This document shows, piece after piece, positions 1-64,000 of a DNA stretch of 64,000 nucleotides. The position numbers and the translations under genes were made by a program. Positions within the stretch are counted from its first letter, which is position 1, and each line of letters starts with the position of its first letter. The notes under the pieces are model-generated. The model had not been told where the DNA came from. It ran no database searches and was given only the letters and a program-made list of their open reading frames with translations. This stretch comes from a virus: UHGV virus genome UHGV-0113858; one strand, written 5' to 3'.

Positions 1-627
1 TCAGGTGAACAATCTTACTTCATCTTACCTTCAGATATGAATGATAAGGGCGGTGAGCAGTATAAGATGACCCTTAAGGGAATCGATGGGGTTGGTAAAC
101 AGTACAGTACCAAGGACCTAATACAAGAGCGTAAGAAGGCGATCTTGGACAGATTTGGTGCGGGATTCATCAACTTAGGGAATGATGGTCAAGGGTCTTA
201 CAACCTGTCGGAATCAAAACAAACAATCCACGGACATTTTGTTCAACGAGATATCGATATTATTTGTGAATCATTCAACAAGAACTTGATTCCTCAACTA
301 CTCGCTCTTAATAATATCCGTTTGTCTGATGAAGACATGCCAAGACTTAAGCCTGGAGCTATCCAGGAAGTTGATATGGAAAGCTTCTCCAAATTTGTTC
401 AGAGAATTGGTGCTGTTGGTTATCTGCCGAAGACACCTACAGTTATCAACAAGATCCTTGAGGTTGGTGGGTTTGATGAAGAGATTCCTGAAAACACATC
501 TCAAGAGGAACTACTCAAGATCCTTGGGGAAGATACCAGTCGCTCCGGTGATGGAATGAAGCAAGGTACTTCTGGTAATGGGACGTCTAAAGTAAGAGAT
601 AATTCTGTCTCTAACTTGGATAACTAA
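1..627 (+). CDS. C-terminal part of a larger structural protein, likely portal; the reading frame is open from position 1, so the gene is 5'-truncated by the window edge
   Basis: Frame of ORF 37..627 has no stop back to nt 1; position immediately upstream of protease/scaffold/capsid genes; acidic Ser/Gly-rich C-terminus. Confidence 0.35.
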   Translation, partial: SGEQSYFILPSDMNDKGGEQYKMTLKGIDGVGKQYSTKDLIQERKKAILDRFGAGFINLGNDGQGSYNLSESKQTIHGHFVQRDIDIICESFNKNLIPQLLALNNIRLSDEDMPRLKPGAIQEVDMESFSKFVQRIGAVGYLPKTPTVINKILEVGGFDEEIPENTSQEELLKILGEDTSRSGDGMKQGTSGNGTSKVRDNSVSNLDN

Positions 628-645
628 GCAACTCACTGAAATAAC

Positions 646-674
646 TTGCAAAAGAAAATAAACGGTGTTAAAAT
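646..674 (+). promoter_or_regulatory. sigma70-like promoter, TTGCAA-N17-TGtTAAAAT (extended -10)
   Basis: ttgcaa 646-651, 17-nt spacer, tgt+taaaat 666-674, 18 nt upstream of ATG 692; same architecture recurs at 4 other + strand sites. Confidence 0.5.
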
Positions 675-691
675 AACTATCAACGGGGAAA

Positions 692-1321
692 ATGATGAAA
701 TACTCAAGTATTGCTGACCTTCCTGCATCAGTATCGAATCTGTCTCTCATTCAGAAGAGCAAGGTGCTGGTTCTCGCAAATGGCCTGATTGATTCAGGCC
801 TATCTCCTGAAGCCGCTATTGAGAAAGCATCTAAAGATGTACTCCATGTAGGGCTGAAGAAGACAGCAATTCAAAAGAATGCCAAGCCTGTATCTGTTGT
901 CAAAGATGCTGGAGAACAAATGATTTCTTACGAAGTCATTTATGAACCAAACACTAGGGATGCCCACGGTGAATGGATGTCTCCAGAGACAATCGTCAAA
1001 GGTAAGGAAAGTTTCGATGCTGCGCGAGCGGCTGGTCTTGTTAAAGAGAACCTGTTCCACATTGTCGAGACTGATGCCTTTACCATCGAGAAGACTTGGA
1101 TTCAAGAAGAGTTTGATGTCGTGGTTATCGGTAGCGAGCAAATCATTAAAGCTGGCACCTGGGTAGCTAAGGTTAAATACAATGATCCTGAACTGTGGCT
1201 CTTGAAAAAGGCCAACGCTGTCGGTGGACTGAGCATTCAATGCTCTGGCTACACAGACAAGGAGACTGGTGAAATCACCGGACTCGATTTCGGGATTGAG
1301 ATTGCCGAGGAAAACGAATGA
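692..1321 (+). CDS. putative prohead protease / head maturation protein
   Basis: 209-aa ORF between portal-like and scaffold genes; ATGA overlap with next gene; call is by position only. Confidence 0.3.
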   Translation: MMKYSSIADLPASVSNLSLIQKSKVLVLANGLIDSGLSPEAAIEKASKDVLHVGLKKTAIQKNAKPVSVVKDAGEQMISYEVIYEPNTRDAHGEWMSPETIVKGKESFDAARAAGLVKENLFHIVETDAFTIEKTWIQEEFDVVVIGSEQIIKAGTWVAKVKYNDPELWLLKKANAVGGLSIQCSGYTDKETGEITGLDFGIEIAEENE

Positions 1322-2313
1322 GCGCACTCGTAGTCAAGGCCAAAACTATTAAGGATAAGGGTATCGCACTCTGCCACGAGAGTCAAGGTTATTCTGCAAA
1401 TATGCGTCCGGTTAGTCTTCTGATGAAGTCTGACCTTGCACCTGAACAGATTACCAAAGACGTGGTTAAGGCACTTCGCCAAGTTACTGTCGATATGAGC
1501 TTTGAAGAATTCCTTCGTCGCTTCTTCGATATGTGGAGTAGTGATGCTGAACTCCTTGCCAAACTTTTGGGCTTCGAAACAGAACTGGAAAACGCTGCTG
1601 CTGAAAATCCTGATGATGAATGGCTGCAACGTTGGAATGATGATAACCAAGAATGGTTAGAATCGAAGATGGAGTCCATCTCTATCGCCAAAGCTGCAAA
1701 TGCAGGTGAAGAGCTGGACCTTGTGAAGCAATATGAACTAATCAAACTCCAACAGATGTTTGAGAAGGGTGTTGCAGAGCACGGTGTCATTTTTGATGCC
1801 AAAGACACTCAGGAGACTGAGGTCATCAAGGACGCTGCTAAACCAGACGTACCTGTTCAAAATACAATTGAAAACAAGGAGACCTCTGTGTCCGATACTG
1901 TTGATGTAACCAAATCCCAGGAGTACCTGGACCTGGTTAAAAAGCTTGAAGAAGCTAATGCAAAAAATGCCCAAGCAGAACTGATTATCAAGGCTGCTGT
2001 TGAAGCAGAAAAGAAAAATGCTCTTACAAAAGCCAAAGGTTTTACTTTTGCCGCTGAAGAAGACCATGAATCTCTTGCTGACTTCATCATTGAAAAAGCT
2101 AACGCCCCAGTGGTAGCTCTTCTGGAAAAAGCCCAAGCTCGTATTAGCGAACTGGAAACAGAAGTTGAAACTGTGAAGAAAGAGTTCGGTACTCAGGAAA
2201 ATGGTATCAACCAAGAGGTTGTTACTGAAGACCTAGCTAAGTCCGCCGAAGATGTTCTTAAAGCTAACGTGCAGAAAGCTCTAGAAGCTGCTCGCGCTCG
2301 CAAAACTGCCTAA
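1318..2313 (+). CDS. scaffolding protein
   Basis: 331 aa, acidic, Glu/Lys/Ala-rich predicted coiled coil (EEANAKNAQAELIIKAAVEAEKKNALTKAK...), directly upstream of decoration/capsid genes. Confidence 0.55.
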   Translation: MSALVVKAKTIKDKGIALCHESQGYSANMRPVSLLMKSDLAPEQITKDVVKALRQVTVDMSFEEFLRRFFDMWSSDAELLAKLLGFETELENAAAENPDDEWLQRWNDDNQEWLESKMESISIAKAANAGEELDLVKQYELIKLQQMFEKGVAEHGVIFDAKDTQETEVIKDAAKPDVPVQNTIENKETSVSDTVDVTKSQEYLDLVKKLEEANAKNAQAELIIKAAVEAEKKNALTKAKGFTFAAEEDHESLADFIIEKANAPVVALLEKAQARISELETEVETVKKEFGTQENGINQEVVTEDLAKSAEDVLKANVQKALEAARARKTA

Positions 2314-2332
2314 TATCGAGGAGATAATATAA

Positions 2333-2755
2333 ATGGCTAATCCGATTCAAGGGTTCTACTCTGACATCGTCCTGGGTAAAGTTGATTCTTCTGATCAGGG
2401 CTACAGCTTCCTGGAAATGGAAATCACTTATTCCGCAGGGCTGAAGGCCGGTATGATCGTTAAGTCTGATGGTACTCTGGCTGCAACTGCCGACGCTGCA
2501 AGCGCATTTGGTGTAATCACCGACCGCGACCTGGTGACTTCTTCTTACACCATGCCACGTCCTTTCGTAGTTGGTCAAAAATACAATTTCGTGGTTGCTG
2601 TTCGTGGTCTGACCCTGAACAAATCCAAACTGTTCTTTGCTGACGGTACTACTGCTATCAACGCTGCTGCTATCGCTGCTCTTGAGGCCAAAGGTCTGAA
2701 GATCACTGATAAATATTACGACGGCTCCGTTGAGATCCCAGTAACGTCTATCTAA
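2333..2755 (+). CDS. head decoration / capsid accessory protein
   Basis: 140 aa, strong SD (gaggag), highly biased codon usage like the capsid gene, between scaffold and major capsid protein. Confidence 0.35.
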   Translation: MANPIQGFYSDIVLGKVDSSDQGYSFLEMEITYSAGLKAGMIVKSDGTLAATADAASAFGVITDRDLVTSSYTMPRPFVVGQKYNFVVAVRGLTLNKSKLFFADGTTAINAAAIAALEAKGLKITDKYYDGSVEIPVTSI

Positions 2756-2775
2756 TCTACACCAAGGAGAAAATA

Positions 2776-3789
2776 ATGGCAGTAGTACGCACTAATGATT
2801 TCCAGATCGTTGACCTAGGCGCAACTCTGGAAATTGTACCTCGTCAGTACCGTATGATCACCAACATGAACCTTTTCGAGGCTTATCACGGTGTCTCTAC
2901 TATCGCCCAGATCGAGCGTGTTGACGAAGTTGTAACCGACTTCCCAGCTCGTCGTCGTCAGGGTGAACGTAACTACGTTGGTACTGAAAAGGCCCAACTG
3001 AAAAACTTCAACATCCCGTTCTTCCCGCTGGATCGTCAGATCACTCCGGCAGACGTACAGAACTTCCGTAAATATTTCACTGCGGACGCTCCTAAATCTG
3101 TACAGGATGTAGTTGAACGTGTTGTTCGTCGTATCCGTGTTTCTCATGAACAGCTTAAAGAAAAAGCAATGCTTCAGGCAATCATGGGTAAATCTTGGGC
3201 ACCGCAGGACCCGACCGCTCAGTATAACTACTTCACCGAATGGGGTGTTACCCAAGAAGTTGTTAACGTAGATTTCACTGACGTTGCAGTTGACCCGTCT
3301 GACCTGCTCGAAAACGATGGTCGTGCATTCATCATCGACAACGCTGGTGACAACGGCGATAACTACGACATCGTAGTTCTGGCTTCCCGTAAATGGTTCT
3401 CTGCTTTCGTTGCTCACCCGCTGGTCATGAACGCATACCAATACTACAGCTCTACTCAAGAGCCGCTGCGTCGTCGTCTTGGTGACGGACAAGAGAACGC
3501 TAACAACCGTTCCTTCGTTCATAAGAACGTTCTGTACATCGAAGATATCTCCGGCTACATCCCGGACGGTGAAGCTTACATGCTGCCACGCGGTATCGAC
3601 AACATGTTCCAGATCCACTACGCACCAGCAGACGATGTTCGTGAAGCGAACACTCCGGCACAAGAACTGTACCTGTGGTACAAATCTTCTGCTTACCTGC
3701 GTGAAGAGAAGGTTGAATCTGAAACCTCCTTCCTGACAGTTAACTGCCGCCCAGAGCTGGTTGTTAAACTGACTGGTACTTTCGCGTAA
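2776..3789 (+). CDS. major capsid protein
   Basis: 337 aa, strong SD aaggaga, extreme high-expression codon bias (CGT/CTG/GGT), follows scaffold, followed by a strong terminator. Confidence 0.7.
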   Translation: MAVVRTNDFQIVDLGATLEIVPRQYRMITNMNLFEAYHGVSTIAQIERVDEVVTDFPARRRQGERNYVGTEKAQLKNFNIPFFPLDRQITPADVQNFRKYFTADAPKSVQDVVERVVRRIRVSHEQLKEKAMLQAIMGKSWAPQDPTAQYNYFTEWGVTQEVVNVDFTDVAVDPSDLLENDGRAFIIDNAGDNGDNYDIVVLASRKWFSAFVAHPLVMNAYQYYSSTQEPLRRRLGDGQENANNRSFVHKNVLYIEDISGYIPDGEAYMLPRGIDNMFQIHYAPADDVREANTPAQELYLWYKSSAYLREEKVESETSFLTVNCRPELVVKLTGTFA

Positions 3790-3810
3790 TATAGCTTAAA
3801 GCTACCTCTA

Positions 3811-3846
3811 AGAGGGGGAGGTGTTAATCACCTCTCCCTTTTTTCA
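3811..3846 (+). terminator. rho-independent terminator after capsid gene
   Basis: gagggggaggtg/cacctctccc stem followed by a T-run at 3839-3845. Confidence 0.6.
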
Positions 3847-3909
3847 TTTTAAGATTAGCATGGCTGTCTTAGATGTCAAGTAGCTTTTCTGAGGATCAAA
3901 GGAGATTCT

Positions 3910-4422
3910 ATGGCAAACCAAAATTATCGCATTTTCCCGAACAAGGTAGAGCTTTTCAAGTTCTTTGGTGCTTACATCCCTGAATTGAACATTAGTGCTT
4001 CAAGCCGTTTACCACTGAATGGGTTCGCCATTGGTAAGCAACTAAAAGCTTTCCGTTCTTTCATGGATTTCTTCCAGGAGCTTGCAGACCTGTCTGGACT
4101 CCCGGTGGATACCAAGACCTCTACCCTGAGAATGGGTAACTTCATCGTATTCTTTAACGGTGACATCACACCACCAGGTGTTAAATCGAAAGTTAAAGAA
4201 ACTGTCGTTGAACAGACTGTGGAGGATAATGCAGAGGTCGTTGAGCCAGCAAAGGTTGATGTAAAAGCAATTATTGCTGAGGCATCTGCATTGCTTGACG
4301 AAGCCGACAAAAAAGGCAGTAAAGACAGACTTGCTGAATTTGCAGCAAGCAAGGGTATTACCTTGTCGAAGAGCAAAACATTTGAAAATATGTTGGCTGA
4401 CTTCGAATCCTCACTGAAGTAA
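3910..4422 (+). CDS. hypothetical structural protein
   Basis: 170 aa with SD aaggaga; acidic C-terminal half. Confidence 0.4.
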   Translation: MANQNYRIFPNKVELFKFFGAYIPELNISASSRLPLNGFAIGKQLKAFRSFMDFFQELADLSGLPVDTKTSTLRMGNFIVFFNGDITPPGVKSKVKETVVEQTVEDNAEVVEPAKVDVKAIIAEASALLDEADKKGSKDRLAEFAASKGITLSKSKTFENMLADFESSLK

Positions 4423-4441
4423 TAATCTTAGGAGATTTAAA

Positions 4442-4738
4442 ATGGCAACATCTGGTGTAGCTGGACTGGTCTACGGTACAAAACTGATTGACATTGCAAC
4501 TGGCGACGTTATTTCCTTCGCCGACATTATCTCTGTCGCAGGTGGTGGCTCTGTCGCATGGGCAGACATTACTGGCAAACCAACCACTTTTGCTCCTGTA
4601 GCTGCAACCACTTCTGTGGTTGGTGGCGTTAAAATGGCAGCAACACAGGCCAACACGGCGGCGACCGACGTAGCTGGACTGGTTACTGACTTTAATGCCC
4701 TTCTTTCCAAGCTGAAGGCTGCTGGCATTATGGCGTAA
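4442..4738 (+). CDS. small fibre-motif protein (WADITGKPTTFAP)
   Basis: 98 aa, SD aggag; contains the ITGKPxTF motif typical of phage tail/side fibre shafts; followed by a terminator. Confidence 0.45.
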   Translation: MATSGVAGLVYGTKLIDIATGDVISFADIISVAGGGSVAWADITGKPTTFAPVAATTSVVGGVKMAATQANTAATDVAGLVTDFNALLSKLKAAGIMA

Positions 4739-4743
4739 TATAA

Positions 4744-4768
4744 AGGCCCTCCGGGGCCTTATTTTTTT
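4744..4768 (+). terminator. rho-independent terminator
   Basis: aggccctccggggcct hairpin followed by a T-run at 4761-4768. Confidence 0.6.
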
Positions 4769-5157
4769 AGTAGCGGTCTCGCCTCTGGTTTCAAAGATAC
4801 CTGAAGATAAGGTTGTCGGCCATCCTTATAATATTTACAGATATAAGTTCCTGTTGCAAGAACAGTACCGTTCACTATCCCCATATTTCTCATTACTTGG
4901 AAACTATCTTCTTGTTCTTCCATCTCATCTAACATACCTGTCTGCGTCGTCAGAGTGCCGGGAATGAATGCCTTTCTGAATTCTGTATCGCATTTCATCC
5001 CAGCAATCCGATGAATGGCCTCTGTTTTTTCTTCAGCCGACAACCAGCTTGAAGAAACATCGTCGAATTTGTTCATATTGGGGTTGGTTTTCATAAAGTA
5101 GATAAGTCCACCCGAGACAACGATGGCTGTGATAACACCTGCTATTACTGCTTTCAT
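4759..5157 (-). CDS. moron: N-terminally membrane-anchored protein of unknown function
   Basis: Opposite-strand gene inside the late block; real start MKAVIAGVITAIVVSGGLIYF at 5157 with SD gaggag; own promoter at 5184-5211. Confidence 0.5.
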   Translation of the reverse strand: MKAVIAGVITAIVVSGGLIYFMKTNPNMNKFDDVSSSWLSAEEKTEAIHRIAGMKCDTEFRKAFIPGTLTTQTGMLDEMEEQEDSFQVMRNMGIVNGTVLATGTYICKYYKDGRQPYLQVSLKPEARPLLKK

Positions 5158-5183
5158 GGGATTCTCCTCAATAATTTTCTTTG

Positions 5184-5211
5184 AGAATAGCATCCTGCAA
5201 CATGATGTCAA
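5184..5211 (-). promoter_or_regulatory. sigma70 promoter for the moron (TTGACA-N16-TATTCT)
   Basis: Reverse complement of 5206-5211 is TTGACA, of 5184-5189 is TATTCT; 16-nt spacer. Confidence 0.45.
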
Positions 5212-5281
5212 GTGTTTTTGATGACAAAATCGATGTTCTATGATAAGATATTGATAAATAGAAGAGCTTGAAGGAGCGAAA

Positions 5282-5800
5282 ATGACAGACCAAGAAATTG
5301 TTGCTTATATCCGCCTGCTCCTTGGGTCCATTTCCCCGGAAGTCCTGCCAGATGATATCATCCTTGCCTTTTTGGCAATCGAGAAATCAAAGGCTAATTA
5401 TCCCGGTGATGATAACACACCATGCACAGTTTATTACGTTATTTACAATACCCTTGTTGACGTGGTACGTTGGTTGATTCTTCAGGAAGTGAACACAGGG
5501 GAGGCATCGATCACGGATCGTCTTGAAAAGATTGGTGATGAGACTATCCAGGTCAAAGGTGGTTCCCCGTATCAGAACTGGAAAGACTTCCTCGCCTGGC
5601 TGCTTGAAAACCCTGATTATGTCAATGATTGCTTAAGCGCAGTCAGAGGACTTATTATCGTTGGTGGTGTTCGTGAAGACGAGTTCAACCGTGTTAAATA
5701 CGACAGAAACTCCCGTGGTCCTTTCGATGTCGGCGGTGTAATTCCACAGACCGGGGTTCCAGGAATTCCTCGTCGATACCCTCGCCGTTGGCCTTGCTAA
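5282..5800 (+). CDS. putative head-tail adaptor / connector protein
   Basis: 172 aa, SD aaggag; first of four short genes between the capsid module and the sheath-like gene. Confidence 0.3.
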   Translation: MTDQEIVAYIRLLLGSISPEVLPDDIILAFLAIEKSKANYPGDDNTPCTVYYVIYNTLVDVVRWLILQEVNTGEASITDRLEKIGDETIQVKGGSPYQNWKDFLAWLLENPDYVNDCLSAVRGLIIVGGVREDEFNRVKYDRNSRGPFDVGGVIPQTGVPGIPRRYPRRWPC

Positions 5801-5818
5801 TTATCCAAACCTTTATCG

Positions 5819-5847
5819 TTGATTTTGCTAAGATAATGTGGTAAAAT
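5819..5847 (+). promoter_or_regulatory. promoter motif TTGATT-N17-TGgTAAAAT
   Basis: Same architecture as 646-674; 18 nt upstream of ATG 5866. Confidence 0.45.
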
Positions 5848-5865
5848 ACCTAAACGGATACAGTC

Positions 5866-6339
5866 ATGAGACCAAGATTCACAAGTACGCAAGACCTTAG
5901 CCAGTTAATGAACTTCTTTAATGCGGTTAAGAAGCTTGATTATCGTCAGGTAAGCTACGGCTTTTTCGACGATCCTCACTATTCCGGCCTGAATACTGCA
6001 ACGCTTGCAGCAATTCACCAAGAGGGTTGGAATAATCTCCCGGCTCGTACTTTCATGACTAGCGCGGGTGTTCTTTTCCAGAAAGAACTTAAAAAATTTC
6101 AGATCGACCTCTTTGGTCAATTGGCGGCGGGGGCACAAGACCCGACTCCAGTCCTGAAACAAATCGGTCAAGCAGGTGCAGACAAGATTCGATATGTCAT
6201 CGATGGTGGTCTGTTCCCTAATAACATCGTATCGGATGCATGGGCTGATGTCAAAGGATTTAAAGAGGCCATGTTCCACTACGGCGACCTGAAGTCATCT
6301 GCAACCTATAGGATTTCCACTGGAAAGGGGAATAAATGA
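5866..6339 (+). CDS. head-tail joining / neck protein (hypothetical)
   Basis: 157-aa ORF tiling the connector region. Confidence 0.35.
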   Translation: MRPRFTSTQDLSQLMNFFNAVKKLDYRQVSYGFFDDPHYSGLNTATLAAIHQEGWNNLPARTFMTSAGVLFQKELKKFQIDLFGQLAAGAQDPTPVLKQIGQAGADKIRYVIDGGLFPNNIVSDAWADVKGFKEAMFHYGDLKSSATYRISTGKGNK

Positions 6340-6773
6340 CACCAGGCTACAGACTAATAGGCAGGAATAAGTTGATTCCGAGAAAAACCTTCATCGGAAG
6401 ACATCGTACTTTTTCCCAGCCAGATCCAGACAATCCATTCGAAAATCAAGAGATCGCTGTTCAGTATGAAGAGTTTGATGTCTTAGAGTGTGTTGTTCAA
6501 CCCTTGACAGGCAAGGCAGCAAGAGACTACACCTCTCATTTGACCGAGGCTGGCGGTAGACAGTATGATTCATTCACTGTATATTCGTCAACTCTTCTTA
6601 AAGGTCCTGTCGAAGGTTCTTTCCTGCTAGCAGACCAAATCCAGCTCATGAATTCCCGTGGGGAAATGGAATGGTTTACTGTTATCAAGTCTGATCCGTA
6701 TCAGACGACAGGGGTTAGCCGTTACAGAGCGTATGTGATCTCTACGCCTGCGGGGACAGAAGGAGGCCTATGA
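6336..6773 (+). CDS. head closure / tail completion protein (hypothetical)
   Basis: ATGA overlap with previous gene, SD aagggga. Confidence 0.35.
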   Translation: MTPGYRLIGRNKLIPRKTFIGRHRTFSQPDPDNPFENQEIAVQYEEFDVLECVVQPLTGKAARDYTSHLTEAGGRQYDSFTVYSSTLLKGPVEGSFLLADQIQLMNSRGEMEWFTVIKSDPYQTTGVSRYRAYVISTPAGTEGGL

Positions 6774-7315
6774 TGGCAGACTTCGTAACAAACTCCGATG
6801 ATATTTTTGACGCCCTCGCAGTTACGCTCGCCAGATTTTGCAAAGAAGTCACGGGGAGAAAAATAATTGACGGGGACGGAGACGTCATATCCAAGGTAGA
6901 GGGTGAGTTCATCATGCTCAACCAAGTTACCGCTGACCAGATGGACTGGGCTGCGAACGAGTGGGTAGATGAGAGAGGTAACGCTGTAATAACTCACAAC
7001 TACGAGGTGGTTTACAACCTGACAGCATTTCGAGGAAAAGCATCAAATGCATTAACTCGGATTCTACAGGCCTTGAGCCTCCCCTACATCTGCGACAAGT
7101 ATTTTCCAACCAATTCCCCATTTGCATATTCTTCTTCCTCAACGGTATCGCGCCAGAGAGTTCCGTTGAACATGCAAACCTTCGAAAACCGTGCAACTGT
7201 ACTTATCACTTTTAACGTCTGCATTGGAGTGACAGATACAGGAGCTTTCGAGGATATCGAGAGGGTGAATGCAGAGATGGTTTATTACTATCCGGCTCCA
7301 GATGATCAACAATAA
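6770..7315 (+). CDS. tail completion / neck protein (hypothetical)
   Basis: ATGA overlap, SD gaaggagg. Confidence 0.35.
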   Translation: MMADFVTNSDDIFDALAVTLARFCKEVTGRKIIDGDGDVISKVEGEFIMLNQVTADQMDWAANEWVDERGNAVITHNYEVVYNLTAFRGKASNALTRILQALSLPYICDKYFPTNSPFAYSSSSTVSRQRVPLNMQTFENRATVLITFNVCIGVTDTGAFEDIERVNAEMVYYYPAPDDQQ

Positions 7316-7347
7316 CTTTATGAAAGAAATAGAAGAAGAGGAAATCA

Positions 7348-8844
7348 ATGGCTTATAATGATAAGGTTGTTGACGTAACGGTTGTTCTCGGGACACAACC
7401 AATCGACACCGTAGGGTTTGAAACCCCTCTATTTATCGCAATTCACAACGTTTTCCCAGAACGAGTACGTACATATACAGATCTGGATGAACTCGCTGCT
7501 GATGGTTTCGCTGTAGGTTCCCCTGCGTATACTTTTGCGACAAAAGCTTTTGCTGGGACTTTCCGCCCCCAAGCGCTTATGATCGGAAGACAAGCATGGG
7601 GATCAACAGTTATCGATTTCACAGGGCAGACTAACGTAGATCCTAATAACCCGGTAAGTTTCAACGTTGCAGCAGGTGCGTATACTAAAAGCATCGTTAT
7701 TCCTGTTACTACCGCATCTACACCAGAGAGTATTGCAACAGCCCTGGCATCTGCAATCAACTCCGATACCACGCTTAATGTAATTGTCGGTGCAGTAGCT
7801 ACAACTGGTGTTGTAACAATCACTCCGAAAGGTGATGGCTCTCTGCTAGCTACTAACAATGATGAGGTGGTTACAACCGAATCTGACCAAGGCATCATGG
7901 CAACATCTTCTGATGTTATCGGCGAGCCGTTTAGCATCGGTGTTGACTCCGGTGATTGCACACTGACTAACAACTCAACTGAGACTGTAAGCGGTGTTCT
8001 ACCACAGGTAGAAACTGCAAACAGCAACTGGTACTTCCTGAGCACAGAACAACATGTTTCTTCTGCAATTCTGGGAGCTGCCGCTTATGCTGCTGCTAAC
8101 TATAAGCTTCACGTCTATTCAACATCCGATCCGCTGTCAAAAGTTGTCGACGGAGATTCTATTGCTAATCAACTGAAAGCACTTCAGTATGATACTAGCA
8201 TTGGTATGTATGACCCGCTTGCTGATAGTGCATTCCCTGAAGGTGGTATCATCGGTGCAATGGCATCTAATGACCCATCCTATGGTGACTCAATCCACCT
8301 GAAGACAATGCCGGGTGTTATTGCTCCGACCCTGAGTTCTTCTGAGCGTCCAGCTATCTGGGGCCAGAACCTGAACTTCTATCGTATGATTAATGGTGTC
8401 GGCGCATTCTGGGAAGGTAAGTGTGCCTCCGGTCAGTATGTCGATGTTGTCCGTTTTGGTCACTGGCTGAAGTTCAGAAGTGAAGAAAGTATCTTCGCCT
8501 ACATGTCTCGCCGTTCTAATCTTGGCCTGTCCATGAAAATGAGCGATGATGATCTGCCGAACCTGAAGTCAGTCCTGATGAACAGTCCTCTGAATGTCGG
8601 TATTACCAACGGCTCTATTCTGACCGGGTATGATTCCGTCAACAAAGTGTTCTACGATCCGGTTGTAACAATCCCGCTTCGTGCAAACATACCATCTAAT
8701 GATCTGGCATCTCGTACTCTTAACAACGTTAAGGTAGAGCTAGTCTACAACAGCGCCCTGCATTTCGTCAAGATCCGCATCTCTGTTCTGCTAGACAAAA
8801 CCGGGTCTACTTCTTCCAGCGGACAAGTAACAGCAGGAGTGTAA
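7348..8844 (+). CDS. tail sheath protein (alternatively a large major tail protein)
   Basis: 498 aa; C-terminal PAIWGQNLNFYRMINGVGAFWEGK resembles the sheath motif GFRFWGNRT; followed by a 157-aa tube-like gene, G/GT chaperone and tape measure in the order seen in contractile-tail phages. Confidence 0.45.
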   Translation: MAYNDKVVDVTVVLGTQPIDTVGFETPLFIAIHNVFPERVRTYTDLDELAADGFAVGSPAYTFATKAFAGTFRPQALMIGRQAWGSTVIDFTGQTNVDPNNPVSFNVAAGAYTKSIVIPVTTASTPESIATALASAINSDTTLNVIVGAVATTGVVTITPKGDGSLLATNNDEVVTTESDQGIMATSSDVIGEPFSIGVDSGDCTLTNNSTETVSGVLPQVETANSNWYFLSTEQHVSSAILGAAAYAAANYKLHVYSTSDPLSKVVDGDSIANQLKALQYDTSIGMYDPLADSAFPEGGIIGAMASNDPSYGDSIHLKTMPGVIAPTLSSSERPAIWGQNLNFYRMINGVGAFWEGKCASGQYVDVVRFGHWLKFRSEESIFAYMSRRSNLGLSMKMSDDDLPNLKSVLMNSPLNVGITNGSILTGYDSVNKVFYDPVVTIPLRANIPSNDLASRTLNNVKVELVYNSALHFVKIRISVLLDKTGSTSSSGQVTAGV

Positions 8845-8847
8845 TAA

Positions 8848-9321
8848 ATGGATACTAGAATTTTAACCCCGTATGCTTACGACCCACAGAAAGCGCGTCT
8901 CTATATGATGACTCAGCGCGTCACTGGGTTCGCAGCAGATACCAAGATCGTCGTTGCTCGCAACGAAGATAACATCATCCCCCACATGGGGGTTGATGGT
9001 GAACTGTCAGCAGCGCTGTCTCGTAACCAATCTGGTGTCCTGACGGTCTCTCTACAGAACACTTCGGTATGGAACGGATACTTGGCTAACTGGCAGAAAC
9101 AAGCTTCCATCACTGGCCTGATTTTCTTCCCTGTCCTTCTTGAAGGCTCCCAAGGTATGGGTCTGAGCACAGTTGGTTGGATTCAGAAACAGCCTGACCT
9201 GACCTACGGTACTGAAGTGGGCCAGATGGATTGGGAAATAGGAATCCTGGACGCATGGTTAAGCCCAGATACTCTGTACGCTACAGGCTTCGGTCTGGCA
9301 GGCCTTGCAGGTATCGTCTAA
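8848..9321 (+). CDS. tail tube protein (putative)
   Basis: 157 aa immediately after the sheath-like gene and before the chaperone pair. Confidence 0.4.
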   Translation: MDTRILTPYAYDPQKARLYMMTQRVTGFAADTKIVVARNEDNIIPHMGVDGELSAALSRNQSGVLTVSLQNTSVWNGYLANWQKQASITGLIFFPVLLEGSQGMGLSTVGWIQKQPDLTYGTEVGQMDWEIGILDAWLSPDTLYATGFGLAGLAGIV

Positions 9322-9327
9322 TAGCGT

Positions 9328-9352
9328 TTCGTGTGCCACAAGGATGTGGCCT
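9328..9352 (+). terminator. weak hairpin / possible attenuator between tube and chaperone genes
   Basis: gccacaaggatgtggc stem then cttttc. Confidence 0.3.
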
Positions 9353-9402
9353 TTTCAAACACGCATGGATATAACAACCTTAAAAGACGCAGGAGCGTAC
9401 AC

Positions 9403-9882
9403 ATGATGAATTTTAGACCTACCACAGAAATTGATCTGGCGGGTAAGAACTTTGTAATTACACACTGGTCTCCGTCCAAGGTTATGAAAAACCTTCCGAA
9501 GATTGGTCGTTATATCGCAGTTCCAATGGCTACTATTAGTGGTGCATTGTTTACCGGAGGCTCTAACCTCTCTGAAGCACTACCTACCGCAATTCTATAC
9601 CTGTTTGAACAGATGGAGCAAGATGATATAGAAAAATTATTCGAACTCATCCTTGAAGATGTATCTGTGAACGGAATGGCTGGCAAGATTGATATTGATA
9701 CCGTCTTCCAGGATAAGATGTTGGACCTGATCAAATTGGTAGCGGAGGTTCTGAAGATTAACTACGGCTGTTTTTTCACGAAAGACGGTTTCGCAGACCT
9801 TCAGGGACTTCTGGGCAACTTCGGGATGGTTCACCAAGTGGCGACGGTGGATCAGGAACCGACGGAAGTGGCAGCGGAGTAA
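9403..9882 (+). CDS. tail assembly chaperone (gpG-like, zero-frame product)
   Basis: Start ATGATG at 9403 with SD aggagcg; position between tube and tape measure; contains slippery heptamer T_TTT_TTC. Confidence 0.6.
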   Translation: MMNFRPTTEIDLAGKNFVITHWSPSKVMKNLPKIGRYIAVPMATISGALFTGGSNLSEALPTAILYLFEQMEQDDIEKLFELILEDVSVNGMAGKIDIDTVFQDKMLDLIKLVAEVLKINYGCFFTKDGFADLQGLLGNFGMVHQVATVDQEPTEVAAE

Positions 9883-10157
9883 CACCGTCCAAAATTTCTA
9901 AAGTCGTCCAAAGAGCTATTGATTATGCAAGAAAAAATAGTTCCCTGACGTGGTTCGACTATCTCTGGTGCCGTGCTCTGAAGAACTTTAAGGGAGAGTC
10001 TTATATCTCCCTTGAGTCTGCCGATATGGAATATTTGCTTAAGCTAAACGAGTATCTCGATGTCGAAGATTTCATCAACGATGTCCATGAGAAAGAAGAG
10101 AAATCGAGAGCGGACGCCGAAGCAGCTAAACCCCGAAGCAAAGGCAGAAGAGGTTAA
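9403..10157 (+). CDS. tail assembly chaperone frameshift fusion (gpGT-like), made by a -1 shift at 9771-9777
   Basis: Canonical G/GT arrangement upstream of tape measure; the downstream frame encodes ...ALKNFKGESYISLESADMEYLLKLNEYLDVEDFINDVHEKEEKSRADAEAAKPRSKGRRG. Confidence 0.5.
9771..9777 (+). promoter_or_regulatory. -1 programmed ribosomal frameshift slippery heptamer T_TTT_TTC
   Basis: tgT TTT TTC in the chaperone frame; the -1 frame is open from 9762 to the TAA at 10155-10157 with no ATG near its 5' end. Confidence 0.55.
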
Positions 10158-10161
10158 TCTC

Positions 10162-10195
10162 AAGCCAGGTTCCTTTTCAGGAGCCTGGCTTTTTT
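10162..10195 (+). terminator. hairpin with T-run after the GT gene
   Basis: agccaggttcc...ggagcctggct then tttttt. Confidence 0.4.
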
Positions 10196-10207
10196 ATTGA
10201 GGAAATT

Positions 10208-12619
10208 ATGGCAAATATTATAGTGACTTCCACAGTCAACAAGGTGACATGGGATGTTGACAAAACATCCTTTGGACGCGCCTTGAAAGCTGTAAAGCAA
10301 ATTCGTTCCGAATGGGAAAAGACCGGGAAGGCTTTTTCTTCTGCTAAGGCCGACCCTGCTGCTGCCCTGAAACGTTCCGCTATGCAGGCGAGAATGGTTA
10401 ATAAACGACTCAATCAAACTGAACGTGCAGAGGCAGCTAAGACCACAGCTCACAATATCGCAATGGCAAAGAAAGAAGCTCGTGCTCGTGAAGCCATTGA
10501 TAAGATTGAAAAGGCACGTCGTAAGGCTGCTGTATCCAGACTAACTACTGGTCGATCTCCAGAGTCTCAGGCAAACTATAATGCCCTAAAGGCACAGCTC
10601 CGTCAACAAGAAAAACTTGCTGCTAAGAACGGCAATTATGGAACTAACCCTTCCATTTCTGCTGCACGTATGGCAGCATATGAAGCAAGCCTGAAAAATA
10701 AGGGCGCGGGGAGCGGCGGATCCTCAATCCTGAATCCTAATGCAACACCTCACGATCCTCGTCTTGCAGAGCAACAACGTAAGGCAATGGAGCGTGACCA
10801 TGCACGTATGCGTCGTGAGCAAATAAAGCAGGATAAGGCAGACAATAAGACCAGAGAGAAAATGGCCCGCGATGCAGAGCGGGAAGCGGGGAGAAGAGCA
10901 AGAGCGCGTGAAGCAAAGATAAGTACAATCTCTAACGCCAATATTCGTCTTCGTGCCAAGTATGGTGATAAATATGCAAGGCAACTGCCTGGTTATGATT
11001 CTTTAGTCAACCGCTATATGAAGAGCGGGAACATGAAGGCATCAAACTTCCGTGCAGAGCTTGCTGCTATGGAAACTGGACTCCGTAAAGCTAATGCCAA
11101 TACTCTTTCTCTGAATGATGGCCTGAGAAATCTACGTAGTACATTAATCAGCGTAACAGCAGCATACGGAGCATTCAATGCCGCTGCAAGCGTTCTGAAA
11201 ACTGGACAGTTCTTCCAGGGTATGGAAGCAACAATGCTGATGGTGTCCGATGACTCCGCAGAGGCTGGTAAGCGTATTGAATTTGTGAGAAACCAGGCGT
11301 ATCGTTTAGGTCTCGACCTTAAGGTAGCTGCGCAGGGTTACACACAAATGTCTATCGCAGCAAACGGTGTGCTTACTAAATCACAAAACGACGAACTCTT
11401 CAAGTCATTCTCTGAGTATGCAACTGCTCTTCAGGTTGACCCTGTAAAATACCAACGCGGTATTACAGCTATTCAACAGATGATGGGCAAAGGACAGATC
11501 ATGTCTGAAGAACTTAAGCAACAGCTTGCCGAGGGTATCCCCGGATCATTACAGGTGTTCGTGAAGGCATCGCAAGAAGCTTTTAACGACTCCTCCATCA
11601 ACGTGGAGAAGTTGATGGATATGATGAAGGATGGGGAACTGAAAGCTGCTAAAGTGCTTCCGTTCGTTGCTAAATACTATGCTGAAGCTGCTAACAAGGG
11701 AGGAGCACTACAGAAAGCTTTACAAGGTAACCGGGTTGCTATGCAACGTCTTGGTCAGACTTGGATGAACTTCCAGAACAAGATCTTCGAATCTGGTTTT
11801 GGTGATAAGATGACAGAGACATTTAATAACCTTGCCAAGATTCTTGACTCTAATGGTCCTCTTGCGGCTGCGGTAGGTCAGTTTGTGGCAGGGTTTATTG
11901 ATGGCTTCATGAAGATACCTTATGCCCTGTATAATGCCTTTACTATGGTCAATGCGATCTTGGAGAGATATATCCCCATATTCAGAAAGAATGGGGAAGA
12001 TATTTCTAAGACATGGAACTGGGTTGGCTGGGGCATTGGCGCTCTCTTCTTCGCAACATCGCTGGTCCGTGTATTCAATATCCTTGCTAAGATTGCAGGT
12101 CTTGCTGGTGCGATCAAGGGAATTGGGGCTGTTTTTGGTAAAGGCGAGGGCGCTCCACCGGGCGGAGGGGAAGGTGGCGGCGGGTCCGGTCCTGCCAGGG
12201 GTGGCAGATTCTCTCGTATAGGTAAGTTCTTTAAAGGAGCGGGTTCTTTAGGTGGACTGCTGTCTCTGTTCACCTTAGGGTCTGAACTTAACGACAGATA
12301 TAACCCCTACAGTGACTTCAACGAAGAGCGTGGTAAAGTTTTCTCCAATGTTCATGACAGTATTGTTAGTGGCAAAACAGGAGGATGGTTCTCTAACCTC
12401 TGGGGGCCTGATAAGGCAACCCTGGATTATCTGAACAATCAGATGCCTGGGGCGAATGGTAAGTCTTCTGCTACCCCTCCGATGGTTATCCCTACTGAAC
12501 CTGTGGCTGGTGAAATAACTATCAAACTGGATGCCGGAGAGCTGAAGAACATGATCGACCAACGAATCGATGCTTCAAACATGGGTAACATCAATTTAAT
12601 CCTTGGTGTCCCAGATTAA
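10208..12619 (+). CDS. tail tape measure protein
   Basis: 803 aa, long Ala/Lys/Arg-rich coiled coil, internal hydrophobic segment, Gly-rich stretch, follows the G/GT chaperone. Confidence 0.75.
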   Translation: MANIIVTSTVNKVTWDVDKTSFGRALKAVKQIRSEWEKTGKAFSSAKADPAAALKRSAMQARMVNKRLNQTERAEAAKTTAHNIAMAKKEARAREAIDKIEKARRKAAVSRLTTGRSPESQANYNALKAQLRQQEKLAAKNGNYGTNPSISAARMAAYEASLKNKGAGSGGSSILNPNATPHDPRLAEQQRKAMERDHARMRREQIKQDKADNKTREKMARDAEREAGRRARAREAKISTISNANIRLRAKYGDKYARQLPGYDSLVNRYMKSGNMKASNFRAELAAMETGLRKANANTLSLNDGLRNLRSTLISVTAAYGAFNAAASVLKTGQFFQGMEATMLMVSDDSAEAGKRIEFVRNQAYRLGLDLKVAAQGYTQMSIAANGVLTKSQNDELFKSFSEYATALQVDPVKYQRGITAIQQMMGKGQIMSEELKQQLAEGIPGSLQVFVKASQEAFNDSSINVEKLMDMMKDGELKAAKVLPFVAKYYAEAANKGGALQKALQGNRVAMQRLGQTWMNFQNKIFESGFGDKMTETFNNLAKILDSNGPLAAAVGQFVAGFIDGFMKIPYALYNAFTMVNAILERYIPIFRKNGEDISKTWNWVGWGIGALFFATSLVRVFNILAKIAGLAGAIKGIGAVFGKGEGAPPGGGEGGGGSGPARGGRFSRIGKFFKGAGSLGGLLSLFTLGSELNDRYNPYSDFNEERGKVFSNVHDSIVSGKTGGWFSNLWGPDKATLDYLNNQMPGANGKSSATPPMVIPTEPVAGEITIKLDAGELKNMIDQRIDASNMGNINLILGVPD

Positions 12620-12625
12620 TACAAG

Positions 12626-12650
12626 GGGCTTCGGCCCCTTTTTCGTTGTT
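12626..12650 (+). terminator. rho-independent terminator
   Basis: aaggggcttcggcccctt then ttttcg. Confidence 0.55.
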
Positions 12651-12674
12651 TTATTTGAAGATTTATGATAAAAT
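12646..12674 (+). promoter_or_regulatory. promoter motif TTGTTT-N17-TGaTAAAAT
   Basis: Same architecture; 26 nt upstream of ATG 12701. Confidence 0.45.
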
Positions 12675-12700
12675 CATAACAAGCTTATTGAGGAGGTTTT

Positions 12701-13573
12701 ATGGCAGTTGTAGCAAGTAACCAGTCCAAACCGCAACAAGGTAAGGCTACAGCAAACGTTGAGCAAAAAGTCTCTACGGCTCAGAATGCCAGTAGTGAAG
12801 TTCAATATACTTTATTTGCAAGCGGCCTTAACAATGGCGGAAGGAATGTAGAATTAAAAAATAAAAACTATACGGACAATATTGCGATTTTATTTGATGT
12901 CGTTGAAGACCATACGTATACAAGAACTGTTGACAAAACCTCCTACGCAGTAGAGAATAAGGTCAAGTACAGTGATCATGGTGTGATAGAGGATGGTAAA
13001 TTCTCTTTCAGTGCGAGAATCAATAGCTCGCCCCTATACCTGATTGAGAATAACTACATCGATAAAGATACCGACCCTAACAACCCGGTAGAATCCCGTC
13101 GCCCAGAAAAGGCACTGGAGGTACTAGAAAGGCTTATCACTGACCGCCAAATCGTCACCATTGTTACTGAAGACCGTATCATCGAAAACTACATCTTGAC
13201 CTCCCTGGAGGCAAGCCGTAGCAATTCTGATGGTGCTGCGTTGGTATTTCAGTTAGAATTCACAGAATTCCGTACTTTTACCCTTGGGAAGACGGCCTTA
13301 GCTACAGTCTATACCGACCCTAAAAAATCAGGTGGTAAGACAAAGCAGAAAGGTTCTGTTCAGTCTTCTGCCACAGATAATGAAGTGGAAGTGACCGCAA
13401 GGAGAACCAAGTTCGCTGGGCCTAATCAAGATGGTTGGCAAAAGGTTGCAGATGAAATGGGTATTGGTGATTATACCAAGCAAGATCAAGTGGTGGGAAC
13501 ACTGACGCCGGACGGTAAACTCAAGGATCTAAATGGAAATACCCTCGACTATAATAAAGCGGTAGGTAACTAA
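12701..13573 (+). CDS. baseplate / tail protein (Mu gpN-position)
   Basis: 290 aa, SD gaggagg, first gene after tape measure. Confidence 0.4.
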   Translation: MAVVASNQSKPQQGKATANVEQKVSTAQNASSEVQYTLFASGLNNGGRNVELKNKNYTDNIAILFDVVEDHTYTRTVDKTSYAVENKVKYSDHGVIEDGKFSFSARINSSPLYLIENNYIDKDTDPNNPVESRRPEKALEVLERLITDRQIVTIVTEDRIIENYILTSLEASRSNSDGAALVFQLEFTEFRTFTLGKTALATVYTDPKKSGGKTKQKGSVQSSATDNEVEVTARRTKFAGPNQDGWQKVADEMGIGDYTKQDQVVGTLTPDGKLKDLNGNTLDYNKAVGN

Positions 13574-13926
13574 TGGCAGCGATCACATTTTCTTGGGACA
13601 TAGACGGCTTTGCTGATCAGACGATGCGTGTGGTTCTGGACAGTCAAACTTATGAAATGCGTTTTCAATGGAACGAGAGAGACGAGTCTTGGCTCGTCTA
13701 TTTCGGGGATGTTGGTTCTGATCCTACAATATCTTTCAAATTGACTACAATTTTCGATATATTCGCGCCTTTCAAATATCTTGACAATATTCCCGATGGT
13801 CAGTTGAGAGTATTTTCTTTTACTCAATCAACTAAACGTGTAGGGAGATACAATATTGGATTTTTGTCAGACTTGCAACTACTTTACTCGTCTCCTGATG
13901 ATGAGGTAACGACTGCTGAGGAGTAA
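13573..13926 (+). CDS. small baseplate protein
   Basis: 117 aa, TAATG overlap with previous gene. Confidence 0.4.
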   Translation: MAAITFSWDIDGFADQTMRVVLDSQTYEMRFQWNERDESWLVYFGDVGSDPTISFKLTTIFDIFAPFKYLDNIPDGQLRVFSFTQSTKRVGRYNIGFLSDLQLLYSSPDDEVTTAEE

Positions 13927-13929
13927 ACA

Positions 13930-14919
13930 ATGCCTGCTTACAGAACAAGAACCTATAAGCTAACGATAGGCAAACCAGTGTATGTTGGTGAAAAGCCTAC
14001 CAATATCTCAGATTACACTAATCAGAATGCCAAAGATGCGTATTATATCAGTAATGAAACTGGTGCCGCAAATATCGAGTTCGAGGTCAAAAAAGACAAC
14101 TCGAAGGAGCCTAATAAAGGGTATGTTACCATCTACAACCTCTCCGATGAGACGGTGAGCTACCTCGATGCTAACCAACGAGAGTCCATTGCTATCGTTC
14201 TTGAGGCCGGGTTTGATGGTGAGAATCAGACTATCTTTTCTGGGACCGTAGAGTTTGTTCAAGATAAGTGGGACGGCAATACCCGTCAGACAAAGATGAT
14301 CCTCGGGGATGCAACAGTAAATATTAAAACTGCAAAGACCTCTCGTTCTTATAAGAAAGGTACTCCAATAGACACGGTAGTCAGTGACCTTGCTTCTGAT
14401 ATGAAGCTCCCTGTTGGTAAAATAGTCAAGTTTGGCGACCAAACGCTTCAGCACTCTATGTCCTTTACGGGCCTCGCCGCAAATAACTTGGAGAGATTAG
14501 CCAAGAATACAGGATCTACTTTCAGTGTTCAAGATGGTGCGGTATATTGGACCACGCAAGGGAAAAGATTTCAAAGGGCAGTTTTTGAGATCAGTGCTGA
14601 ATCTGGTATGCATGATTCACCAACGCCACAGAACCCTGAGCCTGCAAAGAGGAGAAAGGAAAAAAGGGCCAAGTCTAAGAAAAAATCATCTAAGCCTCAT
14701 GTACCTACTTCCGCAGAAATAAAAGAGGACGCGGGGTTGGTGGTGGTAACAGAAATGAATGGTGCAATCATACCAGAATCAACTGTATTTTTAAAGAGCC
14801 AGAAATACACAGGTTTTTACAAGGTTGTATACTTAACTCACAAAGGCCAGCTCGAAGGTGGGGATTGGATCACAGAGTTAGGACTTGCAGAAACCCGTGG
14901 TGGAATTGTGGAGGCCTAA
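13930..14919 (+). CDS. baseplate hub protein (P2 gpD / Mu gpP-like position)
   Basis: 329 aa, SD gaggag, basic Lys-rich linker (AKRRKEKRAKSKKKSSK). Confidence 0.4.
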   Translation: MPAYRTRTYKLTIGKPVYVGEKPTNISDYTNQNAKDAYYISNETGAANIEFEVKKDNSKEPNKGYVTIYNLSDETVSYLDANQRESIAIVLEAGFDGENQTIFSGTVEFVQDKWDGNTRQTKMILGDATVNIKTAKTSRSYKKGTPIDTVVSDLASDMKLPVGKIVKFGDQTLQHSMSFTGLAANNLERLAKNTGSTFSVQDGAVYWTTQGKRFQRAVFEISAESGMHDSPTPQNPEPAKRRKEKRAKSKKKSSKPHVPTSAEIKEDAGLVVVTEMNGAIIPESTVFLKSQKYTGFYKVVYLTHKGQLEGGDWITELGLAETRGGIVEA

Positions 14920-15620
14920 TGGCAGCAATAACCCGTATGGATGCAGCACTTAATCAGTGGTTTGCAAAACAGGCCAGAGATATTCACACAGGGCTAAGGG
15001 CAACGGTAGTTGATGTGGACTATAGCATCCCGTCTGCAACAGTTCAGCCCCTTGCGAGTACAAACTTTCCAGATGGGACTGTGGATGCCTATGGCTCTGT
15101 TTTTGATGTTCCCCTATCAATGCCTTCAGGTAATGGAGGAAAAGCCCGCCTAACGATTCCTGTGAAACCTGGTGATATTGTGGGTCTGAGCTTCTCAGAA
15201 AGAAATGAGAATGATAATAATGACCAGACAACTCACAATATGTTTCCTGGGTGGGCGATAATTGGTGTTCACAGCGATGGGAATGCCATGACGATCGATC
15301 CAGACAATGTTGAACTTTGGAACGACAAGGTGCATTTCTCAATGACTCCTGCGGGTGATTTCACGCTGGAGACGCCAGTAGGTAAATTAGTAGTTGACCA
15401 ATCTGGGAATTTCAAGTTCGATAATGGGGCGGCAAACCTGACAGCAGAATCTGGTGGTACGATTAAGATGAATGGTGCTCAAGTTACCCCTGATGGCAAT
15501 ATTATTACTGCTCGGGGTGTAAACATGAATGATTTTTATGATTATTTTATTCGCCATACACATCACTATACTTGGACAGATGATGGTGGTCAGAACAATA
15601 CCGATGCTCCAAATGCATGA
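14919..15620 (+). CDS. central baseplate spike (gpV / Mu gp45-like) with HxH apex
   Basis: Start MAAITRMDAAL, TAATG overlap, SD ggagg; C-terminal FIRHTHHYTWTDDGG matches the iron-binding HxH apex of gpV-type spikes. Confidence 0.5.
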   Translation: MAAITRMDAALNQWFAKQARDIHTGLRATVVDVDYSIPSATVQPLASTNFPDGTVDAYGSVFDVPLSMPSGNGGKARLTIPVKPGDIVGLSFSERNENDNNDQTTHNMFPGWAIIGVHSDGNAMTIDPDNVELWNDKVHFSMTPAGDFTLETPVGKLVVDQSGNFKFDNGAANLTAESGGTIKMNGAQVTPDGNIITARGVNMNDFYDYFIRHTHHYTWTDDGGQNNTDAPNA

Positions 15621-15629
15621 GGGGAATAG

Positions 15630-16244
15630 ATGGCAACTCTTTATTCTGACTTCTTGATGGACCCTGTTACTGGAGATCTTGATGTTTCTACAGGTCTTCA
15701 GTTGATAGACTCCAATCAAGTAAGTCTACGACAGCGCTTATGGCTAAGGTTTAATGTGTGGGCAGGGGATTGGTATTTTGATGAGACCTTTGGATTTCCC
15801 TATAGAACCTACATAAGCAAAAAGGTTATGAAGACGGTCCTTGATAATAAGATAAAGGAAATAACCCGTCTTGAACCAGATGTTTTAGAAATTGCAGATT
15901 TCCAGTCTATAATGGACCATACAACAAGAAGCTATTCTGCCTTCTTTGAAGTCTTAACAAAAGAGCAGGAGATTGTAAGAATAGCCTTCGTAGGCGGTGA
16001 TGATTACTACTACCCTACGCCGGATCCTGAAACAACAACTCTTTGCGGGGATGAGGGTTGGATACCTTGGGGAAATAAGTTATACTACCTTATTAACTTT
16101 AGATTACCTAAGACTGGTGATGCAACTTGGTGGAATACTTGGGGAGGGGATATGGAAAACCCTGTACCGCCAGGATCTCTCTTAACCAGAAAAAGTAATC
16201 CGGTAGTCACCCCCGCCGATAAGACGATAAACACCATAAAATAA
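15630..16244 (+). CDS. baseplate protein (gp25/W-like position)
   Basis: 204 aa, SD gagggga. Confidence 0.35.
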   Translation: MATLYSDFLMDPVTGDLDVSTGLQLIDSNQVSLRQRLWLRFNVWAGDWYFDETFGFPYRTYISKKVMKTVLDNKIKEITRLEPDVLEIADFQSIMDHTTRSYSAFFEVLTKEQEIVRIAFVGGDDYYYPTPDPETTTLCGDEGWIPWGNKLYYLINFRLPKTGDATWWNTWGGDMENPVPPGSLLTRKSNPVVTPADKTINTIK

Positions 16245-16272
16245 AAATTATTACAATTCGAGATTTCTTTTA

Positions 16273-16310
16273 GGTCTGTGCTACCTAACGGCAGACCTTT
16301 GTTCTTTTAA
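16273..16310 (+). terminator. hairpin with T-run
   Basis: aggtctg...cagacct stem then ttgttctttt. Confidence 0.4.
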
Positions 16311-16333
16311 ATCTTTGAAGTTTGTGGTAAAAT
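16305..16333 (+). promoter_or_regulatory. promoter motif (weak -35 TTTTAA)-N17-TGgTAAAAT
   Basis: tggtaaaat 16325-16333; 32 nt upstream of ATG 16366. Confidence 0.4.
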
Positions 16334-16365
16334 GTACTAATGTTAAGAAGAGGGGTAAATAAAAG

Positions 16366-18252
16366 ATGCTACAGAGTGTTAAAATTTCAGAGTTGCCAAG
16401 TGCGGCCACGCTGACAGAAGACGACCTGATTGTGGTTGACCAACCAGATGATACTAAGAAAGCGACTTTGTTCCAAGTATTTTCAACTGTTATCGATGAG
16501 GTTGAAAATGCAACATTTGATGTTCTTTCCCAAGAAGACGGTGCTGAGAAGATAGGTTTTAAAGTAAATTCTACCAACGCGATTATGCGGACAGTGATGG
16601 GGAGGCTACTGGACACAATCAATGTAATGGACTTTGGAGCAAAAGGTGATGGGGTTGCTGATGATTACCCTGCATTTCAATATGCGGCTCTCTATGCAAA
16701 CTCTATCGGCGGGGCGTTGATTGAGATACCAACCCCGTCTGTTGAGTACAAGATTGGATTTCCAGTATACCTCTTCGATAATACGCATTTTAAAGGTAGT
16801 GGGATAAATTGTAGAATAAATTTCACAGACCCCCTTTATGCCCGAAAATCAAGAAGTGGATTTGTAATTGGCAGCGGGCATGAACAAAACAGGGATAAGG
16901 CGATTCAATGCCTAAATGATGGGACTTGGAAAACGACAGGGTCTGTCGTAAATACAAGTTTTGTTGAATTACCTAGAGGGAGTTATCTTCGGGATAATCT
17001 TAGTAAGGTACAATCTTCAAACTGTAGTGTCAGTGATGTATATTTGGTGGCGAGCTACCCTAATGGGACAACTCTTAAGGGTGGGTATGCAGTGTCTTTT
17101 GCAAATGCACTGGACTCTGAAGCCTATAATATTTGGGGAGAGGGGTGGACGGAGATAATAAATATCGGATCAGACGTTCCTCCAGCCACACCCAGTTGCC
17201 ATAATTGCCACGCTTATAACATTACCTGTATTGATCCTAATCAGTATGAAACATACTATAGTATGGGTTTTATAGCGAATTCAACTTCTTGCTCTATTCA
17301 CAACTTCTTCCAACTAAAACCAATCGCAGATGGCACCCCTCATGGGTCTGGCGGTTCTATGAACTACACGGAAGATTGTGCATTTTATAACATTAATATC
17401 CCCAATCTTGGAAGAACTAGTACATCTGAGGGATTACTTGTAAACAATTCTAAGAATGCAAGGACATATAATATTTATATAGGTAATGCCAAGTCTGGGG
17501 TTGCTGAATATTATACTACAGAAGCGGGGGTATTCTATGATGCTGCAAAACCTAATATCTTCGAGGATATACACGCTAATAACTGTGATCACGCTACAGC
17601 CTTGCGCTCTAAATATAGTGTTTGGAAAAATGTAACACAAACAAATTGTGTTGACCATGTATTTTTTGGCACTAGCAATGCGCAATACTGTGTGGTTAAG
17701 TTTGTTCCTGACCTCATTGGGTATGGTAGTGGATTAACACCGTGGCACATTTTACAAAATAACTACGTGGATGGTTGGAGAGTTAGAACCAAGTACCTTC
17801 GTCCTATCGACTGGCTTTTGAATGACAAGGTTGATCTCCAATCCTACGATACCAATAAAAACATGAAGGCGAAGGCTGCGGTTAATTTAAAAGTGTTATA
17901 CGACATACCTGCAAGCATACGTGCGATAGCCGAATGTCGTTGTTTCTTGACTTTCGAAGTTGGCGCTCTTAGTGCTGGATCAAATGTAAAAATGTCGTTG
18001 CGAAGAATGGTGTCATACTCTGGTAATGCCAACGAATTACCATATATCGAGGCAACAAATACAAGGGCTGCAACTGTTGATACTGTACAAGATACTACAC
18101 TTGTTATGCCTGTCACTAATTCAAAAGGGTTTGTAGAACAATCAGATACTACCAATGGATTAGCCAATGCCTTAGACCTTCTAATCGAGATAAATAGTCC
18201 AACCGTAAATATGAACTTGAAAGAAATCAAGTTGACTTATTTGGGCGATTAA
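16366..18252 (+). CDS. tailspike / receptor-binding protein 1 with conserved N-terminal anchor
   Basis: 628 aa; N-terminus MLQSVKISELPSAATLTEDDLIVVDQPDDTKKATLFQV is shared with the genes at 18278 and 22563; C-terminal region Asn/Gly/Thr-rich, beta-helix-like. Confidence 0.6.
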   Translation: MLQSVKISELPSAATLTEDDLIVVDQPDDTKKATLFQVFSTVIDEVENATFDVLSQEDGAEKIGFKVNSTNAIMRTVMGRLLDTINVMDFGAKGDGVADDYPAFQYAALYANSIGGALIEIPTPSVEYKIGFPVYLFDNTHFKGSGINCRINFTDPLYARKSRSGFVIGSGHEQNRDKAIQCLNDGTWKTTGSVVNTSFVELPRGSYLRDNLSKVQSSNCSVSDVYLVASYPNGTTLKGGYAVSFANALDSEAYNIWGEGWTEIINIGSDVPPATPSCHNCHAYNITCIDPNQYETYYSMGFIANSTSCSIHNFFQLKPIADGTPHGSGGSMNYTEDCAFYNINIPNLGRTSTSEGLLVNNSKNARTYNIYIGNAKSGVAEYYTTEAGVFYDAAKPNIFEDIHANNCDHATALRSKYSVWKNVTQTNCVDHVFFGTSNAQYCVVKFVPDLIGYGSGLTPWHILQNNYVDGWRVRTKYLRPIDWLLNDKVDLQSYDTNKNMKAKAAVNLKVLYDIPASIRAIAECRCFLTFEVGALSAGSNVKMSLRRMVSYSGNANELPYIEATNTRAATVDTVQDTTLVMPVTNSKGFVEQSDTTNGLANALDLLIEINSPTVNMNLKEIKLTYLGD

Positions 18253-18277
18253 AGATAAATTTTCAGGAGAATATTAT

Positions 18278-20827
18278 ATGGCCTTTGATACAATTAAAAT
18301 TGCGGAGCTACCCTCCGCAACACAAATAGTTGAAGACGACTACCTAGTTGTAGAACAACCAGATAAGACCAAAAAGGCCACTGCCTTTCAGGTTATCTCA
18401 GACCTTGACTTGGCAAATAAATCATCCTTGACAGGACCTGGTGGGGCTGCTATTATCGGCACAGAGGATGGACAGGGAGTTCAGAAGAATCTTGATACCG
18501 ACCGCGCAAACACAAGAGAGCTTTGGAGAAGAGCGCTGCACGACCTTGGTTTGACACTTGTGGACGGCTCTTTTGAAGAAGGTGCCGAGCTTACCTACAC
18601 AACCGATGCTATTTGGCATATGTCTGGGGCGCAATGTTACACATGGTCGGGGACTTTTCCAAAATCTGTGTCTGCTGGGTCAACACCATCCACTACAGGA
18701 TCTGGATGGATTACGGTTGGTGGGCTAAGTCTGCTAGATGAAGTCACCGAGATCAAAAATGAAGCAGTTGAGGCAAAAGACCAAGCAGAGGATGCGAGAG
18801 ATGAGGCTCAGGCATATGTATTGCAGGCCTCTGAGCTGGGAAACTTATATGCCTCTGTTAGTGAAGGTCTTGCTGCAACTACGGACGGACAATATTTCCA
18901 AGTCCCTCAAGGAAGTGATAGCTCTGTAGCGTTCAAAGTGTACAAGAATAGTGCAGGGGTTGCTCAAGAAGTTGCGCGAGTTCCAGGAACAGCCGCTATA
19001 ACTGGTACAATCCGTGAATTTCCCACGCTGGCGGCTGCGCAGGAGGATGTAGACGCTGGTAATATTTCTGTTGGGTCAACAGCGTATTATCGAAGCTCTG
19101 ACGACGCAACTCTTGCGGTTGAGGTTATTAACAACGCCGGAACACTGGAACCTACCGGGCGGAAGATGCCTTCTCATGGGTATGTTGACAGAGTAATCAA
19201 CACCTCAACGGATAATGGAAATATCACCGTTACCTCTGACTCTGATGGTAACACAGTATACGTCCGTGACGACTTTGGCGGTGTAAATATCCCCGGCATT
19301 CCTGCGCCAGTTCAGGACATATTACAGCAGGTTAAGAAAGATGCATCACCGGCAATTCTCCGCCTGACCGATGCAGAAAATGCGGCCTTTGCCTCAGTGG
19401 ATGAATATGGGCATTTACGTCTGCCGGGAATGCCGGAGAGTATGCAGGAGAGGCTCGAAGCCTTAAAAAAACGCATGGAAGTGATTCGTAAGCAAGGCAT
19501 GATTCTGGATGTGCGGGATTGCGGCTTCAACGCGAAAACAGGGCAGGATGCCCATCGCCCGCTGCAACGGGGTTACAACTGGTTATCAGCGAACGGCGGC
19601 GGATATTTATATGCACCGCCAGCTTACTACAAGTTGCCCATCCCGGTAGTTCCCAAGTCTGGCGTTTCGCTTGTCGGTGGCGGCCAGGAAGGCACAATAT
19701 TTTTACCAATGGGATATCTGCCTGCGTTTCAGTATCGGGGGAAACCAACCGAGGCATCGACGGAAGTTTACGTCGAAAATATCCAGTTCTGTGATTTTAC
19801 CGTTGATGGCGAAAATCAGCAGTTGCACCCAGAGCGTGGATATATTCCCGATATTAAAGGGATTTTTCTTCAGTATTACCGCAATGCTTACTTCGACCGT
19901 CTGACCATTCGTAACACGGGGGCCACCGGTTTTGGTGTGGATATGCCGGATAAGGTTTTTGTCGCCAACTTCATCGTTGAAAACTGCGGCAGGCTGGCGC
20001 AGGTCGGCGACCTCGGCGCGTCGGGGTTCGGCCTTGGGACCAGTTTCTTGAGCAGCGAGCCGATATTCCTATCGAAAATCGTAGGGCGCGGAAACAAGAA
20101 CTATGGTATCTTCTTCGAACCGCAGAGGGGCACAGGTACTGCACAGGATGCTATCGTCTCTATAGCTACGTTCTCCGGGAACTACGCGGGCATGGCGGAT
20201 TGCGGTATTGAGGGGCTGATTGCCTCTGATGTCAATCTGCGCGGGAACCAGTACGGATTTATGGCGGATACCGGCACCAACAACGGCGGGCGTCCAGGTC
20301 ATCGCGGTAAGCTGATTAATTTGATTGTCAAAGACAACACAAAACACGGAATGTATTTTGTCTCGGCTAAAGATGAGAACCTCATCGGTGAGTACGCCAT
20401 TATTGGGGCGCATATTTTTGGTAATGGTGAAGACGGCATTAATTTCAAGTACGCGAACAATCGGACAAATTCCGGTTTGCGTGTATCAGATTGCGATATT
20501 AATAGTAACGGTCGTCATGGTTTACATTTCGAATCTGGCCCCGTGGTTAACGCTCATGTGACAAATACCAGATTCTGGAATAACGGGAAACAGGTTTCAG
20601 GTAACGGCATCAACAGCAGCGCGAGCGTGAAGAAAAGCCGCTTCTCGATGAATAGCTATTACGATTTTCAGTCAGCACCAACGCAGCAGTACCCAGTATC
20701 CATCAGTGGGGATATGGAGGATGTCGACATTTCCTTCAATCACGGCGCAGGCAATGTGCATAACTCACTCAACCTGACCGGGAATAAAACCCGCGTCACC
20801 ACACTTTCAAATTCGGGGATCGAATAA
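18278..20827 (+). CDS. tailspike / receptor-binding protein 2 (mosaic: conserved N-anchor plus GC-rich C-terminal beta-helix module)
   Basis: 849 aa; N-terminus MAFDTIKIAELPSATQIVEDDYLVVEQPDKTKKATAFQV; visibly GC-enriched from about 19300; repeated GxxG/NxxG beta-helix-like segments. Confidence 0.6.
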   Translation: MAFDTIKIAELPSATQIVEDDYLVVEQPDKTKKATAFQVISDLDLANKSSLTGPGGAAIIGTEDGQGVQKNLDTDRANTRELWRRALHDLGLTLVDGSFEEGAELTYTTDAIWHMSGAQCYTWSGTFPKSVSAGSTPSTTGSGWITVGGLSLLDEVTEIKNEAVEAKDQAEDARDEAQAYVLQASELGNLYASVSEGLAATTDGQYFQVPQGSDSSVAFKVYKNSAGVAQEVARVPGTAAITGTIREFPTLAAAQEDVDAGNISVGSTAYYRSSDDATLAVEVINNAGTLEPTGRKMPSHGYVDRVINTSTDNGNITVTSDSDGNTVYVRDDFGGVNIPGIPAPVQDILQQVKKDASPAILRLTDAENAAFASVDEYGHLRLPGMPESMQERLEALKKRMEVIRKQGMILDVRDCGFNAKTGQDAHRPLQRGYNWLSANGGGYLYAPPAYYKLPIPVVPKSGVSLVGGGQEGTIFLPMGYLPAFQYRGKPTEASTEVYVENIQFCDFTVDGENQQLHPERGYIPDIKGIFLQYYRNAYFDRLTIRNTGATGFGVDMPDKVFVANFIVENCGRLAQVGDLGASGFGLGTSFLSSEPIFLSKIVGRGNKNYGIFFEPQRGTGTAQDAIVSIATFSGNYAGMADCGIEGLIASDVNLRGNQYGFMADTGTNNGGRPGHRGKLINLIVKDNTKHGMYFVSAKDENLIGEYAIIGAHIFGNGEDGINFKYANNRTNSGLRVSDCDINSNGRHGLHFESGPVVNAHVTNTRFWNNGKQVSGNGINSSASVKKSRFSMNSYYDFQSAPTQQYPVSISGDMEDVDISFNHGAGNVHNSLNLTGNKTRVTTLSNSGIE

Positions 20828-22248
20828 TGGCGACCATTGTAAAAAGTAATATGAAAATTAAAGGTAATATTAAATTACCTCCTGTAAATGCCCCTCTTCC
20901 AGAGGGGGCTAATCTCTTCTCGGACTTTGCAGGCTCTCGTCATGTAATCAAACATGCCAGCGGTAATGTTATTCGCTCAACTAAACTTACGGATATTCTC
21001 TCATTCTCGAGAGCAAGTACCGCAACTCGGGTCGCTGAAAGCGGATTACTGGAGTACCTCCAGGCGAATGAGCCCGCTATTGATTATCACCCAATGTCCG
21101 GGGAGTGTCTGGGTTTGCGGATTGAGCGGGGTACGTCGAATCGCCTCGCATGGAGCCAGGACTTTACTAAAACTGCCACCTGGTCTGCTTCTGGTGTTGT
21201 GCTCACGCCTGCGTCCGCTGTTTCACCGGACGGCAACCTTACAGCAACCAAGATGATTGAGGCCACAGATACCGCAGCATCAGTACGAAAACTGGCAGCA
21301 ACGACAACGGTGGATGGAACTAAAGGTAATCCCTTCGCCTTTAGCGTTTTTGCGAAAGCGAATACTGCGGACGTACTTCAGCTCTCGGCTGTGGGAGCAT
21401 TCCCTGGCCCGACCTTTGTTAACTTTGATCTGAAAAATGGCCGGCTCGGGAAAACCTCGACAGGATCAACCACAAGAGGGTTATTGCAGGCATCAATCGA
21501 ACCATTCCGCAACGGCTGGTATCGTTGCTCAATTGTCATCATCCCGTATAGCGCCATGAATCCGGAATTTACGCTGGCGTTGGTTGATAACGATACCAGC
21601 GCCGGGCCGATGCCTTCGTATTTGCCTGCAACACCTAAATCGGTATTTATCTGGGGGGCGCAGGCTGAGTTTTCCGATGGGACATCATCCTACATCCCAA
21701 CTAACGGCGCAGAGGCTCAGCGGTCGAATGATATCTGCACCACGCCGACTGTGGCATCGTTTGTGACTGCCGCAGCTGGTACGGTCTTGGTTTCGGTTGC
21801 GTTTCCTCACAGTATCATGGCTCTCACCGAGACCTACGGATCGCTGTCCTGTGCTGCCGTAATTGATAATTCTGTCGTAGGCCCGCATGTGCGATTCGCG
21901 TACCGGAATGCGAACGTTGATGGCAATTATGGTGCAGTGCTCGGCGTGGTTCCTGACGCGACAGGAACGGCGCAGAATCTGGAAATTCCCAGCATGGCTC
22001 CCGTGCCTGACAGCGAGCAATCGTGCATTTTTTCGTTCGACGCGACTGCGCTGAATTCCAGACTGTTTGACGGGTATAACTGGTATGAGCGGAGTTTTAC
22101 TGCAGCACCACCAGCCCTGAATCGCCTGTGTATCGGCCGGGGATATCTGGATTCCAGCAACTACCTGAAGGGATACATTAAAAAGATCATTTACTGGCCT
22201 ACAGCTTTGTCTGAGAGCGAAATGGAAGAAATTCTCTCTTATCAGTAA
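20827..22248 (+). CDS. putative receptor-binding / tail-associated protein within the GC-rich block
   Basis: 473 aa, start overlaps the previous stop, SD gggga; GC-rich composition continues from the RBP2 C-terminus. Confidence 0.45.
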   Translation: MATIVKSNMKIKGNIKLPPVNAPLPEGANLFSDFAGSRHVIKHASGNVIRSTKLTDILSFSRASTATRVAESGLLEYLQANEPAIDYHPMSGECLGLRIERGTSNRLAWSQDFTKTATWSASGVVLTPASAVSPDGNLTATKMIEATDTAASVRKLAATTTVDGTKGNPFAFSVFAKANTADVLQLSAVGAFPGPTFVNFDLKNGRLGKTSTGSTTRGLLQASIEPFRNGWYRCSIVIIPYSAMNPEFTLALVDNDTSAGPMPSYLPATPKSVFIWGAQAEFSDGTSSYIPTNGAEAQRSNDICTTPTVASFVTAAAGTVLVSVAFPHSIMALTETYGSLSCAAVIDNSVVGPHVRFAYRNANVDGNYGAVLGVVPDATGTAQNLEIPSMAPVPDSEQSCIFSFDATALNSRLFDGYNWYERSFTAAPPALNRLCIGRGYLDSSNYLKGYIKKIIYWPTALSESEMEEILSYQ

Positions 22249-22493
22249 GTTCGCCCTGTCCTAAATAGTGATAGGTGCAATCACACTTGATCTTCACTTT
22301 CGATAAAAATGCTGTATATAAAAACAGTGCTTATCGGATTGCAGATCATGCTTCGACATCCAGAAGTAGCCCGCTTTAGCCAGCAGTCCCTCAGTTTTCT
22401 TTTCAGATAAAAACTGTATGTAGAACCAGTTTTGATCGGGAGGACCATGTTCCAGCATAGATTAATAGGGTAGGTATAACAGTTAAATTCTCC

Positions 22494-22511
22494 CCAGCAC
22501 CTAGGTGCTGG
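22494..22511. promoter_or_regulatory. perfect 18-bp palindrome ccagcacctaggtgctgg
   Basis: Self-complementary; lies in a 300-nt noncoding gap upstream of the 22563 gene. Confidence 0.4.
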
Positions 22512-22528
22512 TATGCAAAAAAAAAATC

Positions 22529-22544
22529 CACAGATGCATCTGTG
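22529..22544. promoter_or_regulatory. perfect 16-bp palindrome cacagatgcatctgtg
   Basis: Self-complementary; 19 nt upstream of ATG 22563. Confidence 0.4.
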
Positions 22545-22562
22545 TCTCATATCGGGGTTAAA

Positions 22563-23390
22563 ATGGCAACAACAGAACTCTCAGTTATCAAGATAAAAAA
22601 TCTTTCTGATAAGACCCTTGTAACAGGCAGTGATGAAATTATTATCCAATCTTCCACTGACACTGAGAAGACGTCCATTAATAAGTTCATCACTGATATA
22701 GGGCTTCTTAAAAGAAGTGAAGTAACAGGCATCACAGGTGCCTCCGTTATTGGCACTCACTCTGGGGCTACTGTCCAGCAAGTTTTGGACAGCCTTTCTA
22801 ATAGTTGGCAGAATTTGTACTATTTCTCCACTACTGGGAATGAGATCGGAACACATGTTGACACCATTGCCCTTAGCCCTGTGCAAAGAACTTATGGTGT
22901 TCAAATATCAACACCTTTAGCATCATTTTCTCCTAAGGTAGACAATGTATTGTCCAACGGTACAACATCTCTACGTTGGAGTCAAGTGTATGCAGTTAAC
23001 AGTGTAATCTCCACATCAAATAAAAAGAAGAAAACAAATCTTCGACAAATTACACCTACAGAAGCAAAAGCTTTTTATGAAATTGGGAAACTAGATTCCG
23101 TATGGCAATGGTTGTCTAAATATTCTTCCGAAAAGGGTGCTGCTAGGCTTCATTCAGGGCCTACTGTGCAGGATGCTATTAAGGTCATGCTCAAACACGG
23201 TCTCGATTGGACCAAGTATTCAGCTTTCTGCTATGATAGCTGGGAAGCGAATGGGGATACTCCCGCAGGTGAAGAATTCGCTTTTAGAAAAGAAGAACTC
23301 TTATTTTGGATACTTAGAGCAACAATTGCGGTGCAGGAAGATCTTGACAAGCGCCTTTCAGCCTTGGAAAATTCTCTGTCCGGTAACTAA
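22563..23390 (+). CDS. tail fibre with shared N-anchor and a C-terminal peptidase-S74-like intramolecular chaperone domain
   Basis: N-terminus MATTELSVIKIKNLSDKTLVTGSDEIIIQ parallels the other two anchors; C-terminus ...SNKKKKTNLRQITPTEAKAFYEIGKLDSVWQWL...HSGPTVQDAIKVMLKHGLDW resembles endosialidase/T5 pb1-type chaperone domains. Confidence 0.45.
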   Translation: MATTELSVIKIKNLSDKTLVTGSDEIIIQSSTDTEKTSINKFITDIGLLKRSEVTGITGASVIGTHSGATVQQVLDSLSNSWQNLYYFSTTGNEIGTHVDTIALSPVQRTYGVQISTPLASFSPKVDNVLSNGTTSLRWSQVYAVNSVISTSNKKKKTNLRQITPTEAKAFYEIGKLDSVWQWLSKYSSEKGAARLHSGPTVQDAIKVMLKHGLDWTKYSAFCYDSWEANGDTPAGEEFAFRKEELLFWILRATIAVQEDLDKRLSALENSLSGN

Positions 23391-23391
23391 C

Positions 23392-23416
23392 CACCCTCCG
23401 GGGTGGTTTTTTCATT
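23392..23416 (+). terminator. rho-independent terminator
   Basis: accaccctccggggtggt then ttttttc. Confidence 0.55.
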
Positions 23417-23436
23417 TATGACCCCTCCCCCTTTAT

Positions 23437-23465
23437 TTGCAAAACACTGCCACGTATGGTAAAAT
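23437..23465 (+). promoter_or_regulatory. promoter motif TTGCAA-N17-TGgTAAAAT
   Basis: Exact 17-nt spacer; 35 nt upstream of the TTG start at 23501. Confidence 0.5.
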
Positions 23466-23500
23466 ATACAAAAGAATCATGGTCCTGAAAGGAGGACGAA

Positions 23501-24994
23501 TTGGCAACTCAATATGGATTGAGCGATTACGGTTTCACTATCCCCTCTCTTGATGACCTTATCGCAGACACAAAACAGACCCTCATTAGAACTTTCGGTG
23601 AAAATTTCAACACGCAAGCTAACACAATTGCTGACAAGTTGACAACCATCTTTAACGAGAGAGAATACCAGATTATCCTTCTGGCAGCATCCATCTATTC
23701 CGCTCAGACCCTTGCTGGGGCCGAAGGTATTTACCTTGATGAGTTGCTTTCCAGAAGAGGTGTTTATCGTCGAGGAAAAACAAAAAGTTCAGGGTCTGTT
23801 GAGATGACAGTTAACAACACTGTCCCTTACAACATGGTATATTCCCAAAACACATATACACTTGATAGTGGTACATTTGTATTAAATGACGACACCACCC
23901 TTGCTGGTAACATACTGGCACAAAAAATTCTCAATAAGGACTGGGTTGTAGGTACTTATAGTTTACAGATCAATAATCAAAACACCGGAACAACAAGTCA
24001 AACAACTCTTCAGTTGACCAATAAAACCCCTAATAGCTCTCAGCTTAACACTTTCATGGCCTCTGTCAAGAGCTTTGTTGTCAACAACACCTCCGAGCTT
24101 AATAATGATAGGATCATCATTGACTCTCAAAACGGGGCATTGTACATTGGGTATGATACTAATCTTGAAATGATCGGACTTAACAGCCGTGTGGATTTCA
24201 GAACATCACCGATTGTTGGTGAGCGTACAATCACAATGGATGTTGTTGCTGTTGAGGCAGGTGAACTCTCCAGAGAGAAAAACACCGTAACCTCGATCTC
24301 CCCAACACCAGGTGGGTTCATCAGTCTTAACAACATGAATGCCTTCACAGAGGGGACAGATGTTGAGACTGATACCGAATATAAGGTTAGGGCTTCTAAC
24401 ACAACAGCATCGAGTGCTGCTGCGACCAGGCCTGCGGTGGTGAGTGCTGTCCTTGGGGTGAGTGGTGTAAGTAAGGTTAAAATCTTCTCAAATAACACAG
24501 GGACTACAGACCAGAATGGAATACCACCGTACAAGTTTGAGACCGTGGTGTATGGTGGGTCTACTGAAGATATTAGCAAGGCACTTTATAATTCAATTGC
24601 TTTGTCTAACGCTACCTATGGTAATGTTTTTTATGATGTCCCTACTGAGGATAATCAGACAGAACGAATTTATCACAGTAAAGCACAGGCACGGGATTTG
24701 GCTATCCGTGTCCGTTATAAAGGAAAGGTTCTCTCAACAACTGAACAGGATACTATAAAGTCCGCTCTCAAAGGGGTTATTGACCCGCTTAACATTGCTG
24801 ACACTTTATACAACATCCAGCTTGTATCTGCTGTAGGTTCTTCTATCTCTGCTGGTAGATTTACACAACTTTATATGGATGTCAAGAACGTCAGAGATCC
24901 TGATACTTCCTATACAACCTCTGATGTTGTTGCAGGGATGGATGAGGTATTCTCTATCGACACTGATAATATTACATTCCTACAGATAATCTAA
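23501..24994 (+). CDS. baseplate wedge protein (gpJ / gp6-like), TTG start
   Basis: 497 aa; the only start with SD (aggagg, 7-nt spacing) is TTG at 23501; followed by a gpI-like gene as in P2/Mu baseplate cassettes. Confidence 0.45.
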   Translation: MATQYGLSDYGFTIPSLDDLIADTKQTLIRTFGENFNTQANTIADKLTTIFNEREYQIILLAASIYSAQTLAGAEGIYLDELLSRRGVYRRGKTKSSGSVEMTVNNTVPYNMVYSQNTYTLDSGTFVLNDDTTLAGNILAQKILNKDWVVGTYSLQINNQNTGTTSQTTLQLTNKTPNSSQLNTFMASVKSFVVNNTSELNNDRIIIDSQNGALYIGYDTNLEMIGLNSRVDFRTSPIVGERTITMDVVAVEAGELSREKNTVTSISPTPGGFISLNNMNAFTEGTDVETDTEYKVRASNTTASSAAATRPAVVSAVLGVSGVSKVKIFSNNTGTTDQNGIPPYKFETVVYGGSTEDISKALYNSIALSNATYGNVFYDVPTEDNQTERIYHSKAQARDLAIRVRYKGKVLSTTEQDTIKSALKGVIDPLNIADTLYNIQLVSAVGSSISAGRFTQLYMDVKNVRDPDTSYTTSDVVAGMDEVFSIDTDNITFLQII

Positions 24995-25002
24995 GAGGGA
25001 TT

Positions 25003-25632
25003 ATGGCAGATACGCTAAAAGATGTCAACCACATCCATCCATTGGATGATTTCGTTTCGGACGGTATTAACTACCTGCCGGGGGACTTTTTACGGGAAAA
25101 AGAAAACCTTGTAAAATTTTTATCCGTGTATTTGGAACGAATGAAGGCTGTAGATGAGATGATGGTCAATCTTGCAGAAGGGCGTCTCCTCCAGAATGCC
25201 GGAGGGGTCAACTTGGATGAGATTGGTGCTCAAGTGGGGATTGACAGAAATGGCTTGAGTGATATGAATTATCGTGCCATTATCACAATCCTGCTCTCAA
25301 GCACAGCTAAACACGGGACCAGACCTGAGGTAATTGGGACGCTGAAGCAACTCTTCGGAGCCGAGAATTTTACCACTTACAAAGGTGATAATTATCGTTT
25401 TGATATCAATATCTTTAATAGCTGTTTCGAGATAGAAACAGCTATACAAGAAATAAAAGATATGCTCCCTATGCCTACGTACCTTCGACTGGTAAAATCA
25501 GAAGGGCTACCCTTTGGGTTTAAAAACGATTCCTATGCAATCGGTTTTGGGTCTGTAAGCACATCGCGAACAGGGACTGGTGGCCTATCCAGTCTTATCT
25601 ATACCTCCGAAGAAGAGAACACACTATTATAA
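25003..25632 (+). CDS. baseplate protein (P2 gpI / Mu gp48-like)
   Basis: 209 aa, SD gaggga, position after the J-like gene and before fibre plus chaperone. Confidence 0.4.
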   Translation: MADTLKDVNHIHPLDDFVSDGINYLPGDFLREKENLVKFLSVYLERMKAVDEMMVNLAEGRLLQNAGGVNLDEIGAQVGIDRNGLSDMNYRAIITILLSSTAKHGTRPEVIGTLKQLFGAENFTTYKGDNYRFDINIFNSCFEIETAIQEIKDMLPMPTYLRLVKSEGLPFGFKNDSYAIGFGSVSTSRTGTGGLSSLIYTSEEENTLL

Positions 25633-25641
25633 GGGAGAATC

Positions 25642-26688
25642 ATGGCAATTCCTACTATTCCTCTTCAGATATGGGCTGAAAGTGACGTCGTGTTACCTAA
25701 TGCTCATACTGCAAATAAAATCTCCCCTATCGCGGACCTTTGGGACAAGGGTTGGGATTTGGGTGAGAAGCCCGCTTGTGAAGAACTTAACTATGTTCTT
25801 AACATGATGACTTGGTGGATGACGTACATCTCAGAAGAGCAGATCCCCGGACTCTCTAATGATTATCTGAGAAAAGATCAAAACCTTAGCGATGTATCTG
25901 ATATCCCAACGGCAAGAAGCACTCTGGATGTTTACAGCAAGGGGGAAAGTGATACCCGGTATGTAAATGTTTCTGGTGATACAATGACTGGGGCGCTGAC
26001 AGTACCCAGAATAACATTCCCCTCTGATTCTAGCGATACCGCTCATATCACCACCACAACAGGTGCGGATCAAGTCTATTTGGACTTCGTTATTGGTGAT
26101 AATTTAGGAACAGCGGGGCAACCAACTGTAGATATCATGAGGTTCCGCTTTGTTCCTGTAAACAACTCTGGTACATTATCACCATTCAACATGATGGAGC
26201 TTAATGCAACGTCTAATGGCGTTGCGCTGCTAAAGGTGCAAGGGAATATTACGGCAACAGGAACTACCACAACGGGGACATTGGCCTCGACAACCATCAA
26301 CAATGGTGGTAATATACAGACAAACAGTTTGGGTGTCAACGGTACTACAACGTCCCAGAACTTGGTCGTTAACTCTAACAACGCAACTGTTGGTGGAAGA
26401 TCCATTGTTCGTGCAGTAAACAGCACTGCTGCGAATGCCAATGGGGACCTTTATATCAGTATTGGTGTTTCCGACATTCGTTGGAGTGGTGAGCAAAACA
26501 AAGTTAATGTTAACTTTGAAAATTATGGTTCAGGTGGACGTTTTGCGCGTGGACCAGACGGCTCTGTATTGACTGGCTTGATTGATGCAAACGCCAGTGG
26601 AGATCTTTATCTGCATGATATTGACGAGATAAGATTCCGATTCTTACAGAAAGCTCTTGATGGCGTTTGGTATACAGTGGGGCTTTAA
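25642..26688 (+). CDS. tail fibre protein
   Basis: 348 aa, Thr/Gly/Asn-rich with TATGTTTTGTLAST repeats, followed by a Tfa-like chaperone. Confidence 0.55.
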   Translation: MAIPTIPLQIWAESDVVLPNAHTANKISPIADLWDKGWDLGEKPACEELNYVLNMMTWWMTYISEEQIPGLSNDYLRKDQNLSDVSDIPTARSTLDVYSKGESDTRYVNVSGDTMTGALTVPRITFPSDSSDTAHITTTTGADQVYLDFVIGDNLGTAGQPTVDIMRFRFVPVNNSGTLSPFNMMELNATSNGVALLKVQGNITATGTTTTGTLASTTINNGGNIQTNSLGVNGTTTSQNLVVNSNNATVGGRSIVRAVNSTAANANGDLYISIGVSDIRWSGEQNKVNVNFENYGSGGRFARGPDGSVLTGLIDANASGDLYLHDIDEIRFRFLQKALDGVWYTVGL

Positions 26689-27167
26689 TGAAAATAACTG
26701 ATATGAAATGGGTTAGGTATTCTCCAGAAAAGGTTGCAGTTCCTGGTGCCTTATATCTAAAAGATGAGAACGGCCAAGATTGGTACGATTTCGTATCTCA
26801 ACTGAAAGAAATACAAAAAGGCCTATATATTCAATACGATTCTAACGGCCAGGTCTATATGACAGATACGGACCCAACCAAATTCTTCCCGGAAGATTGT
26901 TACTTTCGTCTTGTAGATTCTCTTCCAAGTGACTTCTCTAATAGAACTCATATCTTTAACGGTGAAGAGTTCGAAAAAGTGGATTGGATGGAAGACAGAA
27001 TCTTTGAAAATAAGAAACAAGGACTTTTCCAAAGGGCCGCGATACTGCTATCAACTTACGCTGCACTGGGTGAAGAAGATAAGGTTGAGACAATGAAGAA
27101 ATATATCATCGATCTCAGAGGATGGACCAAGGGAGACCCTCAACCAGAGCTTCCGCAGACAGCCTAA
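26688..27167 (+). CDS. tail fibre assembly chaperone (Tfa-like)
   Basis: Start MKITDMKWV, TAATG overlap; Tfa-like size and immediately downstream of the fibre gene. Confidence 0.5.
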   Translation: MKITDMKWVRYSPEKVAVPGALYLKDENGQDWYDFVSQLKEIQKGLYIQYDSNGQVYMTDTDPTKFFPEDCYFRLVDSLPSDFSNRTHIFNGEEFEKVDWMEDRIFENKKQGLFQRAAILLSTYAALGEEDKVETMKKYIIDLRGWTKGDPQPELPQTA

Positions 27168-27176
27168 GGGGGCACT

Positions 27177-27491
27177 ATGTCTATTGACCTGTTTGCTATC
27201 CTGAAGGCGGTCTGGGGGGTTATTACCTTTGTCCTGATCGGAGTCCTAAGAATAACGTACTCGGATTACAAAAAGACTCAAGAGCGCCTTGATGAGCTTG
27301 ATAAAGATATCATCCGTATAAGGGCCGAAATGGTCACTAAAGAAAAGCTGGATGATATCTTAGATAAAAAGCTAAAAGCGATTAGGGATGATGTTTCCGA
27401 TCTTAGAAGGGACATCAAGGGAGATGTTGGTGATTTAAGAACAGACCTCACCAAGCAATTCCAGATGTTAATGGAAAGATCCGCAAAATGA
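27177..27491 (+). CDS. single-TM plus coiled-coil protein (holin or i-spanin-like)
   Basis: 104 aa; N-terminal TM LFAILKAVWGVITFVLIGVL then charged coiled coil; SD aggggg. Confidence 0.45.
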   Translation: MSIDLFAILKAVWGVITFVLIGVLRITYSDYKKTQERLDELDKDIIRIRAEMVTKEKLDDILDKKLKAIRDDVSDLRRDIKGDVGDLRTDLTKQFQMLMERSAK

Positions 27492-27961
27492 TAAGCTCAG
27501 TATTCTATTTTCTGTGCTTTATTATTTTGTTGTTTCATTCTGACAAAGGTATAAGGATCATGTCTGTTTTTGGCATGGTCCATATCTTTCTTGAGAATAC
27601 CCTCCTATGGTGGTTTTCTTCAAACACCCAGTTTTTCGATCTATCTCTTTACCTTAATCTTTGTTGGTTCCTGGATATCTCTTTTATCTTTGGTGCTGCG
27701 TGTATATTATCGGGATGGAAGAAAAAGCTAACACTCTCTGTAGCAGTGCCAATTCTCTTCTGCCAGATAATATCCATGCAGTTTCCGTTAATAATCCCCG
27801 GACTCTTTGATTTTGTAATAAATTCTTCCTACCAAACTTGGATGGAAATTATCATACTTTGTGCAAATTTTAAAGACACGACGATAAAGGAATGGATAAA
27901 AACTGCAACTGTCATAAGCCTGTTGGTGATTGCCAGGGCATTATCATTCTTCACTCATTGA
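27488..27961 (+). CDS. polytopic membrane protein in an AT-rich (about 36% GC) insert
   Basis: 157 aa with 4-5 hydrophobic segments; ATGA overlap with previous gene; composition differs from its neighbours. Confidence 0.45.
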   Translation: MISSVFYFLCFIILLFHSDKGIRIMSVFGMVHIFLENTLLWWFSSNTQFFDLSLYLNLCWFLDISFIFGAACILSGWKKKLTLSVAVPILFCQIISMQFPLIIPGLFDFVINSSYQTWMEIIILCANFKDTTIKEWIKTATVISLLVIARALSFFTH

Positions 27962-27974
27962 TCCCCGAGGTAAA

Positions 27975-28250
27975 ATGCCAACTCGAATAATGAAGTTCCT
28001 AAAGGACTTAGTCAGGTCCCCTATAGACCCTGATAAGGCCTCACATACCAAGTTTTGGAGCAATATAGGTCTGGCATCCATGACGGCTGTTTTCCTGTAC
28101 TGGGGATTTAAAGGAACCCTTACAGAATGGTACATGTGGGTATATGCACCTACTGTAGCAGCTCCACAACTTATAAGCAAGCTAATCTCACTTCGCTGGG
28201 GTTTAGCTATAAAGGCAGCGGAAGATGAAGATAAACAAGAAATTAAATAA
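27975..28250 (+). CDS. small membrane protein (holin-like)
   Basis: Start MPTRIMKF at 27975 with SD gagg; one TM (IGLASMTAVFLYWGF), charged C-terminus. Confidence 0.4.
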   Translation: MPTRIMKFLKDLVRSPIDPDKASHTKFWSNIGLASMTAVFLYWGFKGTLTEWYMWVYAPTVAAPQLISKLISLRWGLAIKAAEDEDKQEIK

Positions 28251-28261
28251 GGAGACCTTAA

Positions 28262-30022
28262 ATGGCTGATACAACACAATTTGAACAGGCTGTGGATCAG
28301 GTTATCGAGGATTCTGAGCGTCTCCATAAGGTGGTCAACGGATCGGCGATCGACACTGTTATTGTAGAAGATGGTAGCACGATTCCAACATTACGTAAAG
28401 CGCTTCTTGACAATGTGTATTTTAAAACACCACCACAACCTTGGGCTGCGGGGACACAGACAACAGTTTTTAACCAACTGTATTCCTTTACCAATTCAGC
28501 AGGGACGTTCTGGTGGTATGCTCCTGGTGCGTCACCATCTACACCTGTCACCTTACCTACTGATCCGTCTACAAGTACCGCTTGGAAAGTTTACAATGAT
28601 TCCGTTGTAGTTTCTGAAAAATTTGCGCCTCTTAACACCCCCGCATTTGTCGGTTCTCCGACAGCTCCTACCCCTGCTCAGGGAAGTAATAGTGGTGCAA
28701 TAGCGACAACTGCATTTGTCAACTTGGCTGTCGCAGCAGCGATCAATTCTCTTGCTGGGTCTTCTCCAAGTTATGCTGCTCTTACGGTGGTTGGTGCTTC
28801 AACCCTTAACACATTGGTTGTTTCTGGGACATCCCAATTTGGTGGGACGCTTGATGCCTCTGGTGTGCTTGGTAAATTCCAGAAAATTTCGTTATCTGGA
28901 CAAACTGCCACTCTTTCTTTTGACTACACCGCTGCCTCTAACTATCTGAAGACTATCATATCTCCGAACTCTGTTCAAACCAATAATCTGACTTCCGCAG
29001 TTATTGTGAATGGGACAGCTAGTGCAGACAACACCACAATGTCATTAACTGGTGTCGGTAATAACACCTTCGACTATGTGTATATCCGAGGTAACTCTTC
29101 CAAGGCCTCTACGGAACCAAGGCTTAAGGTAACCGGAACGACAGAACTTGAAAACGTAAGAGTAACTGGTTCGTTGTCCGGTGTCAATGTCGGTGTTGAT
29201 GGCTTAGACATTCACCCCAACTCTATTATCACAACGACAACAGCCCAGATAGGGTCAGATCTAACTGTAAACGGTGTAACAACTCTCGGAAGTGCCTCTA
29301 TTCAGAATTTAGGTGTAGTAAGTTCATTAACAGTCAATGGAAACAGTACATTAACTGGAGGATTTACAGCCGGTAGTGCTAGCTCTGTTGCAGGAAATCT
29401 GTCCATCACAGGCCTGCTTGCAGTTACTGGGGCAGCTACGGTAAGCACCAACCTTACAGTTACTGGAAACGCCAATCTTAATAATGGTGGGACAGGGACA
29501 ACAACTGTAAACAACCTTAACGTACTTGGTACTTTGACGGGTGTTTCTGTTGATGTCAATGGGAAGAACATTAACCCTAACTCCGTTCTGGCAACAACTA
29601 CAATAGAGGCATACGGATCTCTAAAAGGTGCATCCCTCGTTATTACAGGTGAAGCAACGGCTCCGAAGGTCACTGCGAATTTCGTAGGAACAATCCCCGG
29701 TTCTGTTACCACACCTTCCGCAGGGACAACTTGGACACCGGGAGGGACAGGCTCCGATCTAACGAAGATGAATAACATCTATAACGTAGATGTGACAAAT
29801 ACTTTAACTATCGGGCCTTGGGCAAATCTTGGTAGTGCTTTTACTGCTACGATCTATCTGTTCCAGGATGCAACTGGCGGACATGCCGTCACCCTTGATG
29901 CATCTTATAAAATCATAAATGGTGGTACGATCAGCACTGCTGCAAATTCAGTTACAATTCTACAAGTAACCTATTGTGGAAGAGGGACTGTATATGATGT
30001 AGCTATCTATCAAAGACCGTAA
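28262..30022 (+). CDS. long tail fibre protein
   Basis: 586 aa, SD aaggaga; repetitive Thr/Gly/Val/Asn segments (LTVNG, TVTGNANLNNGGTGTTTVNNLNV); last gene of the + strand block. Confidence 0.55.
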   Translation: MADTTQFEQAVDQVIEDSERLHKVVNGSAIDTVIVEDGSTIPTLRKALLDNVYFKTPPQPWAAGTQTTVFNQLYSFTNSAGTFWWYAPGASPSTPVTLPTDPSTSTAWKVYNDSVVVSEKFAPLNTPAFVGSPTAPTPAQGSNSGAIATTAFVNLAVAAAINSLAGSSPSYAALTVVGASTLNTLVVSGTSQFGGTLDASGVLGKFQKISLSGQTATLSFDYTAASNYLKTIISPNSVQTNNLTSAVIVNGTASADNTTMSLTGVGNNTFDYVYIRGNSSKASTEPRLKVTGTTELENVRVTGSLSGVNVGVDGLDIHPNSIITTTTAQIGSDLTVNGVTTLGSASIQNLGVVSSLTVNGNSTLTGGFTAGSASSVAGNLSITGLLAVTGAATVSTNLTVTGNANLNNGGTGTTTVNNLNVLGTLTGVSVDVNGKNINPNSVLATTTIEAYGSLKGASLVITGEATAPKVTANFVGTIPGSVTTPSAGTTWTPGGTGSDLTKMNNIYNVDVTNTLTIGPWANLGSAFTATIYLFQDATGGHAVTLDASYKIINGGTISTAANSVTILQVTYCGRGTVYDVAIYQRP

Positions 30023-30024
30023 TA

Positions 30025-30056
30025 AAAAAGGCTCCCAAATGGGAGCCTTTTCTTTT
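30025..30056. terminator. bidirectional rho-independent terminator between the convergent late (+) and early (-) units
   Basis: aaaaaaggctcccaaatgggagccttttctttt: an A-run, a GC stem, then a T-run. Confidence 0.65.
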
Positions 30057-30067
30057 ATACGGCGTTA

Positions 30068-31255
30068 TCAAAACGGTATTTCTTCGTCCCAGTCCATCGG
30101 CGGCTCATCAAAATCCATAGCCGGAGCATCTTGGGCAGGAGGTGTCGTTAAACGCTCCTGGACGGGCTGTGACGGAGTTTGATCGGCACCCTTGGCACTT
30201 TCACTAATGAACGTATAAAGCGGCTCAGAGAGCTTTGTATACACGTCCTTGGCTGCGTCCAGAATCGTTGCTTCAGAGACATCTGACTTAGCATTGAAAC
30301 GGCTACATGCAACCAGAATTGCGTTGCCAGCACTTGCACCTACCGGATTGGAATCGACTGGCTTACCAGTACGCTCCGCAACGAAAGCTTTCATATCCAA
30401 TGTGGCACGGTGAATGGCTTTAGCTGTCTCCAGCTCATCCTTCACTTTATAACCAGCACCCATCAACTCTTTCAGACCATTAATGGCGTGACCTGTTTCA
30501 ACACCAAATTGGTCGTAACCACTACTCTTTTTACCACCAGAACTACCACTGTTCTGACCCGCGGGGCCATAAGCTTTGAATCCGTTCAGGATGTTACCGT
30601 TAGACATATCCACAAAGGCAGTCATTCGTCCACCAACAGATACCTGTGCCAGTTGTTCATCGGAAAGAACTACACCGCCGGGTCCGTTCTTCTCGTCATT
30701 AACAGTCGCCAGATTACCTACGATTTCGGTAATCTCACCGTAGATCTTAACACCACCGCCTGACTGTGCTGCTGCGGCAGAAGACTGCTGCTGACGAGGT
30801 GCAGCTTGACCAGCTTTGCTTTCATCCAGAATGTTGAATGTCTTGCCGCTTAAAGTACCGTTGATATAGGTTTTATCCCCATTCTTAGAGACTTTCAGCG
30901 GGAAAGATACAACCATGCCAGCTAGAATATCTTTATAACCGGAATCAAACTTGACCTGAACCTTATCCGTGTGACTGGCGTGAAGTTTCTTCTCACCCAT
31001 ACCGATCCAATCGCCTTGGCTCTGTGGATCTACCACGTTATTATCTGCATCAACTTCCTGCATTAAAAAGCTGATAGTGTGGGTGGCTTCAATCACCTTA
31101 GCAGGTTGACCGTTACGTGCAGGGATATGGGTACGCTTAACACCGTCCTGATCGGCATTCTTCACAGGTTTGATGCTGATGAATTTGATGCTGCCTTTTG
31201 CGAAGTGGTTTACTTTGCCAGACATCGGGTCTTTGTATTCGTTTACTACGCTCAT
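30068..31255 (-). CDS. ssDNA-binding protein with a host-SSB-like C-terminal tail
   Basis: Start MSVVNEYKD at 31255 with SD aaggaga; C-terminus ...MDFDEPPMDWDEEIPF closely matches the E. coli SSB tip PPMDFDDDIPF; Gly/Ser/Gln-rich linker. Confidence 0.5.
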   Translation of the reverse strand: MSVVNEYKDPMSGKVNHFAKGSIKFISIKPVKNADQDGVKRTHIPARNGQPAKVIEATHTISFLMQEVDADNNVVDPQSQGDWIGMGEKKLHASHTDKVQVKFDSGYKDILAGMVVSFPLKVSKNGDKTYINGTLSGKTFNILDESKAGQAAPRQQQSSAAAAQSGGGVKIYGEITEIVGNLATVNDEKNGPGGVVLSDEQLAQVSVGGRMTAFVDMSNGNILNGFKAYGPAGQNSGSSGGKKSSGYDQFGVETGHAINGLKELMGAGYKVKDELETAKAIHRATLDMKAFVAERTGKPVDSNPVGASAGNAILVACSRFNAKSDVSEATILDAAKDVYTKLSEPLYTFISESAKGADQTPSQPVQERLTTPPAQDAPAMDFDEPPMDWDEEIPF

Positions 31256-31268
31256 CTTCTCTCCTTTA

Positions 31269-31610
31269 TTACTCAGATTTTTCTTCAACGACTTGTGTAA
31301 CTGGTACAGCAAGAAGTTGATCAACCAACATATCTTCAACTTGCGCCAAAAGATTTTGCGCGAAGGTTGAAGCTCCACTCAGTTGCATCACAGCATTACG
31401 CTGACCACGAATCCAGGCCAACGCCGTTTCGATAGTTTCGTGTTTGCCTTCACTGATCAAACGTTCCATTTCTTTTCTGACGGGTTCAGAATTTATATGG
31501 TCAGCCATCTGAACGCTGGCACTTGAGAGGAAAATCACAGTTCCGAACTGATTGGGGTCTAGTCCCAGGAAGCGTGCTTCGTTGGTAGGGGTTACTTCTT
31601 CAGTCATCAA
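31269..31610 (-). CDS. hypothetical protein
   Basis: 113-aa ORF, SD ggagg. Confidence 0.4.
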   Translation of the reverse strand: MMTEEVTPTNEARFLGLDPNQFGTVIFLSSASVQMADHINSEPVRKEMERLISEGKHETIETALAWIRGQRNAVMQLSGASTFAQNLLAQVEDMLVDQLLAVPVTQVVEEKSE

Positions 31611-31663
31611 TCCTCCATTTATTAGTGAAGGGGTATCTTACCCCTTTACACTTGTTATGTCAA

Positions 31664-31882
31664 TTACTTTCTTTTCTTTTTTGAACTTGACATCATTTCA
31701 GCCACACGGCCTACACTTGCCAGTCCCAGCCACCCGATAATCGCCATCAGGAAGAAGAAAAGAAGAACGGCAACACCGAAGTAGAGCGGTAGTAAAACAA
31801 GCCACCACGACCAGGCGATCACGCCGCACAGTTTAAGCGTGATAAATACCAACGCCAAAAGACCTAAGAAACCAATTTTCAT
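31664..31882 (-). CDS. small 2-TM membrane protein
   Basis: 72 aa, two hydrophobic helices, Lys-rich C-terminus. Confidence 0.45.
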   Translation of the reverse strand: MKIGFLGLLALVFITLKLCGVIAWSWWLVLLPLYFGVAVLLFFFLMAIIGWLGLASVGRVAEMMSSSKKKRK

Positions 31883-31891
31883 TTTATCTCC

Positions 31892-32296
31892 TTAATCACA
31901 ACTACCTGAAAATGATGAACTCGAATCACAGGAGGAATACGAGTCATGACTACTTGACGAGTGACTTGGCGTATGATGAGTATACGTATCACTAATCGTG
32001 GTTGTACTGATGATCGCCGCATCATCATTTCTCCGGCGATAACCGCCATCCTCCACGACTACACGCCTTTTAGGCGGTGAAGGTGGCGTTGATGGGGACA
32101 TTTTCAATCTCCGCTCATTGTTTTGTCTTGCTTGACGAAGGGCCTCGTTAAGCGTCTCATTAAGCGCTTCAGAAGATATTGTGGTCACCTTGGTTGTTTG
32201 GCTAACAAAAGTGCTGTTTCCCTTCCCTATAGATACGACCGTTGTTGTACTGAATAATCCCAATAACCATTTGAAAAATTTTCGGATTTTATTCAT
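31892..32296 (-). CDS. signal-anchored secreted/periplasmic protein
   Basis: 134 aa, N-terminal hydrophobic segment WLLGLFSTTTVVSIG, Ser-rich C-terminus. Confidence 0.4.
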   Translation of the reverse strand: MNKIRKFFKWLLGLFSTTTVVSIGKGNSTFVSQTTKVTTISSEALNETLNEALRQARQNNERRLKMSPSTPPSPPKRRVVVEDGGYRRRNDDAAIISTTTISDTYTHHTPSHSSSSHDSYSSCDSSSSFSGSCD

Positions 32297-32618
32297 CCCG
32301 ATCTACCTCTTCAAGAATTTCTCTCAGCGGAGGAACAGTAACCCCATTCTCCAACAAGAGGTTAGCAAGCTTCCGGTAAACATATCGAGTTTCTTTTCCC
32401 GATAGGTGCCACAGTTTGATCGCCCGAACATGTTCGGTCTCTTCAGAGTACATATACTCATAACCGATCACCTTTGCTTGTTGTCGCGTTACACCAAGTA
32501 GTTCTGCGAAAACAGAGTGAGGATCAGCTTGTGGCTTACCATAGGCCTCTGCCCAAGCATCTGGGACAAGGCTACGAACACCAAGTTCATCGACTAGCAT
32601 AAAATTCCTCCAATACAT
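32289..32618 (-). CDS. hypothetical protein
   Basis: 109-aa ORF tiling. Confidence 0.35.
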   Translation of the reverse strand: MYWRNFMLVDELGVRSLVPDAWAEAYGKPQADPHSVFAELLGVTRQQAKVIGYEYMYSEETEHVRAIKLWHLSGKETRYVYRKLANLLLENGVTVPPLREILEEVDRDE

Positions 32619-32874
32619 CCCAAATTGCTACACTTGGCCCACCAGACATAAGACTCCAAATGACCATATCCTGGTATCCTTGACGACAAACGTCCGTTTG
32701 TCTGAACGCTTTGTGGAAAGATGTTGGATCGCCCCAGTCAACCGGGAGATCATCCACGTTCTCCTTGAAGTATGCAAGCATCAGTTGCTCTTCAAGAGTG
32801 GGTTTCGAACCGACACGGGCCTCATACATCTCTACAAACTTAGCCCCGGTGCGTTCTTCACGAGTTAAAGCCAT
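32587..32874 (-). CDS. hypothetical protein
   Basis: 95-aa ORF tiling. Confidence 0.35.
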   Translation of the reverse strand: MALTREERTGAKFVEMYEARVGSKPTLEEQLMLAYFKENVDDLPVDWGDPTSFHKAFRQTDVCRQGYQDMVIWSLMSGGPSVAIWDVLEEFYASR

Positions 32875-33236
32875 TCTCCAGTCTCCATTTGTTTCGGTGT
32901 CAGAGTCTTTACCTGATTATCATCAACAGGTGCAAATCCAACAACAGGTTTATAACAGCGCTCTTTCTTTGCATCAAACACATAGAATGATGCCACAGCC
33001 TCTGGCTTTGCGCAAGTAGTATAATGGCGCTGGTACATTCCATAACCACCTAAGTAAGTCACTGCCCAGAACATTACCCCAAACATTACGGCTGAAAACA
33101 CATAGGAGGCCACTTTTCCCTTCCAAGTAAGCCCTCCCGACAATAACCATCCTATGTAGGAAAACATAGCAAGCGGGATCAGGCTAGATACCCAATTGTG
33201 ATTCATTGTAAACCATTCCCAGAACCCAATCATCAA
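32865..33236 (-). CDS. membrane protein
   Basis: 123 aa with 3 hydrophobic segments. Confidence 0.4.
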   Translation of the reverse strand: MMIGFWEWFTMNHNWVSSLIPLAMFSYIGWLLSGGLTWKGKVASYVFSAVMFGVMFWAVTYLGGYGMYQRHYTTCAKPEAVASFYVFDAKKERCYKPVVGFAPVDDNQVKTLTPKQMETGEWL

Positions 33237-33812
33237 CTACCCTCCAAAAGATGAGCGACTGCTAACAGAGCTACCAAAACCACCACGAGAAGATGTGGTG
33301 CTACGAGAAACTATTGTACGGGGAGACTGTACTGTTGGCTTTGCCGCAGAGCTTGTCACCTTGAACGTTTGACCAGGTCGTGCATTGTAGCTGCGGAACT
33401 TGTTGTCCATATACTGACCTGAACGATCCTGATACAGTGGTGCTGAATGATAACCGGAATTCATGCTATTGCCCATCATGTACCCCATCATCAACGGCAT
33501 CCACGAAGAACCACCATCTGAGCTGCTTGGGTTGTGTCTGCACTGGTCACCGAACTCCGCGTAGCAGTCAGAATAAGTCGCATAGCGTGGTGCAGTTTCA
33601 TTTGCAACCTTTTCTGCTTCTTGTCTTGCTGCCCGACACTGATCCGGTTTGTGAGTATCTGCAATACACTCGTCAACATTTTTGTACATCTTCATGTCAA
33701 TGTTTTCTTGCTCACAACCTGCAACTGTGATTGCCACCACGAATGGCAGGGCATAACGCCCCACCTTGCGGAAAGCATTCTTATTGATATGCTTTGTTCT
33801 TTTCACACTCAC
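33237..33812 (-). CDS. lipoprotein (candidate superinfection-exclusion type)
   Basis: Signal peptide plus lipobox ITVAGC; Cys-rich middle; Gly/Ser-rich tail. Confidence 0.45.
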   Translation of the reverse strand: MSVKRTKHINKNAFRKVGRYALPFVVAITVAGCEQENIDMKMYKNVDECIADTHKPDQCRAARQEAEKVANETAPRYATYSDCYAEFGDQCRHNPSSSDGGSSWMPLMMGYMMGNSMNSGYHSAPLYQDRSGQYMDNKFRSYNARPGQTFKVTSSAAKPTVQSPRTIVSRSTTSSRGGFGSSVSSRSSFGG

Positions 33813-34024
33813 TCCACCCCTGAACTTATGCCGAAAGATACTATGCCGAGAACTAATCCCAAAAACCCACCAAGTATTACAGAGGTTTGGGCGTACTCGC
33901 CAAAGCCAGGTGTTCCGAATACTTCCCCCGCACTGATACCAACATAGTATCCGAGAGAGATAGATATTGCAAGCACAAAGAAGAACACCACTACACTGAT
34001 GGTTGTGGGAATGATTAAATCACG
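33809..34024 (-). CDS. small 2-TM membrane protein
   Basis: Start MRDLIIPTTISVVVFFFVLAISISLGYYVG; the listed ORF 33809..34066 has an earlier start, but an internal Met is preferred. Confidence 0.35.
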   Translation of the reverse strand, partial: RDLIIPTTISVVVFFFVLAISISLGYYVGISAGEVFGTPGFGEYAQTSVILGGFLGLVLGIVSFGISSGVE

Positions 34025-34742
34025 CATGTGTAGTTTCCTTTTCTGTTTTACGCCATTTGTAAGCACCGTACACAGAGTTTAACAGGAAAGTTACCCACAT
34101 TGCAAGGACTGCCCATCCTTGTATTTCATGATGCATTGCTGTCTGAATCCACAGAGCCACAGCAACCACGTTAACAATAATCCAGACATACCATTGTTCT
34201 GCATAACGAACCATCATCAGGTAGGTTGCCAGAACCGACAGGATTGCTGTAGCAGAATCGAGACCCGGCATATTCCCTTTCAGCAGGCTAACGAACTCGG
34301 CGTATAATCCGATCGTCACCAATGTCCCGATACCAACAATCCAGCGCTGTTTTGTGGTCAGATACTTCTTGATGACATCCGCACGTTCACCATCCGCAGA
34401 GACGGTTAACTTACGCGCCCAGATTATCCCACCAATGACCTGCATGGGTGTGAACAACAGGGTGTACATGATCGTTTCTCCGTAGAGTTTGTACGTGAAC
34501 GACACATAAGCATACAACACCGTTGCCACAAAACCCCAGTAATAACTGGAGAGCTTACCTTTTGCCACCAGGATAGCCCCGATGATCCCGGTAACAGAAG
34601 AGATGAACTCTACTAACCCACCGCCCATAGTCAAGGAGACAATGGCGATCGATGCCGAGCAGATGAGGAGCCAAAGATATTCAAGTTTTGACCAGCCATA
34701 AAAGTCAGTCCATGCTGTCTTAATGTACAGATTTGTATTCAT
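34020..34742 (-). CDS. pnuC: nicotinamide riboside / NMN transporter PnuC
   Basis: 240 aa, 7-8 TM, PnuC-like length and pattern (LVAKGKLSSYYWGFVATVLYAYVSF...); sits in the same gene block as a NadR-like enzyme. Confidence 0.6.
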   Translation of the reverse strand: MNTNLYIKTAWTDFYGWSKLEYLWLLICSASIAIVSLTMGGGLVEFISSVTGIIGAILVAKGKLSSYYWGFVATVLYAYVSFTYKLYGETIMYTLLFTPMQVIGGIIWARKLTVSADGERADVIKKYLTTKQRWIVGIGTLVTIGLYAEFVSLLKGNMPGLDSATAILSVLATYLMMVRYAEQWYVWIIVNVVAVALWIQTAMHHEIQGWAVLAMWVTFLLNSVYGAYKWRKTEKETTHA

Positions 34743-34744
34743 GG

Positions 34745-35002
34745 TTATTCTCCTGTTAATCGTTTAAGAAGCGCTTCGATTTTAGGATTCGCCGCGCCGT
34801 CACCGTATAACTTATACTTCAGATCCAACACTGCGTCAAGCAGTTCTGGTGCTGCTGCGATAAGATTTGCATCTTCAATACTATTAATCTCTGAACACAC
34901 GTCGCTGTAAGATCGCCACCCGGAACCTACCTCAAGAGAGCCTGAGACAATGACCTTTATTTCATCGTCATCATGAAATACTTCCCATGTATCTTTAGCC
35001 AT
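34745..35002 (-). CDS. hypothetical protein
   Basis: 85-aa ORF. Confidence 0.35.
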   Translation of the reverse strand: MAKDTWEVFHDDDEIKVIVSGSLEVGSGWRSYSDVCSEINSIEDANLIAAAPELLDAVLDLKYKLYGDGAANPKIEALLKRLTGE

Positions 35003-35294
35003 TTTTGCGCCCCTTTTTCTTTTTATTTTTCATTTCTGACCGAACTTTAGTTTGCCAAGCCATTGCTTCGTCAACAGCATTCGGTCCGTCAAAAACTTGG
35101 TTCTTCTCATCTGACTTGAACACAAAATTAGTACCTTTGTTATCCATTGCCTGGAAAACCCAGCCTGTCAGTGTCTCCTCGATGATCTTACCGCCGATCA
35201 GCAGACCATTACTTTTTGCATGAATTGCCATTTTTAACCCTCCATTACAACTGGTAAGACAGACCTGATCCCATCTCGCCATGCTAACCAACAC
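34995..35294 (-). CDS. hypothetical protein
   Basis: 99-aa ORF, Lys-rich C-terminus. Confidence 0.3.
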   Translation of the reverse strand: MLVSMARWDQVCLTSCNGGLKMAIHAKSNGLLIGGKIIEETLTGWVFQAMDNKGTNFVFKSDEKNQVFDGPNAVDEAMAWQTKVRSEMKNKKKKGRKNG

Positions 35295-35375
35295 ATCACT
35301 TGTAGGTTTTCACGCTCCTCTGCATCTGGAAAAAGATGCGCGGGTGCGTTTTTATCAAACCAGCCCATAAATTCT

Positions 35376-35762
35376 TTAGACATTTTGACTCCTCTGTTTT
35401 GCCCATTCGATTGCCGCAAGTATCACATCACAGTGACATGCTACCTCTTTGTTCGGCTGTTTACAGAAGCATACAAGGTCTTTACCATCCAAGTCAAGAA
35501 GATCTTGAATAGTAATTTTCCCAGCACGGATCTGTTGCCATAACCATACGCGATAGCGCTCAATCGTTGCCCCGCGAGGCTCATCCTTCGACAACTTATA
35601 TGGGTTAGCGAATTTAGATTGCTTCAGGCCCAAGTGGGGCATTGCTCGCCCCATGTACTCAGCATTTTCAGGGATCACTTTACCGATGTGGTAAAAGTTG
35701 AGAACTTTAGCCATTATACAGATACACGGCTGTGCAGCTCGCGAGACATAGCCACCAACCAT
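35376..35762 (-). CDS. hypothetical protein (DUF4326-like)
   Basis: Contains MAKVLNFYH...CFCKQPNKEVACHCDVIL, a Cys/His cluster. Confidence 0.35.
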   Translation of the reverse strand: MVGGYVSRAAQPCICIMAKVLNFYHIGKVIPENAEYMGRAMPHLGLKQSKFANPYKLSKDEPRGATIERYRVWLWQQIRAGKITIQDLLDLDGKDLVCFCKQPNKEVACHCDVILAAIEWAKQRSQNV

Positions 35763-36133
35763 TGTGTGATGCCATAACCCTCGTACTCATCAGTAAGACT
35801 GGAGTCTGTCAGCAACCAAATGATGGCGTTCCGCAAGTGGTCATCTGACATATGGGTCAGCCTGACAACCTTCCCGGATTCTGTTTTCCACACCATGATA
35901 CGTTTTGGTGGGCGAATATCCTCAAGACCCGCAGGGGTGATCATCATACCGGAACACCCGCAGCCACAAGCTATCACTTTACCATGCCCGATAAGAGAAG
36001 AGAGAGCCTCTGTAGTGGCAGGCTCGCCAAATTTATCAGCTACCTCTTTGTGGTACGTCCATCCCTGCTTTTCCTCCAAAGACTTCTCTAAGAAGTGGAG
36101 AATTTCCAGATTAGTTTGATCCATCGTTATCAC
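35714..36133 (-). CDS. hypothetical protein with CGCGCSG cysteine cluster
   Basis: 139-aa ORF. Confidence 0.35.
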   Translation of the reverse strand: MITMDQTNLEILHFLEKSLEEKQGWTYHKEVADKFGEPATTEALSSLIGHGKVIACGCGCSGMMITPAGLEDIRPPKRIMVWKTESGKVVRLTHMSDDHLRNAIIWLLTDSSLTDEYEGYGITQWLVAMSRELHSRVSV

Positions 36134-36476
36134 CTTTTAGGTACGCCACAATCCAATCCGCCGCCTCCTCGTACTCCTCATAGCCGAAGAATTTACGGCG
36201 AGCAAAATATGTATCGTCATCAGGCACATTCGTCTGGTAGTTGAAGTTACCAGGCTGACCCCAGTACACATTGATCTGATCACTGTTCCGGCACTCAGAA
36301 AAAGAGACTTGCTTTGAAAGGTCATTATCACATTTGTGATTCCATTTGGTTATGGAGAACCCTTGCTCACGACAGTTGGCATAAGCTTGAAGACCTTCCG
36401 CTAATTCAGGTGCCTTTTCCAAAATAATCTTCAGAACACCAAAAGCCTGCTTCATGCTTGAATTAGTTACGTTCAT
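36111..36476 (-). CDS. hypothetical protein
   Basis: 121-aa ORF, SD aaggaga; promoter-like TGGTAAAAAT 25 nt upstream. Confidence 0.4.
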   Translation of the reverse strand: MNVTNSSMKQAFGVLKIILEKAPELAEGLQAYANCREQGFSITKWNHKCDNDLSKQVSFSECRNSDQINVYWGQPGNFNYQTNVPDDDTYFARRKFFGYEEYEEAADWIVAYLKGDNDGSN

Positions 36477-36500
36477 CTTGTTCTCCTTTTTGTGCGGATA

Positions 36501-36540
36501 TTTTTACCATGAGTCTAGCCCATGCCTCTGAATCGCTCTT
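36501..36540 (-). promoter_or_regulatory. candidate promoter (cATGGTAAAAAT) for the gene at 36476
   Basis: Reverse complement of 36501-36511 is ATGGTAAAAAT, related to the + strand motif; weak -35. Confidence 0.3.
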
Positions 36541-36585
36541 ACGAACGATGCTAACACTGTACGGCATACTGTCGGTGTCCCGAAT

Positions 36586-36720
36586 GAAACGCTCACTTTG
36601 AGATTTCAAATTGCATCAGGATGGTATACCATCAACATCAGGCTTCCTGTTGCCCCACGGTATTGACAAATCTCTACAGATTCCTCACCGTTCCACTGGC
36701 GAACCAATACTAAATCGCCA
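36586..36720 (-). CDS. small ORF (45 aa) MGFPKLEVGDLVLVRQWNGEESVEICQYRGATGSLMLMVYHPDAI
   Basis: SD aaggaga 7 nt upstream; not in the ORF track (under 60 aa). Confidence 0.3.
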
Positions 36721-36729
36721 ACCTCAAGT

Positions 36730-37818
36730 TTAGGAAACCCCATTCTGTTCTCCTTTGATATTCAGCAATTTACGGACAGCTTCGGCGGCTTTCTGAGTAC
36801 GTTCTTTGTAATCACTTCCTGAGATAACTACCACCTTGCTTGTATCGTAAGATGTCCTGATCATTGTGTCAAGCAAAGAATGTGTTTCTTTACGCTTTTC
36901 TGGCGTATCCTGCAAGCGAAGAGGATCAGCAACCCACGGAACCTCTGGTGTGAGGAACAGGAATAGGTCGTAGAAGTTGTAGCTCTCTTCACGGCTCAGT
37001 GTGCGGAACAGAAGATCGGAGTAGTCGATCTTTTCTGCACAAATGCCAGAGAAGTGAGTGATCAGGTTTGTGGTGTCAGAGAACATAACCCCACAACCAC
37101 CCCAGCCAGCTAACTCCATTTCCTTCAGGCGATGCTCCATTGCGATACGAAGATAGTCTCCACGAGACATTGCTAACTCACTGGAGTGGTATTCACGCTC
37201 ACAGATAAGCCTCCCGATCTCAGGAATCCAACCAGCACCGAAGGTATGCGCCAGATGTTTTGTCAGGGTTGTCTTGCCCGTACTCTCAACACCAATGATG
37301 GCAACCTTCTTCATGAAGCGCTTACGTGCAGGCCACGCTAGGTTGTAGAAGTTGTTGTACGGATCATTACGGATCATCGTGGCTGAGATAGGAACAGCTT
37401 TACGTTCTGCGTCGATAACTACATGCTTCGCTTCAGGGAAGAACTCACTGAAGTAAGACTCATACTCCGGCTCAGAAGAGAAAGCAAAATCGTACTTAAC
37501 GAACGGTTGCTTTTCACGGATCAGTTTTGCATAGGCAGCACTGCCTTCAGGGTATCCTGGGATATTCGACTCATCAACGTAGTCTACCTTCACGTTGTCA
37601 AGTCCCTCGTCGGCAATGACATCCAGCAGGTCACGATAACGATCAGCAAGTCCCAGCTTAGGACGAATCCACTCTGGTTGTGCGTCAACGAATTTCTGGT
37701 CATAGGACAGGAACAGATACAGAGCACTAACCTGAGAAGCCGCCTGGCGAATGAATTCAATATGTCCGTTGGTCAGCGGTGCAAACTTTCCGAAGATAAG
37801 GCCGCGAGTAATCGTCAT
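36730..37818 (-). CDS. nadR: NadR-like bifunctional NMN adenylyltransferase / ribosylnicotinamide kinase (no HTH domain)
   Basis: N-terminal GKFAPLTNGH (nucleotidyltransferase HxGH-type motif), ATMIRNDP; C-terminal P-loop GVESTGKTTL kinase domain; 362 aa. Confidence 0.65.
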   Translation of the reverse strand: MTITRGLIFGKFAPLTNGHIEFIRQAASQVSALYLFLSYDQKFVDAQPEWIRPKLGLADRYRDLLDVIADEGLDNVKVDYVDESNIPGYPEGSAAYAKLIREKQPFVKYDFAFSSEPEYESYFSEFFPEAKHVVIDAERKAVPISATMIRNDPYNNFYNLAWPARKRFMKKVAIIGVESTGKTTLTKHLAHTFGAGWIPEIGRLICEREYHSSELAMSRGDYLRIAMEHRLKEMELAGWGGCGVMFSDTTNLITHFSGICAEKIDYSDLLFRTLSREESYNFYDLFLFLTPEVPWVADPLRLQDTPEKRKETHSLLDTMIRTSYDTSKVVVISGSDYKERTQKAAEAVRKLLNIKGEQNGVS

Positions 37819-37870
37819 TTGTTTTTCTCCATTGATTCAAGGGCAATGCTGTATAGAACTTGAGTCTTCT

Positions 37871-38062
37871 TCATTTGGCAAGTTCCACTTCAAGCTCTGC
37901 GATTTTAATTTTCAATTCAAGGGTGTCGCGTTTCAGTAGGGACTTTGCCAGTTCACTATCAACGGACTCGTTAATATCATTCGGGTTTGCTTCAGGATAA
38001 AACTCTGTTGCTTGTGCAGAGCAAGAAAGCGCGAGCAGGGCGGCTAGGATAATCTTTTTCAT
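37871..38062 (-). CDS. small coiled-coil lipoprotein (Lpp-like)
   Basis: Signal peptide plus lipobox LALSC; C-terminal heptad LKIKIAELEVELAK. Confidence 0.4.
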   Translation of the reverse strand: MKKIILAALLALSCSAQATEFYPEANPNDINESVDSELAKSLLKRDTLELKIKIAELEVELAK

Positions 38063-38095
38063 TTGAATCTCCTCTTGAGATTATTTAGTCAGAAT

Positions 38096-38302
38096 TTAGT
38101 AGCGAGACCACTTCACTCGACCACCGTCGCAGATCAGTTTGTTCTCAACGATAACACCATCAACCGAGTTAGCAAGGCGTTGCTCACCGTTAGGCTTGCA
38201 ATTATGGGTCACGTTATCTGCGATGTCAAGCGATATGTAGGCGACAACTGCAACAACAATCACAATAACCAACGGACGCACCCAAGGCATGAATCCACGC
38301 AT
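38096..38302 (-). CDS. small membrane protein
   Basis: 68 aa, one TM (PLVIVIVVAVVAYISL). Confidence 0.3.
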   Translation of the reverse strand: MRGFMPWVRPLVIVIVVAVVAYISLDIADNVTHNCKPNGEQRLANSVDGVIVENKLICDGGRVKWSRY

Positions 38303-38312
38303 TTATTTCTCC

Positions 38313-38558
38313 TTACCAGCCGGAAGTATCGACAATCACGCCACCCAAAAGAAGCAGGAAGAATTCAAGCATAAACATACCGAAACCTGCTCCCAAAATT
38401 TCTTTTGTTTGTTGCTCATGGTCTGCTGTAAATGAAAGCCCCAACGTTGTCAGCATGGTCAGGGCCATAAGGCCTAACACTGCATAAATAAAATGTGAAA
38501 GCTTCATAGGGCGATACTCCAGAGATGCACCGTAAAAGCAGCGTTGATGACTGCACAA
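38313..38558 (-). CDS. small 2-TM membrane protein
   Basis: 81 aa with two hydrophobic segments. Confidence 0.35.
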   Translation of the reverse strand: MCSHQRCFYGASLEYRPMKLSHFIYAVLGLMALTMLTTLGLSFTADHEQQTKEILGAGFGMFMLEFFLLLLGGVIVDTSGW

Positions 38559-38740
38559 CCTACGTACACCGTGCGGTGTGTTTCATCTTTTGAAAAGACA
38601 GCGCCGAAGGCACAAGAAACACAGGCCACTGCTGCCAGAACTAAAAAGAAATAATTGATTGCCTCTAACATACACCCTCCAGGTTATTTAGCTTCCATAA
38701 CAATAAAGCCCCTCAACCATGAAGTCAAGAGGCTTTTGAA

Positions 38741-39100
38741 TTATTTTTGCAGCTCCTTAATGTAGTCCCGCAAACCGCAAATCATATTATATTTTGCCGT
38801 TTCTTCTTCGGTGAGCGGTCTGACTTCTTCATCCACACCAACATTGTTGTGGTAGTCCCACCAGGCGTCTACATGGACAAGTACAAGAAACGGTTCATAT
38901 CCTCTTTTACGTGTTTCCCACACGGCCCGCTCACCAGTAAAATCTGCTGGTAAGCTATAGATGAAGTTCCTCAGCAGTTCTTTGGTGAGGACATCTGCGA
39001 GGTAGTCTGGTGTTTGTGCCTTGACAATATTCATGATCTCTTCATCAGAGATATCTACTTCCACATTCTGTACAATAGTTTGTTTGCCAGTTACTTTCAT
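38741..39100 (-). CDS. hypothetical protein
   Basis: 119-aa ORF. Confidence 0.4.
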   Translation of the reverse strand: MKVTGKQTIVQNVEVDISDEEIMNIVKAQTPDYLADVLTKELLRNFIYSLPADFTGERAVWETRKRGYEPFLVLVHVDAWWDYHNNVGVDEEVRPLTEEETAKYNMICGLRDYIKELQK

Positions 39101-39117
39101 TTATCCTCCAACACAAA

Positions 39118-39141
39118 AAGGCCCCGAAGGGCCTTGGCGGG
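39118..39141 (-). terminator. rho-independent terminator downstream of the 39146 gene
   Basis: - strand reads ccgccaaggcccttcggggcctttttgtgtt. Confidence 0.5.
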
Positions 39142-39145
39142 CAGA

Positions 39146-39565
39146 TTACAGAGATTCCAGCTCTTTCAGGATCTCTTCACGAGACATCGCTGCATCTTTC
39201 TCGTTATCCTTCTCTGCCAGCAGGTCCAGAAGTTTACGCTTACGCTCAACCTTCTCTTTCGCTGCCTGGCGATCCGCGATCTCCGCTTTACGCACCGAGA
39301 TGATGTACTTCAGGATATCCAGCTTCAGGTTTGCTTCGCCATTTACAGCACTGGCCTCGACAACGAAACTTTCTTCAGCAGATGCTTTCACATCACGGTT
39401 AGCCAGTTTGGAAACCGTATCCAGGCTGGTATTACCAGTCATCGGCAGATCCCACAGATCTTCTGTGGTCAGTAGACCTTTCGGGCTTGCAAAACGCAGT
39501 TTTTTACGGGTAGCCAGTTCGAACAGGGTAGCGGTATTTGCGATGGTAGTATTGATGATTGACAT
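39146..39565 (-). CDS. hypothetical protein with C-terminal coiled coil
   Basis: 139-aa ORF. Confidence 0.4.
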   Translation of the reverse strand: MSIINTTIANTATLFELATRKKLRFASPKGLLTTEDLWDLPMTGNTSLDTVSKLANRDVKASAEESFVVEASAVNGEANLKLDILKYIISVRKAEIADRQAAKEKVERKRKLLDLLAEKDNEKDAAMSREEILKELESL

Positions 39566-39581
39566 ATTTTTGTTCTCCTCT

Positions 39582-39794
39582 TTAGTTTTTCAGTAAGCTG
39601 CGTTCTTCAAGAATCTCAGCCAATTGTTGTTCAGTTGCCCGGTACGTAAAGGAGTGCAACATTTTCTTTGCAGTTATGTACGCACACCCGAACTCATTGC
39701 ATATCCTTTGGTAAGGATTTTCTGGAGGAGCGAACCCCTCCAGACATGCAACGAGTCTATCAGTTACCGGGGTTGGTTGCAACCCCGTTTTCAT
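39582..39794 (-). CDS. hypothetical small protein
   Basis: 70 aa, start overlaps the upstream gene's stop. Confidence 0.3.
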   Translation of the reverse strand: MKTGLQPTPVTDRLVACLEGFAPPENPYQRICNEFGCAYITAKKMLHSFTYRATEQQLAEILEERSLLKN

Positions 39795-41824
39795 CAGAAT
39801 TTAATCTTCAGGGTGCGGTTGAAAGAACCAGTAACCTTCACAACCAACTCGTTACGCTGGGTAGACGAGAAGCCCAGGCCGCTCAGTTGGTCAGTGGAGT
39901 GTTCAGCTTTGAGCTTGGAACCCAACACTTCGAACACTTTACGATGCTCATGCAGCTCGTCACGCAGATACTCATTGTAGAAGCCACGAGTATCGTCAGG
40001 GTTAATGCAACCTTCCAGCATAAAGAAGTAGTGTTTGTTACCTTTGGTCTGACCATCCCAGAAGTTAGGAGAATTCAGCACCAGAGAAACTTTCTGGAAG
40101 GTCTCGGTAGAGACGCCCCATACTTCTTTAGATTGCTTAGTATGCCCGATGCTGTCTACAATTTCAACACCTTTCGCACGAGAATACTTAAAGGTTACAA
40201 CGGTCTGGCTCTTGCTATTACCCAAAGCTTGCGGGTATGCAAAGTTGAACACTTGGCCTTTGTACTCCATCTGTACTTCGAAGCCAACGCGATCAGTCAT
40301 GCGCTTATTATAGTTGTTAACAACAACCTTGTAAACACCTTCCGTGATATTACGCTCATTTTCCCACGTAACGTTCTCAACCGGATGGTGTGCGTCTGAC
40401 TTGCCATAGGCATTCATATCCACATCCAGCGTACCCGTTGAGCGACCACGTTTGTTACCGAAGTAAATTTGACCGCCACCAGGCTCGAATACATGCAGGT
40501 CGAGGTCATCACTGTTGTACCAGGACAACGAAACACGCAGGTCACCAGTCACGCTACCGCCAGCGGCTTTCACACGCTCCTTGATGGAGTCAGTTACTTC
40601 GCCATTATACGACCAGGAGAAGCCGTTATCCCATTTGAACAGGTTAGGAGCACCTGCGTTTGCCGGGGCAACCAGGCTCATCAGGTTCGGTGTCAGACGA
40701 CCTTCAACCAGCGCTTCGATAGTGTCCGCTTTCGGCAGAACGTTATTGATGAAATCCTCAATGCTGATCTCTTCTACTTTCGACAGTGACTTCGGCGCGT
40801 TTTTGGTTGACGCTGCCAGTTGCTCGAATACGTTCATCTGGGCCTTTGCAGAACGGTCAGCAAACAACACGTTGTTGATCGTCAGGTCAGAGGTCACCGC
40901 AAAGCGACGTGCCAGAGATTCAGTCAAGCCGAGGGCTTCAACCTTCTCTTGTGCTGCCTTGATCATGCCCGGAGTTACCAGAGCTGTAGTACGCTTGTAG
41001 TTGGTCCCTGAGACTTTGTCTTCAAAGGACTTCACTGCGGCTTCAAGATCAATACCTTCTGCCAGATCGCTCATCAGTGTACCGATGACATCATTACGGA
41101 AGCGGCCCAGTTTACCCAGCGTTTCACTTTGTTTCCAGCAGAAGTTCATTCGCTGATCTTCCGGCGTTTTGTCGTATGCACGTTTCGCCTTAATAAAGGC
41201 AGCAACAATGTGCTTTTTCTCATCACCACGGTACAGAGAGCCTTGGTTGATCAGGTCCATTACCGTTTCGGCAGAGTCCATATCGATATCTTTCAGAGAA
41301 CGTGCCAGCACAGTTGCGTTGTCACGGTACTCACCCAGGGCAGAAGGGATATCTTCACCACGTTTAACCAGTTCGCGAGGCAGGGCCTGATGGAAGTGGG
41401 TCCAGGTTTTGGTTTTCCCATTTTCCAGCAGAGCTACGTTGCTCTCAGTACCAACGCGGCCTTCGAAGTGGAAGAAGCGATCGCGGATCTCGGCGCTTTC
41501 AACACGCGCTTTCATCGCATCGGCAACAACTTGGTAGTAACCACCAACTTTAACGTCCCAAATAGAGACCAGCTTGCCGTTGTGAATCGCGACTACTCGG
41601 CCCAGAGTACGGATGTAGCTCTTGCAGCAGTTACAGTCATATTCACGGCGCTCTTTATACATCAGATTGGTGCCTTCCGGGAAAGAGTCGAGGTACAGGT
41701 AGTACAGTTCATCTTTCGGTACATCGACCGTGTAAAGCGCACCCAGCGCTTGCATGACAGCGAACTGAGCTTTCAGAGCTTTTACGAAGTCAGCGTAAGG
41801 TACGGTTTCATATTTTGCGGTCAT
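39794..41824 (-). CDS. large early protein of unknown function (676 aa) with N-terminal YDCNCCKSY cysteine cluster
   Basis: Long ORF with a strong sigma70 promoter 60 nt upstream; no P-loop or ligase (KxDG) motif seen; C-terminal DLDLHVFEPGGGQIYFGNKRGRSTGTLDVDMNAY segment. Confidence 0.5.
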   Translation of the reverse strand: MTAKYETVPYADFVKALKAQFAVMQALGALYTVDVPKDELYYLYLDSFPEGTNLMYKERREYDCNCCKSYIRTLGRVVAIHNGKLVSIWDVKVGGYYQVVADAMKARVESAEIRDRFFHFEGRVGTESNVALLENGKTKTWTHFHQALPRELVKRGEDIPSALGEYRDNATVLARSLKDIDMDSAETVMDLINQGSLYRGDEKKHIVAAFIKAKRAYDKTPEDQRMNFCWKQSETLGKLGRFRNDVIGTLMSDLAEGIDLEAAVKSFEDKVSGTNYKRTTALVTPGMIKAAQEKVEALGLTESLARRFAVTSDLTINNVLFADRSAKAQMNVFEQLAASTKNAPKSLSKVEEISIEDFINNVLPKADTIEALVEGRLTPNLMSLVAPANAGAPNLFKWDNGFSWSYNGEVTDSIKERVKAAGGSVTGDLRVSLSWYNSDDLDLHVFEPGGGQIYFGNKRGRSTGTLDVDMNAYGKSDAHHPVENVTWENERNITEGVYKVVVNNYNKRMTDRVGFEVQMEYKGQVFNFAYPQALGNSKSQTVVTFKYSRAKGVEIVDSIGHTKQSKEVWGVSTETFQKVSLVLNSPNFWDGQTKGNKHYFFMLEGCINPDDTRGFYNEYLRDELHEHRKVFEVLGSKLKAEHSTDQLSGLGFSSTQRNELVVKVTGSFNRTLKIKF

Positions 41825-41882
41825 TTCGTTCTCCTATTTGTGAAGTTATTTTGAAGCGAGGTCTCTCGTCTTCATGTGATAC

Positions 41883-41912
41883 ACTTTAATGCTATTCGAA
41901 ACAGCTGTCAAC
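41883..41912 (-). promoter_or_regulatory. strong sigma70 early promoter TTGACA-N18-TAAAGT
   Basis: Reverse complement of 41907-41912 is TTGACA, of 41883-41888 is TAAAGT; AT-rich upstream region. Confidence 0.55.
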
Positions 41913-41919
41913 ACTATTT

Positions 41920-42147
41920 TTAAATTTCTTGCAAATATTCAATCATGGTCTCGAAGCTTTTATTCTTATAGCGTCTAGAAGCCAATGACCAGCCGGGGTA
42001 CTCATTGTCGGTATCGGTAGTGTACACCATCCACTCTCCTGCAACTTTCCTGAAAAAGCTGACATAGTACGCCCAATTGCCGCCAGGAGTAGGATGTCCT
42101 GGATACATAAAATAATGGGTTGCTTCTTTAGGTTTGTTCGGAAACAT
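41920..42147 (-). CDS. hypothetical protein
   Basis: 75-aa ORF. Confidence 0.35.
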   Translation of the reverse strand: MFPNKPKEATHYFMYPGHPTPGGNWAYYVSFFRKVAGEWMVYTTDTDNEYPGWSLASRRYKNKSFETMIEYLQEI

Positions 42148-42155
42148 GGTCTCTC

Positions 42156-42782
42156 CTATTGTGATAGCGGCTTAGTCTTGGCTGCACGTTTTCCTTTGTT
42201 ACGCTCTTTACGAGGTATGCCTGTATATGATGACCAAGACCTCCCGGTAAAGATGTTGCTGATGGTGATCTGCTTCACACCAAACATATCGGCAATTGCC
42301 TGCTGACTCATTTTACCACGAAGTCCCAGTATCCTATCAACATCCGATTCCTTAAGGACTGCGTGTTTGCAATTATCCCCAGATCTGTTCGAATAGTCTT
42401 GTGGACTATACTCATTGTTGTATGAAGGAGTACACCACTCAAGGTTGTCAACGTGATTATTAAGCGGGTTTCCATCCTTGTGGTTGACAAGAACAACTTT
42501 GTGACCACCTTTCAGGCACTCGTCTATTAATTCTTGACCCGGAGGCGCAAGAAAGGCCTCGGCTACAAGGCGGTGTACAAACGGCATCCATCCAGGGGCT
42601 AGTGTAACCTGCCGATAACCGTGACTGTCTAATTGTCCCCACAAATGTTTTTCTGGGAAAGTCTGCATCCAAGTGGTAAATTGATTCTTTGTCAGTACCT
42701 GGTACTCTTTACGCCTTACAAAGCCATAATTACTAACTTGGTACTTCCCCTCCGTAGAGGGGATGTCCTTCCATATCTCCAT
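42156..42782 (-). CDS. HNH homing endonuclease (NUMOD4 plus HNH_3 plus C-terminal HTH)
   Basis: Start MEIWKDIPSTEGKYQVSNYGFVRR (NUMOD4-like); HRLVAEAF...VNHKDGNPLNNHVDNLEW (HNH_3); SD ggag; lies just downstream of DNA polymerase exon 2. Confidence 0.6.
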   Translation of the reverse strand: MEIWKDIPSTEGKYQVSNYGFVRRKEYQVLTKNQFTTWMQTFPEKHLWGQLDSHGYRQVTLAPGWMPFVHRLVAEAFLAPPGQELIDECLKGGHKVVLVNHKDGNPLNNHVDNLEWCTPSYNNEYSPQDYSNRSGDNCKHAVLKESDVDRILGLRGKMSQQAIADMFGVKQITISNIFTGRSWSSYTGIPRKERNKGKRAAKTKPLSQ

Positions 42783-42808
42783 AAAACTCCTTATAAAACA
42801 GTATGTTA

Positions 42809-43492
42809 CTAGTGGCAATCGGCCCAGGATCGCCCAGTCAGATATGCCCCTGTGATATGTACAGGACTGCCCATGATACGAGCTGCCTTCTCTACACATC
42901 TTACGACCATTTCACCTACAGGGCAATACTGGATGTGAATTTTACCATCCTCTCCAAAAATACCCTCGTAGACTGTATTGCCTTCCGCATCCTTGACTTT
43001 ATCACCATTTTCATCTTTGACGGCCTTTCTCCACTCATGCCCGTCAAATACGCGGCCTTTTGCTTCCCATTCTTTTACGAAAGCTGTTGCCTCTTCCAGG
43101 GTGTCAAACTCCCACTTCTTCAAGTATTTCTTAGGAACCTGGAGCTGGTATTCATCATGGTAGTAAATCAGGCGACGAACGTCATCATCATACCAGCCAC
43201 GTTTGATCAGTTCCCAGTGAAGCAGGATACCAACCAGATCGAATAGAGATGCACCACCGTTTTGCTGGAAAGCATTCAGAAGAGAGTGCTTAGAACGGGT
43301 CCAAATCTTACGACCATCGAGACCAGGGATATAACGTTTACCCGTTGCTTCCCAGAAGTTTTCAAGCCATTCCTTACGACCTTTCAAACCAAAGTTACTA
43401 TCCCAGAAAGCATCGATTACCGCCTGTGCCTTGTCAAGGGAAATGTGAAGCATTGCTGCAATCTTAGCTGCCTGAGCACCATACATGATCCT
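42809..43492 (-). CDS. DNA polymerase (family A, T7-type), exon 2: motif B/C and C-terminus
   Basis: IMYGAQAAKIA continues polymerase motif B (T7: FLYGAGDEKIG); ends ...SWADCH like T7 gp5 ...WAICH. Confidence 0.65.
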   Translation of the reverse strand, partial: RIMYGAQAAKIAAMLHISLDKAQAVIDAFWDSNFGLKGRKEWLENFWEATGKRYIPGLDGRKIWTRSKHSLLNAFQQNGGASLFDLVGILLHWELIKRGWYDDDVRRLIYYHDEYQLQVPKKYLKKWEFDTLEEATAFVKEWEAKGRVFDGHEWRKAVKDENGDKVKDAEGNTVYEGIFGEDGKIHIQYCPVGEMVVRCVEKAARIMGSPVHITGAYLTGRSWADCH

Positions 43493-43620
43493 AATGTTCG
43501 ACATGGGACGCTACCACCATGCCCGTTCTCTTATGAACTGCTGCATGTTTCCATGCAGAGCAGACTATATCTTCACCCACTTGGGGTGTCCACCGCTTCG
43601 GGCCGCTTGGCCCTACTCCG

Positions 43621-44022
43621 TTACCGGATAGTCGTTGGGATTTTACCTCTTGCCAAATACCACTCTTCACCACTACAGTAAAGATTGTTGCAAACAGCAT
43701 GTTCTACATTAGATGCACGGCATGATAATTCTATATTTTCCCAGCAATTATTCAATGTGTTTGCATCTAGGTGGTTGACCTCTTCCTCTTCAAGAAGGTC
43801 TCTACCGACCTTTGCCGCACAAATCAACCTGTGCAACAAATAGTGTTTGCCATTTTTCAAACAGATACGCTGATAAAATTTCTTTCCCTTACCTTTGTGT
43901 AGATAGGGCTTCAACTTTCTTAGTTTTCCACGATTGCTGGAGTATATATTACCTTCGTGGTCACAAAAGTATCCGTTTGATATTGGTATTTTAGCCAAGG
44001 TACTTATCTGCTGATTGTCCAT
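43621..44022 (-). CDS. intron-encoded HNH homing endonuclease
   Basis: 133 aa; HNH_3-type motif (LHRLICAAKVG...VNHLDANTLNNCWENIE); own SD aggagg and an internal TTGACA-N16-TATGAT promoter at 44044-44071. Confidence 0.6.
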   Translation of the reverse strand: MDNQQISTLAKIPISNGYFCDHEGNIYSSNRGKLRKLKPYLHKGKGKKFYQRICLKNGKHYLLHRLICAAKVGRDLLEEEEVNHLDANTLNNCWENIELSCRASNVEHAVCNNLYCSGEEWYLARGKIPTTIR

Positions 44023-44043
44023 TTCATCCTCCTAAAAGGAGAA

Positions 44044-44071
44044 ATCATACATAAATTTTTCAAACTGTCAA
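44044..44071 (-). promoter_or_regulatory. sigma70 promoter inside the intron driving the HNH ORF
   Basis: Reverse complement of 44066-44071 is TTGACA, of 44044-44049 is TATGAT; 16-nt spacer; 22 nt upstream of the ATG. Confidence 0.45.
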
Positions 44072-44173
44072 GCCCATCCTCGCGGATCACTTTGTAGTAT
44101 TTATGTCTTTAGGATTTCCCAGCAATTCAATGGATGCACCTTATAAATTACTTCATAAGGGGGCTATCAATTA

Positions 44174-46210
44174 ACCGTAGGTTACCCCTTTACCACCGTT
44201 ACGCGTTACCAGAGTACCAGAAGCTTTGGTGTATGCCTCGGCGTTTCGTGCGTGGGCATCTCCACTTTCCATGATACGGAGGTATTCACCACCATCGAAC
44301 TGATATGCACCCCATGCCGCGATCATACCTTCGAGGTTAGAACCATCGATACCGACCTGGTAATATTCATCGGTAACACCCCAGAGGCCACGCATCTCTT
44401 TACCCAATAACACCTTAGGGTCTGGTTTAGGCATGTTTGCACAGATGGTGTGCTTACAGCGCCCGGTATTGGTGATGCCGGAGAAACGAGCTGGAAGTTT
44501 TCCATCAATCGCCAAACGAGGGTGATTCAACAGCCCTGTGTCGTTTTTGTCCTCGTCAATCGGGTCGAGAACAGAGCGACGGTTACGTAATGACAGCCAC
44601 TTAACAATCTGTTTAGCCAAGTGAACATCAATAACTTCAAGGTTAGGACACAGCTTGCCAAAGTTATCCTTCAACTGTGGTGAAGTCGGCAGTTGACGAG
44701 CTTTGCGTCGGAACTTCTTGAAGATCTCCTCGTAAACACGATCAGAACCATGACGATGGTCGAACTTGTTTTCCGAGATATTGAACTTTGCGTCACTATT
44801 ATTTAAGTGCTCAAGAATCAGAGATTTATACTCGGACTCTCCAAGTTCTTCGATGTACTTACGCACCAGACCATCAACCTCCGCATCATCGCGGGTCTTT
44901 TTGAACTGGTCTTTCGTCACATCTTTAACACGCCAGAGCGTTGGTTTCCATCCCGCATCGCGGATCAGGTACTTCTTGATGTCGTCCTGGTTCGAGATCT
45001 TCATCGGAACCATCAGGTCTGGCATCTTTCCAGCACGAAGATCGGCAATTGCCTTTTCCATTAGGTCTGGTGGCAATGGGACAAGGGTATTCTCTTTCTT
45101 TATCTGGCTTCTAATGAAGTCTGGCATCGCTGCCGGGTCTTCAACACCATTCTGGATACAGTATCTTTCCCCTGCTGCACTTACATCACCGTTACCTTTA
45201 AACGCCGTCTTCGGTGGACCTTTGAATTCCAGTGCTTCACGATTAACTGGATATCCCAGCTTGTATTCTAACCAATTCCACCCGTGATGGGAAATTCTTC
45301 CTGCACCATCAAAAGGATTAGCAGGGAATTTTGGCTGTTGAGACTTCGTCATCTCTTTGAGCGGGAGTTGAGGTTCTACTTCTTCCTCAATCTCTTTCAT
45401 CATTACATCAATACGGTCTCTCAGCTTTTCAGCTTCATGCTTATTGAATGGAACACCCTGAATTTCTTGCTCAATCATCAGGTAATCAGTCAACATACGG
45501 CGGCGTAGCGCGTTCTTCCAGTTGATCTGCCGCATCCCTTCCGGTTTATCTTTGTACATGAACTGCTTGTCATCAGGCCAGCGAGCACCTGTAGATTCAT
45601 CGATCAGGGATTGCCATACTAACTCGTTGATTAAAACGTCTTCCCAGACACGATTAACGTATTCCCACAAGGGTTGGTTACGCCAGTCATCGATCTGAAC
45701 TTTCTTGTTTGCTACACGGTAGCCCCAGGCCAACAGGCCATGAGGACCTACACGATCTCGCTTCCCGGTTACCGGGTTAAGAACAGAGTCAGGGCAACCG
45801 TTAGGTAATGGACGGTCAGGATAAAGCACACGGCTCATAGAGAGGGTGTCGTAGAGATTTACCTGTGTATCCCCAATCGTCCCCATGCACTTCGGGTCTT
45901 TGAACATATCATATTCAATGCCCGATAACTTCTTCCATAGACGCAGGTCATAGCCAAAAAGGTTGTGAATCGCAATGCCGCGAGGCTCCGTTTGCAACCA
46001 AGTGTACAGCTCGTCATAAGAAAGAATCCTAAGGTTAGCCTCTGTCTTGCTACGAGCGTAAGCTACTGCGCTTTCATATTCCGGGTGGTTTGGGTCAAGG
46101 AAGAGGACCCAATTGTTAACACCAAACTCTTTCAGTAGTGTGCAGTGGTACTTTGTAACTTCATCAAGCAGCCCATCTGCTTCATTATCCCCTATAAAAA
46201 GACCTCTCAT
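44174..46210 (-). CDS. DNA polymerase (family A, T7-type), exon 1: N-terminal exonuclease-like region, motif A, first half of motif B
   Basis: 679-aa ORF ending ...RNGGKGVTYG at the splice site; completed by exon 2. Confidence 0.6.
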
Positions 46211-46716
46211 TCATCCCTCGCAAAAGTGTTATGGTACTTGGCTCTTTCTCTTTTAGCTACATCTGCCGCTTCTTCAAGACTGTCAAAATATCCGCAGTGG
46301 ATTTGTTTTCTGTTAACACAGATCTGCACCTGCCATTTACCAGCATGTTCTTTCCAGTAGACACACTTATGGCCGGAGGTGTTAGTGACCCTTTTCCTAC
46401 TATTATGCATGTTTTGGTTTGTTGTTGCGGGTCTCAGGTTTTCTACGTGGTTATTTTGAGGATTGCAGTCTTCGTGATCCACAACATCAGGAAGCCATCC
46501 ATGATGGTACAAGAAAATCACCCTGTGAGCGAGAAATCTTCCTAACGGGGTGCTTATCTCAATGTACCCTGTGTTCATCACGCTTCCAGCTTCCTTACCG
46601 CCATACTTGGTATTGAAGGTTTTGTTGAACCTGTTTGTTGCGGGCCTTAATCTGTGGTAAAGTTTACCATCTCTGTATTCAAACAACTTCCTAACGTACT
46701 CTTGCGAGAGTGTCAT
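46207..46716 (-). CDS. HNH-AP2 homing endonuclease
   Basis: HRVIFLYHHGWLPDVVDHEDCNPQNNHVENL (HNH) plus AP2-like GHKCVYWKEHAGKWQVQICVNRKQIHCGYFDSLEEAA; hairpin (46733-46760) just upstream. Confidence 0.6.
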   Translation of the reverse strand: MTLSQEYVRKLFEYRDGKLYHRLRPATNRFNKTFNTKYGGKEAGSVMNTGYIEISTPLGRFLAHRVIFLYHHGWLPDVVDHEDCNPQNNHVENLRPATTNQNMHNSRKRVTNTSGHKCVYWKEHAGKWQVQICVNRKQIHCGYFDSLEEAADVAKRERAKYHNTFARDE

Positions 46717-46772
46717 TGTTCCTCCTATTCAAGGTGGGCTAGACTGTACCGTCGCCCACCTCTCAGTTGGTA

Positions 46773-48833
46773 TTAAATTACATAAATTGCATGTTTTGCG
46801 TATTGCAATCCTATCGGGGCGAAAGGCGTATCATCGTCAGGACCAAGAGTAGGAACGGGGGTCCTGTCAAGATCGATGGTTGGCTTATACTCAGGTGCCG
46901 GAACATTTACCTTTCCAACCGGAGTTTCCAGAGAGAGTTGATGGATCAGGCTCTGAGGACGAAGCATAACTTCACCATTAAGCTTGAACATCCCATCTTC
47001 CCATTCCCAGCCGGAAGCATCGGAGAACTGCCCGTTGTCATCCATAACCATTGTATCAGCGATACCCAGTTTTTTGTGTGGGCGGTTCTTCAGCACCACG
47101 ATACGTACACGTCCACGGGAGCGGTCAGGAAGCTCTTCTGGTTCAACACCCAGAACCACCCATGAGAGTTGTTCAAGGGCCGCAGAACCGCGCAGGTCTT
47201 CTTTACGGACCGGATACCAGAACGGTAATAGATTCCCATCTTTATCTTTCGGAAGCTGAAGTTCTTTACGCTTCATGTGACTGATTGATAAGATGAAAAC
47301 ATCGTACTTCTTACAGAAAGCTGCCAGCTCGGTCATGATGTTATCAAGGTCTCGACGTTCGTTGTCGGACTTAAGACCAGAGATTACCATTGACAGGTGA
47401 TCGAGGATGATCCATTTACAACCATCAAGGAACACCATCTGCTTAAGTTTCTGAATAAGCTGGTCTGTCGGGATAGAACCGAAGTGATCAAAGATCTTAA
47501 TCTTATCTTCCCGAATCCAGCGTTGGTGAATCTCAAGGTGTTGCTCTTCGGTTAAGAACTGCTCCGGGTCAGCAACAAATGCCTTAGGGTCCACCTTCAG
47601 CTCTTCAGCATACAAGCTGTTTACAGACTCTTCTTCATCCTCTTCCAGACGGATGATGGCTACTTTCTCACTCTCGGTCCAGCCATCTAGGCGGGGAATT
47701 GACATATCACGAAGATAATCAATGATCGCGTATTCAATCTTACGAGAGATTGTAGACTTACCACCACCAGACGGTCCTGTCAATGTCCAAAGCTCACCAG
47801 TACGGGGACCACGGGTCAGGTTATATAGGCCGGGAAGCCCTGGTAATGGAACACCATCTTTTTTCTTCTTGCGAAGATTCTCAATGGTAATATCCTTAAG
47901 ACCGATAAGCTTATCAGGGACATAGCGATCGTCTGCTTTGGTAAACATTGCATAAAGCTCGCGTACCTTACCTGCATCATACATGTCACGAATGTCTTTA
48001 AAGCCATCCGGGTCATTACGCTCGTTAGGATATCGCACAACGTAAATGTTTTCTGACAGCAGGAAGCTAGCGACATCGTCGGTTGCTTCTTTACCTTTCT
48101 TTATTTTCTTTTCTTTTTCTAATGCTGTGGCTTCGTCGTTATCAAAGCCCAAGACTACCTTCTCATAACTGCGAATGAACTTCTCGTTGTTTGCGAAAGT
48201 ATCAACAGCGTTTGCAGTACCACAGTTTAATCCAACATAGGGTAGTGTCGGAAGACCTCCAATGTCCTCGTCGTTCTGAATATGACGGATACCTTTTAAG
48301 ATGCTATCCGCCCAGTCTTTAACGCCTTTACTGGCCTTTGGACTGGTGGACATAGCCTTAACCATCTCATACGCTGCCTGCCATGCGGCGCATACGTCAC
48401 CTTCACCTTCCACGATATTGATCTGCTTACGACCAACACCCATAGAGGCTTCATGCTGCCCGAAGAACTGAGATGATGCCTTCACAGCACCAACAGTTGA
48501 AAAGTGTCCTGTCTTTTCCTTCTGTAACGTCCAATCACGTTTCTTGAATCCCGTTAGTTTCCCATACTTATCATAATAGGGCAAGTATGTTGCTACCGGG
48601 GTGATACCATCCGCCGGGGATACCGCAGAACGGATCTTAAAATACTGTGCTGCTTCAAGAGAGAGACTCATTTCGGGAACAGCCATGATGCGGGTGCCAG
48701 ACAGCACTGATTCCAGGGTCTCTTCTGCTCGATTGTTACTATAACTCAACTTGCCTCCGCGATTACTTCCAAAACCTGCTCTTGGGTTTTCATTGCCACC
48801 TTTCCTATAGGCAGAAAAGTCAAAATTACTCAT
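46773..48833 (-). CDS. primase-helicase (TOPRIM primase plus DnaB-family helicase)
   Basis: 686 aa; central EGEGDVCAAWQ / GLNCGTANAV TOPRIM-like; Walker A TLTGPSGGGKSTISRK; Walker B ILDHL. Confidence 0.6.
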   Translation of the reverse strand: MSNFDFSAYRKGGNENPRAGFGSNRGGKLSYSNNRAEETLESVLSGTRIMAVPEMSLSLEAAQYFKIRSAVSPADGITPVATYLPYYDKYGKLTGFKKRDWTLQKEKTGHFSTVGAVKASSQFFGQHEASMGVGRKQINIVEGEGDVCAAWQAAYEMVKAMSTSPKASKGVKDWADSILKGIRHIQNDEDIGGLPTLPYVGLNCGTANAVDTFANNEKFIRSYEKVVLGFDNDEATALEKEKKIKKGKEATDDVASFLLSENIYVVRYPNERNDPDGFKDIRDMYDAGKVRELYAMFTKADDRYVPDKLIGLKDITIENLRKKKKDGVPLPGLPGLYNLTRGPRTGELWTLTGPSGGGKSTISRKIEYAIIDYLRDMSIPRLDGWTESEKVAIIRLEEDEEESVNSLYAEELKVDPKAFVADPEQFLTEEQHLEIHQRWIREDKIKIFDHFGSIPTDQLIQKLKQMVFLDGCKWIILDHLSMVISGLKSDNERRDLDNIMTELAAFCKKYDVFILSISHMKRKELQLPKDKDGNLLPFWYPVRKEDLRGSAALEQLSWVVLGVEPEELPDRSRGRVRIVVLKNRPHKKLGIADTMVMDDNGQFSDASGWEWEDGMFKLNGEVMLRPQSLIHQLSLETPVGKVNVPAPEYKPTIDLDRTPVPTLGPDDDTPFAPIGLQYAKHAIYVI

Positions 48834-49381
48834 ATTCCTCCATAGCTGTCGTTACAATACTGTTTTTCCCAATCTTCCCTTTGCTTGACAGCATCGTCGA
48901 AATCTTTGAAATTTTTCATCAGCACCTTCCCATCAACAGTGATTCGTGCTCTCCACGGTTTTGTCGGATACCCTCTGTCCAATGAAACCCCTCTCCGAGA
49001 AGAATACTTGTTGGAAATATTGGCAGTCTTGCCACCACCCTTACGAGTATTCGTTCCTCTCCTTAGTAATTGGAGATTTTCAATCCTATCGTCGGCGACT
49101 CCGCTGGTCTCCCTTACAGACTTAATGTGATCAACCTGAAGGCCATTGGGGACTGGACCGTGATGGAGCATCCAGACAATGACGTGGCGATAGCATCTGT
49201 GCCCCTGATAGCGAATTGTATAATAACCTTTCCCGGATTTGCTCCCAGCTTCATTACCAGCAATAGCCGCAGGATGATTATAATTCCTTCCAGAAAAGGT
49301 ATTCACTTTCCAAAACAGCTTTCCGTCACGATACTCTAAGATTTCTCCCCAATCCGGTCCATTTCCCATTATCCCTCTCAT
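48830..49381 (-). CDS. HNH-AP2 homing endonuclease
   Basis: HRCYRHVIVWMLHHGPVPNGLQVDHIKSVRETSGVADDRIENLQLL plus AP2-like GVSLDRGYPTKPWRARITVDGKVLMKNFKDFDDA; 4-nt overlaps with both neighbours. Confidence 0.6.
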   Translation of the reverse strand: MRGIMGNGPDWGEILEYRDGKLFWKVNTFSGRNYNHPAAIAGNEAGSKSGKGYYTIRYQGHRCYRHVIVWMLHHGPVPNGLQVDHIKSVRETSGVADDRIENLQLLRRGTNTRKGGGKTANISNKYSSRRGVSLDRGYPTKPWRARITVDGKVLMKNFKDFDDAVKQREDWEKQYCNDSYGGI

Positions 49382-50112
49382 TTATTTTTCTGGTAAAACG
49401 CCTCCGCAAAACCGCGAGGTGTACAACTACGAATATTTTTAGTCTTGGTGGATTTGCCACCACACTTCTTCCAGCCTGGATTGTCCTTGTACAATTCCTT
49501 CACAGGAAGCTTGTCAGGCTGTTTTGCGCCATTGCCCATCCAAATGCACGTCTTCTTGTTATACGCGTCCTGAGGAGGGTATACGTGCGGATATAGTGGG
49601 TGTATATCAGTGGTTGGGAGATACCCGCCGTAATCCTTAGGATCAAACATGTAATCAGGTTTTCGATACATTGAAGAGAGAACACCGACAGGGTTTTCAA
49701 AGGCCCACGGAACATTATATAAATCTCCAACCTTCTCTACCAATAGGCAAAGTTCCATTGCTTCTTTCTGGAAGTTAGGGTTTGCTGCTCTTTTCTTAGC
49801 CCAATGACGTGAACCTGCATTGGTCAGGTGAGTACATTCCGGGAAACCAAAGACGATGTGAACATTGTCACCAACCATTTCTTTGATCTCTTGAGCTTGT
49901 TGAACGGTCTTGTCGTGGAAGAACCACATCCCGACTTTAACAAGGTCACCCTCGCGGGTGACTCCTGGTGAATGTTGACCATCAAAAGTCCAAACTTCAT
50001 AGCCAGCCTCTAACCAAGGACGAGCCATGACCGAAGTGTAATCATAAAGAATGATCACTTTCTTCTTCAAACGGCCTCCGTTAGTGGAAACTGACTCCTT
50101 GGTGATCGACAT
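49378..50112 (-). CDS. C5-methyltransferase-like protein with deviant motifs (FPEC / FENPVG)
   Basis: GFPECTHLTNAGS (compare PCQ motif IV) and AFENPVGVL (compare ENV motif VI); no recognisable AdoMet motif I (FxGxG). Confidence 0.35.
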   Translation of the reverse strand: MSITKESVSTNGGRLKKKVIILYDYTSVMARPWLEAGYEVWTFDGQHSPGVTREGDLVKVGMWFFHDKTVQQAQEIKEMVGDNVHIVFGFPECTHLTNAGSRHWAKKRAANPNFQKEAMELCLLVEKVGDLYNVPWAFENPVGVLSSMYRKPDYMFDPKDYGGYLPTTDIHPLYPHVYPPQDAYNKKTCIWMGNGAKQPDKLPVKELYKDNPGWKKCGGKSTKTKNIRSCTPRGFAEAFYQKNK

Positions 50113-50326
50113 TTGTTACCGTACCCGTCATAGAAATTGGGATAATTTTAACTAGAGTGTAGGTCAGATATCTAGCGCTTTCAGATTGCCCTGCGATAGT
50201 ATATCCTTCATCAAGATGTTCTGCCAACACTTTAGCCACGTAATTTGGACCACTGTGGTTATTGAATTCGAATTCGACGACTTTAACTTCGTGTTTCATT
50301 AAAACTCCTCCTCTTCCTGGAAGCAA
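50081..50326 (-). CDS. hypothetical protein
   Basis: 81-aa ORF. Confidence 0.3.
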   Translation of the reverse strand: MLPGRGGVLMKHEVKVVEFEFNNHSGPNYVAKVLAEHLDEGYTIAGQSESARYLTYTLVKIIPISMTGTVTNVDHQGVSFH

Positions 50327-50583
50327 CCTACAATTTCAAGATTGCGAATATACTCGCGTAAATGATGGTATAGGACATCATCTGGAATGTCAACGTAGAT
50401 CTGTTTGCCTCCAGAGAATACAGCATAATACTCCAAATCTTGGAAACCGTTGTAATCTACATCGCTTTCACGACTGTTACGGTCGCCTTCCATCACAGAA
50501 TAAAGTGCTTCGACGGTGACGACACCCGCAGTAGGGTGGTCATAACTGAATTCGATCTCTACAGGAAGTGCGGCTTTACTCAT
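50299..50583 (-). CDS. hypothetical protein
   Basis: 94-aa ORF. Confidence 0.3.
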   Translation of the reverse strand: MSKAALPVEIEFSYDHPTAGVVTVEALYSVMEGDRNSRESDVDYNGFQDLEYYAVFSGGKQIYVDIPDDVLYHHLREYIRNLEIVGCFQEEEEF

Positions 50584-50812
50584 TAAGTCCTCTCGCTTCT
50601 AAATTAATTACGAACGCGCCTTCTCCACGGCGAAGCTCGGTATCATCACGCCAGTCACGGAACATTCCCCCGGCGCGACCATGAAAATATATGCACTTAT
50701 CGGTTATCCGGGTAATCTCCCCGAATTCCCACTTTTTTGCTCCAGCATTGCCTTGAGAGAAGGCGATCTTGTCGCCAACTCTTGCCTCATTCCCAAAACA
50801 ATCTTTGATCAT
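50576..50812 (-). CDS. hypothetical protein
   Basis: 78-aa ORF. Confidence 0.3.
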   Translation of the reverse strand: MIKDCFGNEARVGDKIAFSQGNAGAKKWEFGEITRITDKCIYFHGRAGGMFRDWRDDTELRRGEGAFVINLEARGLNE

Positions 50813-51306
50813 TTAGACTCCAGTTCGGCCTTTAATTCAATATTCTGGTCAATCAGTGCCTCGATAAACTGAATTGCATGGACTGCTGCACTATGACAAC
50901 CGTCATCAAACAACTTCCGGCTTACATCATTACGTAAAGCGGCTGCATCACCATGCAGGCGAGTTTCCATATAAGTGCTTATGGTATTCCACGCGTTAGC
51001 ACCAGAACTTAGATATTCCAAAACTGCCAGCACATTCTGAGGGCAGGCAGTCGCAATGTATGTTGCATCCATATCATTGCGCCAAGCCGAAAGATTACCT
51101 GTGTTCTCATGGCGCACAACCGGGCCCATATTCCCGTCTGTCACAAACACTGTTTCCATGCCAGCATCTTCCGTTGAAAATGCAACCATAGCATGACCAT
51201 GTGAATCTATCCACCACTTACCTGGTGTTGCTTGTCTTGCGATGCGCTCCAAATCATCAATAAGCTTACAAATATTTTCACGATGTTTCATCTTCTGCGC
51301 CTTCAT
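50809..51306 (-). CDS. hypothetical protein
   Basis: 165-aa ORF. Confidence 0.4.
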   Translation of the reverse strand: MKAQKMKHRENICKLIDDLERIARQATPGKWWIDSHGHAMVAFSTEDAGMETVFVTDGNMGPVVRHENTGNLSAWRNDMDATYIATACPQNVLAVLEYLSSGANAWNTISTYMETRLHGDAAALRNDVSRKLFDDGCHSAAVHAIQFIEALIDQNIELKAELESK

Positions 51307-51616
51307 AACGAGTTAGGGTCAATTTAGTAACAGTCAGGCTCACACCTTCTGAAGTTTCTACCACAAAAGTATTGTGGACACCATCTAAAACTACGACGAT
51401 GAAGTCACCAACCGCAGGCGGCAGATCCGCAAGTTTCAGGGCAACCACTGCCTCTGCGTATTCACCATCATTGATGACTCGTATAGCGATATCATGTCCA
51501 GGACCTTGTTCTGTGAAGTCAAATACCCGAACTTCATTTTCTGTGGTTTCATCCTCTTTGGCAAAGAGCCAGTTAATTAGACGTTTGAACATTCTTCGCC
51601 CTCTTGACAATTTCAT
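51278..51616 (-). CDS. hypothetical protein
   Basis: 112-aa ORF. Confidence 0.35.
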   Translation of the reverse strand: MKLSRGRRMFKRLINWLFAKEDETTENEVRVFDFTEQGPGHDIAIRVINDGEYAEAVVALKLADLPPAVGDFIVVVLDGVHNTFVVETSEGVSLTVTKLTLTRYEGAEDETS

Positions 51617-51866
51617 GAATTATATCTTGGAGTCTTTCCCACGCTTCCAGTTCAGCTTGCTGCATCTCATCGTGATAATCTTGAGCGATATCACGGAGTT
51701 TCATTAGCTTTTCTGTTGTTACCTTACTCAGGTCAGTGAAGTCTTCAACCTGCATTTTTGTTCTCCTCATAGAACTTAATCCACTTCTTAGTTGATTTGA
51801 TACCACCTTCCAAAGACTTGTCCCTCTGAACCGCCACCTGCTCAACAATACGGTTCTGTAGAGCAA
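51573..51866 (-). CDS. hypothetical protein
   Basis: 97-aa ORF. Confidence 0.3.
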   Translation of the reverse strand: MLYRTVLLSRWRFRGTSLWKVVSNQLRSGLSSMRRTKMQVEDFTDLSKVTTEKLMKLRDIAQDYHDEMQQAELEAWERLQDIIHEIVKRAKNVQTSN

Positions 51867-52203
51867 AACTCATGCGATCCCCCAACCTACGGAATGGATT
51901 CCCCTTGTACCCATTGCCATTATGGATGCTAACTGCATCCTGTAACGAGATAAAGAATGGGCGACAAAGCTTTTTACATCGAGGGAATGCAAGCTGGTAG
52001 CCAAAGCGACCATCTTTAACTTCTGGGAAGTTAGAAAGACGACGAGGGACATACCCATAAGCAGACATCATCTCGTCAAGAGAGGCCATTTGGATGTGGG
52101 TAGTGTCCATAGCTTTTTCAGAGCGAGGAACCTGCCATTGATTCCATACTTCAAGTTCTTTGCGGAACTTGTCTACCAGCTCCAGACGAGAATATGATGC
52201 CAT
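51745..52203 (-). CDS. hypothetical protein
   Basis: 152-aa ORF. Confidence 0.35.
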   Translation of the reverse strand: MASYSRLELVDKFRKELEVWNQWQVPRSEKAMDTTHIQMASLDEMMSAYGYVPRRLSNFPEVKDGRFGYQLAFPRCKKLCRPFFISLQDAVSIHNGNGYKGNPFRRLGDRMSFALQNRIVEQVAVQRDKSLEGGIKSTKKWIKFYEENKNAG

Positions 52204-52212
52204 TATTTTCTC

Positions 52213-53523
52213 CTAAAATTTTCCTGGGAATGTGTCTTTGTAGAATTTAACAATTCTTTGGTCTACGATAATATCACGTTCTTTAACCGGACGCAACAAT
52301 CTTAAACCTTTTGTAGAAGTGGCCCTGCTAAAGGCAACATAGGCCATCCCAGGAGCAAAAGCTCCATAACCAAAGTCTATATTAACCTCTGGCAAAGTCA
52401 AGCCTTGAGCTTTGTGAATGGTCACTGCATAACCAAGGCGAATGGGTAAGTTTGTGTATGTTCCAACAACAATCTTTTCCAATTCCTCTTCAGTCTTACC
52501 ATTCTTGATAACCTTTCTTGGGAAGTATTCAACATTTTCCCAGACATTCTTTTCGATCTCTACAACCTTGCCATCTTCCAGTTCTACATCTACCGAAAAC
52601 TTCCTTAGGGCCTTGATGATACCCCGTGTTCCGTTTACAAATTTAGGACCGTCTTCATCTGGATTCTGATCATTAACGGTGATCATGACACGAGTCCCTA
52701 CCTTGAGGTGTAGACTCTCAGCAACTGGACGCTGGGCAAAATCTCCTGTTTTGGAGGCTTTGTAAATAACCTCTTCACCCTGTATCTGATCGTAATGCTT
52801 TTTGTTGATACGCTCCGCTGCGGCATTAGTTGAAGTTAGGGTAATCGCATTCAGTGCTGCACCTTTTGAATAGCACTGATTGTTGAGGAATTTAACTATT
52901 TCATCAATACGCTCGCCTTTCCTCATATGATTCAATAGCGATGAAAAATGCACGCTGTTTTGACGATAAATCTTGTCAAGAAGTACAGGGTATGGATTTA
53001 TCTCTCTCCAAGTGTCTGAGAAACACGACAATTCTGTGCTGTGGAGTTCGAAGTAAGCGTTTTCTTCAGAATCTGTCAGAACTGGAGGATTCTGAAAGAA
53101 ATCACCAAACATGATGACCTGAAGACCGCCGAAAGCTTTCTTAGGCTCCCTTCTCGCAACACGTAGTTTCTGATCCATTTCCCACAATTTGTCGGCTCGC
53201 ACCATAGATATTTCATCAATAATGATACGCTCAAGAGATTTGCTTTTTAAAAGTTTTTTAGGTTTAGTTTTTACTGTCTTACCATCATCTTCTGTGGCTA
53301 TCCCCATTGATAACCCGAAAGCTCGATGAGTTGTCATTCCATCAACATTAAGTGAAGCGACCCCTGTCGGGGCCACTGTTAATGTTGAACTTGGATACAG
53401 GGATTGGATTGTTTTGATCAGATGGCTCTTGCCACTGCCCCCCGGCCCAGTAATGAAAACGTTTTTGCCTTCAATGATAGCACCTAAGGCCTCTTCCGTT
53501 CCCACTCCAAAATCCTCTCTCAA
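52213..53523 (-). CDS. Dda / RecD / Pif1-family SF1B DNA helicase
   Basis: Walker A ITGPGGSGKSHL; DEISMV (Walker B); C-terminal AVTIHKAQGLT motif; 436 aa. Confidence 0.65.
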   Translation of the reverse strand: MREDFGVGTEEALGAIIEGKNVFITGPGGSGKSHLIKTIQSLYPSSTLTVAPTGVASLNVDGMTTHRAFGLSMGIATEDDGKTVKTKPKKLLKSKSLERIIIDEISMVRADKLWEMDQKLRVARREPKKAFGGLQVIMFGDFFQNPPVLTDSEENAYFELHSTELSCFSDTWREINPYPVLLDKIYRQNSVHFSSLLNHMRKGERIDEIVKFLNNQCYSKGAALNAITLTSTNAAAERINKKHYDQIQGEEVIYKASKTGDFAQRPVAESLHLKVGTRVMITVNDQNPDEDGPKFVNGTRGIIKALRKFSVDVELEDGKVVEIEKNVWENVEYFPRKVIKNGKTEEELEKIVVGTYTNLPIRLGYAVTIHKAQGLTLPEVNIDFGYGAFAPGMAYVAFSRATSTKGLRLLRPVKERDIIVDQRIVKFYKDTFPGKF

Positions 53524-53524
53524 G

Positions 53525-54208
53525 TTACCCTCCTAATAAATTTTTTGTCTCGATACCGTATTGCAAGTCTCGCCTTATGTTTTTTACTATCATAAGCAAT
53601 CTTTCGGAGACTCTGTGGTCGCAAACACCACTGTGCGAATATCTGTCATGAATGTCTATTATATCCAAGATCTTAGCATTTTGCCACGCTTGATGTGCTT
53701 TGAACGGGTCATCAAAATACCCCAGATGCTGGCCTCTTCTTCTTGATTGAAATTTTTTAACCACAGAATGCCAAGAAACCCCAATGGGGAAATCCCCCCT
53801 AGCTGAATCCCGCAACAGAAAAAATTTATTCAGATAAGAAGGTACAAGCACAGATGTATTCCAACTGTAAATTTTTGACCCAGGTACAAGAATGTCCTTA
53901 TCTAAATTAAAATTATACACCTTGTCAACTATTCTTTTCCCACTTTCCTCGAGCCAAGCAACGTGTTGATCTTGACATTCAACCCACTCTCTGAAATTAG
54001 AGAACGTTTTCCACGCCTCTTCCACAACAACCCCGGAGTAGGTCGGTTTTTTATTCAGGGCTTTGTCTGAGTAACATCTTTCCAACATTTTACGCCACAG
54101 GGTGTAGTACGGGCACCTCCACGCCTGTGTGCGCTTACCACCAACAAGAGTGTACCGGGTTGTGGGATAAGGGGCATCATTAATGCCCTGTCCGTGGACT
54201 AAGGACAT
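53525..54208 (-). CDS. AP2-domain putative homing endonuclease (paralog of the gene at 58122)
   Basis: WRCPYYTLWRKMLERCY...YSGVVVEEAW plus AP2-like GVSWHSVVKKFQSRRRGQHLGYFDDPFKAHQAW; alignable along its length with the protein at 58122. Confidence 0.5.
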   Translation of the reverse strand: MSLVHGQGINDAPYPTTRYTLVGGKRTQAWRCPYYTLWRKMLERCYSDKALNKKPTYSGVVVEEAWKTFSNFREWVECQDQHVAWLEESGKRIVDKVYNFNLDKDILVPGSKIYSWNTSVLVPSYLNKFFLLRDSARGDFPIGVSWHSVVKKFQSRRRGQHLGYFDDPFKAHQAWQNAKILDIIDIHDRYSHSGVCDHRVSERLLMIVKNIRRDLQYGIETKNLLGG

Positions 54209-55443
54209 TAATCCTCCTTATCGAGATAAATTTCGTCCAGGATAGCACCCCTTACACCCACAACAATAACATCAGGAGCACCTGCTGGCTTTTCTTTTCC
54301 TGTCAATACCTCATAGCGGCAGCAGCGGCATTTCTTGTTATTGTAGTTATATGGTACGCTAACAATGTCTGCCGGGTCAACAGATACCTCAACCACATTA
54401 CCATAATCACGGGCATATTCCTTGGAGGCGATATGTAAACCCTGGCTACAAGCTTTGGTTGGGTCATCTTCAACCATGTTTCTTGGCATAGTGACTGTGG
54501 TGTTAGCCCAGTTAGGGACCAAGCCTGTGAACCAGTCACGAGGACCATTCTCAGTGCGTTTAAGACCCTTGTAGGCCAAGATGTTGCCATTCTCCAGAAT
54601 CTCGAACTTGTTATGCTCCAAGAAGTCGTACAGCATTTCAACCGATTTGTAAGAAGGATTGAGCATCAGCTTCCGCATGAACTCGACATAACGGTTATCG
54701 AACTTCCCCGTCTCGATATCGGAAACAATACGGCGAGCAATACCGCTTTCTTGTTTGATACCGTGCCAGTACAGAATTCCGTCTAGCAGCTTCATATCCG
54801 GTCCAAAGTCGATTGCCACTTCAGCTTTTGCAGCGATCCCCGCTTCAATAAGCGCTACGGCTTCGTCGATCTTGTTGTTTAACAGCAACATACCGACGTC
54901 GTTAAAGATTTCGCTGTTACTGCCCAGAGTATGAATGGTTCCATCTGGAAGTGTGATGGAAACGTTGCCTGGTGTCATGATGACAATGGGATCAGCTTTC
55001 GTGTCATCAACAACCGAAATCTTAATAGGCACAGGTGTAGGTTCTGGAAGCTGAGGAACAGTAACGCTCACTTCTACATCAGAAACTACGAACACCACTT
55101 CCCAGCGCTTACCACGCTTGCCAAGGTCCTTTACAACCCCCTCCTCTTTGTCATGTCCTGCTGTTGTCTTTGCATGATCGATAATCTTCGCATTCTGTAC
55201 AGTCTTAGAGAATGCTCGGGCTTCTCCCCGACTCGCAAAGAACATAGAAGCAGTTGGCGCAGGGTAAGTTTCCATATCGAAGGAAATCGTTTTTTCCGGG
55301 GAAGCACCAATACTGTCTTTGGGGACAACCATCCAACGCCCCTCTGCCAGCACCGCTGGGGATACACCACGGTCCACAACCTTCATACCACGACTTGCAG
55401 CACAAACACGAGCATCTGCACGGGATTTAAAAAGATCACTCAT
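54208..55443 (-). CDS. rIIB: rIIB-like protein
   Basis: 411 aa immediately downstream of, and start/stop-overlapping, an rIIA-like GHKL ATPase gene; call is by position and size. Confidence 0.4.
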   Translation of the reverse strand: MSDLFKSRADARVCAASRGMKVVDRGVSPAVLAEGRWMVVPKDSIGASPEKTISFDMETYPAPTASMFFASRGEARAFSKTVQNAKIIDHAKTTAGHDKEEGVVKDLGKRGKRWEVVFVVSDVEVSVTVPQLPEPTPVPIKISVVDDTKADPIVIMTPGNVSITLPDGTIHTLGSNSEIFNDVGMLLLNNKIDEAVALIEAGIAAKAEVAIDFGPDMKLLDGILYWHGIKQESGIARRIVSDIETGKFDNRYVEFMRKLMLNPSYKSVEMLYDFLEHNKFEILENGNILAYKGLKRTENGPRDWFTGLVPNWANTTVTMPRNMVEDDPTKACSQGLHIASKEYARDYGNVVEVSVDPADIVSVPYNYNNKKCRCCRYEVLTGKEKPAGAPDVIVVGVRGAILDEIYLDKED

Positions 55444-57431
55444 TATTTCTCTCCTTTGCTATCAATAAATTTACGATACTCAGCCACCTCTGGTGAGTTA
55501 AAATGTTCCATCGGGATGTGCTTCAGCAACGGGTAACGTTCTTTTACCTTGTTAATCAGGCTTTTCCCAACACGAATCCGTCCACTAACGATTCTTTCCG
55601 CAGTTTTTTCTGCTCGATAATACCCTTTAATATTGTAAAGGGTGTTAGCCATATTAACCTTTTGCTTGTACTCAGGGTCTTTAACTATCTCAACACCCAA
55701 GACTTTCAAGTCTTTAACAAGAGAAGAATACTCCGAGCGCTTAGTTAACTGGTTAAGATGATACTCTAACAGATTTGAACTTGCAACCTTATAAAGGTCG
55801 TCCTGTGTGATCATCCTAACATCATCATCCAACCAACTAACCCGATTTAAAGGTACGATGTACAATTTATCATCAATACCAAGATCCGACAAGAAGGTCT
55901 CTGGTTGATGACGGTTAGAAAGGTACGCCGTAGACCCAAGATCACAAGTCCCACGCGCCTGACCACCAGAATAAATCATGGCATATTTGATATCATCAAA
56001 TTCCGCACGGGAGATACGTGTTTTCCTAATAGATCCACTCTGCTCAATGATCCATACCGGATGCCCTGGTTCATACAGGCTATAGCCGCCATACTTTTTA
56101 TCCGATTTAGATGCTGGGCGTTTTTCAAGATCAGACAACTTGTGGATCATACCGGAAAAGAATGGGTTTTCAGACATTTCCAACACTTTTGCATTATCTG
56201 TCAGATAAACCGCCTTCCCAGATACGTCGAACAACTGATTACATTTGCTCCTAACCAGCTTATTGTCGTCGTTGTATACAAGATGGTAACCATTCATCAT
56301 CTCCGCATATGAATAGTCTTTGTCAGTTCTACGCTTCTCCCCGTGGCCGTTGTAAGTTACACATTCCTTCACGCTCACAGTGTCAACATAATCTCTGAAC
56401 AATTCTGCAATGTATTTTGCGCCGTATTTTGTAGCAAACCACCCGCCAACTCGCTTCATATACTCCAGAACATCCGCAAGTTTTGGAAGCTTGCGGAGTT
56501 CATGGTAAATTTCTTCACCACGGCGATCAAGGGCCGTCTGAACGAATGTCTTAAGGCGCTCTTCGAAGCCACGGTCATTCTTGCCCTCGATAGTCCATTC
56601 ACGTCCCGGATTGACATCGCAATCCCCGATTGGGATGGACACCATTATCAGGGGCCATTCAGGGTTATTGCTCAGAAACTTTGATTTGTACGGCTGTTGT
56701 CCCATAACCACAACGCTATCAGCATTGTTAGATACCGACGAATACATTTCCAGCATCCAACCAGATTCTTCATCTTTGAACGTATACTGCACCGGGTAGG
56801 TACGGTCTCGAATAGATGAAGTCACAAATGGGTCATTGATCTCGTAAGGGAACTTAGCATAACGCAGGCAACTGATAATTGCACGGCGGTATTTCTCAGT
56901 CTCTGCCGGGTCAACGTTGAATTTGATTTCAACACCATTTTCTTCTATGGTTTTTGACTCGTGGAGAGGCACAACCTCAGGTATCCCTTGGTCTTTATGA
57001 ACAGAGTACACAGTTTTAGTACCATCTTTGATGGAGATGACACTGAACATGTCCGTAACGGTGAACGGGGCCTTGGAACCAATACCTTTCGCACCGATCA
57101 GATCGTTGGATTCACGTTTGGTGGACGACCCCAGCATCATGAAGGTCTGGGTAACCATGTCAAAGTCCATCCCAATACCACCATCCTTGACAGAATACCA
57201 CGGTTCTAGGTCAGTTGGGGAGTGGATGATAATCGGTTTATCCCGGCATCCGGCTTCTGTGTGTGCATCTACCGCATTGAACAGGGGTTCACGACAGGCA
57301 GCAAGGATCTTGTCCTCATAAATACCATCGATCAAGATACTGAAAGTTTCAGCATTAATCGCGATACCAGCCTGATAGCGTTTGACGTTGGTACTAACTT
57401 CTACCTTCTTCTCATTACGCTCGATTATCAT
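55443..57431 (-). CDS. rIIA: rIIA-like protein (N-terminal GHKL/HATPase_c domain)
   Basis: N box LFNAVDAH, G1 DGGIGMD, G2 GAKGIGSKAPF; 662 aa. Confidence 0.6.
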   Translation of the reverse strand: MIIERNEKKVEVSTNVKRYQAGIAINAETFSILIDGIYEDKILAACREPLFNAVDAHTEAGCRDKPIIIHSPTDLEPWYSVKDGGIGMDFDMVTQTFMMLGSSTKRESNDLIGAKGIGSKAPFTVTDMFSVISIKDGTKTVYSVHKDQGIPEVVPLHESKTIEENGVEIKFNVDPAETEKYRRAIISCLRYAKFPYEINDPFVTSSIRDRTYPVQYTFKDEESGWMLEMYSSVSNNADSVVVMGQQPYKSKFLSNNPEWPLIMVSIPIGDCDVNPGREWTIEGKNDRGFEERLKTFVQTALDRRGEEIYHELRKLPKLADVLEYMKRVGGWFATKYGAKYIAELFRDYVDTVSVKECVTYNGHGEKRRTDKDYSYAEMMNGYHLVYNDDNKLVRSKCNQLFDVSGKAVYLTDNAKVLEMSENPFFSGMIHKLSDLEKRPASKSDKKYGGYSLYEPGHPVWIIEQSGSIRKTRISRAEFDDIKYAMIYSGGQARGTCDLGSTAYLSNRHQPETFLSDLGIDDKLYIVPLNRVSWLDDDVRMITQDDLYKVASSNLLEYHLNQLTKRSEYSSLVKDLKVLGVEIVKDPEYKQKVNMANTLYNIKGYYRAEKTAERIVSGRIRVGKSLINKVKERYPLLKHIPMEHFNSPEVAEYRKFIDSKGEK

Positions 57432-57443
57432 CTACTTCTCCTA

Positions 57444-57596
57444 CTTTTTGCAGTTATTTATATTTAGTCTAAAGGCCGCTGTAGCCATACCTATTGCGTA
57501 TGCTCCGCAAATTTGTTCCCAATACATGGGCTGTGACAGTGACAATATCACACACAGAGGGGTAATGCAAACAAATATTACTAAGAATTTCTTCAT
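57444..57596 (-). CDS. small ORF (51 aa) with N-terminal hydrophobic segment, just downstream of the lysin gene
   Basis: MKKFLVIFVCITPLCVILSLSQ...; SD aggggg; not in the ORF track. Confidence 0.3.
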
Positions 57597-57600
57597 GAGT

Positions 57601-57996
57601 TCATGCCCCCTGAGAATCTTCTTTCTCTTTATAATATATATGGTTATCGATCCTGACTGTGCGTAGCATGGCCTTTGTCCAGTAGGGTTTTACTTTTCGT
57701 GAATGGTAGTGAGTGGCCCCGTGTGTTATGTCCAGAGCATCGTAAACGATCCTGTTCTGTTTATGAATCTTGATCAGAACTTTAGCAAACTCTTGTGCCT
57801 TATCCCAGCGATCCTTTTCATAGACTTTAAACGTTGTTCCTGAAGATGTCCAGGAGAATTGTCCGGGCTGGTAGACAATCTTCTTTACTGTTCCAGGATA
57901 CTTATCGTTATCCTTACGATTCAAAGTTACGAATGCGATCGACATTAACCCGGAATCACTTTCTCCACGGGCCTCTCGATACATATTACATGCCAA
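57601..57996 (-). CDS. SleB-type cell-wall hydrolase (candidate endolysin)
   Basis: NMYREARGE and GATHYH motifs of the Hydrolase_2 / SleB family; track start is TTG; upstream in-frame codons encode a signal-like LFLIALLTTLSTGPVIAEP without a canonical start. Confidence 0.55.
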   Translation of the reverse strand: MACNMYREARGESDSGLMSIAFVTLNRKDNDKYPGTVKKIVYQPGQFSWTSSGTTFKVYEKDRWDKAQEFAKVLIKIHKQNRIVYDALDITHGATHYHSRKVKPYWTKAMLRTVRIDNHIYYKEKEDSQGA

Positions 57997-58121
57997 GATG
58001 TTTACCGCTGTATCATCTTTTTTGCACAGATGAATTACCTTGGGCTTCTTTGCAGCACTTTTAAGAGGCTCCGCGATGACTGGGCCTGTTGAGAGTGTTG
58101 TTAGTAGTGCTATTAAAATAG

Positions 58122-58817
58122 TTAGATATTTGATGTTAACCTCCCATTTTTGATGTCTTCTTTTAGTACGTTTGCCTTTCTACAAAGGCCATCTTTAAGT
58201 CTTTGGTCCTCAACTGTAGCAATGATGTTATTTATTTGCAATATCTTTCTTTTTTGCCATGCCTGATGGGCAAGAATTTGGTCATCATATCTTCCTAAAT
58301 AGATACTTTTACCGTTCTCTCGAATTGTTGCACAAAACTTACCTTTGTAAAAAGATACCCCTAGCGCATAATCGCCCCTTGCAGAATCCCTAGACAAAAA
58401 GAAGTTATTCAAAGATTGAGTAACAAAAACACAGGTCTCTGGGGAATATAATTTACCATTACCAAGGATATCCTTGTCAAGAGCCTTATTTTCCCAATCT
58501 TGAGACATCATCCATGCTTTGAAATTGCTGAATACGAGCCATTCAGAGCATACGGACACCCCGTTATAAGAGGGATGGTTCTCCAAGTATTGTGGGTCAT
58601 AGCATCTTGTCAGCATCCACAACCATCTTGAATAGTATGGGCACCTCCAGTTTGGGTTTCTTGTAGCCACAGGTGTGGTTACATCCATTATTCCAACACT
58701 AAAAACCTTTTTTCTTAATTTCAAATTTACACTCCAAATTAAAAAGCCCCATGCGGGGCTGTATTGCATATCAACGATGGGAGACATCTCCTGTGACTGT
58801 TCTAACATTACCTTCAA
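58122..58817 (-). CDS. AP2-domain putative homing endonuclease (paralog of the gene at 53525)
   Basis: WRCPYYSRWLWMLTRCY... plus AP2-like GVSFYKGKFCATIRENGKSIYLGRYDDQILAHQAW. Confidence 0.5.
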   Translation of the reverse strand: MKVMLEQSQEMSPIVDMQYSPAWGFLIWSVNLKLRKKVFSVGIMDVTTPVATRNPNWRCPYYSRWLWMLTRCYDPQYLENHPSYNGVSVCSEWLVFSNFKAWMMSQDWENKALDKDILGNGKLYSPETCVFVTQSLNNFFLSRDSARGDYALGVSFYKGKFCATIRENGKSIYLGRYDDQILAHQAWQKRKILQINNIIATVEDQRLKDGLCRKANVLKEDIKNGRLTSNI

Positions 58818-59253
58818 TGGTTTCTGCTACAACGTCTCCCGAGACGGTGGTCACATCTGCAAGTGACCCTGTTTCGATACGGACATCACCAGAAACAGTC
58901 TTAACATTACCTGCTGTGCCATACACCTTCACATCCCCAGATGTGGTGTTTATGCTCCCGGTATTTCCGTGGATGACCACGATAATGTTTTTATCAGAAG
59001 TGGTATAGACTTCTTTTCCGTTGATGAGGATTTTATCCCCATTTGCAGAAATACTCAAGTCTCTACCAATAATGTCACCATTAACGACGGTATCCCCGTT
59101 GATCGTGATGGTATTACCATCCACTTTAACCATAGATTGCTCCTTTGCATGTTTTAATTTCACTGCTAAGTATTCACGCAGACCCATTAAACCGCCTCCA
59201 AGTCCGACTCTGGATGGAATAACCACCCGATATGGTCTATAGAATATGCCCAT
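58771..59253 (-). CDS. bactofilin-like repeat protein
   Basis: Repeats TSGDVKVYGTAGNVKTVSGDVRIETGSLADVTTVSGDVVAETIEGNVRTVTGDV typical of bactofilin/CcmA beta-helix. Confidence 0.4.
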   Translation of the reverse strand: MGIFYRPYRVVIPSRVGLGGGLMGLREYLAVKLKHAKEQSMVKVDGNTITINGDTVVNGDIIGRDLSISANGDKILINGKEVYTTSDKNIIVVIHGNTGSINTTSGDVKVYGTAGNVKTVSGDVRIETGSLADVTTVSGDVVAETIEGNVRTVTGDVSHR

Positions 59254-59429
59254 TCGGCCTTGTTGTACTCATCCCCTTCTGAAAAGTACATGGTTGAAAT
59301 AGGGCCTATCTTACCGCTCCAAGTATCTTTGACTATCTGCCCGACTTTAAACTTCGGTTCTGGTCTCACCATTCTTAATGACCCTCGCTTTTTGGACATG
59401 ATAGACAAACTGTTTGTTCTCTTTAACAA
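59187..59429 (-). CDS. hypothetical protein
   Basis: 80-aa ORF. Confidence 0.3.
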   Translation of the reverse strand: MLKRTNSLSIMSKKRGSLRMVRPEPKFKVGQIVKDTWSGKIGPISTMYFSEGDEYNKAEWAYSIDHIGWLFHPESDLEAV

Positions 59430-59534
59430 ACTTTTTGCCCTGTTCTTCGTCTTCGAAAATCAAGGTATCACACTCGGTGAAAGAATGTCCAGGTCTTTTT
59501 TCAACAGACCGCGTTGTGGCTACAATGAGGGCCA

Positions 59535-60626
59535 TTAGCCCTCCTCACTCAGACGAGTCATGTACCATGCACGAGCTTTGTTGCTGATAAACTTGCCAAC
59601 ATCTTTCATGGTCATGGAGCTGGCTTCCAGAACATCACCCTCTTCCTTGTTGATGTCTCGGTTAATCCATCCAATGAATTCACCAATCTTAGTCTGGTCA
59701 AGACCGACTTCGCTAACACCCTGCTCAAGACGTGCTTCCGTCACAGCGTACTCAACGAACTCACGCATACTTGCGAGGCGTTCTGGGTCGATTGCCGCCA
59801 GGGTCTTAACTTTGGATACAGAATGTTTATCACCCTTAACTTTAAACCACAGGCCAGAGATTTTAGAAAGCTCAGGATCTTTTGGAGACCAGACAATGCC
59901 TTCACCGATACCTTCTACGCCAAAGAACTTACCTGCCGGGCATTTGTTTTCCACTTCACGAGTCAGTTCTGCCAGGTCATTCTGGACAAGTTCCGGCTCA
60001 TTGAATGGGATATTAGCCATCCAGTAACCGAAGTCAAGGATACTGTAGATACGAGCATCCGGCAATCCAATTCCAAACTGGAACGTTGGCGGTAGCCAGT
60101 TGAGGGTATCCGTTGCCTCATCCCGGCCCACAGCCACACGGAAGATAGCAAAGAATGGCTCTACCTCAGTGATGGCAACACCTTTCTGAATGCCACGACC
60201 AGCCCATTCACCAGCAATTTCAACCGGGAACTGGAACTCAACGTCATTGACTTCACACAGATATTTAACCTGAGAAAGCAACTCTGCGGTGTCTTTTCGA
60301 GACATGAAGGCCGCGAAGCCATTGTTATCGTCACCTACAGTCACGACACGCTCTTTGGACTGGAAGACAACTTCATCCTCAGAGTGGAATACCACACTGC
60401 CATTAGTGCCGTGAAGCTTAACCGTACCGATGTACGGGATCAGGTACGCTTCCGGTGGCAACACCTTCCGCTTGATATTACCCTCTTCATCAATACCGTC
60501 GAACGTCAGTTTATCATGCATGGTGCGGATAACCTGACGGAACTGTGCGGTGCTTGGGTATTTAATTGGTTTTGTCAATTTTATTCTCCTCAAATAATTT
60601 GCTAATGTGTCCGCCAGAAAGTTCAA
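59535..60626 (-). CDS. ATP-dependent RNA ligase (Rnl2-like nucleotidyltransferase)
   Basis: Motif I VKLHGTNGS (T4 Rnl2 KIHGTN), motif IV GEGIVW, motif V FKVKG; 363 aa. Confidence 0.55.
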   Translation of the reverse strand: MNFLADTLANYLRRIKLTKPIKYPSTAQFRQVIRTMHDKLTFDGIDEEGNIKRKVLPPEAYLIPYIGTVKLHGTNGSVVFHSEDEVVFQSKERVVTVGDDNNGFAAFMSRKDTAELLSQVKYLCEVNDVEFQFPVEIAGEWAGRGIQKGVAITEVEPFFAIFRVAVGRDEATDTLNWLPPTFQFGIGLPDARIYSILDFGYWMANIPFNEPELVQNDLAELTREVENKCPAGKFFGVEGIGEGIVWSPKDPELSKISGLWFKVKGDKHSVSKVKTLAAIDPERLASMREFVEYAVTEARLEQGVSEVGLDQTKIGEFIGWINRDINKEEGDVLEASSMTMKDVGKFISNKARAWYMTRLSEEG

Positions 60627-60819
60627 GAACTACATATCTTTGTTGGTCATCAAAATACTGCTTCCCACTCCATGTTGCGTGGACAAGATTCCACGCATTC
60701 TTGGCAGCGCCAGAGCTAATCCATCCAATCTTGGCTTTGTGGTTCCAGAGGCATCTGTCAACAGTGTCATAGATGACAAAAACCGATTTACTCATCAGGA
60801 CCCTCCAGCTTCCAGCCAC
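60562..60819 (-). CDS. hypothetical protein
   Basis: 85-aa ORF. Confidence 0.3.
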   Translation of the reverse strand: MAGSWRVLMSKSVFVIYDTVDRCLWNHKAKIGWISSGAAKNAWNLVHATWSGKQYFDDQQRYVVLELSGGHISKLFEENKIDKTN

Positions 60820-60976
60820 GACTATTCAGCCATTCGTCAATCTGAATACCCGTGCCGTCACCACTTGGTTTCTCTACCCCAAGTAGTAGTATGGCAAAGC
60901 TCTGACCACGAGGGGCGTTATAGGTTAACACCGTATTACCCACATAAAGGTCGATCTTTTTGGTATGTGCTACCAT
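60788..60976 (-). CDS. hypothetical small protein (start chosen to avoid overlap with the macro gene)
   Basis: MVAHTKKIDLYVGN...; the longer ORF 60788..61111 would overlap 60985..61596 by 127 nt. Confidence 0.25.
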   Translation of the reverse strand: MVAHTKKIDLYVGNTVLTYNAPRGQSFAILLLGVEKPSGDGTGIQIDEWLNSRGWKLEGPDE

Positions 60977-60984
60977 ACCGTCTC

Positions 60985-61596
60985 TCAATTTAACCACGAT
61001 AATCCAGTCCCCCCTGTGGATAATCCACATTTTGTCATTTCCCGAATGGCAGCGATCTGTTCTGATGTCAGAGGGCCGTCGTCTGGAGGGTAGTAACCAG
61101 GGATTTCCCATTCTTTCAAGACATAAACTGTCACATCACAATCAAAGAAGATTGATTTGATCATTGCCTCGATGACGTTCCAGTCACCGCCTGCAAGGCC
61201 AGCACCGATTTTAGGGAACCCGATTCGATAGGTGTCCATAGGGCCGTCTGTATAGCTCTGTAAGAGCTTTTTCATCTCAACCATCGAATCGTACAGGGCA
61301 TTGTAATCAAGGTCCCTGAGGCCCTGTTTACGGCGATTATAGCCGTATTGCGAATACAGATTAAATCCTGCGAGAGATCCATCATTCAAAAAGGCCATTG
61401 TACAGGTTCCCAGCTTGGTCTTATCGCCCTTCTCAGTTTTCAGATCGGCAGCGTACATCTTAGGGAATGCTTCTTTGATCAACGGGGCGATTCCGCTCCC
61501 CATTGTGCAATAGCAATTACAGCCATGTCCAAAGACATTAATCTCACCACTTTTTGCAGCATCGATCAGGTCACCAACTTTGTATTTGAAGCTCAT
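60985..61596 (-). CDS. macro-domain protein (ADP-ribose binding/processing)
   Basis: NVFGHGCNCYCTMGSGIAPLI and RIGFPKIGAGLAGGDW match the macrodomain core (…GGGV…/…FPxISTGxxGxP…); 203 aa. Confidence 0.55.
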   Translation of the reverse strand: MSFKYKVGDLIDAAKSGEINVFGHGCNCYCTMGSGIAPLIKEAFPKMYAADLKTEKGDKTKLGTCTMAFLNDGSLAGFNLYSQYGYNRRKQGLRDLDYNALYDSMVEMKKLLQSYTDGPMDTYRIGFPKIGAGLAGGDWNVIEAMIKSIFFDCDVTVYVLKEWEIPGYYPPDDGPLTSEQIAAIREMTKCGLSTGGTGLSWLN

Positions 61597-61766
61597 CGCA
61601 CTTCCTCACATTCGTATGGATAGATATCGAGGTCTTGGCCTTTCCACTCACAACGGTAATAATCAATAAATGTCCCATTATACACTTCCTCCAGAACATC
61701 CAGAATATCACCTTTTTGGGGGGCGCGCCCTTGTTCGCTGTAACTTGCGGTCATTTTAACTTTCAT
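61593..61766 (-). CDS. small ORF (57 aa) MKVKMTASYSEQGRAPQKGDILDVLEEVYNGTFIDYYRCEWKGQDLDIYPYECEEVR
   Basis: SD gagaggag; ATGA overlap with the macro gene start; under the ORF-track cutoff. Confidence 0.3.
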   Translation of the reverse strand: MKVKMTASYSEQGRAPQKGDILDVLEEVYNGTFIDYYRCEWKGQDLDIYPYECEEVR

Positions 61767-61938
61767 TTACAACTCCTCTCTTTAAACTCTTTCATGGATT
61801 CAATAGCATCCGAACGATTTTTCGCGCAGACAACAAACACCCGATAACGTCGATAGGTGTATCCTGCCATAACACAGTCGGCAGTGTCAAGCCACCAACA
61901 CTCGTTTAGTTCAGAAACTGGGAATTTGAATTTTGCCA

Positions 61939-62247
61939 TTATTTCCTCTTCTTCTTTTTCTTCTTTAGTTTGTTGTGACCACGCCCCTTAAAGATCTTAA
62001 ACTTAGCATAGTCAACATCATCATTATCAATCATAATGATATTGTTTGCAGGACGGGCAGATATCGCGTCCAAAGAAATGGTTTCTGCATCCCACAAAGA
62101 CGCTAGTGTTGAGTACCCTACAGGGTTACCGCAGCCAAGAACAACAATCTTTCTATCGCCAACCATTTCTTTGAGGGCTTCACGGACCTTTTCCAGTTCT
62201 TCTTTCTGGTCTTCTGTTAACTCTGGCCCAATGTTCTGAAGATTCAT
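61939..62247 (-). CDS. hypothetical protein with poly-Lys tail
   Basis: 102 aa ending KLKKKKKKRK. Confidence 0.35.
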   Translation of the reverse strand: MNLQNIGPELTEDQKEELEKVREALKEMVGDRKIVVLGCGNPVGYSTLASLWDAETISLDAISARPANNIIMIDNDDVDYAKFKIFKGRGHNKLKKKKKKRK

Positions 62248-62250
62248 TCA

Positions 62251-62583
62251 TCACCCCTGTTGTACAAAAAGATGAGGGTAGACCTCATAGACCTCTTTTT
62301 CAAGCCCTCCGAGAGCCTTGCAACGGCGAACACGGTCCTCATTCCAACCGAATTCCCTCACTTCATCAGCCAAACGTTGGACACGATCATATGCAGGGCG
62401 GAAAGTTTCACGGTCCCCATACACCATGCAGTGCGTAAAGAAACAGATCATCGCCTCGATATCGAACCAGTGTGGCTGATATGCCTGCACTAGGTCATTA
62501 GCACCTCCGACATTTTTGAAATGCGCTTCAGTGATCGGTACAGAAGAAGGGATCTCGTCAGAATTCGAAAAGTTTTTTACCAT
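62251..62583 (-). CDS. hypothetical protein
   Basis: 110-aa ORF. Confidence 0.35.
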   Translation of the reverse strand: MVKNFSNSDEIPSSVPITEAHFKNVGGANDLVQAYQPHWFDIEAMICFFTHCMVYGDRETFRPAYDRVQRLADEVREFGWNEDRVRRCKALGGLEKEVYEVYPHLFVQQG

Positions 62584-62876
62584 AATTCCCCCTTCATGAG
62601 GACAATCCGGTTACGATGTGCATAATCACGGAAGGCCCCAAGATTATCTTTATCGTGTTTAGCAATCTTCTCAAGAACTTCCATTGCAGTTATGCCAGAT
62701 GTCCAGCCTGACTGACAGAAGCCATTGTCTGTACGAAGATAACACTCTTTTCCAGCCTGTCCATATCGTGCCTGGTTTTCAATATCACTGATGTCAAGGT
62801 CACTGATCCTAACAAGGCGCTCTTCCCCAGTAAAATCGGGAATGTAGATATAACCAAAACCTGGTGAACGTCTCAT
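62577..62876 (-). CDS. hypothetical protein
   Basis: 99-aa ORF. Confidence 0.35.
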   Translation of the reverse strand: MRRSPGFGYIYIPDFTGEERLVRISDLDISDIENQARYGQAGKECYLRTDNGFCQSGWTSGITAMEVLEKIAKHDKDNLGAFRDYAHRNRIVLMKGELW

Positions 62877-63021
62877 ACTTTAACCTCCACGTAATAAGGT
62901 AATCGCTTGATCAAGTCCTCAGGGGCACCGTTTTCTGTCCAAGTGAGGCCTTGGTCACCAGACACATAGCCTTTACCGTTAACAAACTTGCGCCAGATGT
63001 TACGAAACTGGTTTTTGTAGA

Positions 63022-63213
63022 TCATTCGATCACACTCCAGCCTTCATCCTGCCATGATTCACCACGATACCAGCCTGCCATAGGGCAACCGTCTTCTGCG
63101 TAGATACGCCCATCAACCATTTCGAACCATTCATCAGAAGTGAAATATTGGTTACGGATACGTTTACCTTCACGCATAGCCTGCTGTGCTTCTTTCCAGT
63201 TTAATTTCGGCAT
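63022..63213 (-). CDS. DUF2829 / Tad2-like small protein (candidate Thoeris-signal sponge)
   Basis: Start MPKLNWKEAQQAMREGKRIRNQYF (DUF2829-type [FW]xEAxxA[LM][KR]xGK[KR][VI]) and C-terminal ...GWYRGESWQDEGWSVIE (compare ...DWEIVE); SD gagga; 63 aa. Confidence 0.45.
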   Translation of the reverse strand: MPKLNWKEAQQAMREGKRIRNQYFTSDEWFEMVDGRIYAEDGCPMAGWYRGESWQDEGWSVIE

Positions 63214-63274
63214 GAGTATATCCTCGTTTTGTTTGATGCATAAAGCATAACAGCCCCCGGAGGGGCTGTCAATA

Positions 63275-64000
63275 TTATTTTCCTTCAATAAGCTTAATAT
63301 CTTCAGCGTAGTTGACCTGGAAGTCTGCCATAATTTTCATTATGATAGGCTTTGCCTTCAACAAACGTGCAGGAAGCTTGTCACGGTTGCTCGCAGTGGT
63401 CAACAAAGCCTTACCAAACGCATTTTCCTTAATGAACGACAGGAAGATAGAGCTTACGAAGTCTCGGTTCTGGTCCATAAAGTGGTCGTAAAGATACTGA
63501 AGGAAGTTTCCAGAGAATTCAATAATCTGGTCATCCGTGTAATTGGTATCTGCAATAGCCTTACGCAACCAAATGGCGCCTTCTGAACCCAAAATCCACA
63601 GACTGTCTGATGGAAGGTCTCCAGGATCTTTGGCAGTGCCGTTCATAACGTCTTCGATCGGAACCATATTACGGATCTTGGTGTGGTATGCCCACAGTTC
63701 AGCCATTAAAGGTGTGCCAATGAAGCCCTGAAGGGCCACTTTAGCTAGGTTGGCAGGCAGCAAATTAGCATCGTAATCGTACAATACATCACTGGCGTAA
63801 GTTAAAGTACGCGGTGTGGCGAAAGAAGGACACCCGATATCCAGCATTTCTTCATAGTTTTCAATAGCACTGTTCTTACGAGACAGAAAACCAATGATTG
63901 ACGAATGAATACCGTTCTGCATGGCATAGTCTTCGATGAACACCGATGCGCTATAGGTTAGCTCTACCAGCATCATACGGTTAGCCAAAGGGGCTTCCAG
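63275..64000 (-). CDS. hypothetical protein, 5' end outside the window
   Basis: ORF runs to the window edge; no confident motif. Confidence 0.3.
   Translation of the reverse strand: MEAPLANRMMLVELTYSASVFIEDYAMQNGIHSSIIGFLSRKNSAIENYEEMLDIGCPSFATPRTLTYASDVLYDYDANLLPANLAKVALQGFIGTPLMAELWAYHTKIRNMVPIEDVMNGTAKDPGDLPSDSLWILGSEGAIWLRKAIADTNYTDDQIIEFSGNFLQYLYDHFMDQNRDFVSSIFLSFIKENAFGKALLTTASNRDKLPARLLKAKPIIMKIMADFQVNYAEDIKLIEGK

What the first reader, a model, noticed from the sequence alone, without database searches (positions are those of the whole stretch)
43493..44173. Group I intron with promoter-equipped HNH endonuclease splits the T7-type DNA polymerase within motif B
Polymerase exon 1 ends ...RNGGKGVTYG and exon 2 begins IMYGAQAAKIA; joined, these recreate motif B (T7 RDNAKTFIYGFLYGAGDEKIG). 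The intervening 681 nt on the - strand contain the canonical group I R-like element CAACGACUAU and the S element GAAGAUAUAGUCUG, a 5' splice site after U, and a 3' terminal G. The HNH ORF sits in a peripheral loop with its own SD and a TTGACA-N16-TATGAT promoter.
Basis: partly seen in the sequence, partly recalled or inferred. Interest (0 to 1): 0.75.

Follow-up and report, generated by a model that had tools for sequence, protein, structure and literature searches.

The report
Mobile self-splicing intron in phage polymerase
The DNA polymerase gene of this Klebsiella-type phage is interrupted by a well-formed self-splicing group I intron that carries its own homing-endonuclease gene; this is a known kind of selfish element, and relatives at the same site are already shown to splice, so it is a good but ordinary example.

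Summary
Window 44173..43490 (- strand) is a 684-nt subgroup IA2 group I intron. Rfam Intron_gpI scores 66.2 bits (E 1.4e-14). Intron-less relatives (Mydo, KB57, Seu621, AV124) define the junction exactly, at ...TACGG(C/U)|AUCAUG. The joined exons align without a gap to T7 DNA polymerase, which places the intron between the equivalents of T7 G527 and F528 in motif B. A P1-P10 model is supported by covariation in 9 related introns (92.5% paired; 35 of 72 pairs compensatory). The 133-aa HNH ORF (44022..43621) is intact. Its body loops out of P6a, but its ends overlap P5/P4/P6 and P7/P7.1. The TTGACA-N16-TATGAT promoter lies in L5 and is conserved in Pectobacterium, Pseudomonas and Aeromonas phage introns; function is untested. 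The intron is a mosaic: a K54-type ribozyme shell (100% identical) holds a cassette that differs at one base from Salmonella phage SSE121, whose exons are only 79-86% identical. Introns at this site were shown to splice in phage CB7 (PMC7344957). Verdict: a new member of a known kind, of modest interest.

The parts
44174..46210 (-). DNA polymerase exon 1 (679 codons; ends ...GVTYG, last nt U)
   Evidence: ORF list. tblastn with the Mydo polymerase covers aa 1-679 at 99.7% identity.
43490..44173 (-). Group I (IA2) intron, 684 nt
   Evidence: Rfam RF00028, 66.2 bits. Boundaries come from alignment to intron-less Mydo and to KB57, Seu621 and AV124. GC is 41.5% against 47.4% in the exons.
42809..43489 (-). 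DNA polymerase exon 2 (226 codons plus stop; begins IMYGAQ)
   Evidence: tblastn with Mydo aa 680-905 at 99.6% identity. Continuous alignment to T7 DNA polymerase across the junction.
44171..44173 (-). In-frame UAA, the first three intron nucleotides; it stops exon-1 ribosomes at the splice site
   Evidence: Sequence. Described as a general feature of bacterial group I introns in PMC3073962.
44162..44169 (-). Internal guide sequence UGAU|AGCC. AGCC plus U8 pair with exon-1 GGU and intron UA (P1, with U.G at the splice site). UGAU pairs with exon-2 AUCA (P10).
   Evidence: Hand model checked on alignment A2. The P1 helix is 100% paired with 3 compensatory pairs, and U.G is present in 8/8 sequences with letters at that pair.
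44139..44160 (-). P2, 9 bp with a GUAA tetraloop
   Evidence: Minimum-free-energy fold. Five of nine pairs change on both sides.
44128..44134 (-). P3 5' strand (UCCAUUG), pairing with 43589..43595 (CGGUGGA)
   Evidence: Fold. 93.7% paired, 4 compensatory pairs.
44119..44124 (-). P4 5' strand (UGCUGG), pairing with 44009..44014 (UCAGCA, inside the ORF)
   Evidence: Fold. 100% paired, 4 compensatory pairs.
44021..44111 (-). L5 insertion between P5 strands 44112..44114 and 44018..44020. It contains the AUCC-GCGA-GGAU hairpin (44076..44087), the promoter and the SD.
   Evidence: Alignment with K54-type introns, which lack this insertion. The hairpin covaries with SPA01's GCCG-GUAA-CGGC.
44044..44071 (-). 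Sigma70-type promoter-like site: TTGACA (44071..44066), 16-nt spacer, TATGAT (44049..44044). Predicted +1 is near 44037.
   Evidence: Scan gives 11/12. The same site occurs in phiTE site 2 (11/12), SPA01 (12/12) and Aeromonas 2L372D (12/12, 17-nt spacer). Function has not been tested.
44028..44042 (-). Anti-SD UCUCCU (44042..44037), UUU loop and SD AGGAGG (44033..44028): a hairpin that would hide the ribosome-binding site in the polymerase pre-mRNA
   Evidence: Fold of -8.0 kcal/mol, z = -2.0. An RNA starting at the predicted +1 is unstructured, -0.6 kcal/mol. The hairpin is kept in phiTE site 2 and SPA01 but not in Aeromonas.
43621..44022 (-). HNH homing-endonuclease ORF, 133 aa (MDNQQ...TTIR*)
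   Evidence: Pfam HNH_3 at 5.1e-9. PHROG 959 at 2.5e-27. 99.2% identical to the SSE121 protein and 54% to the phiTE/CB7 site-2 protein. Catalytic residues conserved.
43984..44008 (-). P6/P6a 5' strand (inside the ORF), pairing with 43639..43663
   Evidence: RNAduplex gives -18.7 kcal/mol. An equivalent closing stem with a different sequence is present in all 10 related introns.
43628..43637 (-). R element CAACGACUAU (J6/7 plus the P7 5' strand), read by the ORF as ..TTI..
   Evidence: Sequence. P7 is 94.4% paired.
43600..43627 (-). P7.1 (CCG-GUAA-CGG, containing the ORF stop codon), GUA linker and P7.2 (GGGCC-AAGC-GGCCC): the IA2 signature
   Evidence: Fold and pair counts. The IA2 criterion is as stated in PMC3428280.
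43561..43588 (-). P8 (CACCC-CAAGU-GGGUG), then the S element GAAGAUAUAGUCUG (J8/7 plus the P7 3' strand)
   Evidence: P8 is 100% paired with 4 of 5 pairs compensatory.
43500..43558 (-). P9 (GAAA tetraloop), P9a and P9.2 hairpins
   Evidence: Fold. Paired in 93.7%, 97.0% and 81.7% of cells respectively, with compensatory changes.
43490..43490 (-). Terminal guanosine (omega-G) of the intron
   Evidence: Alignment to the intron-less allele. All related introns end in G.

Best explanation
Window 44173..43490 (- strand) is a mobile subgroup IA2 group I intron in the family-A (T7-type) DNA polymerase gene of a Mydovirus-like (Vequintavirinae) Klebsiella phage.

Splicing. The polymerase gene is transcribed through the intron. 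Ribosomes translating exon 1 stop at the UAA that forms the first three intron nucleotides. The RNA folds into P1-P10. A free guanosine attacks after the U of ...UACGGU, which forms a U.G pair with the guide sequence. The exons are then ligated after the terminal G (43490). This restores ...GVTYG-IMYGAQ..., the O-helix of motif B, and yields one 905-aa polymerase.

Mobility. The intron also carries a 133-aa HNH endonuclease gene. By analogy with I-HmuI-type enzymes, the protein nicks polymerase alleles near the insertion site, so that recombinational repair copies the intron, or only its internal cassette, into co-infecting relatives.

Endonuclease expression (inferred). The ORF is probably expressed from its own sigma70-type promoter in loop L5. 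RNA started there lacks the 5' half of the ribozyme and also lacks the anti-SD, so it can be translated. In the full polymerase pre-mRNA the SD is sequestered in a hairpin, which would keep ribosomes out of the P4-P7 core that the ORF overlaps.

Origin. This particular intron is a recombinant: a ribozyme shell of the local Klebsiella-phage type with an expression-and-endonuclease cassette recently acquired from an SSE121-like intron. Both crossovers lie inside conserved ribozyme core segments.

Shown in silico: the intron's identity, boundaries and structure; the intact HNH gene; the mosaic ancestry; conservation of the promoter. Inferred: splicing in this phage, promoter activity, translational gating, and the nicking site.
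For: Intron identity and boundaries:
- Rfam RF00028, 66.2 bits, E 1.4e-14.
- Exact boundaries from the intron-less Mydo allele and three more intron-less alleles.
- The spliced ORF is 905 aa with no internal stop and is 99.6-99.7% identical to the Mydo polymerase.
- It aligns without a gap to T7 DNA polymerase across the junction, E 3e-17.

Structure:
- An unconstrained fold of the ORF-less intron recovers P1, P2, P3, P4, P5, P7.1, P7.2, P8 and P9.
- Covariation on 9 introns: 92.5% of cells paired against 35-44% in slid controls; 35 of 72 pairs changed on both sides against 4-9; 0 of 500 shuffles reached the observed values.
- A P6/P6a closing stem is present in all 10 introns examined.

Mobility:
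- Exon position -1 is U in all five intron-bearing alleles and C in all four intron-less alleles.
- All four occupancy states of polymerase sites 1 and 2 exist among relatives.
- Window versus SSE121: exons are 79-86% identical, yet intron nt 22-572 differ at one base. Window versus K54_rec2: intron nt 1-61 and 537-684 are 100% identical and the middle is unrelated.

Endonuclease: Pfam HNH_3 and PHROG 959 match, catalytic residues are conserved, and full-length homologues of 127-130 aa exist in Vibrio and Aeromonas phages.

Promoter: 11-12 of 12 consensus positions in four lineages, 21-33 nt upstream of the AUG, with chance about 0.0016 per locus. Related phages lack their own RNA polymerase and use sigma70-like early promoters (PMC7344957).

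SD hairpin: -8 kcal/mol in the pre-mRNA context, unstructured from the predicted +1.

Experimental precedent: both polymerase introns of Pectobacterium phage CB7 splice in vivo, shown by RT-PCR and Sanger sequencing (PMC7344957). Its sibling phiTE carries them at the same two sites.
Against: - No RNA data exist for this phage, so splicing is inferred from structure, from essentiality of the gene and from orthologues.
- The K54-type shell with the SSE121-type cassette is a combination not found in any of the 50,697 phage records or in IMG/VR. Its folding has therefore never been tested, although SSE121 carries the same cassette in a shell that is about 95% identical.
- The promoter spacer is 16 nt. 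The predicted +1 is a U. The site differs from the TGTTGAC-N19-TATAAT early-promoter class described for CB7.
- Other strong sigma70-like matches in the window are mostly intragenic, so such matches are not reliable here.
- The SD hairpin is only modestly stable (z = -2.0). It is not distinguishable from shuffled sequence in phiTE site 2 (z = -1.2) and is absent from the Aeromonas homologue.
- The endonuclease is short and lacks the C-terminal helix-turn-helix region of the longer relatives. It has no detectable sequence match to a solved structure. Its specificity and activity are unknown.
Confidence: 0.88

Rival explanations
1. The intron splices, but its extras are not functional as proposed. 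The TTGACA...TATGAT match would be conserved because that part of L5 is an RNA structural element, or by descent alone. The endonuclease would be translated, if at all, from the polymerase pre-mRNA or the excised intron. The anti-SD hairpin would be incidental.
For: - The window, phiTE site-2 and SPA01 L5 modules are 76-92% identical, so hexamer conservation among them is only weakly significant on its own.
- The count of sigma70-like sites in the region equals the shuffle expectation: 14 found against 14.2 expected.
- Other 11/12 sites in the window are intragenic or antisense.
- The hairpin z-scores are modest, and the hairpin is missing in Aeromonas 2L372D.
- The ribozyme core itself gives a 10/12 match (TGGACA-17-TATAGT), which shows such matches can arise for RNA reasons.
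Against: - Aeromonas 2L372D has an L5 that cannot otherwise be aligned, yet it carries a perfect TTGACA-17-TATAAT at the equivalent place.
- The one hexamer change in SPA01 moves towards consensus.
- Chance of an 11/12 or better site is about 0.0016 per locus.
- K54-type introns, which lack the L5 insert, have no such site.
- Independent promoters for intron ORFs are established in T4 (Gott et al. 1988, cited as a reference in PMC3073962).
Confidence: 0.25
2. The insert is a non-splicing invasion. The polymerase would be made as two polypeptides (679 aa and about 226-231 aa) that assemble after translation, as described for the Aeh1 NrdA/mobE split gene.
For: - Database records annotate the pieces as separate 'DNA polymerase' CDSs.
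- An ATG at 43504 gives an ORF, MSNIRIMYGAQ..., that covers exon 2.
- One HNH-associated insert in CB7 (nicotinamide phosphoribosyl transferase gene) did not splice (PMC7344957).
Against: - The group I core is complete and supported by covariation, with correct P1, P10 and terminal G.
- Exon position -1 is U only in intron-bearing alleles, which makes sense only if the 5' splice-site U.G pair is used.
- The break falls in the middle of the O-helix, between the equivalents of T7 Y526 and Y530.
- Read by eye, there is no SD upstream of the ATG at 43504.
- The polymerase introns of CB7 do splice.
Confidence: 0.04
3. The ribozyme is intact but the endonuclease is a decaying passenger (the late stage of the homing cycle), and the intron now persists only by vertical inheritance.
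For: - The protein is short (133 aa) and lacks the C-terminal DNA-binding extension of the longer relatives.
- Its C-terminal eight residues are dictated by ribozyme sequence.
- No solved homologue is detectable by sequence.
Against: - The cassette differs at one base in about 550 nt from that of a phage whose exons are only about 80% identical, which implies very recent horizontal spread.
- The family keeps its full length and catalytic residues at 45-54% identity across Pectobacterium, Vibrio and Aeromonas phages.
- The PHROG 959 profile is itself only 138 aa long.
Confidence: 0.1

Closest known systems
DNA polymerase introns of Pectobacterium phages CB7 and phiTE (Certrevirus, Vequintavirinae)
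   Same: The first intron sits at the identical codon junction (GVTYG|IMYG). Its ribozyme ends are 79-86% identical to the window's. Both are group I introns carrying an HNH gene. Their second intron (YYH|DE) carries the window-type L5 promoter module (92% identical over intron nt 44-166) and an endonuclease 54-55% identical to the window's. Both CB7 polymerase introns were shown to splice by RT-PCR and sequencing (PMC7344957).
   Different: At site 1 they carry an unrelated 149-aa HNH gene that starts after P4' in the P6 loop, with a short P5 hairpin. The window has the other cassette at site 1, and its site 2 is empty. The published paper did not describe ribozyme structure, subgroup or the promoter.
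Site-1 polymerase intron of Salmonella phages SSE121, GEC_vB_MG and GE_vB_MG (Seunavirus)
   Same: The whole intron is 96.8-97.8% identical, the site is the same, and the endonuclease is 99.2% identical. It scores 63.8 bits with Rfam.
   Different: The shell differs in P2, P8 and P9.2, including compensatory changes. The exons are only 79-86% identical. The records annotate separate CDSs with no intron feature.
PhiI/W31 intron of T7-like coliphages (Bonocora and Shub 2004; endonuclease I-TslI), as described in PMC3428280
   Same: It is a self-splicing IA2 intron in a family-A polymerase gene of a phage of enterobacteria, with an HNH ORF in P6a. The window's relatives carry an intron at motif C (YYH|DE). 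I equate that position with PhiI/W31's site 881 using E. coli Pol I numbering (H881 of HDE) from my own knowledge; no tool tested this.
   Different: PMC3428280 places it at E. coli Pol I position 881, not in motif B. The primary paper could not be read.
Gene 5 intron of Yersinia phage Berlin and other Berlinvirus-type T7-like phages
   Same: It lies in motif B of a T7-type polymerase. The 3' half of its ribozyme is about 80% identical to the window's, with the same P7.1, GUA linker and P7.2. It is annotated as a joined CDS.
   Different: It is inserted 10 nt upstream (RDNAKTF|IYG, inside the Phe codon). The guide sequence differs and there is no P2. Its ORF is different and is annotated as endonuclease VII in sibling records.
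SPO1, SP82, Bastille and Pf-WMP3 polymerase introns (I-HmuI, I-HmuII, I-BasI, I-PfoP3I)
   Same: They are group I introns with nicking HNH endonucleases in family-A polymerase genes. I-HmuI and I-HmuII cut intron-containing alleles as well, which is a plausible route to the intron-into-intron cassette replacement seen here (PMC3428280).
   Different: They sit at site 674 (E. coli numbering) in different phage lineages. The SPO1 ORF lies in P8 (PMC3073962, Table 1).
Phage T4 td intron with I-TevI
   Same: It is subgroup IA2 (stated from my own knowledge). The ORF lies in the P6 loop, with its 3' end forming P6a/P7. [quoted passage not shown] The intron ORF is expressed independently of its host gene (PMC3073962).
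   Different: The endonuclease is a GIY-YIG enzyme and the host gene is thymidylate synthase. It uses T4-specific promoters, not a sigma70 consensus (stated from my own knowledge). Its ORF start does not lie in P5/P4.

Membership tests
Group I intron (Rfam RF00028) | Covariance-model score at or above the curated gathering threshold | tested here: met
   66.2 bits against a threshold of 50, E 1.4e-14, full model 1-253.
Group I intron (Rfam RF00028) | Conserved core helices P3-P9, including the P3/P7 pseudoknot, maintained by compensatory change | tested here: met
   72 pairs in 14 helices; 92.5% paired; 35 pairs changed on both sides; slid controls 35-44% paired; 0 of 500 shuffles reached the observed values. 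P6/P6a found by RNAduplex in all 10 introns.
Group I intron (Rfam RF00028) | 5' splice site after a U that forms a U.G pair with the internal guide sequence (P1), P10 pairing with the 3' exon, and a terminal G | tested here: met
   GGU|UA pairs with UAGCC. U.G is present in 8/8 sequences with letters at that pair. UGAU pairs with exon-2 AUCA. G at 43490. Position -1 is U in all intron-bearing alleles and C in all intron-less alleles.
Group I intron (Rfam RF00028) | Excision restores an uninterrupted, conserved reading frame | tested here: met
   The joined exons give 905 aa, 99.6-99.7% identical to the Mydo polymerase, and align without a gap to T7 DNA polymerase.
Group I intron (Rfam RF00028) | Guanosine-dependent self-splicing activity | not testable with these tools
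   Indirect evidence only: the polymerase introns of CB7 splice in vivo (PMC7344957), and its sibling phiTE has them at the same two sites.
Subgroup IA2 | Extra helices P7.1 and P7.2 between P7 and P3', joined by G-U-A | tested here: met
   CCG-GUAA-CGG, A-GUA, GGGCC-AAGC-GGCCC at 43627..43600. The criterion is as stated in PMC3428280.
HNH homing endonuclease (Pfam PF13392 HNH_3; PHROG 959) | HNH domain above the curated cut-off, with conserved His and Asn residues | tested here: met
   36.1 bits against a cut-off of 24.8. PHROG 959 at 2.5e-27. H64, H84, N92 and N96 are invariant in 6 homologues.
HNH homing endonuclease (Pfam PF13392 HNH_3; PHROG 959) | Site-specific nicking or cleavage of the intron-less allele near the insertion site | not testable with these tools
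Mobile (homing) intron | Presence/absence polymorphism at one site among close relatives, and intron identity exceeding exon identity between distant hosts | tested here: met
   Four intron-less and five intron-bearing alleles. The cassette is about 99.8% identical to SSE121's while the exons are 79-86% identical.
Sigma70-dependent promoter | -35 and -10 hexamers with a 16-18 nt spacer, conserved in homologues | tested here: met
   11/12 in the window and in phiTE site 2; 12/12 in SPA01 and in Aeromonas 2L372D.
Sigma70-dependent promoter | A mapped transcription start and dependence on the hexamers | not testable with these tools
   Needs 5' end mapping or reporter assays.
T4 td/I-TevI-type gating of intron ORF translation | A hairpin that sequesters the ribosome-binding site in read-through RNA and is absent from promoter-proximal RNA | tested here: inconclusive
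   Hairpins of -8.0 kcal/mol (z = -2.0) in the window and -7.2 (z = -2.8) in SPA01. The anti-SD lies at -5..-2 of the predicted start. The phiTE site-2 hairpin has z = -1.2, and there is no hairpin in Aeromonas.
Intein | An in-frame insertion without stop codons, bearing intein splicing motifs | tested here: not met
   An in-frame UAA lies immediately after exon 1, and the insert is a ribozyme.

The most novel reading that the evidence does not exclude
The unit that moves may be an internal 'expression cassette' and not the whole intron. The cassette comprises an L5 insert with a sigma70 promoter and an anti-SD gate, an AUG embedded in the P5 3' strand (so the protein always starts M-D/G-N-Q-Q, encoded by P5'-J5/4-P4'), the HNH body, and the P6/P6a closing strands.

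This cassette would hop between group I introns already resident at different sites, genes and phage families. Examples are polymerase motif B in the window and SSE121, polymerase motif C in phiTE/CB7 and Aeromonas 2L372D, and a tail gene in Pseudomonas SPA01. Transfer would occur by recombination within the universally conserved ribozyme core (J3/4-P4 on one side, J6/7-P7 on the other), with no need for exon homology. The ribozyme core would then act as a portable landing pad for endonuclease genes. That would explain why two unrelated HNH genes alternate at the same polymerase site.
Probability: 0.5. Interest if true: 0.45.

Novelty: new member of a known kind. Interest (0 to 1): 0.3.

Why it matters
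Practical value. These polymerase genes are routinely deposited as two or three separate 'DNA polymerase' CDSs plus 'HNH endonuclease'. The exact splice junctions given here allow correct annotation of a 905-aa enzyme in this group of Klebsiella, Salmonella and Pectobacterium phages, several of which are being studied for therapy or biocontrol.

Biological value. The locus is a clean natural example of intron and endonuclease dynamics. All four occupancy states of two polymerase sites exist among close relatives. Two unrelated endonuclease genes alternate in one ribozyme shell. A near-identical cassette is shared between phages whose exons are about 20% diverged.

The conserved sigma70 promoter in L5, combined with an ORF whose ends are built from catalytic-core strands, makes this a convenient system for testing how intron-encoded genes are expressed without disrupting splicing.

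None of this changes current understanding of group I introns.

Tried and rejected
- **Rfam's own alignment.** It places the large insertion after a spurious GUGACCA near intron nt 200 and draws a P1 with several non-canonical pairs. I replaced it with a hand model, which folding, covariation and duplex analysis then confirmed.
- **Minimum-free-energy folding.** It cannot show P7 and P3 together because they form a pseudoknot, so P7 was tested only by pair counts.
- **Intein reading.** Rejected because of the in-frame stop and the ribozyme.
- **Other introns in the window.** A permissive Rfam scan (E<=0.1) found none.
- **Whole-window enrichment of strong sigma70-like sites.** Six found against 1.2 expected. 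I judged this uninformative because most sites are intragenic or antisense, and the tool's dinucleotide shuffles show no enrichment at 9/12 or better.
- **IMG/VR scan.** An exact 41-nt pattern spanning the P3-to-L5 junction found nothing.
- **phmmer of the endonuclease against PDB sequences.** Found nothing. I did not run structure prediction because it would not change the verdict.
- **Literature gaps.** The primary PhiI/W31 paper (PMC529087) is not held, and the CB7 supplementary promoter table is not held. I therefore could not check whether the CB7 authors' promoter list includes the intron promoter.
- **Alignment A2.** MAFFT shifts P7.1/P7.2 of the site-2 introns by 1-2 columns, so the paired percentages for those helices are underestimates.
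Full report
**1. What is in the sequence**

On the - strand, a 679-codon ORF (46210..44171) ends ...RNGGKGVTYG followed by TAA. A 133-aa ORF follows at 44022..43621. A reading frame beginning IMYGAQAAKIA... then runs to 42809. Rfam's Intron_gpI model matches 44182..43541 (-) at 66.2 bits (gathering score 50, E 1.4e-14). It is the only Rfam match in the 64-kb window, even at E<=0.1. Pfam assigns the second fragment to DNA_pol_A, weakly and below its cut-off. It assigns the small ORF to HNH_3 at 36.1 bits against a cut-off of 24.8.

**2. Source and exact boundaries**

The region is 96-99% identical to Mydovirus-type Vequintavirinae phages of Klebsiella and Proteus (K54_rec1-6, Mydo, KNP2, KB57). 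No database record contains the whole region. Proteus phage Mydo has one uninterrupted 905-aa polymerase gene.

Aligned to the window, Mydo reads ...ACCTACGGC|ATCATGTAT..., where the window reads ...ACCTACGGT[684 nt]ATCATGTAT.... The insert is therefore 44173..43490, which is 684 nt.

KB57, Seu621 and AV124 are also empty at this site, and all read GGC. All five occupied alleles (window, K54_rec2, SSE121, phiTE, Av-05) read GGT. The synonymous U is the base needed for the U.G wobble at a group I 5' splice site.

**3. Position in the enzyme**

The joined exons encode 905 aa with no internal stop. They are 99.6-99.7% identical to the Mydo polymerase. They align continuously to T7 DNA polymerase structures (1skr, 2ajq; E about 3e-17): TRNGGKGVTYGIMYGAQAAKIA against TRDNAKTFIYGFLYGAGDEKIG.

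Counting along the 704-residue chain puts the junction between the equivalents of T7 G527 and F528. That is inside the O-helix (motif B, RxxxKxxxFxxxYG), between the Y526 and Y530 equivalents. The residue roles are established knowledge of family-A polymerases, not something tested here.

**4. Secondary structure**

In intron numbering, window coordinate = 44174 - i.

- **P1:** exon GGU plus intron U1A2 pair with U8-A9-G10-C11-C12, with U(-1).G10 at the splice site.
- **P10:** U5-G6-A7-U8 pair with exon-2 AUCA.
- **P2:** nt 14-35, 9 bp, GUAA loop.
- **P3:** 40-46 with 579-585.
- **P4:** 50-55 with 160-165.
- **P5:** 60-62 with 154-156.
- **P6/P6a:** 166-190 with 511-535.
- **P7:** 541-546 with 606-611.
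- **P7.1:** 547-556, GUAA loop. A GUA linker follows.
- **P7.2:** 561-574.
- **P8:** 586-600.
- **P9:** 616-633, GAAA loop.
- **P9a and P9.2:** 636-649 and 651-674.
- **Terminal G:** 684.

P7.1 and P7.2 joined by G-U-A mark subgroup IA2; the criterion is quoted in PMC3428280. An unconstrained fold of the intron with the L5 insert and ORF interior removed recovers P1, P2, P3, P4, P5, P7.1, P7.2, P8, P9, P9a and P9.2.

On an alignment of nine related introns from two polymerase sites, Yersinia phage Berlin and Pseudomonas phage SPA01:
- 92.5% of cells form standard pairs, against 35-44% when partners are slid by 1-3 columns.
- 35 of 72 pairs change on both sides, against 4-9 in the slid controls.
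- No shuffle out of 500 reaches the observed values.
- The splice-site pair is U.G in 8 of 8 sequences with letters at that pair.

The structure was derived from the window sequence and several sequences are close relatives, which favours the model. The compensatory counts are nevertheless far above both controls.

The stem that closes the ORF loop (P6/P6a) forms in all ten introns tested with different sequences, at -7 to -24 kcal/mol and -18.7 in the window.

**5. The ORF and its signals**

The ORF's AUG (nt 152) lies in the 3' strand of P5. Codons 1-5 (MDNQQ) are P5'-J5/4-P4'. The next codons form P6 and the P6a 5' strand. The middle of the ORF loops out of P6a. The last codons form the P6a/P6 3' strand, J6/7 and the P7 5' strand, with the stop in the GUAA loop of P7.1. 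'In a peripheral loop' therefore holds only for the body of the ORF.

Overlap of this kind ('core creep') and an in-frame stop at the start of the intron (here UAA, nt 1-3) are documented habits of phage group I introns (PMC3073962).

The protein matches PHROG 959, a family of short HNH endonucleases with a profile 138 aa long, at E 2.5e-27. Full-length homologues at 44-55% identity occur in Pectobacterium, Vibrio and Aeromonas phages. H64, H84, N92 and N96 are invariant.

**6. The promoter claim**

TTGACA (nt 103-108), a 16-nt spacer and TATGAT (nt 125-130) lie in a roughly 90-nt insertion in loop L5. SD AGGAGG sits at nt 141-146, 5 nt before the AUG.

| Intron | -35 | Spacer | -10 | Score |
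|---|---|---|---|---|
| Window (and SSE121) | TTGACA | 16 | TATGAT | 11/12 |
| phiTE site 2 | TTGACA | 16 | TATGAT | 11/12 |
| Pseudomonas SPA01 | TTGACA | 16 | TATAAT | 12/12 |
| Aeromonas 2L372D | TTGACA | 17 | TATAAT | 12/12 |

The SPA01 module is 76% identical to the window's. The Aeromonas L5 cannot otherwise be aligned. Introns at the same polymerase site that lack the L5 insert have no such site. The chance of a match of 11/12 or better in 90 nt of this composition is about 0.0016. Related phages encode no RNA polymerase and use sigma70-like early promoters (PMC7344957). I therefore consider the promoter probably real, at about 0.6-0.7, though unmapped.

The anti-SD UCUCCU (nt 132-137) sits between the -10 hexamer and the predicted start (nt 137). 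Read-through RNA can hide the SD in a hairpin of -8.0 kcal/mol (z = -2.0). RNA started at the promoter cannot form it (-0.6 kcal/mol). The arrangement recurs in SPA01 (z = -2.8) and weakly in phiTE site 2, but not in Aeromonas.

[quoted passage not shown] I rate this gating at about 0.45.

**7. Evolution: two sites, two cassettes, and a mosaic**

Relatives carry introns at two polymerase sites:
- **Site 1:** YG|IM, in motif B.
- **Site 2:** YYH|DE, in motif C. I equate this with the position (881 in E. coli numbering) that PMC3428280 gives for the PhiI/W31 introns of T7-like phages. The equation rests on E. coli Pol I numbering of the HDE motif from my own knowledge.

All four occupancy states exist. 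Mydo, KB57 and Seu621 have neither intron. The window has site 1 only. AV124 has site 2 only. K54_rec2, SSE121, phiTE and Av-05 have both.

At site 1 there are two layouts. K54_rec2, phiTE and Av-05 have a short P5 hairpin and an unrelated 149-161-aa HNH gene that starts after P4'. The window and SSE121 have the L5-promoter cassette. Both ORF types end in ...TTIR* because they read through the shared P7/P7.1 sequence.

The window's intron is 100% identical to K54_rec2's over nt 1-61 and 537-684 and unrelated to it in between. It differs from SSE121's at one base over nt 22-572. Yet window and SSE121 exons are only 79-86% identical, with differences as close as -4 and +9. Both crossovers therefore lie inside the ribozyme core, at nt 22-61 and 537-572, not in the exons.

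The L5 module (nt 44-166) is also 92% identical to phiTE's site-2 intron, although the two endonucleases are only 54% identical.

The most economical reading is that a K54-type resident intron had its internal cassette replaced from an SSE121-like intron. HNH intron endonucleases of SPO1 and SP82 cut intron-containing alleles too (PMC3428280), which is a plausible mechanism. This step is inference.

**8. What is already known**

RT-PCR with Sanger sequencing showed that both polymerase introns of Pectobacterium phage CB7 splice in vivo (PMC7344957). Its sibling phiTE has them at the same two sites as here. I assign CB7_52 to site 1 and CB7_50 to site 2 from gene order and coordinates, not from the CB7 sequence itself.

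Yersinia phage Berlin annotates its gene 5 as a join. Its intron has a 3' half about 80% identical to the window's and sits 10 nt upstream within the same motif B. PMC3428280 lists known family-A polymerase intron sites as 674, 676 and 881. The motif B sites are therefore under-described in the literature I could search, but they are present in public records.

I found no paper describing the ribozyme structure, the L5 promoter or the cassette mosaic for this phage group. The library is incomplete, so this is weak evidence of absence.

**9. Verdict**

This is a new member of a well-known kind: a mobile IA2 group I intron with an HNH homing endonuclease in a phage family-A polymerase gene.

The modestly new points are:
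- the conserved sigma70 promoter in L5;
- an ORF whose first five codons are ribozyme core strands;
- clear evidence that the endonuclease cassette, not the whole intron, was exchanged through recombination in the core.

Interest is 0.3.

Noticed in passing
window 46207..46716 (-) and 42156..about 42780 (-): Two free-standing HNH endonuclease genes bracket the polymerase gene. An HNH_3+AP2 ORF overlaps the polymerase start codon by 4 nt. A NUMOD4+HNH_3 ORF follows just after the polymerase stop; its listed start at 42899 is probably too far upstream, since the NUMOD4 domain begins at residue 41.
   Followed up: partly
window about 43156/43157 (-), codons YYH|DE of polymerase exon 2: The second polymerase intron site (motif C) is empty in the window. 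It is occupied in the closest relatives K54_rec1-6 and in SSE121, phiTE, Av-05 and AV124. I equate it with the PhiI/W31 site from E. coli numbering I recalled, not from a tool result. All four occupancy combinations of the two sites exist.
   Followed up: yes
window 43564..43592 (-): The ribozyme core itself (P3 3' strand, P8 and the S element) gives a 10/12 sigma70-like match, TGGACA-17-TATAGT. This is probably a coincidence of the conserved GAUAUAGUC with a -10 hexamer, and it warns against reading promoter scans at face value.
   Followed up: no
L001 5425..5790 and L003 4267..4632 (polymerase exon 3 of K54_rec2 and SSE121): Next to their site-2 intron, the exon-3 protein sequence is only 86-90% identical to Mydo. 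The window, which lacks that intron, is 99.6% identical. This looks like exon co-conversion accompanying acquisition of intron 2.
   Followed up: no
L006 1473..2352 (Pseudomonas phage SPA01, Pakpunavirus): A homologous IA2 intron without P2 interrupts a gene that a sibling record annotates as the tail tape measure protein. It has the same L5 promoter module and a 197-aa HNH ORF that also starts MDNQQ. It scores 42 bits with Rfam, below the gathering score.
   Followed up: partly
L009 about 1367..2100 (Aeromonas phage 2L372D) and L008 (Vibrio phage JA-1): The Aeromonas polymerase gene carries a site-2-type intron with a perfect TTGACA-17-TATAAT in L5 and a homologue of the window's endonuclease, yet Rfam finds nothing there at E<=0.1. 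Vibrio phage JA-1 has two adjacent intron/endonuclease units. Its copy starts MGNPL, and its P4 appears by eye to covary (ACGGG/UCCGU).
   Followed up: partly
Relatives' database records (L001, L003, L004, L007): The split polymerase is annotated as two or three independent 'DNA polymerase' or 'hypothetical protein' CDSs, with no intron or join features. Some exon-2 CDSs start at an ATG inside the intron's 3' end; the window has an equivalent ORF at 42809..43504, MSNIRIMYG....
   Followed up: yes
window 1..30022 (+) versus 30068..64000 (-): Long ORFs switch strand near 30 kb. The left half is + strand and the right half, which includes primase/helicase and the polymerase, is - strand, so there appear to be two converging transcription modules.
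   Followed up: no

What the first reader, a model, noticed from the sequence alone, without database searches (positions are those of the whole stretch)
63022..63213. DUF2829 / Tad2-like small protein
A 63-aa ORF has an N-terminal WKEAQQAMREGKRIRNQYF and a C-terminal DEGWSVIE, matching the DUF2829 pattern of Tad2 proteins that sequester Thoeris gcADPR signals. Its presence alongside NAD+ salvage genes suggests layered anti-Thoeris measures: signal sponge plus NAD+ replenishment.
Basis: inference. Interest (0 to 1): 0.7.

Follow-up and report, generated by a model that had tools for sequence, protein, structure and literature searches.

The report
Minimal Tad2-fold phage protein, altered pocket
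A real 63-residue early gene of a Klebsiella phage has the fold of the Tad2 'sponge' proteins that phages use to soak up bacterial alarm molecules, but it lacks the residues Tad2 uses to hold the Thoeris signal, so what it binds is still unknown.

Summary
The ORF is real: 63022..63213 on the minus strand, 63 aa, with a Shine-Dalgarno site. It is conserved in 472 phage genome records. The window is a Klebsiella Mydovirus (Vequintavirinae).

- Pfam PF11195 (Tad2-like/DUF2829) does not hit the protein itself.
- 72 of 150 family members hit PF11195 weakly.
- HHalign of the family against Tad2 relatives gives 95.5% probability.

The protein is a minimal Tad2 core without the variable insertion.

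The functional claim, a gcADPR sponge acting against Thoeris, is not supported. Residues G24-W25-N26-G27, W73, S76 and D79 are 99-100% invariant in 114 Tad2 relatives and are kept in ModTad2, HgmTad2 and SptTad2. Here they are replaced by Y-F-T and no S-x-T-D. The short family has its own conserved set: H/N21, F24, E28, E40, G42.

The NAD+ salvage genes (PnuC and a NadR-like protein) exist but lie 25-29 kb away.

My best reading is an early-expressed, oligomeric small-ligand binder of the Tad2 superfamily with a different, unknown ligand. This is a new variant of a known kind.

The parts
63022..63213 (-). 63-aa ORF encoding a minimal Tad2/DUF2829-fold protein (phrog_3474). Predicted elements: alpha1 at 6-14, strands at 19-21, 30-33 and 36-39, a short helix at 53-56, and a strand at 59-61.
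63214..63274 (-). Upstream intergenic region with three features: a GAGGA ribosome-binding site, a sigma-70-like promoter match (TTGACA-17-TATGCT with an extended TG, 63272..63244), and an overlapping G+C-rich hairpin (63271..63248) that may terminate the upstream ATPase gene.
   Evidence: Consensus scan: a 10/12 match, with 7 promoter-like sites found in the region against 4.4 expected. This is suggestive only. Sequence.
62873..63025 (-). Downstream 50-aa ORF whose ATG overlaps the stop of the Tad2-like gene (ATGA). It is probably co-translated. Function unknown (phrog_2381).
61939..62247 (-). 102-aa ORF (phrog_27594), four genes downstream in the same string. Its C-terminal tail, DYAKFKIFKGRGHNKLKKKKKKRK, is the same tail that is fused behind the Tad2-like domain in longer family members (phrog_22208 form, e.g. 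phAPEC8_00241).
   Evidence: blastp of neighbour ORFs against the long family members: P0031 65% identity over 26 aa, E 3e-9; P0026, P0014, P0015 and P0032 also match. PHROG assignments. phAPEC8 annotation.

Best explanation
The ORF is a genuine phage gene. It is probably transcribed early from a host-type promoter, as the first gene of a string of small, overlapping accessory ORFs.

Its product is the bare core of the Tad2/DUF2829 fold: an N-terminal helix, a small antiparallel sheet, a short helix and a C-terminal strand. It lacks the variable insertion that in known Tad2 proteins carries helix alpha2 and, in HgmTad2 and SptTad2, the cyclic-dinucleotide site.

It represents a large uncharacterised sister family of canonical Tad2, mostly 59-70 aa. 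The family occurs in Vequintavirinae, Stephanstirmvirinae, Ounavirinae, T4-like, T5-like and Chaseviridae phages.

I infer that, like every characterised member of the fold, it assembles into a homo-oligomer and binds a small molecule at a protomer interface. That interface would be formed by the beta1-beta2 loop (H/N21-x-Y23-F24-T25...E28) and the loop after the hairpin (E40-D41-G42). The likely effect is to blunt a host immune or stress signal early in infection.

This pocket is chemically different from the G-W-N-G / W...S-x-T-D pocket that all tested Tad2 proteins use for ADPR-derived Thoeris signals. The ligand is therefore probably not gcADPR and cannot be named from sequence.

Shown: the gene, the fold, the homology, the replaced pocket residues and the family-specific conservation. 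Inferred: oligomerisation, ligand binding, anti-defence role and early timing.
For: - Gene reality and spread.
- Sequence homology: HHalign 95.5%, E 1.5e-8. PF11195 is touched by 72 of 150 family members. P0076, P0084 and P0127 exceed the cut-off, and P0061 aligns end to end.
- Insertion-less core: the global HHalign places a gap of about 24 residues opposite the Tad2 insertion. Li et al. describe that insertion as variable and separate from the gcADPR-binding domain.
- Re-tooled pocket: residue frequencies are. The most conserved non-core positions of the short family (H/N21, F24 91%, E28 97%, E40 93%, G42 90%) lie on the loops that line the Tad2 pocket.
- Oligomer-type function: natural tandem two-domain members exist (P0064, P0076, P0084, P0142).
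- Early or accessory context: a promoter-like site lies upstream. The homologue in a T5-like phage sits in the pre-early terminal repeat beside A1 and A2. In T4-like, Ounavirinae, Jedunavirus and Loessnervirus phages the gene sits in small-ORF, non-structural clusters.
- Ligand plasticity of the fold: Tad2 homologues bind 3'cADPR, His-ADPR, N7-cADPR, cCMP/cUMP and cyclic dinucleotides.
Against: - No experiment exists for any member of this short family.
- No multimer model could be made, so oligomerisation and an interface pocket are untested.
- The helix alpha2/strand beta2 element that forms the V-shaped Tad2 dimer is missing. The tetramer architecture may therefore not be kept.
- The conserved family residues are largely acidic (E28, E40, D41). 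Known sponge pockets are positively charged.
- The residue mapping rests on a profile-profile alignment and on predicted secondary structure, not on a residue-level structural superposition.
- The promoter match is only a consensus hit.
- No known anti-defence gene is a consistent neighbour.
Confidence: 0.5

Rival explanations
1. One reading: a bona fide Tad2 that sequesters 1''-3'/1''-2' gcADPR (or His-ADPR or N7-cADPR) and so blocks Thoeris, working together with the phage's NAD+ salvage genes.
For: - The fold is Tad2 and homology is supported.
- An aromatic residue is kept at the W25 position (F24, 91% of the family).
- In this protein and its close relatives, W48 aligns with W73.
- E52 lies next to the D79-equivalent position and is nearly invariant among close orthologues.
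- The phage does encode PnuC and a NadR-like enzyme, and a Macro-domain protein lies 1.4 kb downstream.
Against: - N26, G27, S76, T78 and D79 are 90-100% invariant in 114 Tad2 relatives. They are retained even in ModTad2, which switched ligand to His-ADPR (P0192). All are replaced here.
- The equivalent double and triple mutants of HgmTad2 lose gcADPR binding.
- W48 is present in only 28% of the wider family.
- The query fails Pfam PF11195.
- The NAD+ genes are 25-29 kb away.
Confidence: 0.17
2. The Tad2 fold is reused for a function that is not signal sequestration. Examples would be a small protein-binding inhibitor or regulator of a host or phage protein, or a module that works with the basic KGRGHNKL-tailed partner to which it is fused in other phages.
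For: - The canonical pocket is lost and the surface is acidic (net charge about -4, pI 4.7).
- Five longer family members fuse the domain to a domain ending in a strongly basic tail. That tail is encoded here by a separate gene four ORFs downstream.
- Other family members are fused to unrelated domains such as peptide deformylase and the SEC-C motif.
- The missing alpha2 dimerisation element argues against a Tad2-like tetramer.
Against: - Every experimentally characterised member of the fold is a small-molecule sponge. The reported anti-Cas9 activity of AcrIIA7 could not be reproduced.
- The family-specific invariant residues sit on the loops that form the ligand pocket in Tad2.
- Tandem-domain members fit pockets formed between protomers.
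Confidence: 0.3
3. The ORF is a chance open frame or a decaying remnant with no function.
For: It is very short and has no direct Pfam hit.
Against: - It is intact in 472 phage records across several virus families, down to 33% identity.
- It has a fold-consistent conservation pattern and a confident structure prediction.
- It has an RBS and translational coupling to the next ORF.
Confidence: 0.01

Closest known systems
Tad2 (Thoeris anti-defence 2; Pfam PF11195 Tad2-like/DUF2829). Solved structures: SPO1 Tad2 8SME/8SMF/8SMG/8WJE, ModTad2 9EIB, SptTad2 8WJD
   Same: - Same fold and a homologous sequence: N-terminal helix with the x-EA-x-x-A-[LM]-x-x-G-K-x-V motif, strand beta1, a beta-hairpin, a short helix, and a C-terminal [DE]-[DG]-W-x-[IV] strand.
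- Small, phage-encoded, stand-alone, and located in accessory or early gene clusters.
   Different: - 63 aa against 86-104 aa: the beta2-beta3 insertion with helix alpha2 (V-dimer interface) is absent.
- The G-W-N-G loop is replaced by Y-F-T.
- There is no S-x-T-D motif before the last helix.
- It falls below the Pfam gathering score.
- It has its own invariant set (H/N21, F24, E28, E40, G42).
- No biochemical data exist.
HgmTad2 = AcrIIA7 (8KBI-8KBM, 8WJC)
   Different: - HgmTad2 carries a 41-residue insertion (residues 32-72) that forms the cGG/cGAMP pocket. The protein here has no insertion, so that second site cannot exist.
- The W21/N22 and S90/T92/D93 pocket residues are not retained.
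- The anti-Cas9 activity reported for AcrIIA7 was not reproduced by Li et al..
Other phage immune-signal sponges (Tad1, Acb2, Acb4, Sequestin/PF21825, TadIV-1)
   Same: They share the general logic I infer for this protein: proteins under 100 aa, homo-oligomers, pockets at protomer interfaces, early expression, and occasional fusion to other small modules.
   Different: Their folds are unrelated. None of these families was hit by sequence or structure searches with this protein.

Membership tests
Pfam PF11195 (Tad2-like / DUF2829 domain) | Scores at or above the curated gathering cut-off (25 bits) against the PF11195 HMM | tested here: not met
   The query has no hit even at E<=10. The nearest representatives are sub-threshold: P0011 18.6 bits, P0027 17.9, P0016 15.7. 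A few distant family members pass: P0084 31.6, P0076 30.1, P0127 25.9. The positive control, SPO1L3 Tad2, scores 86.3 bits.
Tad2/DUF2829 superfamily (fold-level homology) | Fold of an N-terminal helix, a small antiparallel sheet, a short helix and a C-terminal strand, superposable on solved Tad2 structures | tested here: met
Tad2/DUF2829 superfamily (fold-level homology) | Statistically supported profile-profile sequence similarity to Tad2 relatives | tested here: met
   HHalign of a 152-sequence family alignment against 114 Tad2 relatives gives probability 95.5% and E 1.5e-8. 72 of 150 members hit PF11195 at E<=0.1.
Tad2 gcADPR/ADPR-signal sponge (functional family) | G-W-N-G loop after strand beta1 (SPO1 W25/N26; HgmTad2 W21/N22/G23), which contacts the diphosphate and riboses | tested here: not met
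   The loop is 99-100% invariant in 114 Tad2 relatives and is kept in ModTad2, HgmTad2 and SptTad2. Here it aligns to Y23-F24-T25. Family frequencies are Y 63%, F 91%, T 55%.
Tad2 gcADPR/ADPR-signal sponge (functional family) | W...S-x-T-D motif before the last helix (SPO1 W73, S76, T78, D79; HgmTad2 W87, S90, T92, D93) | tested here: not met
   W48 aligns with W73 in this protein but is present in only 28% of the family. G51, E52 and S53 stand in place of S76, T78 and D79. The mapping comes from HHalign and secondary-structure register, not from a residue-level superposition.
Tad2 gcADPR/ADPR-signal sponge (functional family) | Homotetramer of two V-shaped dimers (alpha2/beta2 interface plus alpha1 interlock) with pockets between protomers | not testable with these tools
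The alpha2-bearing insertion is absent. The alpha1 helix is the best-conserved segment shared by the two families.
Tad2 gcADPR/ADPR-signal sponge (functional family) | Binds gcADPR (or His-ADPR or N7-cADPR) and rescues phage from Thoeris | not testable with these tools
   This needs biochemistry and infection assays. No member of the short family appears in the text held for the supplements of two large sponge screens.
AcrIIA7-type anti-CRISPR | Inhibits Cas9 | not tested
   AcrIIA7 is HgmTad2. Li et al. could not reproduce its anti-Cas9 activity. The hosts here are Enterobacteriaceae.
   PnuC lies at 34020..34742 (PF04973, 1.1e-38). A NadR-like protein lies at 36730..37818 (CTP_transf_like plus AAA_28). 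Both are in the window but 25-29 kb from the ORF and in a different gene block. No Nampt-type gene appears in the annotation of the BIS47 regions judged to correspond to the window.

The most novel reading that the evidence does not exclude
The short family is a distinct class of minimal sponge derived from the Tad2 fold. Its re-tooled pocket (H/N-x-Y-F-T...E...E-D-G) would capture a signal that no known sponge has been shown to bind in Enterobacteriaceae, possibly a still unidentified immune messenger. If so, the protein could serve as bait to fish that molecule out of infected cells, as ModTad2 was used to discover His-ADPR. The recurrent fusion to a KGRGHNKL-tailed domain would then mark a second, linked counter-defence module.
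Probability: 0.2. Interest if true: 0.8.

Novelty: new variant of a known kind. Interest (0 to 1): 0.45.

Why it matters
Tad2-type sponges have twice served as tools to identify or confirm bacterial immune messengers (gcADPR and His-ADPR). They are also markers for anti-defence loci in therapeutic phages.

This protein stands for a large family: 342 clusters at 50% identity and 472 sequenced phages, including Klebsiella, E. coli and Salmonella phages of therapeutic interest. The family has the Tad2 fold but not its ligand-binding residues.

Automatic pipelines either miss it (no Pfam hit) or, where they catch a relative, label it 'Thoeris anti-defense 2-like'. That label probably over-states what is known. 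Finding its ligand would either extend the known range of the Tad2 fold or show that the fold has a non-sponge use.

If the protein turns out to bind gcADPR despite the substitutions, that would redefine which residues are essential for Tad2 function.

Tried and rejected
- **Direct Pfam scan of the protein:** no hit at E<=10.
- **phmmer against PDB sequences:** only a marginal SptTad2 hit, E 0.54.
- **Narrow 11-sequence profile against PDB:** lost the Tad2 hit and returned chance matches to LIM/homeobox and mannosidase.
- **Broad 150-sequence profile against PDB:** Tad2 chains came top, but only at E 0.6-1.1 and only over the N-terminal helix.
- **PADLOC:** nothing meaningful.
- **Giant repeat proteins in the hmmsearch list** (P0025, P0056, P0065, P0066, P0081, P0128): rejected as spurious. 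They match only profile positions 22-45, through an SDDRFEVVDGxL-type repeat.
- **88-aa reading from TTG 63288:** rejected in favour of the 63-aa ATG start.
- **The search for related loci with alignments A2 and A3:** failed, because no stretch was conserved enough. Contexts were instead sampled from ten annotated phage records, nine of them informative (A145 carries no annotation).
- **afdb50 fold library:** unavailable.
- **Sequence-motif searches in the supplements of two sponge-screen preprints:** no family member found.
- **TadIV-1 (T4):** checked and set aside, because it is described as structurally distinct from all known sponges.
- **Second copy or canonical Tad2 in the window:** searched in six frames and not found.

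Full report
**The observation**

The window carries an ORF at 63022..63213 on the minus strand. It runs from ATG to TGA and encodes 63 aa: MPKLNWKEAQQAMREGKRIRNQYFTSDEWFEMVDGRIYAEDGCPMAGWYRGESWQDEGWSVIE. A GAGGA ribosome-binding site lies 7 nt upstream. The stop codon overlaps the ATG of the next small ORF (ATGA).

Upstream lies a 61-bp intergenic region (63214..63274). It holds a G+C-rich hairpin and an overlapping sigma-70-like match, TTGACA-17-TATGCT with an extended TG. That match comes from a consensus scan only.

The window is about 97.8% identical to Klebsiella phages of the genus Mydovirus (Vequintavirinae). The orthologue in the reference phage BIS47 is BIS47_226, annotated as a 63-aa hypothetical protein.

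The gene is real. tblastn finds it intact in 472 phage records, from 100% down to 33% identity. These include Klebsiella, Escherichia, Salmonella, Citrobacter, Erwinia and Proteus phages. A full-library hmmsearch with a profile of close homologues finds 342 cluster representatives at E<=1e-3. Most are stand-alone proteins of 59-70 aa.

**Is it DUF2829/Tad2-like?**

The direct test fails. Pfam gives no hit for the protein at E<=10. PHROGs place it in phrog_3474, of unknown function. The only PDB sequence hit is SptTad2 at E 0.54.

Three more sensitive and independent lines agree on homology.

1. Transitive Pfam hits. Of 150 diverse family members scanned singly, 72 hit PF11195 'Tad2-like' at E<=0.1, with a best E of 2.4e-7. 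No other family recurs. P0084, P0076 and P0127 exceed the 25-bit cut-off. P0061 aligns over residues 1-64 to model positions 1-72 of 73. The closest relatives of the query score 15-19 bits. The control, SPO1L3 Tad2, scores 86 bits.
2. Profile-profile comparison. I aligned 152 domain sequences of the family and compared them by HHalign with an alignment of SPO1L3 Tad2 plus 113 homologues carrying PF11195. The result is probability 95.5% and E 1.5e-8.
3. Structure. An AlphaFold2 model made without templates has pLDDT 85.3 and pTM 0.70.
   - In Foldseek against the PDB, the nine best hits are all Tad2 chains (TM 0.61-0.71). Everything else has TM below 0.37.
   - Among predicted viral structures, the neighbours include 60-63-aa proteins that UniProt already names 'DUF2829 domain-containing' or 'Thoeris anti-defense 2-like'.

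**What kind of Tad2-fold protein?**

The global HHalign places a gap of about 24 residues opposite the Tad2 segment between strands beta2 and beta3. In SPO1 Tad2 this segment carries helix alpha2. Together with beta2 it forms the V-shaped dimer. In HgmTad2 and SptTad2 it is a longer insertion that makes the separate cyclic-dinucleotide pocket. Li et al. describe it as variable and distinct from the gcADPR-binding domain.

The protein here is thus the bare core of the fold. The predicted elements are a helix at 6-14, strands at 19-21, 30-33 and 36-39, a helix at 53-56, and a strand at 59-61.

**Are the ligand-binding residues kept?**

In SPO1 Tad2, gcADPR is held by W25, N26, W73 and D79, with T78, I63 and T65. 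Waters are held by D67, H71 and S76. In HgmTad2 the equivalents are W21/N22/G23 and W87/S90/T92/D93. The W21A/N22A and S90A/T92A/D93A mutants lose binding.

In my alignment of 114 Tad2 relatives, G24, W25, N26, W73, S76 and D79 are 100% invariant, G27 is 99% and T78 is 90%. The same signature is present in ModTad2 (P0192...REGWNGKG...TWTPSVSD...). ModTad2 binds a different ligand, His-ADPR. SptTad2 also has the signature.

In the protein here the aligned residues are as follows:

| SPO1 Tad2 | This protein |
|---|---|
| G24 / W25 / N26 | Y23 / F24 / T25 |
| W73 | W48 |
| S76 | G51 |
| T78 | E52 |
| D79 | S53 |

Across 152 members of the short family, F24 is 91% conserved. T25 is only 55% and W48 only 28%, and there is no S-x-T-D motif. 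Instead the family has its own near-invariant set: A9 and G16 (99%), E28 (97%), E40 (93%), F24 (91%), G42 (90%), W59 (88%), and H/N21 (78% and 18%).

A9, M13 and G16 lie on helix alpha1 and its turn. That helix is the segment best shared with Tad2, and in Tad2 it is part of the tetramer interface. W59 matches the core W85. The remaining conserved residues lie on the beta1-beta2 loop and on the loop after the hairpin. By the published description, these are the loops that wall the Tad2 pocket.

My reading is that the pocket position is probably conserved but its chemistry has been replaced. This departure is larger than the one separating Tad2 proteins with different known ligands. An ADPR-derived Thoeris signal is therefore an unlikely ligand, though it is not excluded.

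The caveat is that the mapping comes from a profile alignment and secondary-structure register. The tools gave no residue-level superposition and no multimer model.

**Context**

The gene heads a minus-strand string of small overlapping ORFs of unknown function: 50, 99, 110, 102, 58 and 57 aa (PHROG families of unknown or dubious annotation). These are followed by a Macro-domain protein (60985..61596) and an RNA ligase (59535..60626).

BIS47 has an extra 363-bp gene just upstream of the orthologue that this window lacks. That fits a variable accessory region.

In other phage lineages the homologue also sits among small non-structural ORFs:
- In a T5-like Epseptimavirus it lies inside the left terminal repeat, that is, the pre-early region, beside A1 and A2.
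- In T4-like phages it lies between the nrdD/G/H genes and gp55.
- In a Jedunavirus it heads a helicase-nuclease-primase operon.
- It also occurs in Ounavirinae and Loessnervirus small-ORF clusters.

No known anti-defence gene is a constant neighbour. The window holds only one copy and no canonical Tad2.

**A fusion link**

Five longer family members (P0014, P0015, P0026, P0031, P0032; the phrog_22208 form, e.g. phAPEC8_00241) carry the Tad2-like domain followed by an extension. That extension ends in ...KG[KR]GHN[KR]L[KQ]K[RK]KKK.

The same tail (DYAKFKIFKGRGHNKLKKKKKKRK) ends the separate 102-aa ORF at 61939..62247, four genes downstream of the finding. It occurs in no other ORF of the window. 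This suggests a functional link between the two genes. What the tail does is unknown.

Tandem two-domain members (P0064, P0076, P0084, P0142) also exist. They fit a protein that works as an oligomer.

**The NAD+ salvage claim**

The window does encode a PnuC transporter (34020..34742; PF04973, 1.1e-38). It also encodes a NadR-like protein with cytidylyltransferase-like and AAA_28 domains (36730..37818).

These genes are 25-29 kb from the ORF, beyond the polymerase, rII and other replication genes. From my own knowledge, they form a PnuC/NadR nicotinamide-riboside route and not the published NARP1 or NARP2 pathways. Nothing links them to the ORF beyond being in the same genome.

**Mechanism and alternatives**

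All characterised proteins of this fold are homo-oligomeric sponges for nucleotide-derived immune signals. Their known ligands are 3'cADPR/2'cADPR, His-ADPR, N7-cADPR, cCMP/cUMP and cyclic dinucleotides.

I therefore favour an early-made, oligomeric small-ligand binder with a ligand other than gcADPR (confidence about 0.5). Within that, the fold assignment is about 0.9.

| Reading | Confidence |
|---|---|
| Oligomeric small-ligand binder, ligand not gcADPR | about 0.5 |
| Non-sponge use of the fold | about 0.3 |
| Chance ORF | about 0.01 |

The non-sponge reading rests on three points: the acidic conserved residues, the loss of the alpha2 dimer element, and the fusions to unrelated modules.

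**Novelty**

The fold family is known, and some short relatives are already auto-annotated as DUF2829. What appears not to be described is that this large enterobacterial-phage family lacks the defining Tad2 ligand residues and has its own conserved set. It is also absent from the text held for the supplements of two large sponge screens, and no paper in the library mentions Tad2 together with Vequintavirinae.

I rate it a new variant of a known kind, of moderate interest. It is a good candidate for ligand fishing, but nothing in it is surprising yet.

Noticed in passing
window 61939..62247 (-): A 102-aa ORF (phrog_27594, unknown function) ends in the strongly basic tail DYAKFKIFKGRGHNKLKKKKKKRK. 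The same tail is fused behind the Tad2-like domain in five longer family members (P0014, P0015, P0026, P0031, P0032; phrog_22208; e.g. phAPEC8_00241). No other ORF in the window has it. The function of the tail is unknown.
   Followed up: partly
window 60985..61596 (-): A Macro-domain protein (PF01661, E 5.6e-5; phrog_335 'phosphatase') lies 1.4 kb downstream in the same gene string. Macro domains bind or hydrolyse ADP-ribose derivatives, and the type II Thoeris effector senses His-ADPR through a Macro domain. This gene may be a better candidate than the 63-aa ORF for an ADPR-related counter-defence role.
   Followed up: no
window 34020..34742 (-) and 36730..37818 (-): A PnuC nicotinamide-riboside/NMN transporter (PF04973, 1.1e-38) and a NadR-like bifunctional protein (cytidylyltransferase-like plus AAA_28 kinase-like domain). 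Together they make a phage-borne NR-to-NAD+ salvage pair. No Nampt-type gene was seen in the annotation of the BIS47 regions judged to correspond to the window.
   Followed up: partly
L005 (T5-like phage cott162, MF431740.1) 4989..5186: The homologue of the 63-aa protein (P162_0012) lies inside the left terminal repeat, the pre-early first-step-transfer region, near A1 and A2. It is therefore present twice per genome. This points to expression at the very start of infection.
   Followed up: partly
window 63214..63274: A G+C-rich hairpin (TGACAGCCCCTCCGGGGGCTGTTA) overlaps a near-consensus sigma-70-type promoter (TTGACA-17-TATGCT, TG-extended). The stem occupies the promoter spacer. It could be a terminator for the upstream ATPase gene combined with a promoter for the small-ORF string.
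   Followed up: no
L001 (BIS47, NC_048656.1) 7216..7578 versus window about 63214..63274: BIS47 carries an extra 363-bp hypothetical gene (BIS47_225) between the ATPase gene and the orthologue of the finding. The window lacks it. This is an indel hotspot typical of accessory regions.
   Followed up: no
proteins P0025, P0056, P0065, P0066, P0081, P0128: Giant repeat proteins (677-3047 aa) match profile positions 22-45 of the family 7-15 times each, through an SDDRFEVVDGxLxLxxG repeat that resembles TSDEWFEMVDGRIYAEDG. I judged this a local motif coincidence and not homology.
   Followed up: partly
proteins P0064, P0076, P0084, P0142: These are natural tandem duplications of the Tad2-like short domain within one polypeptide. 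They could reveal the protomer-protomer interface if modelled.
   Followed up: no
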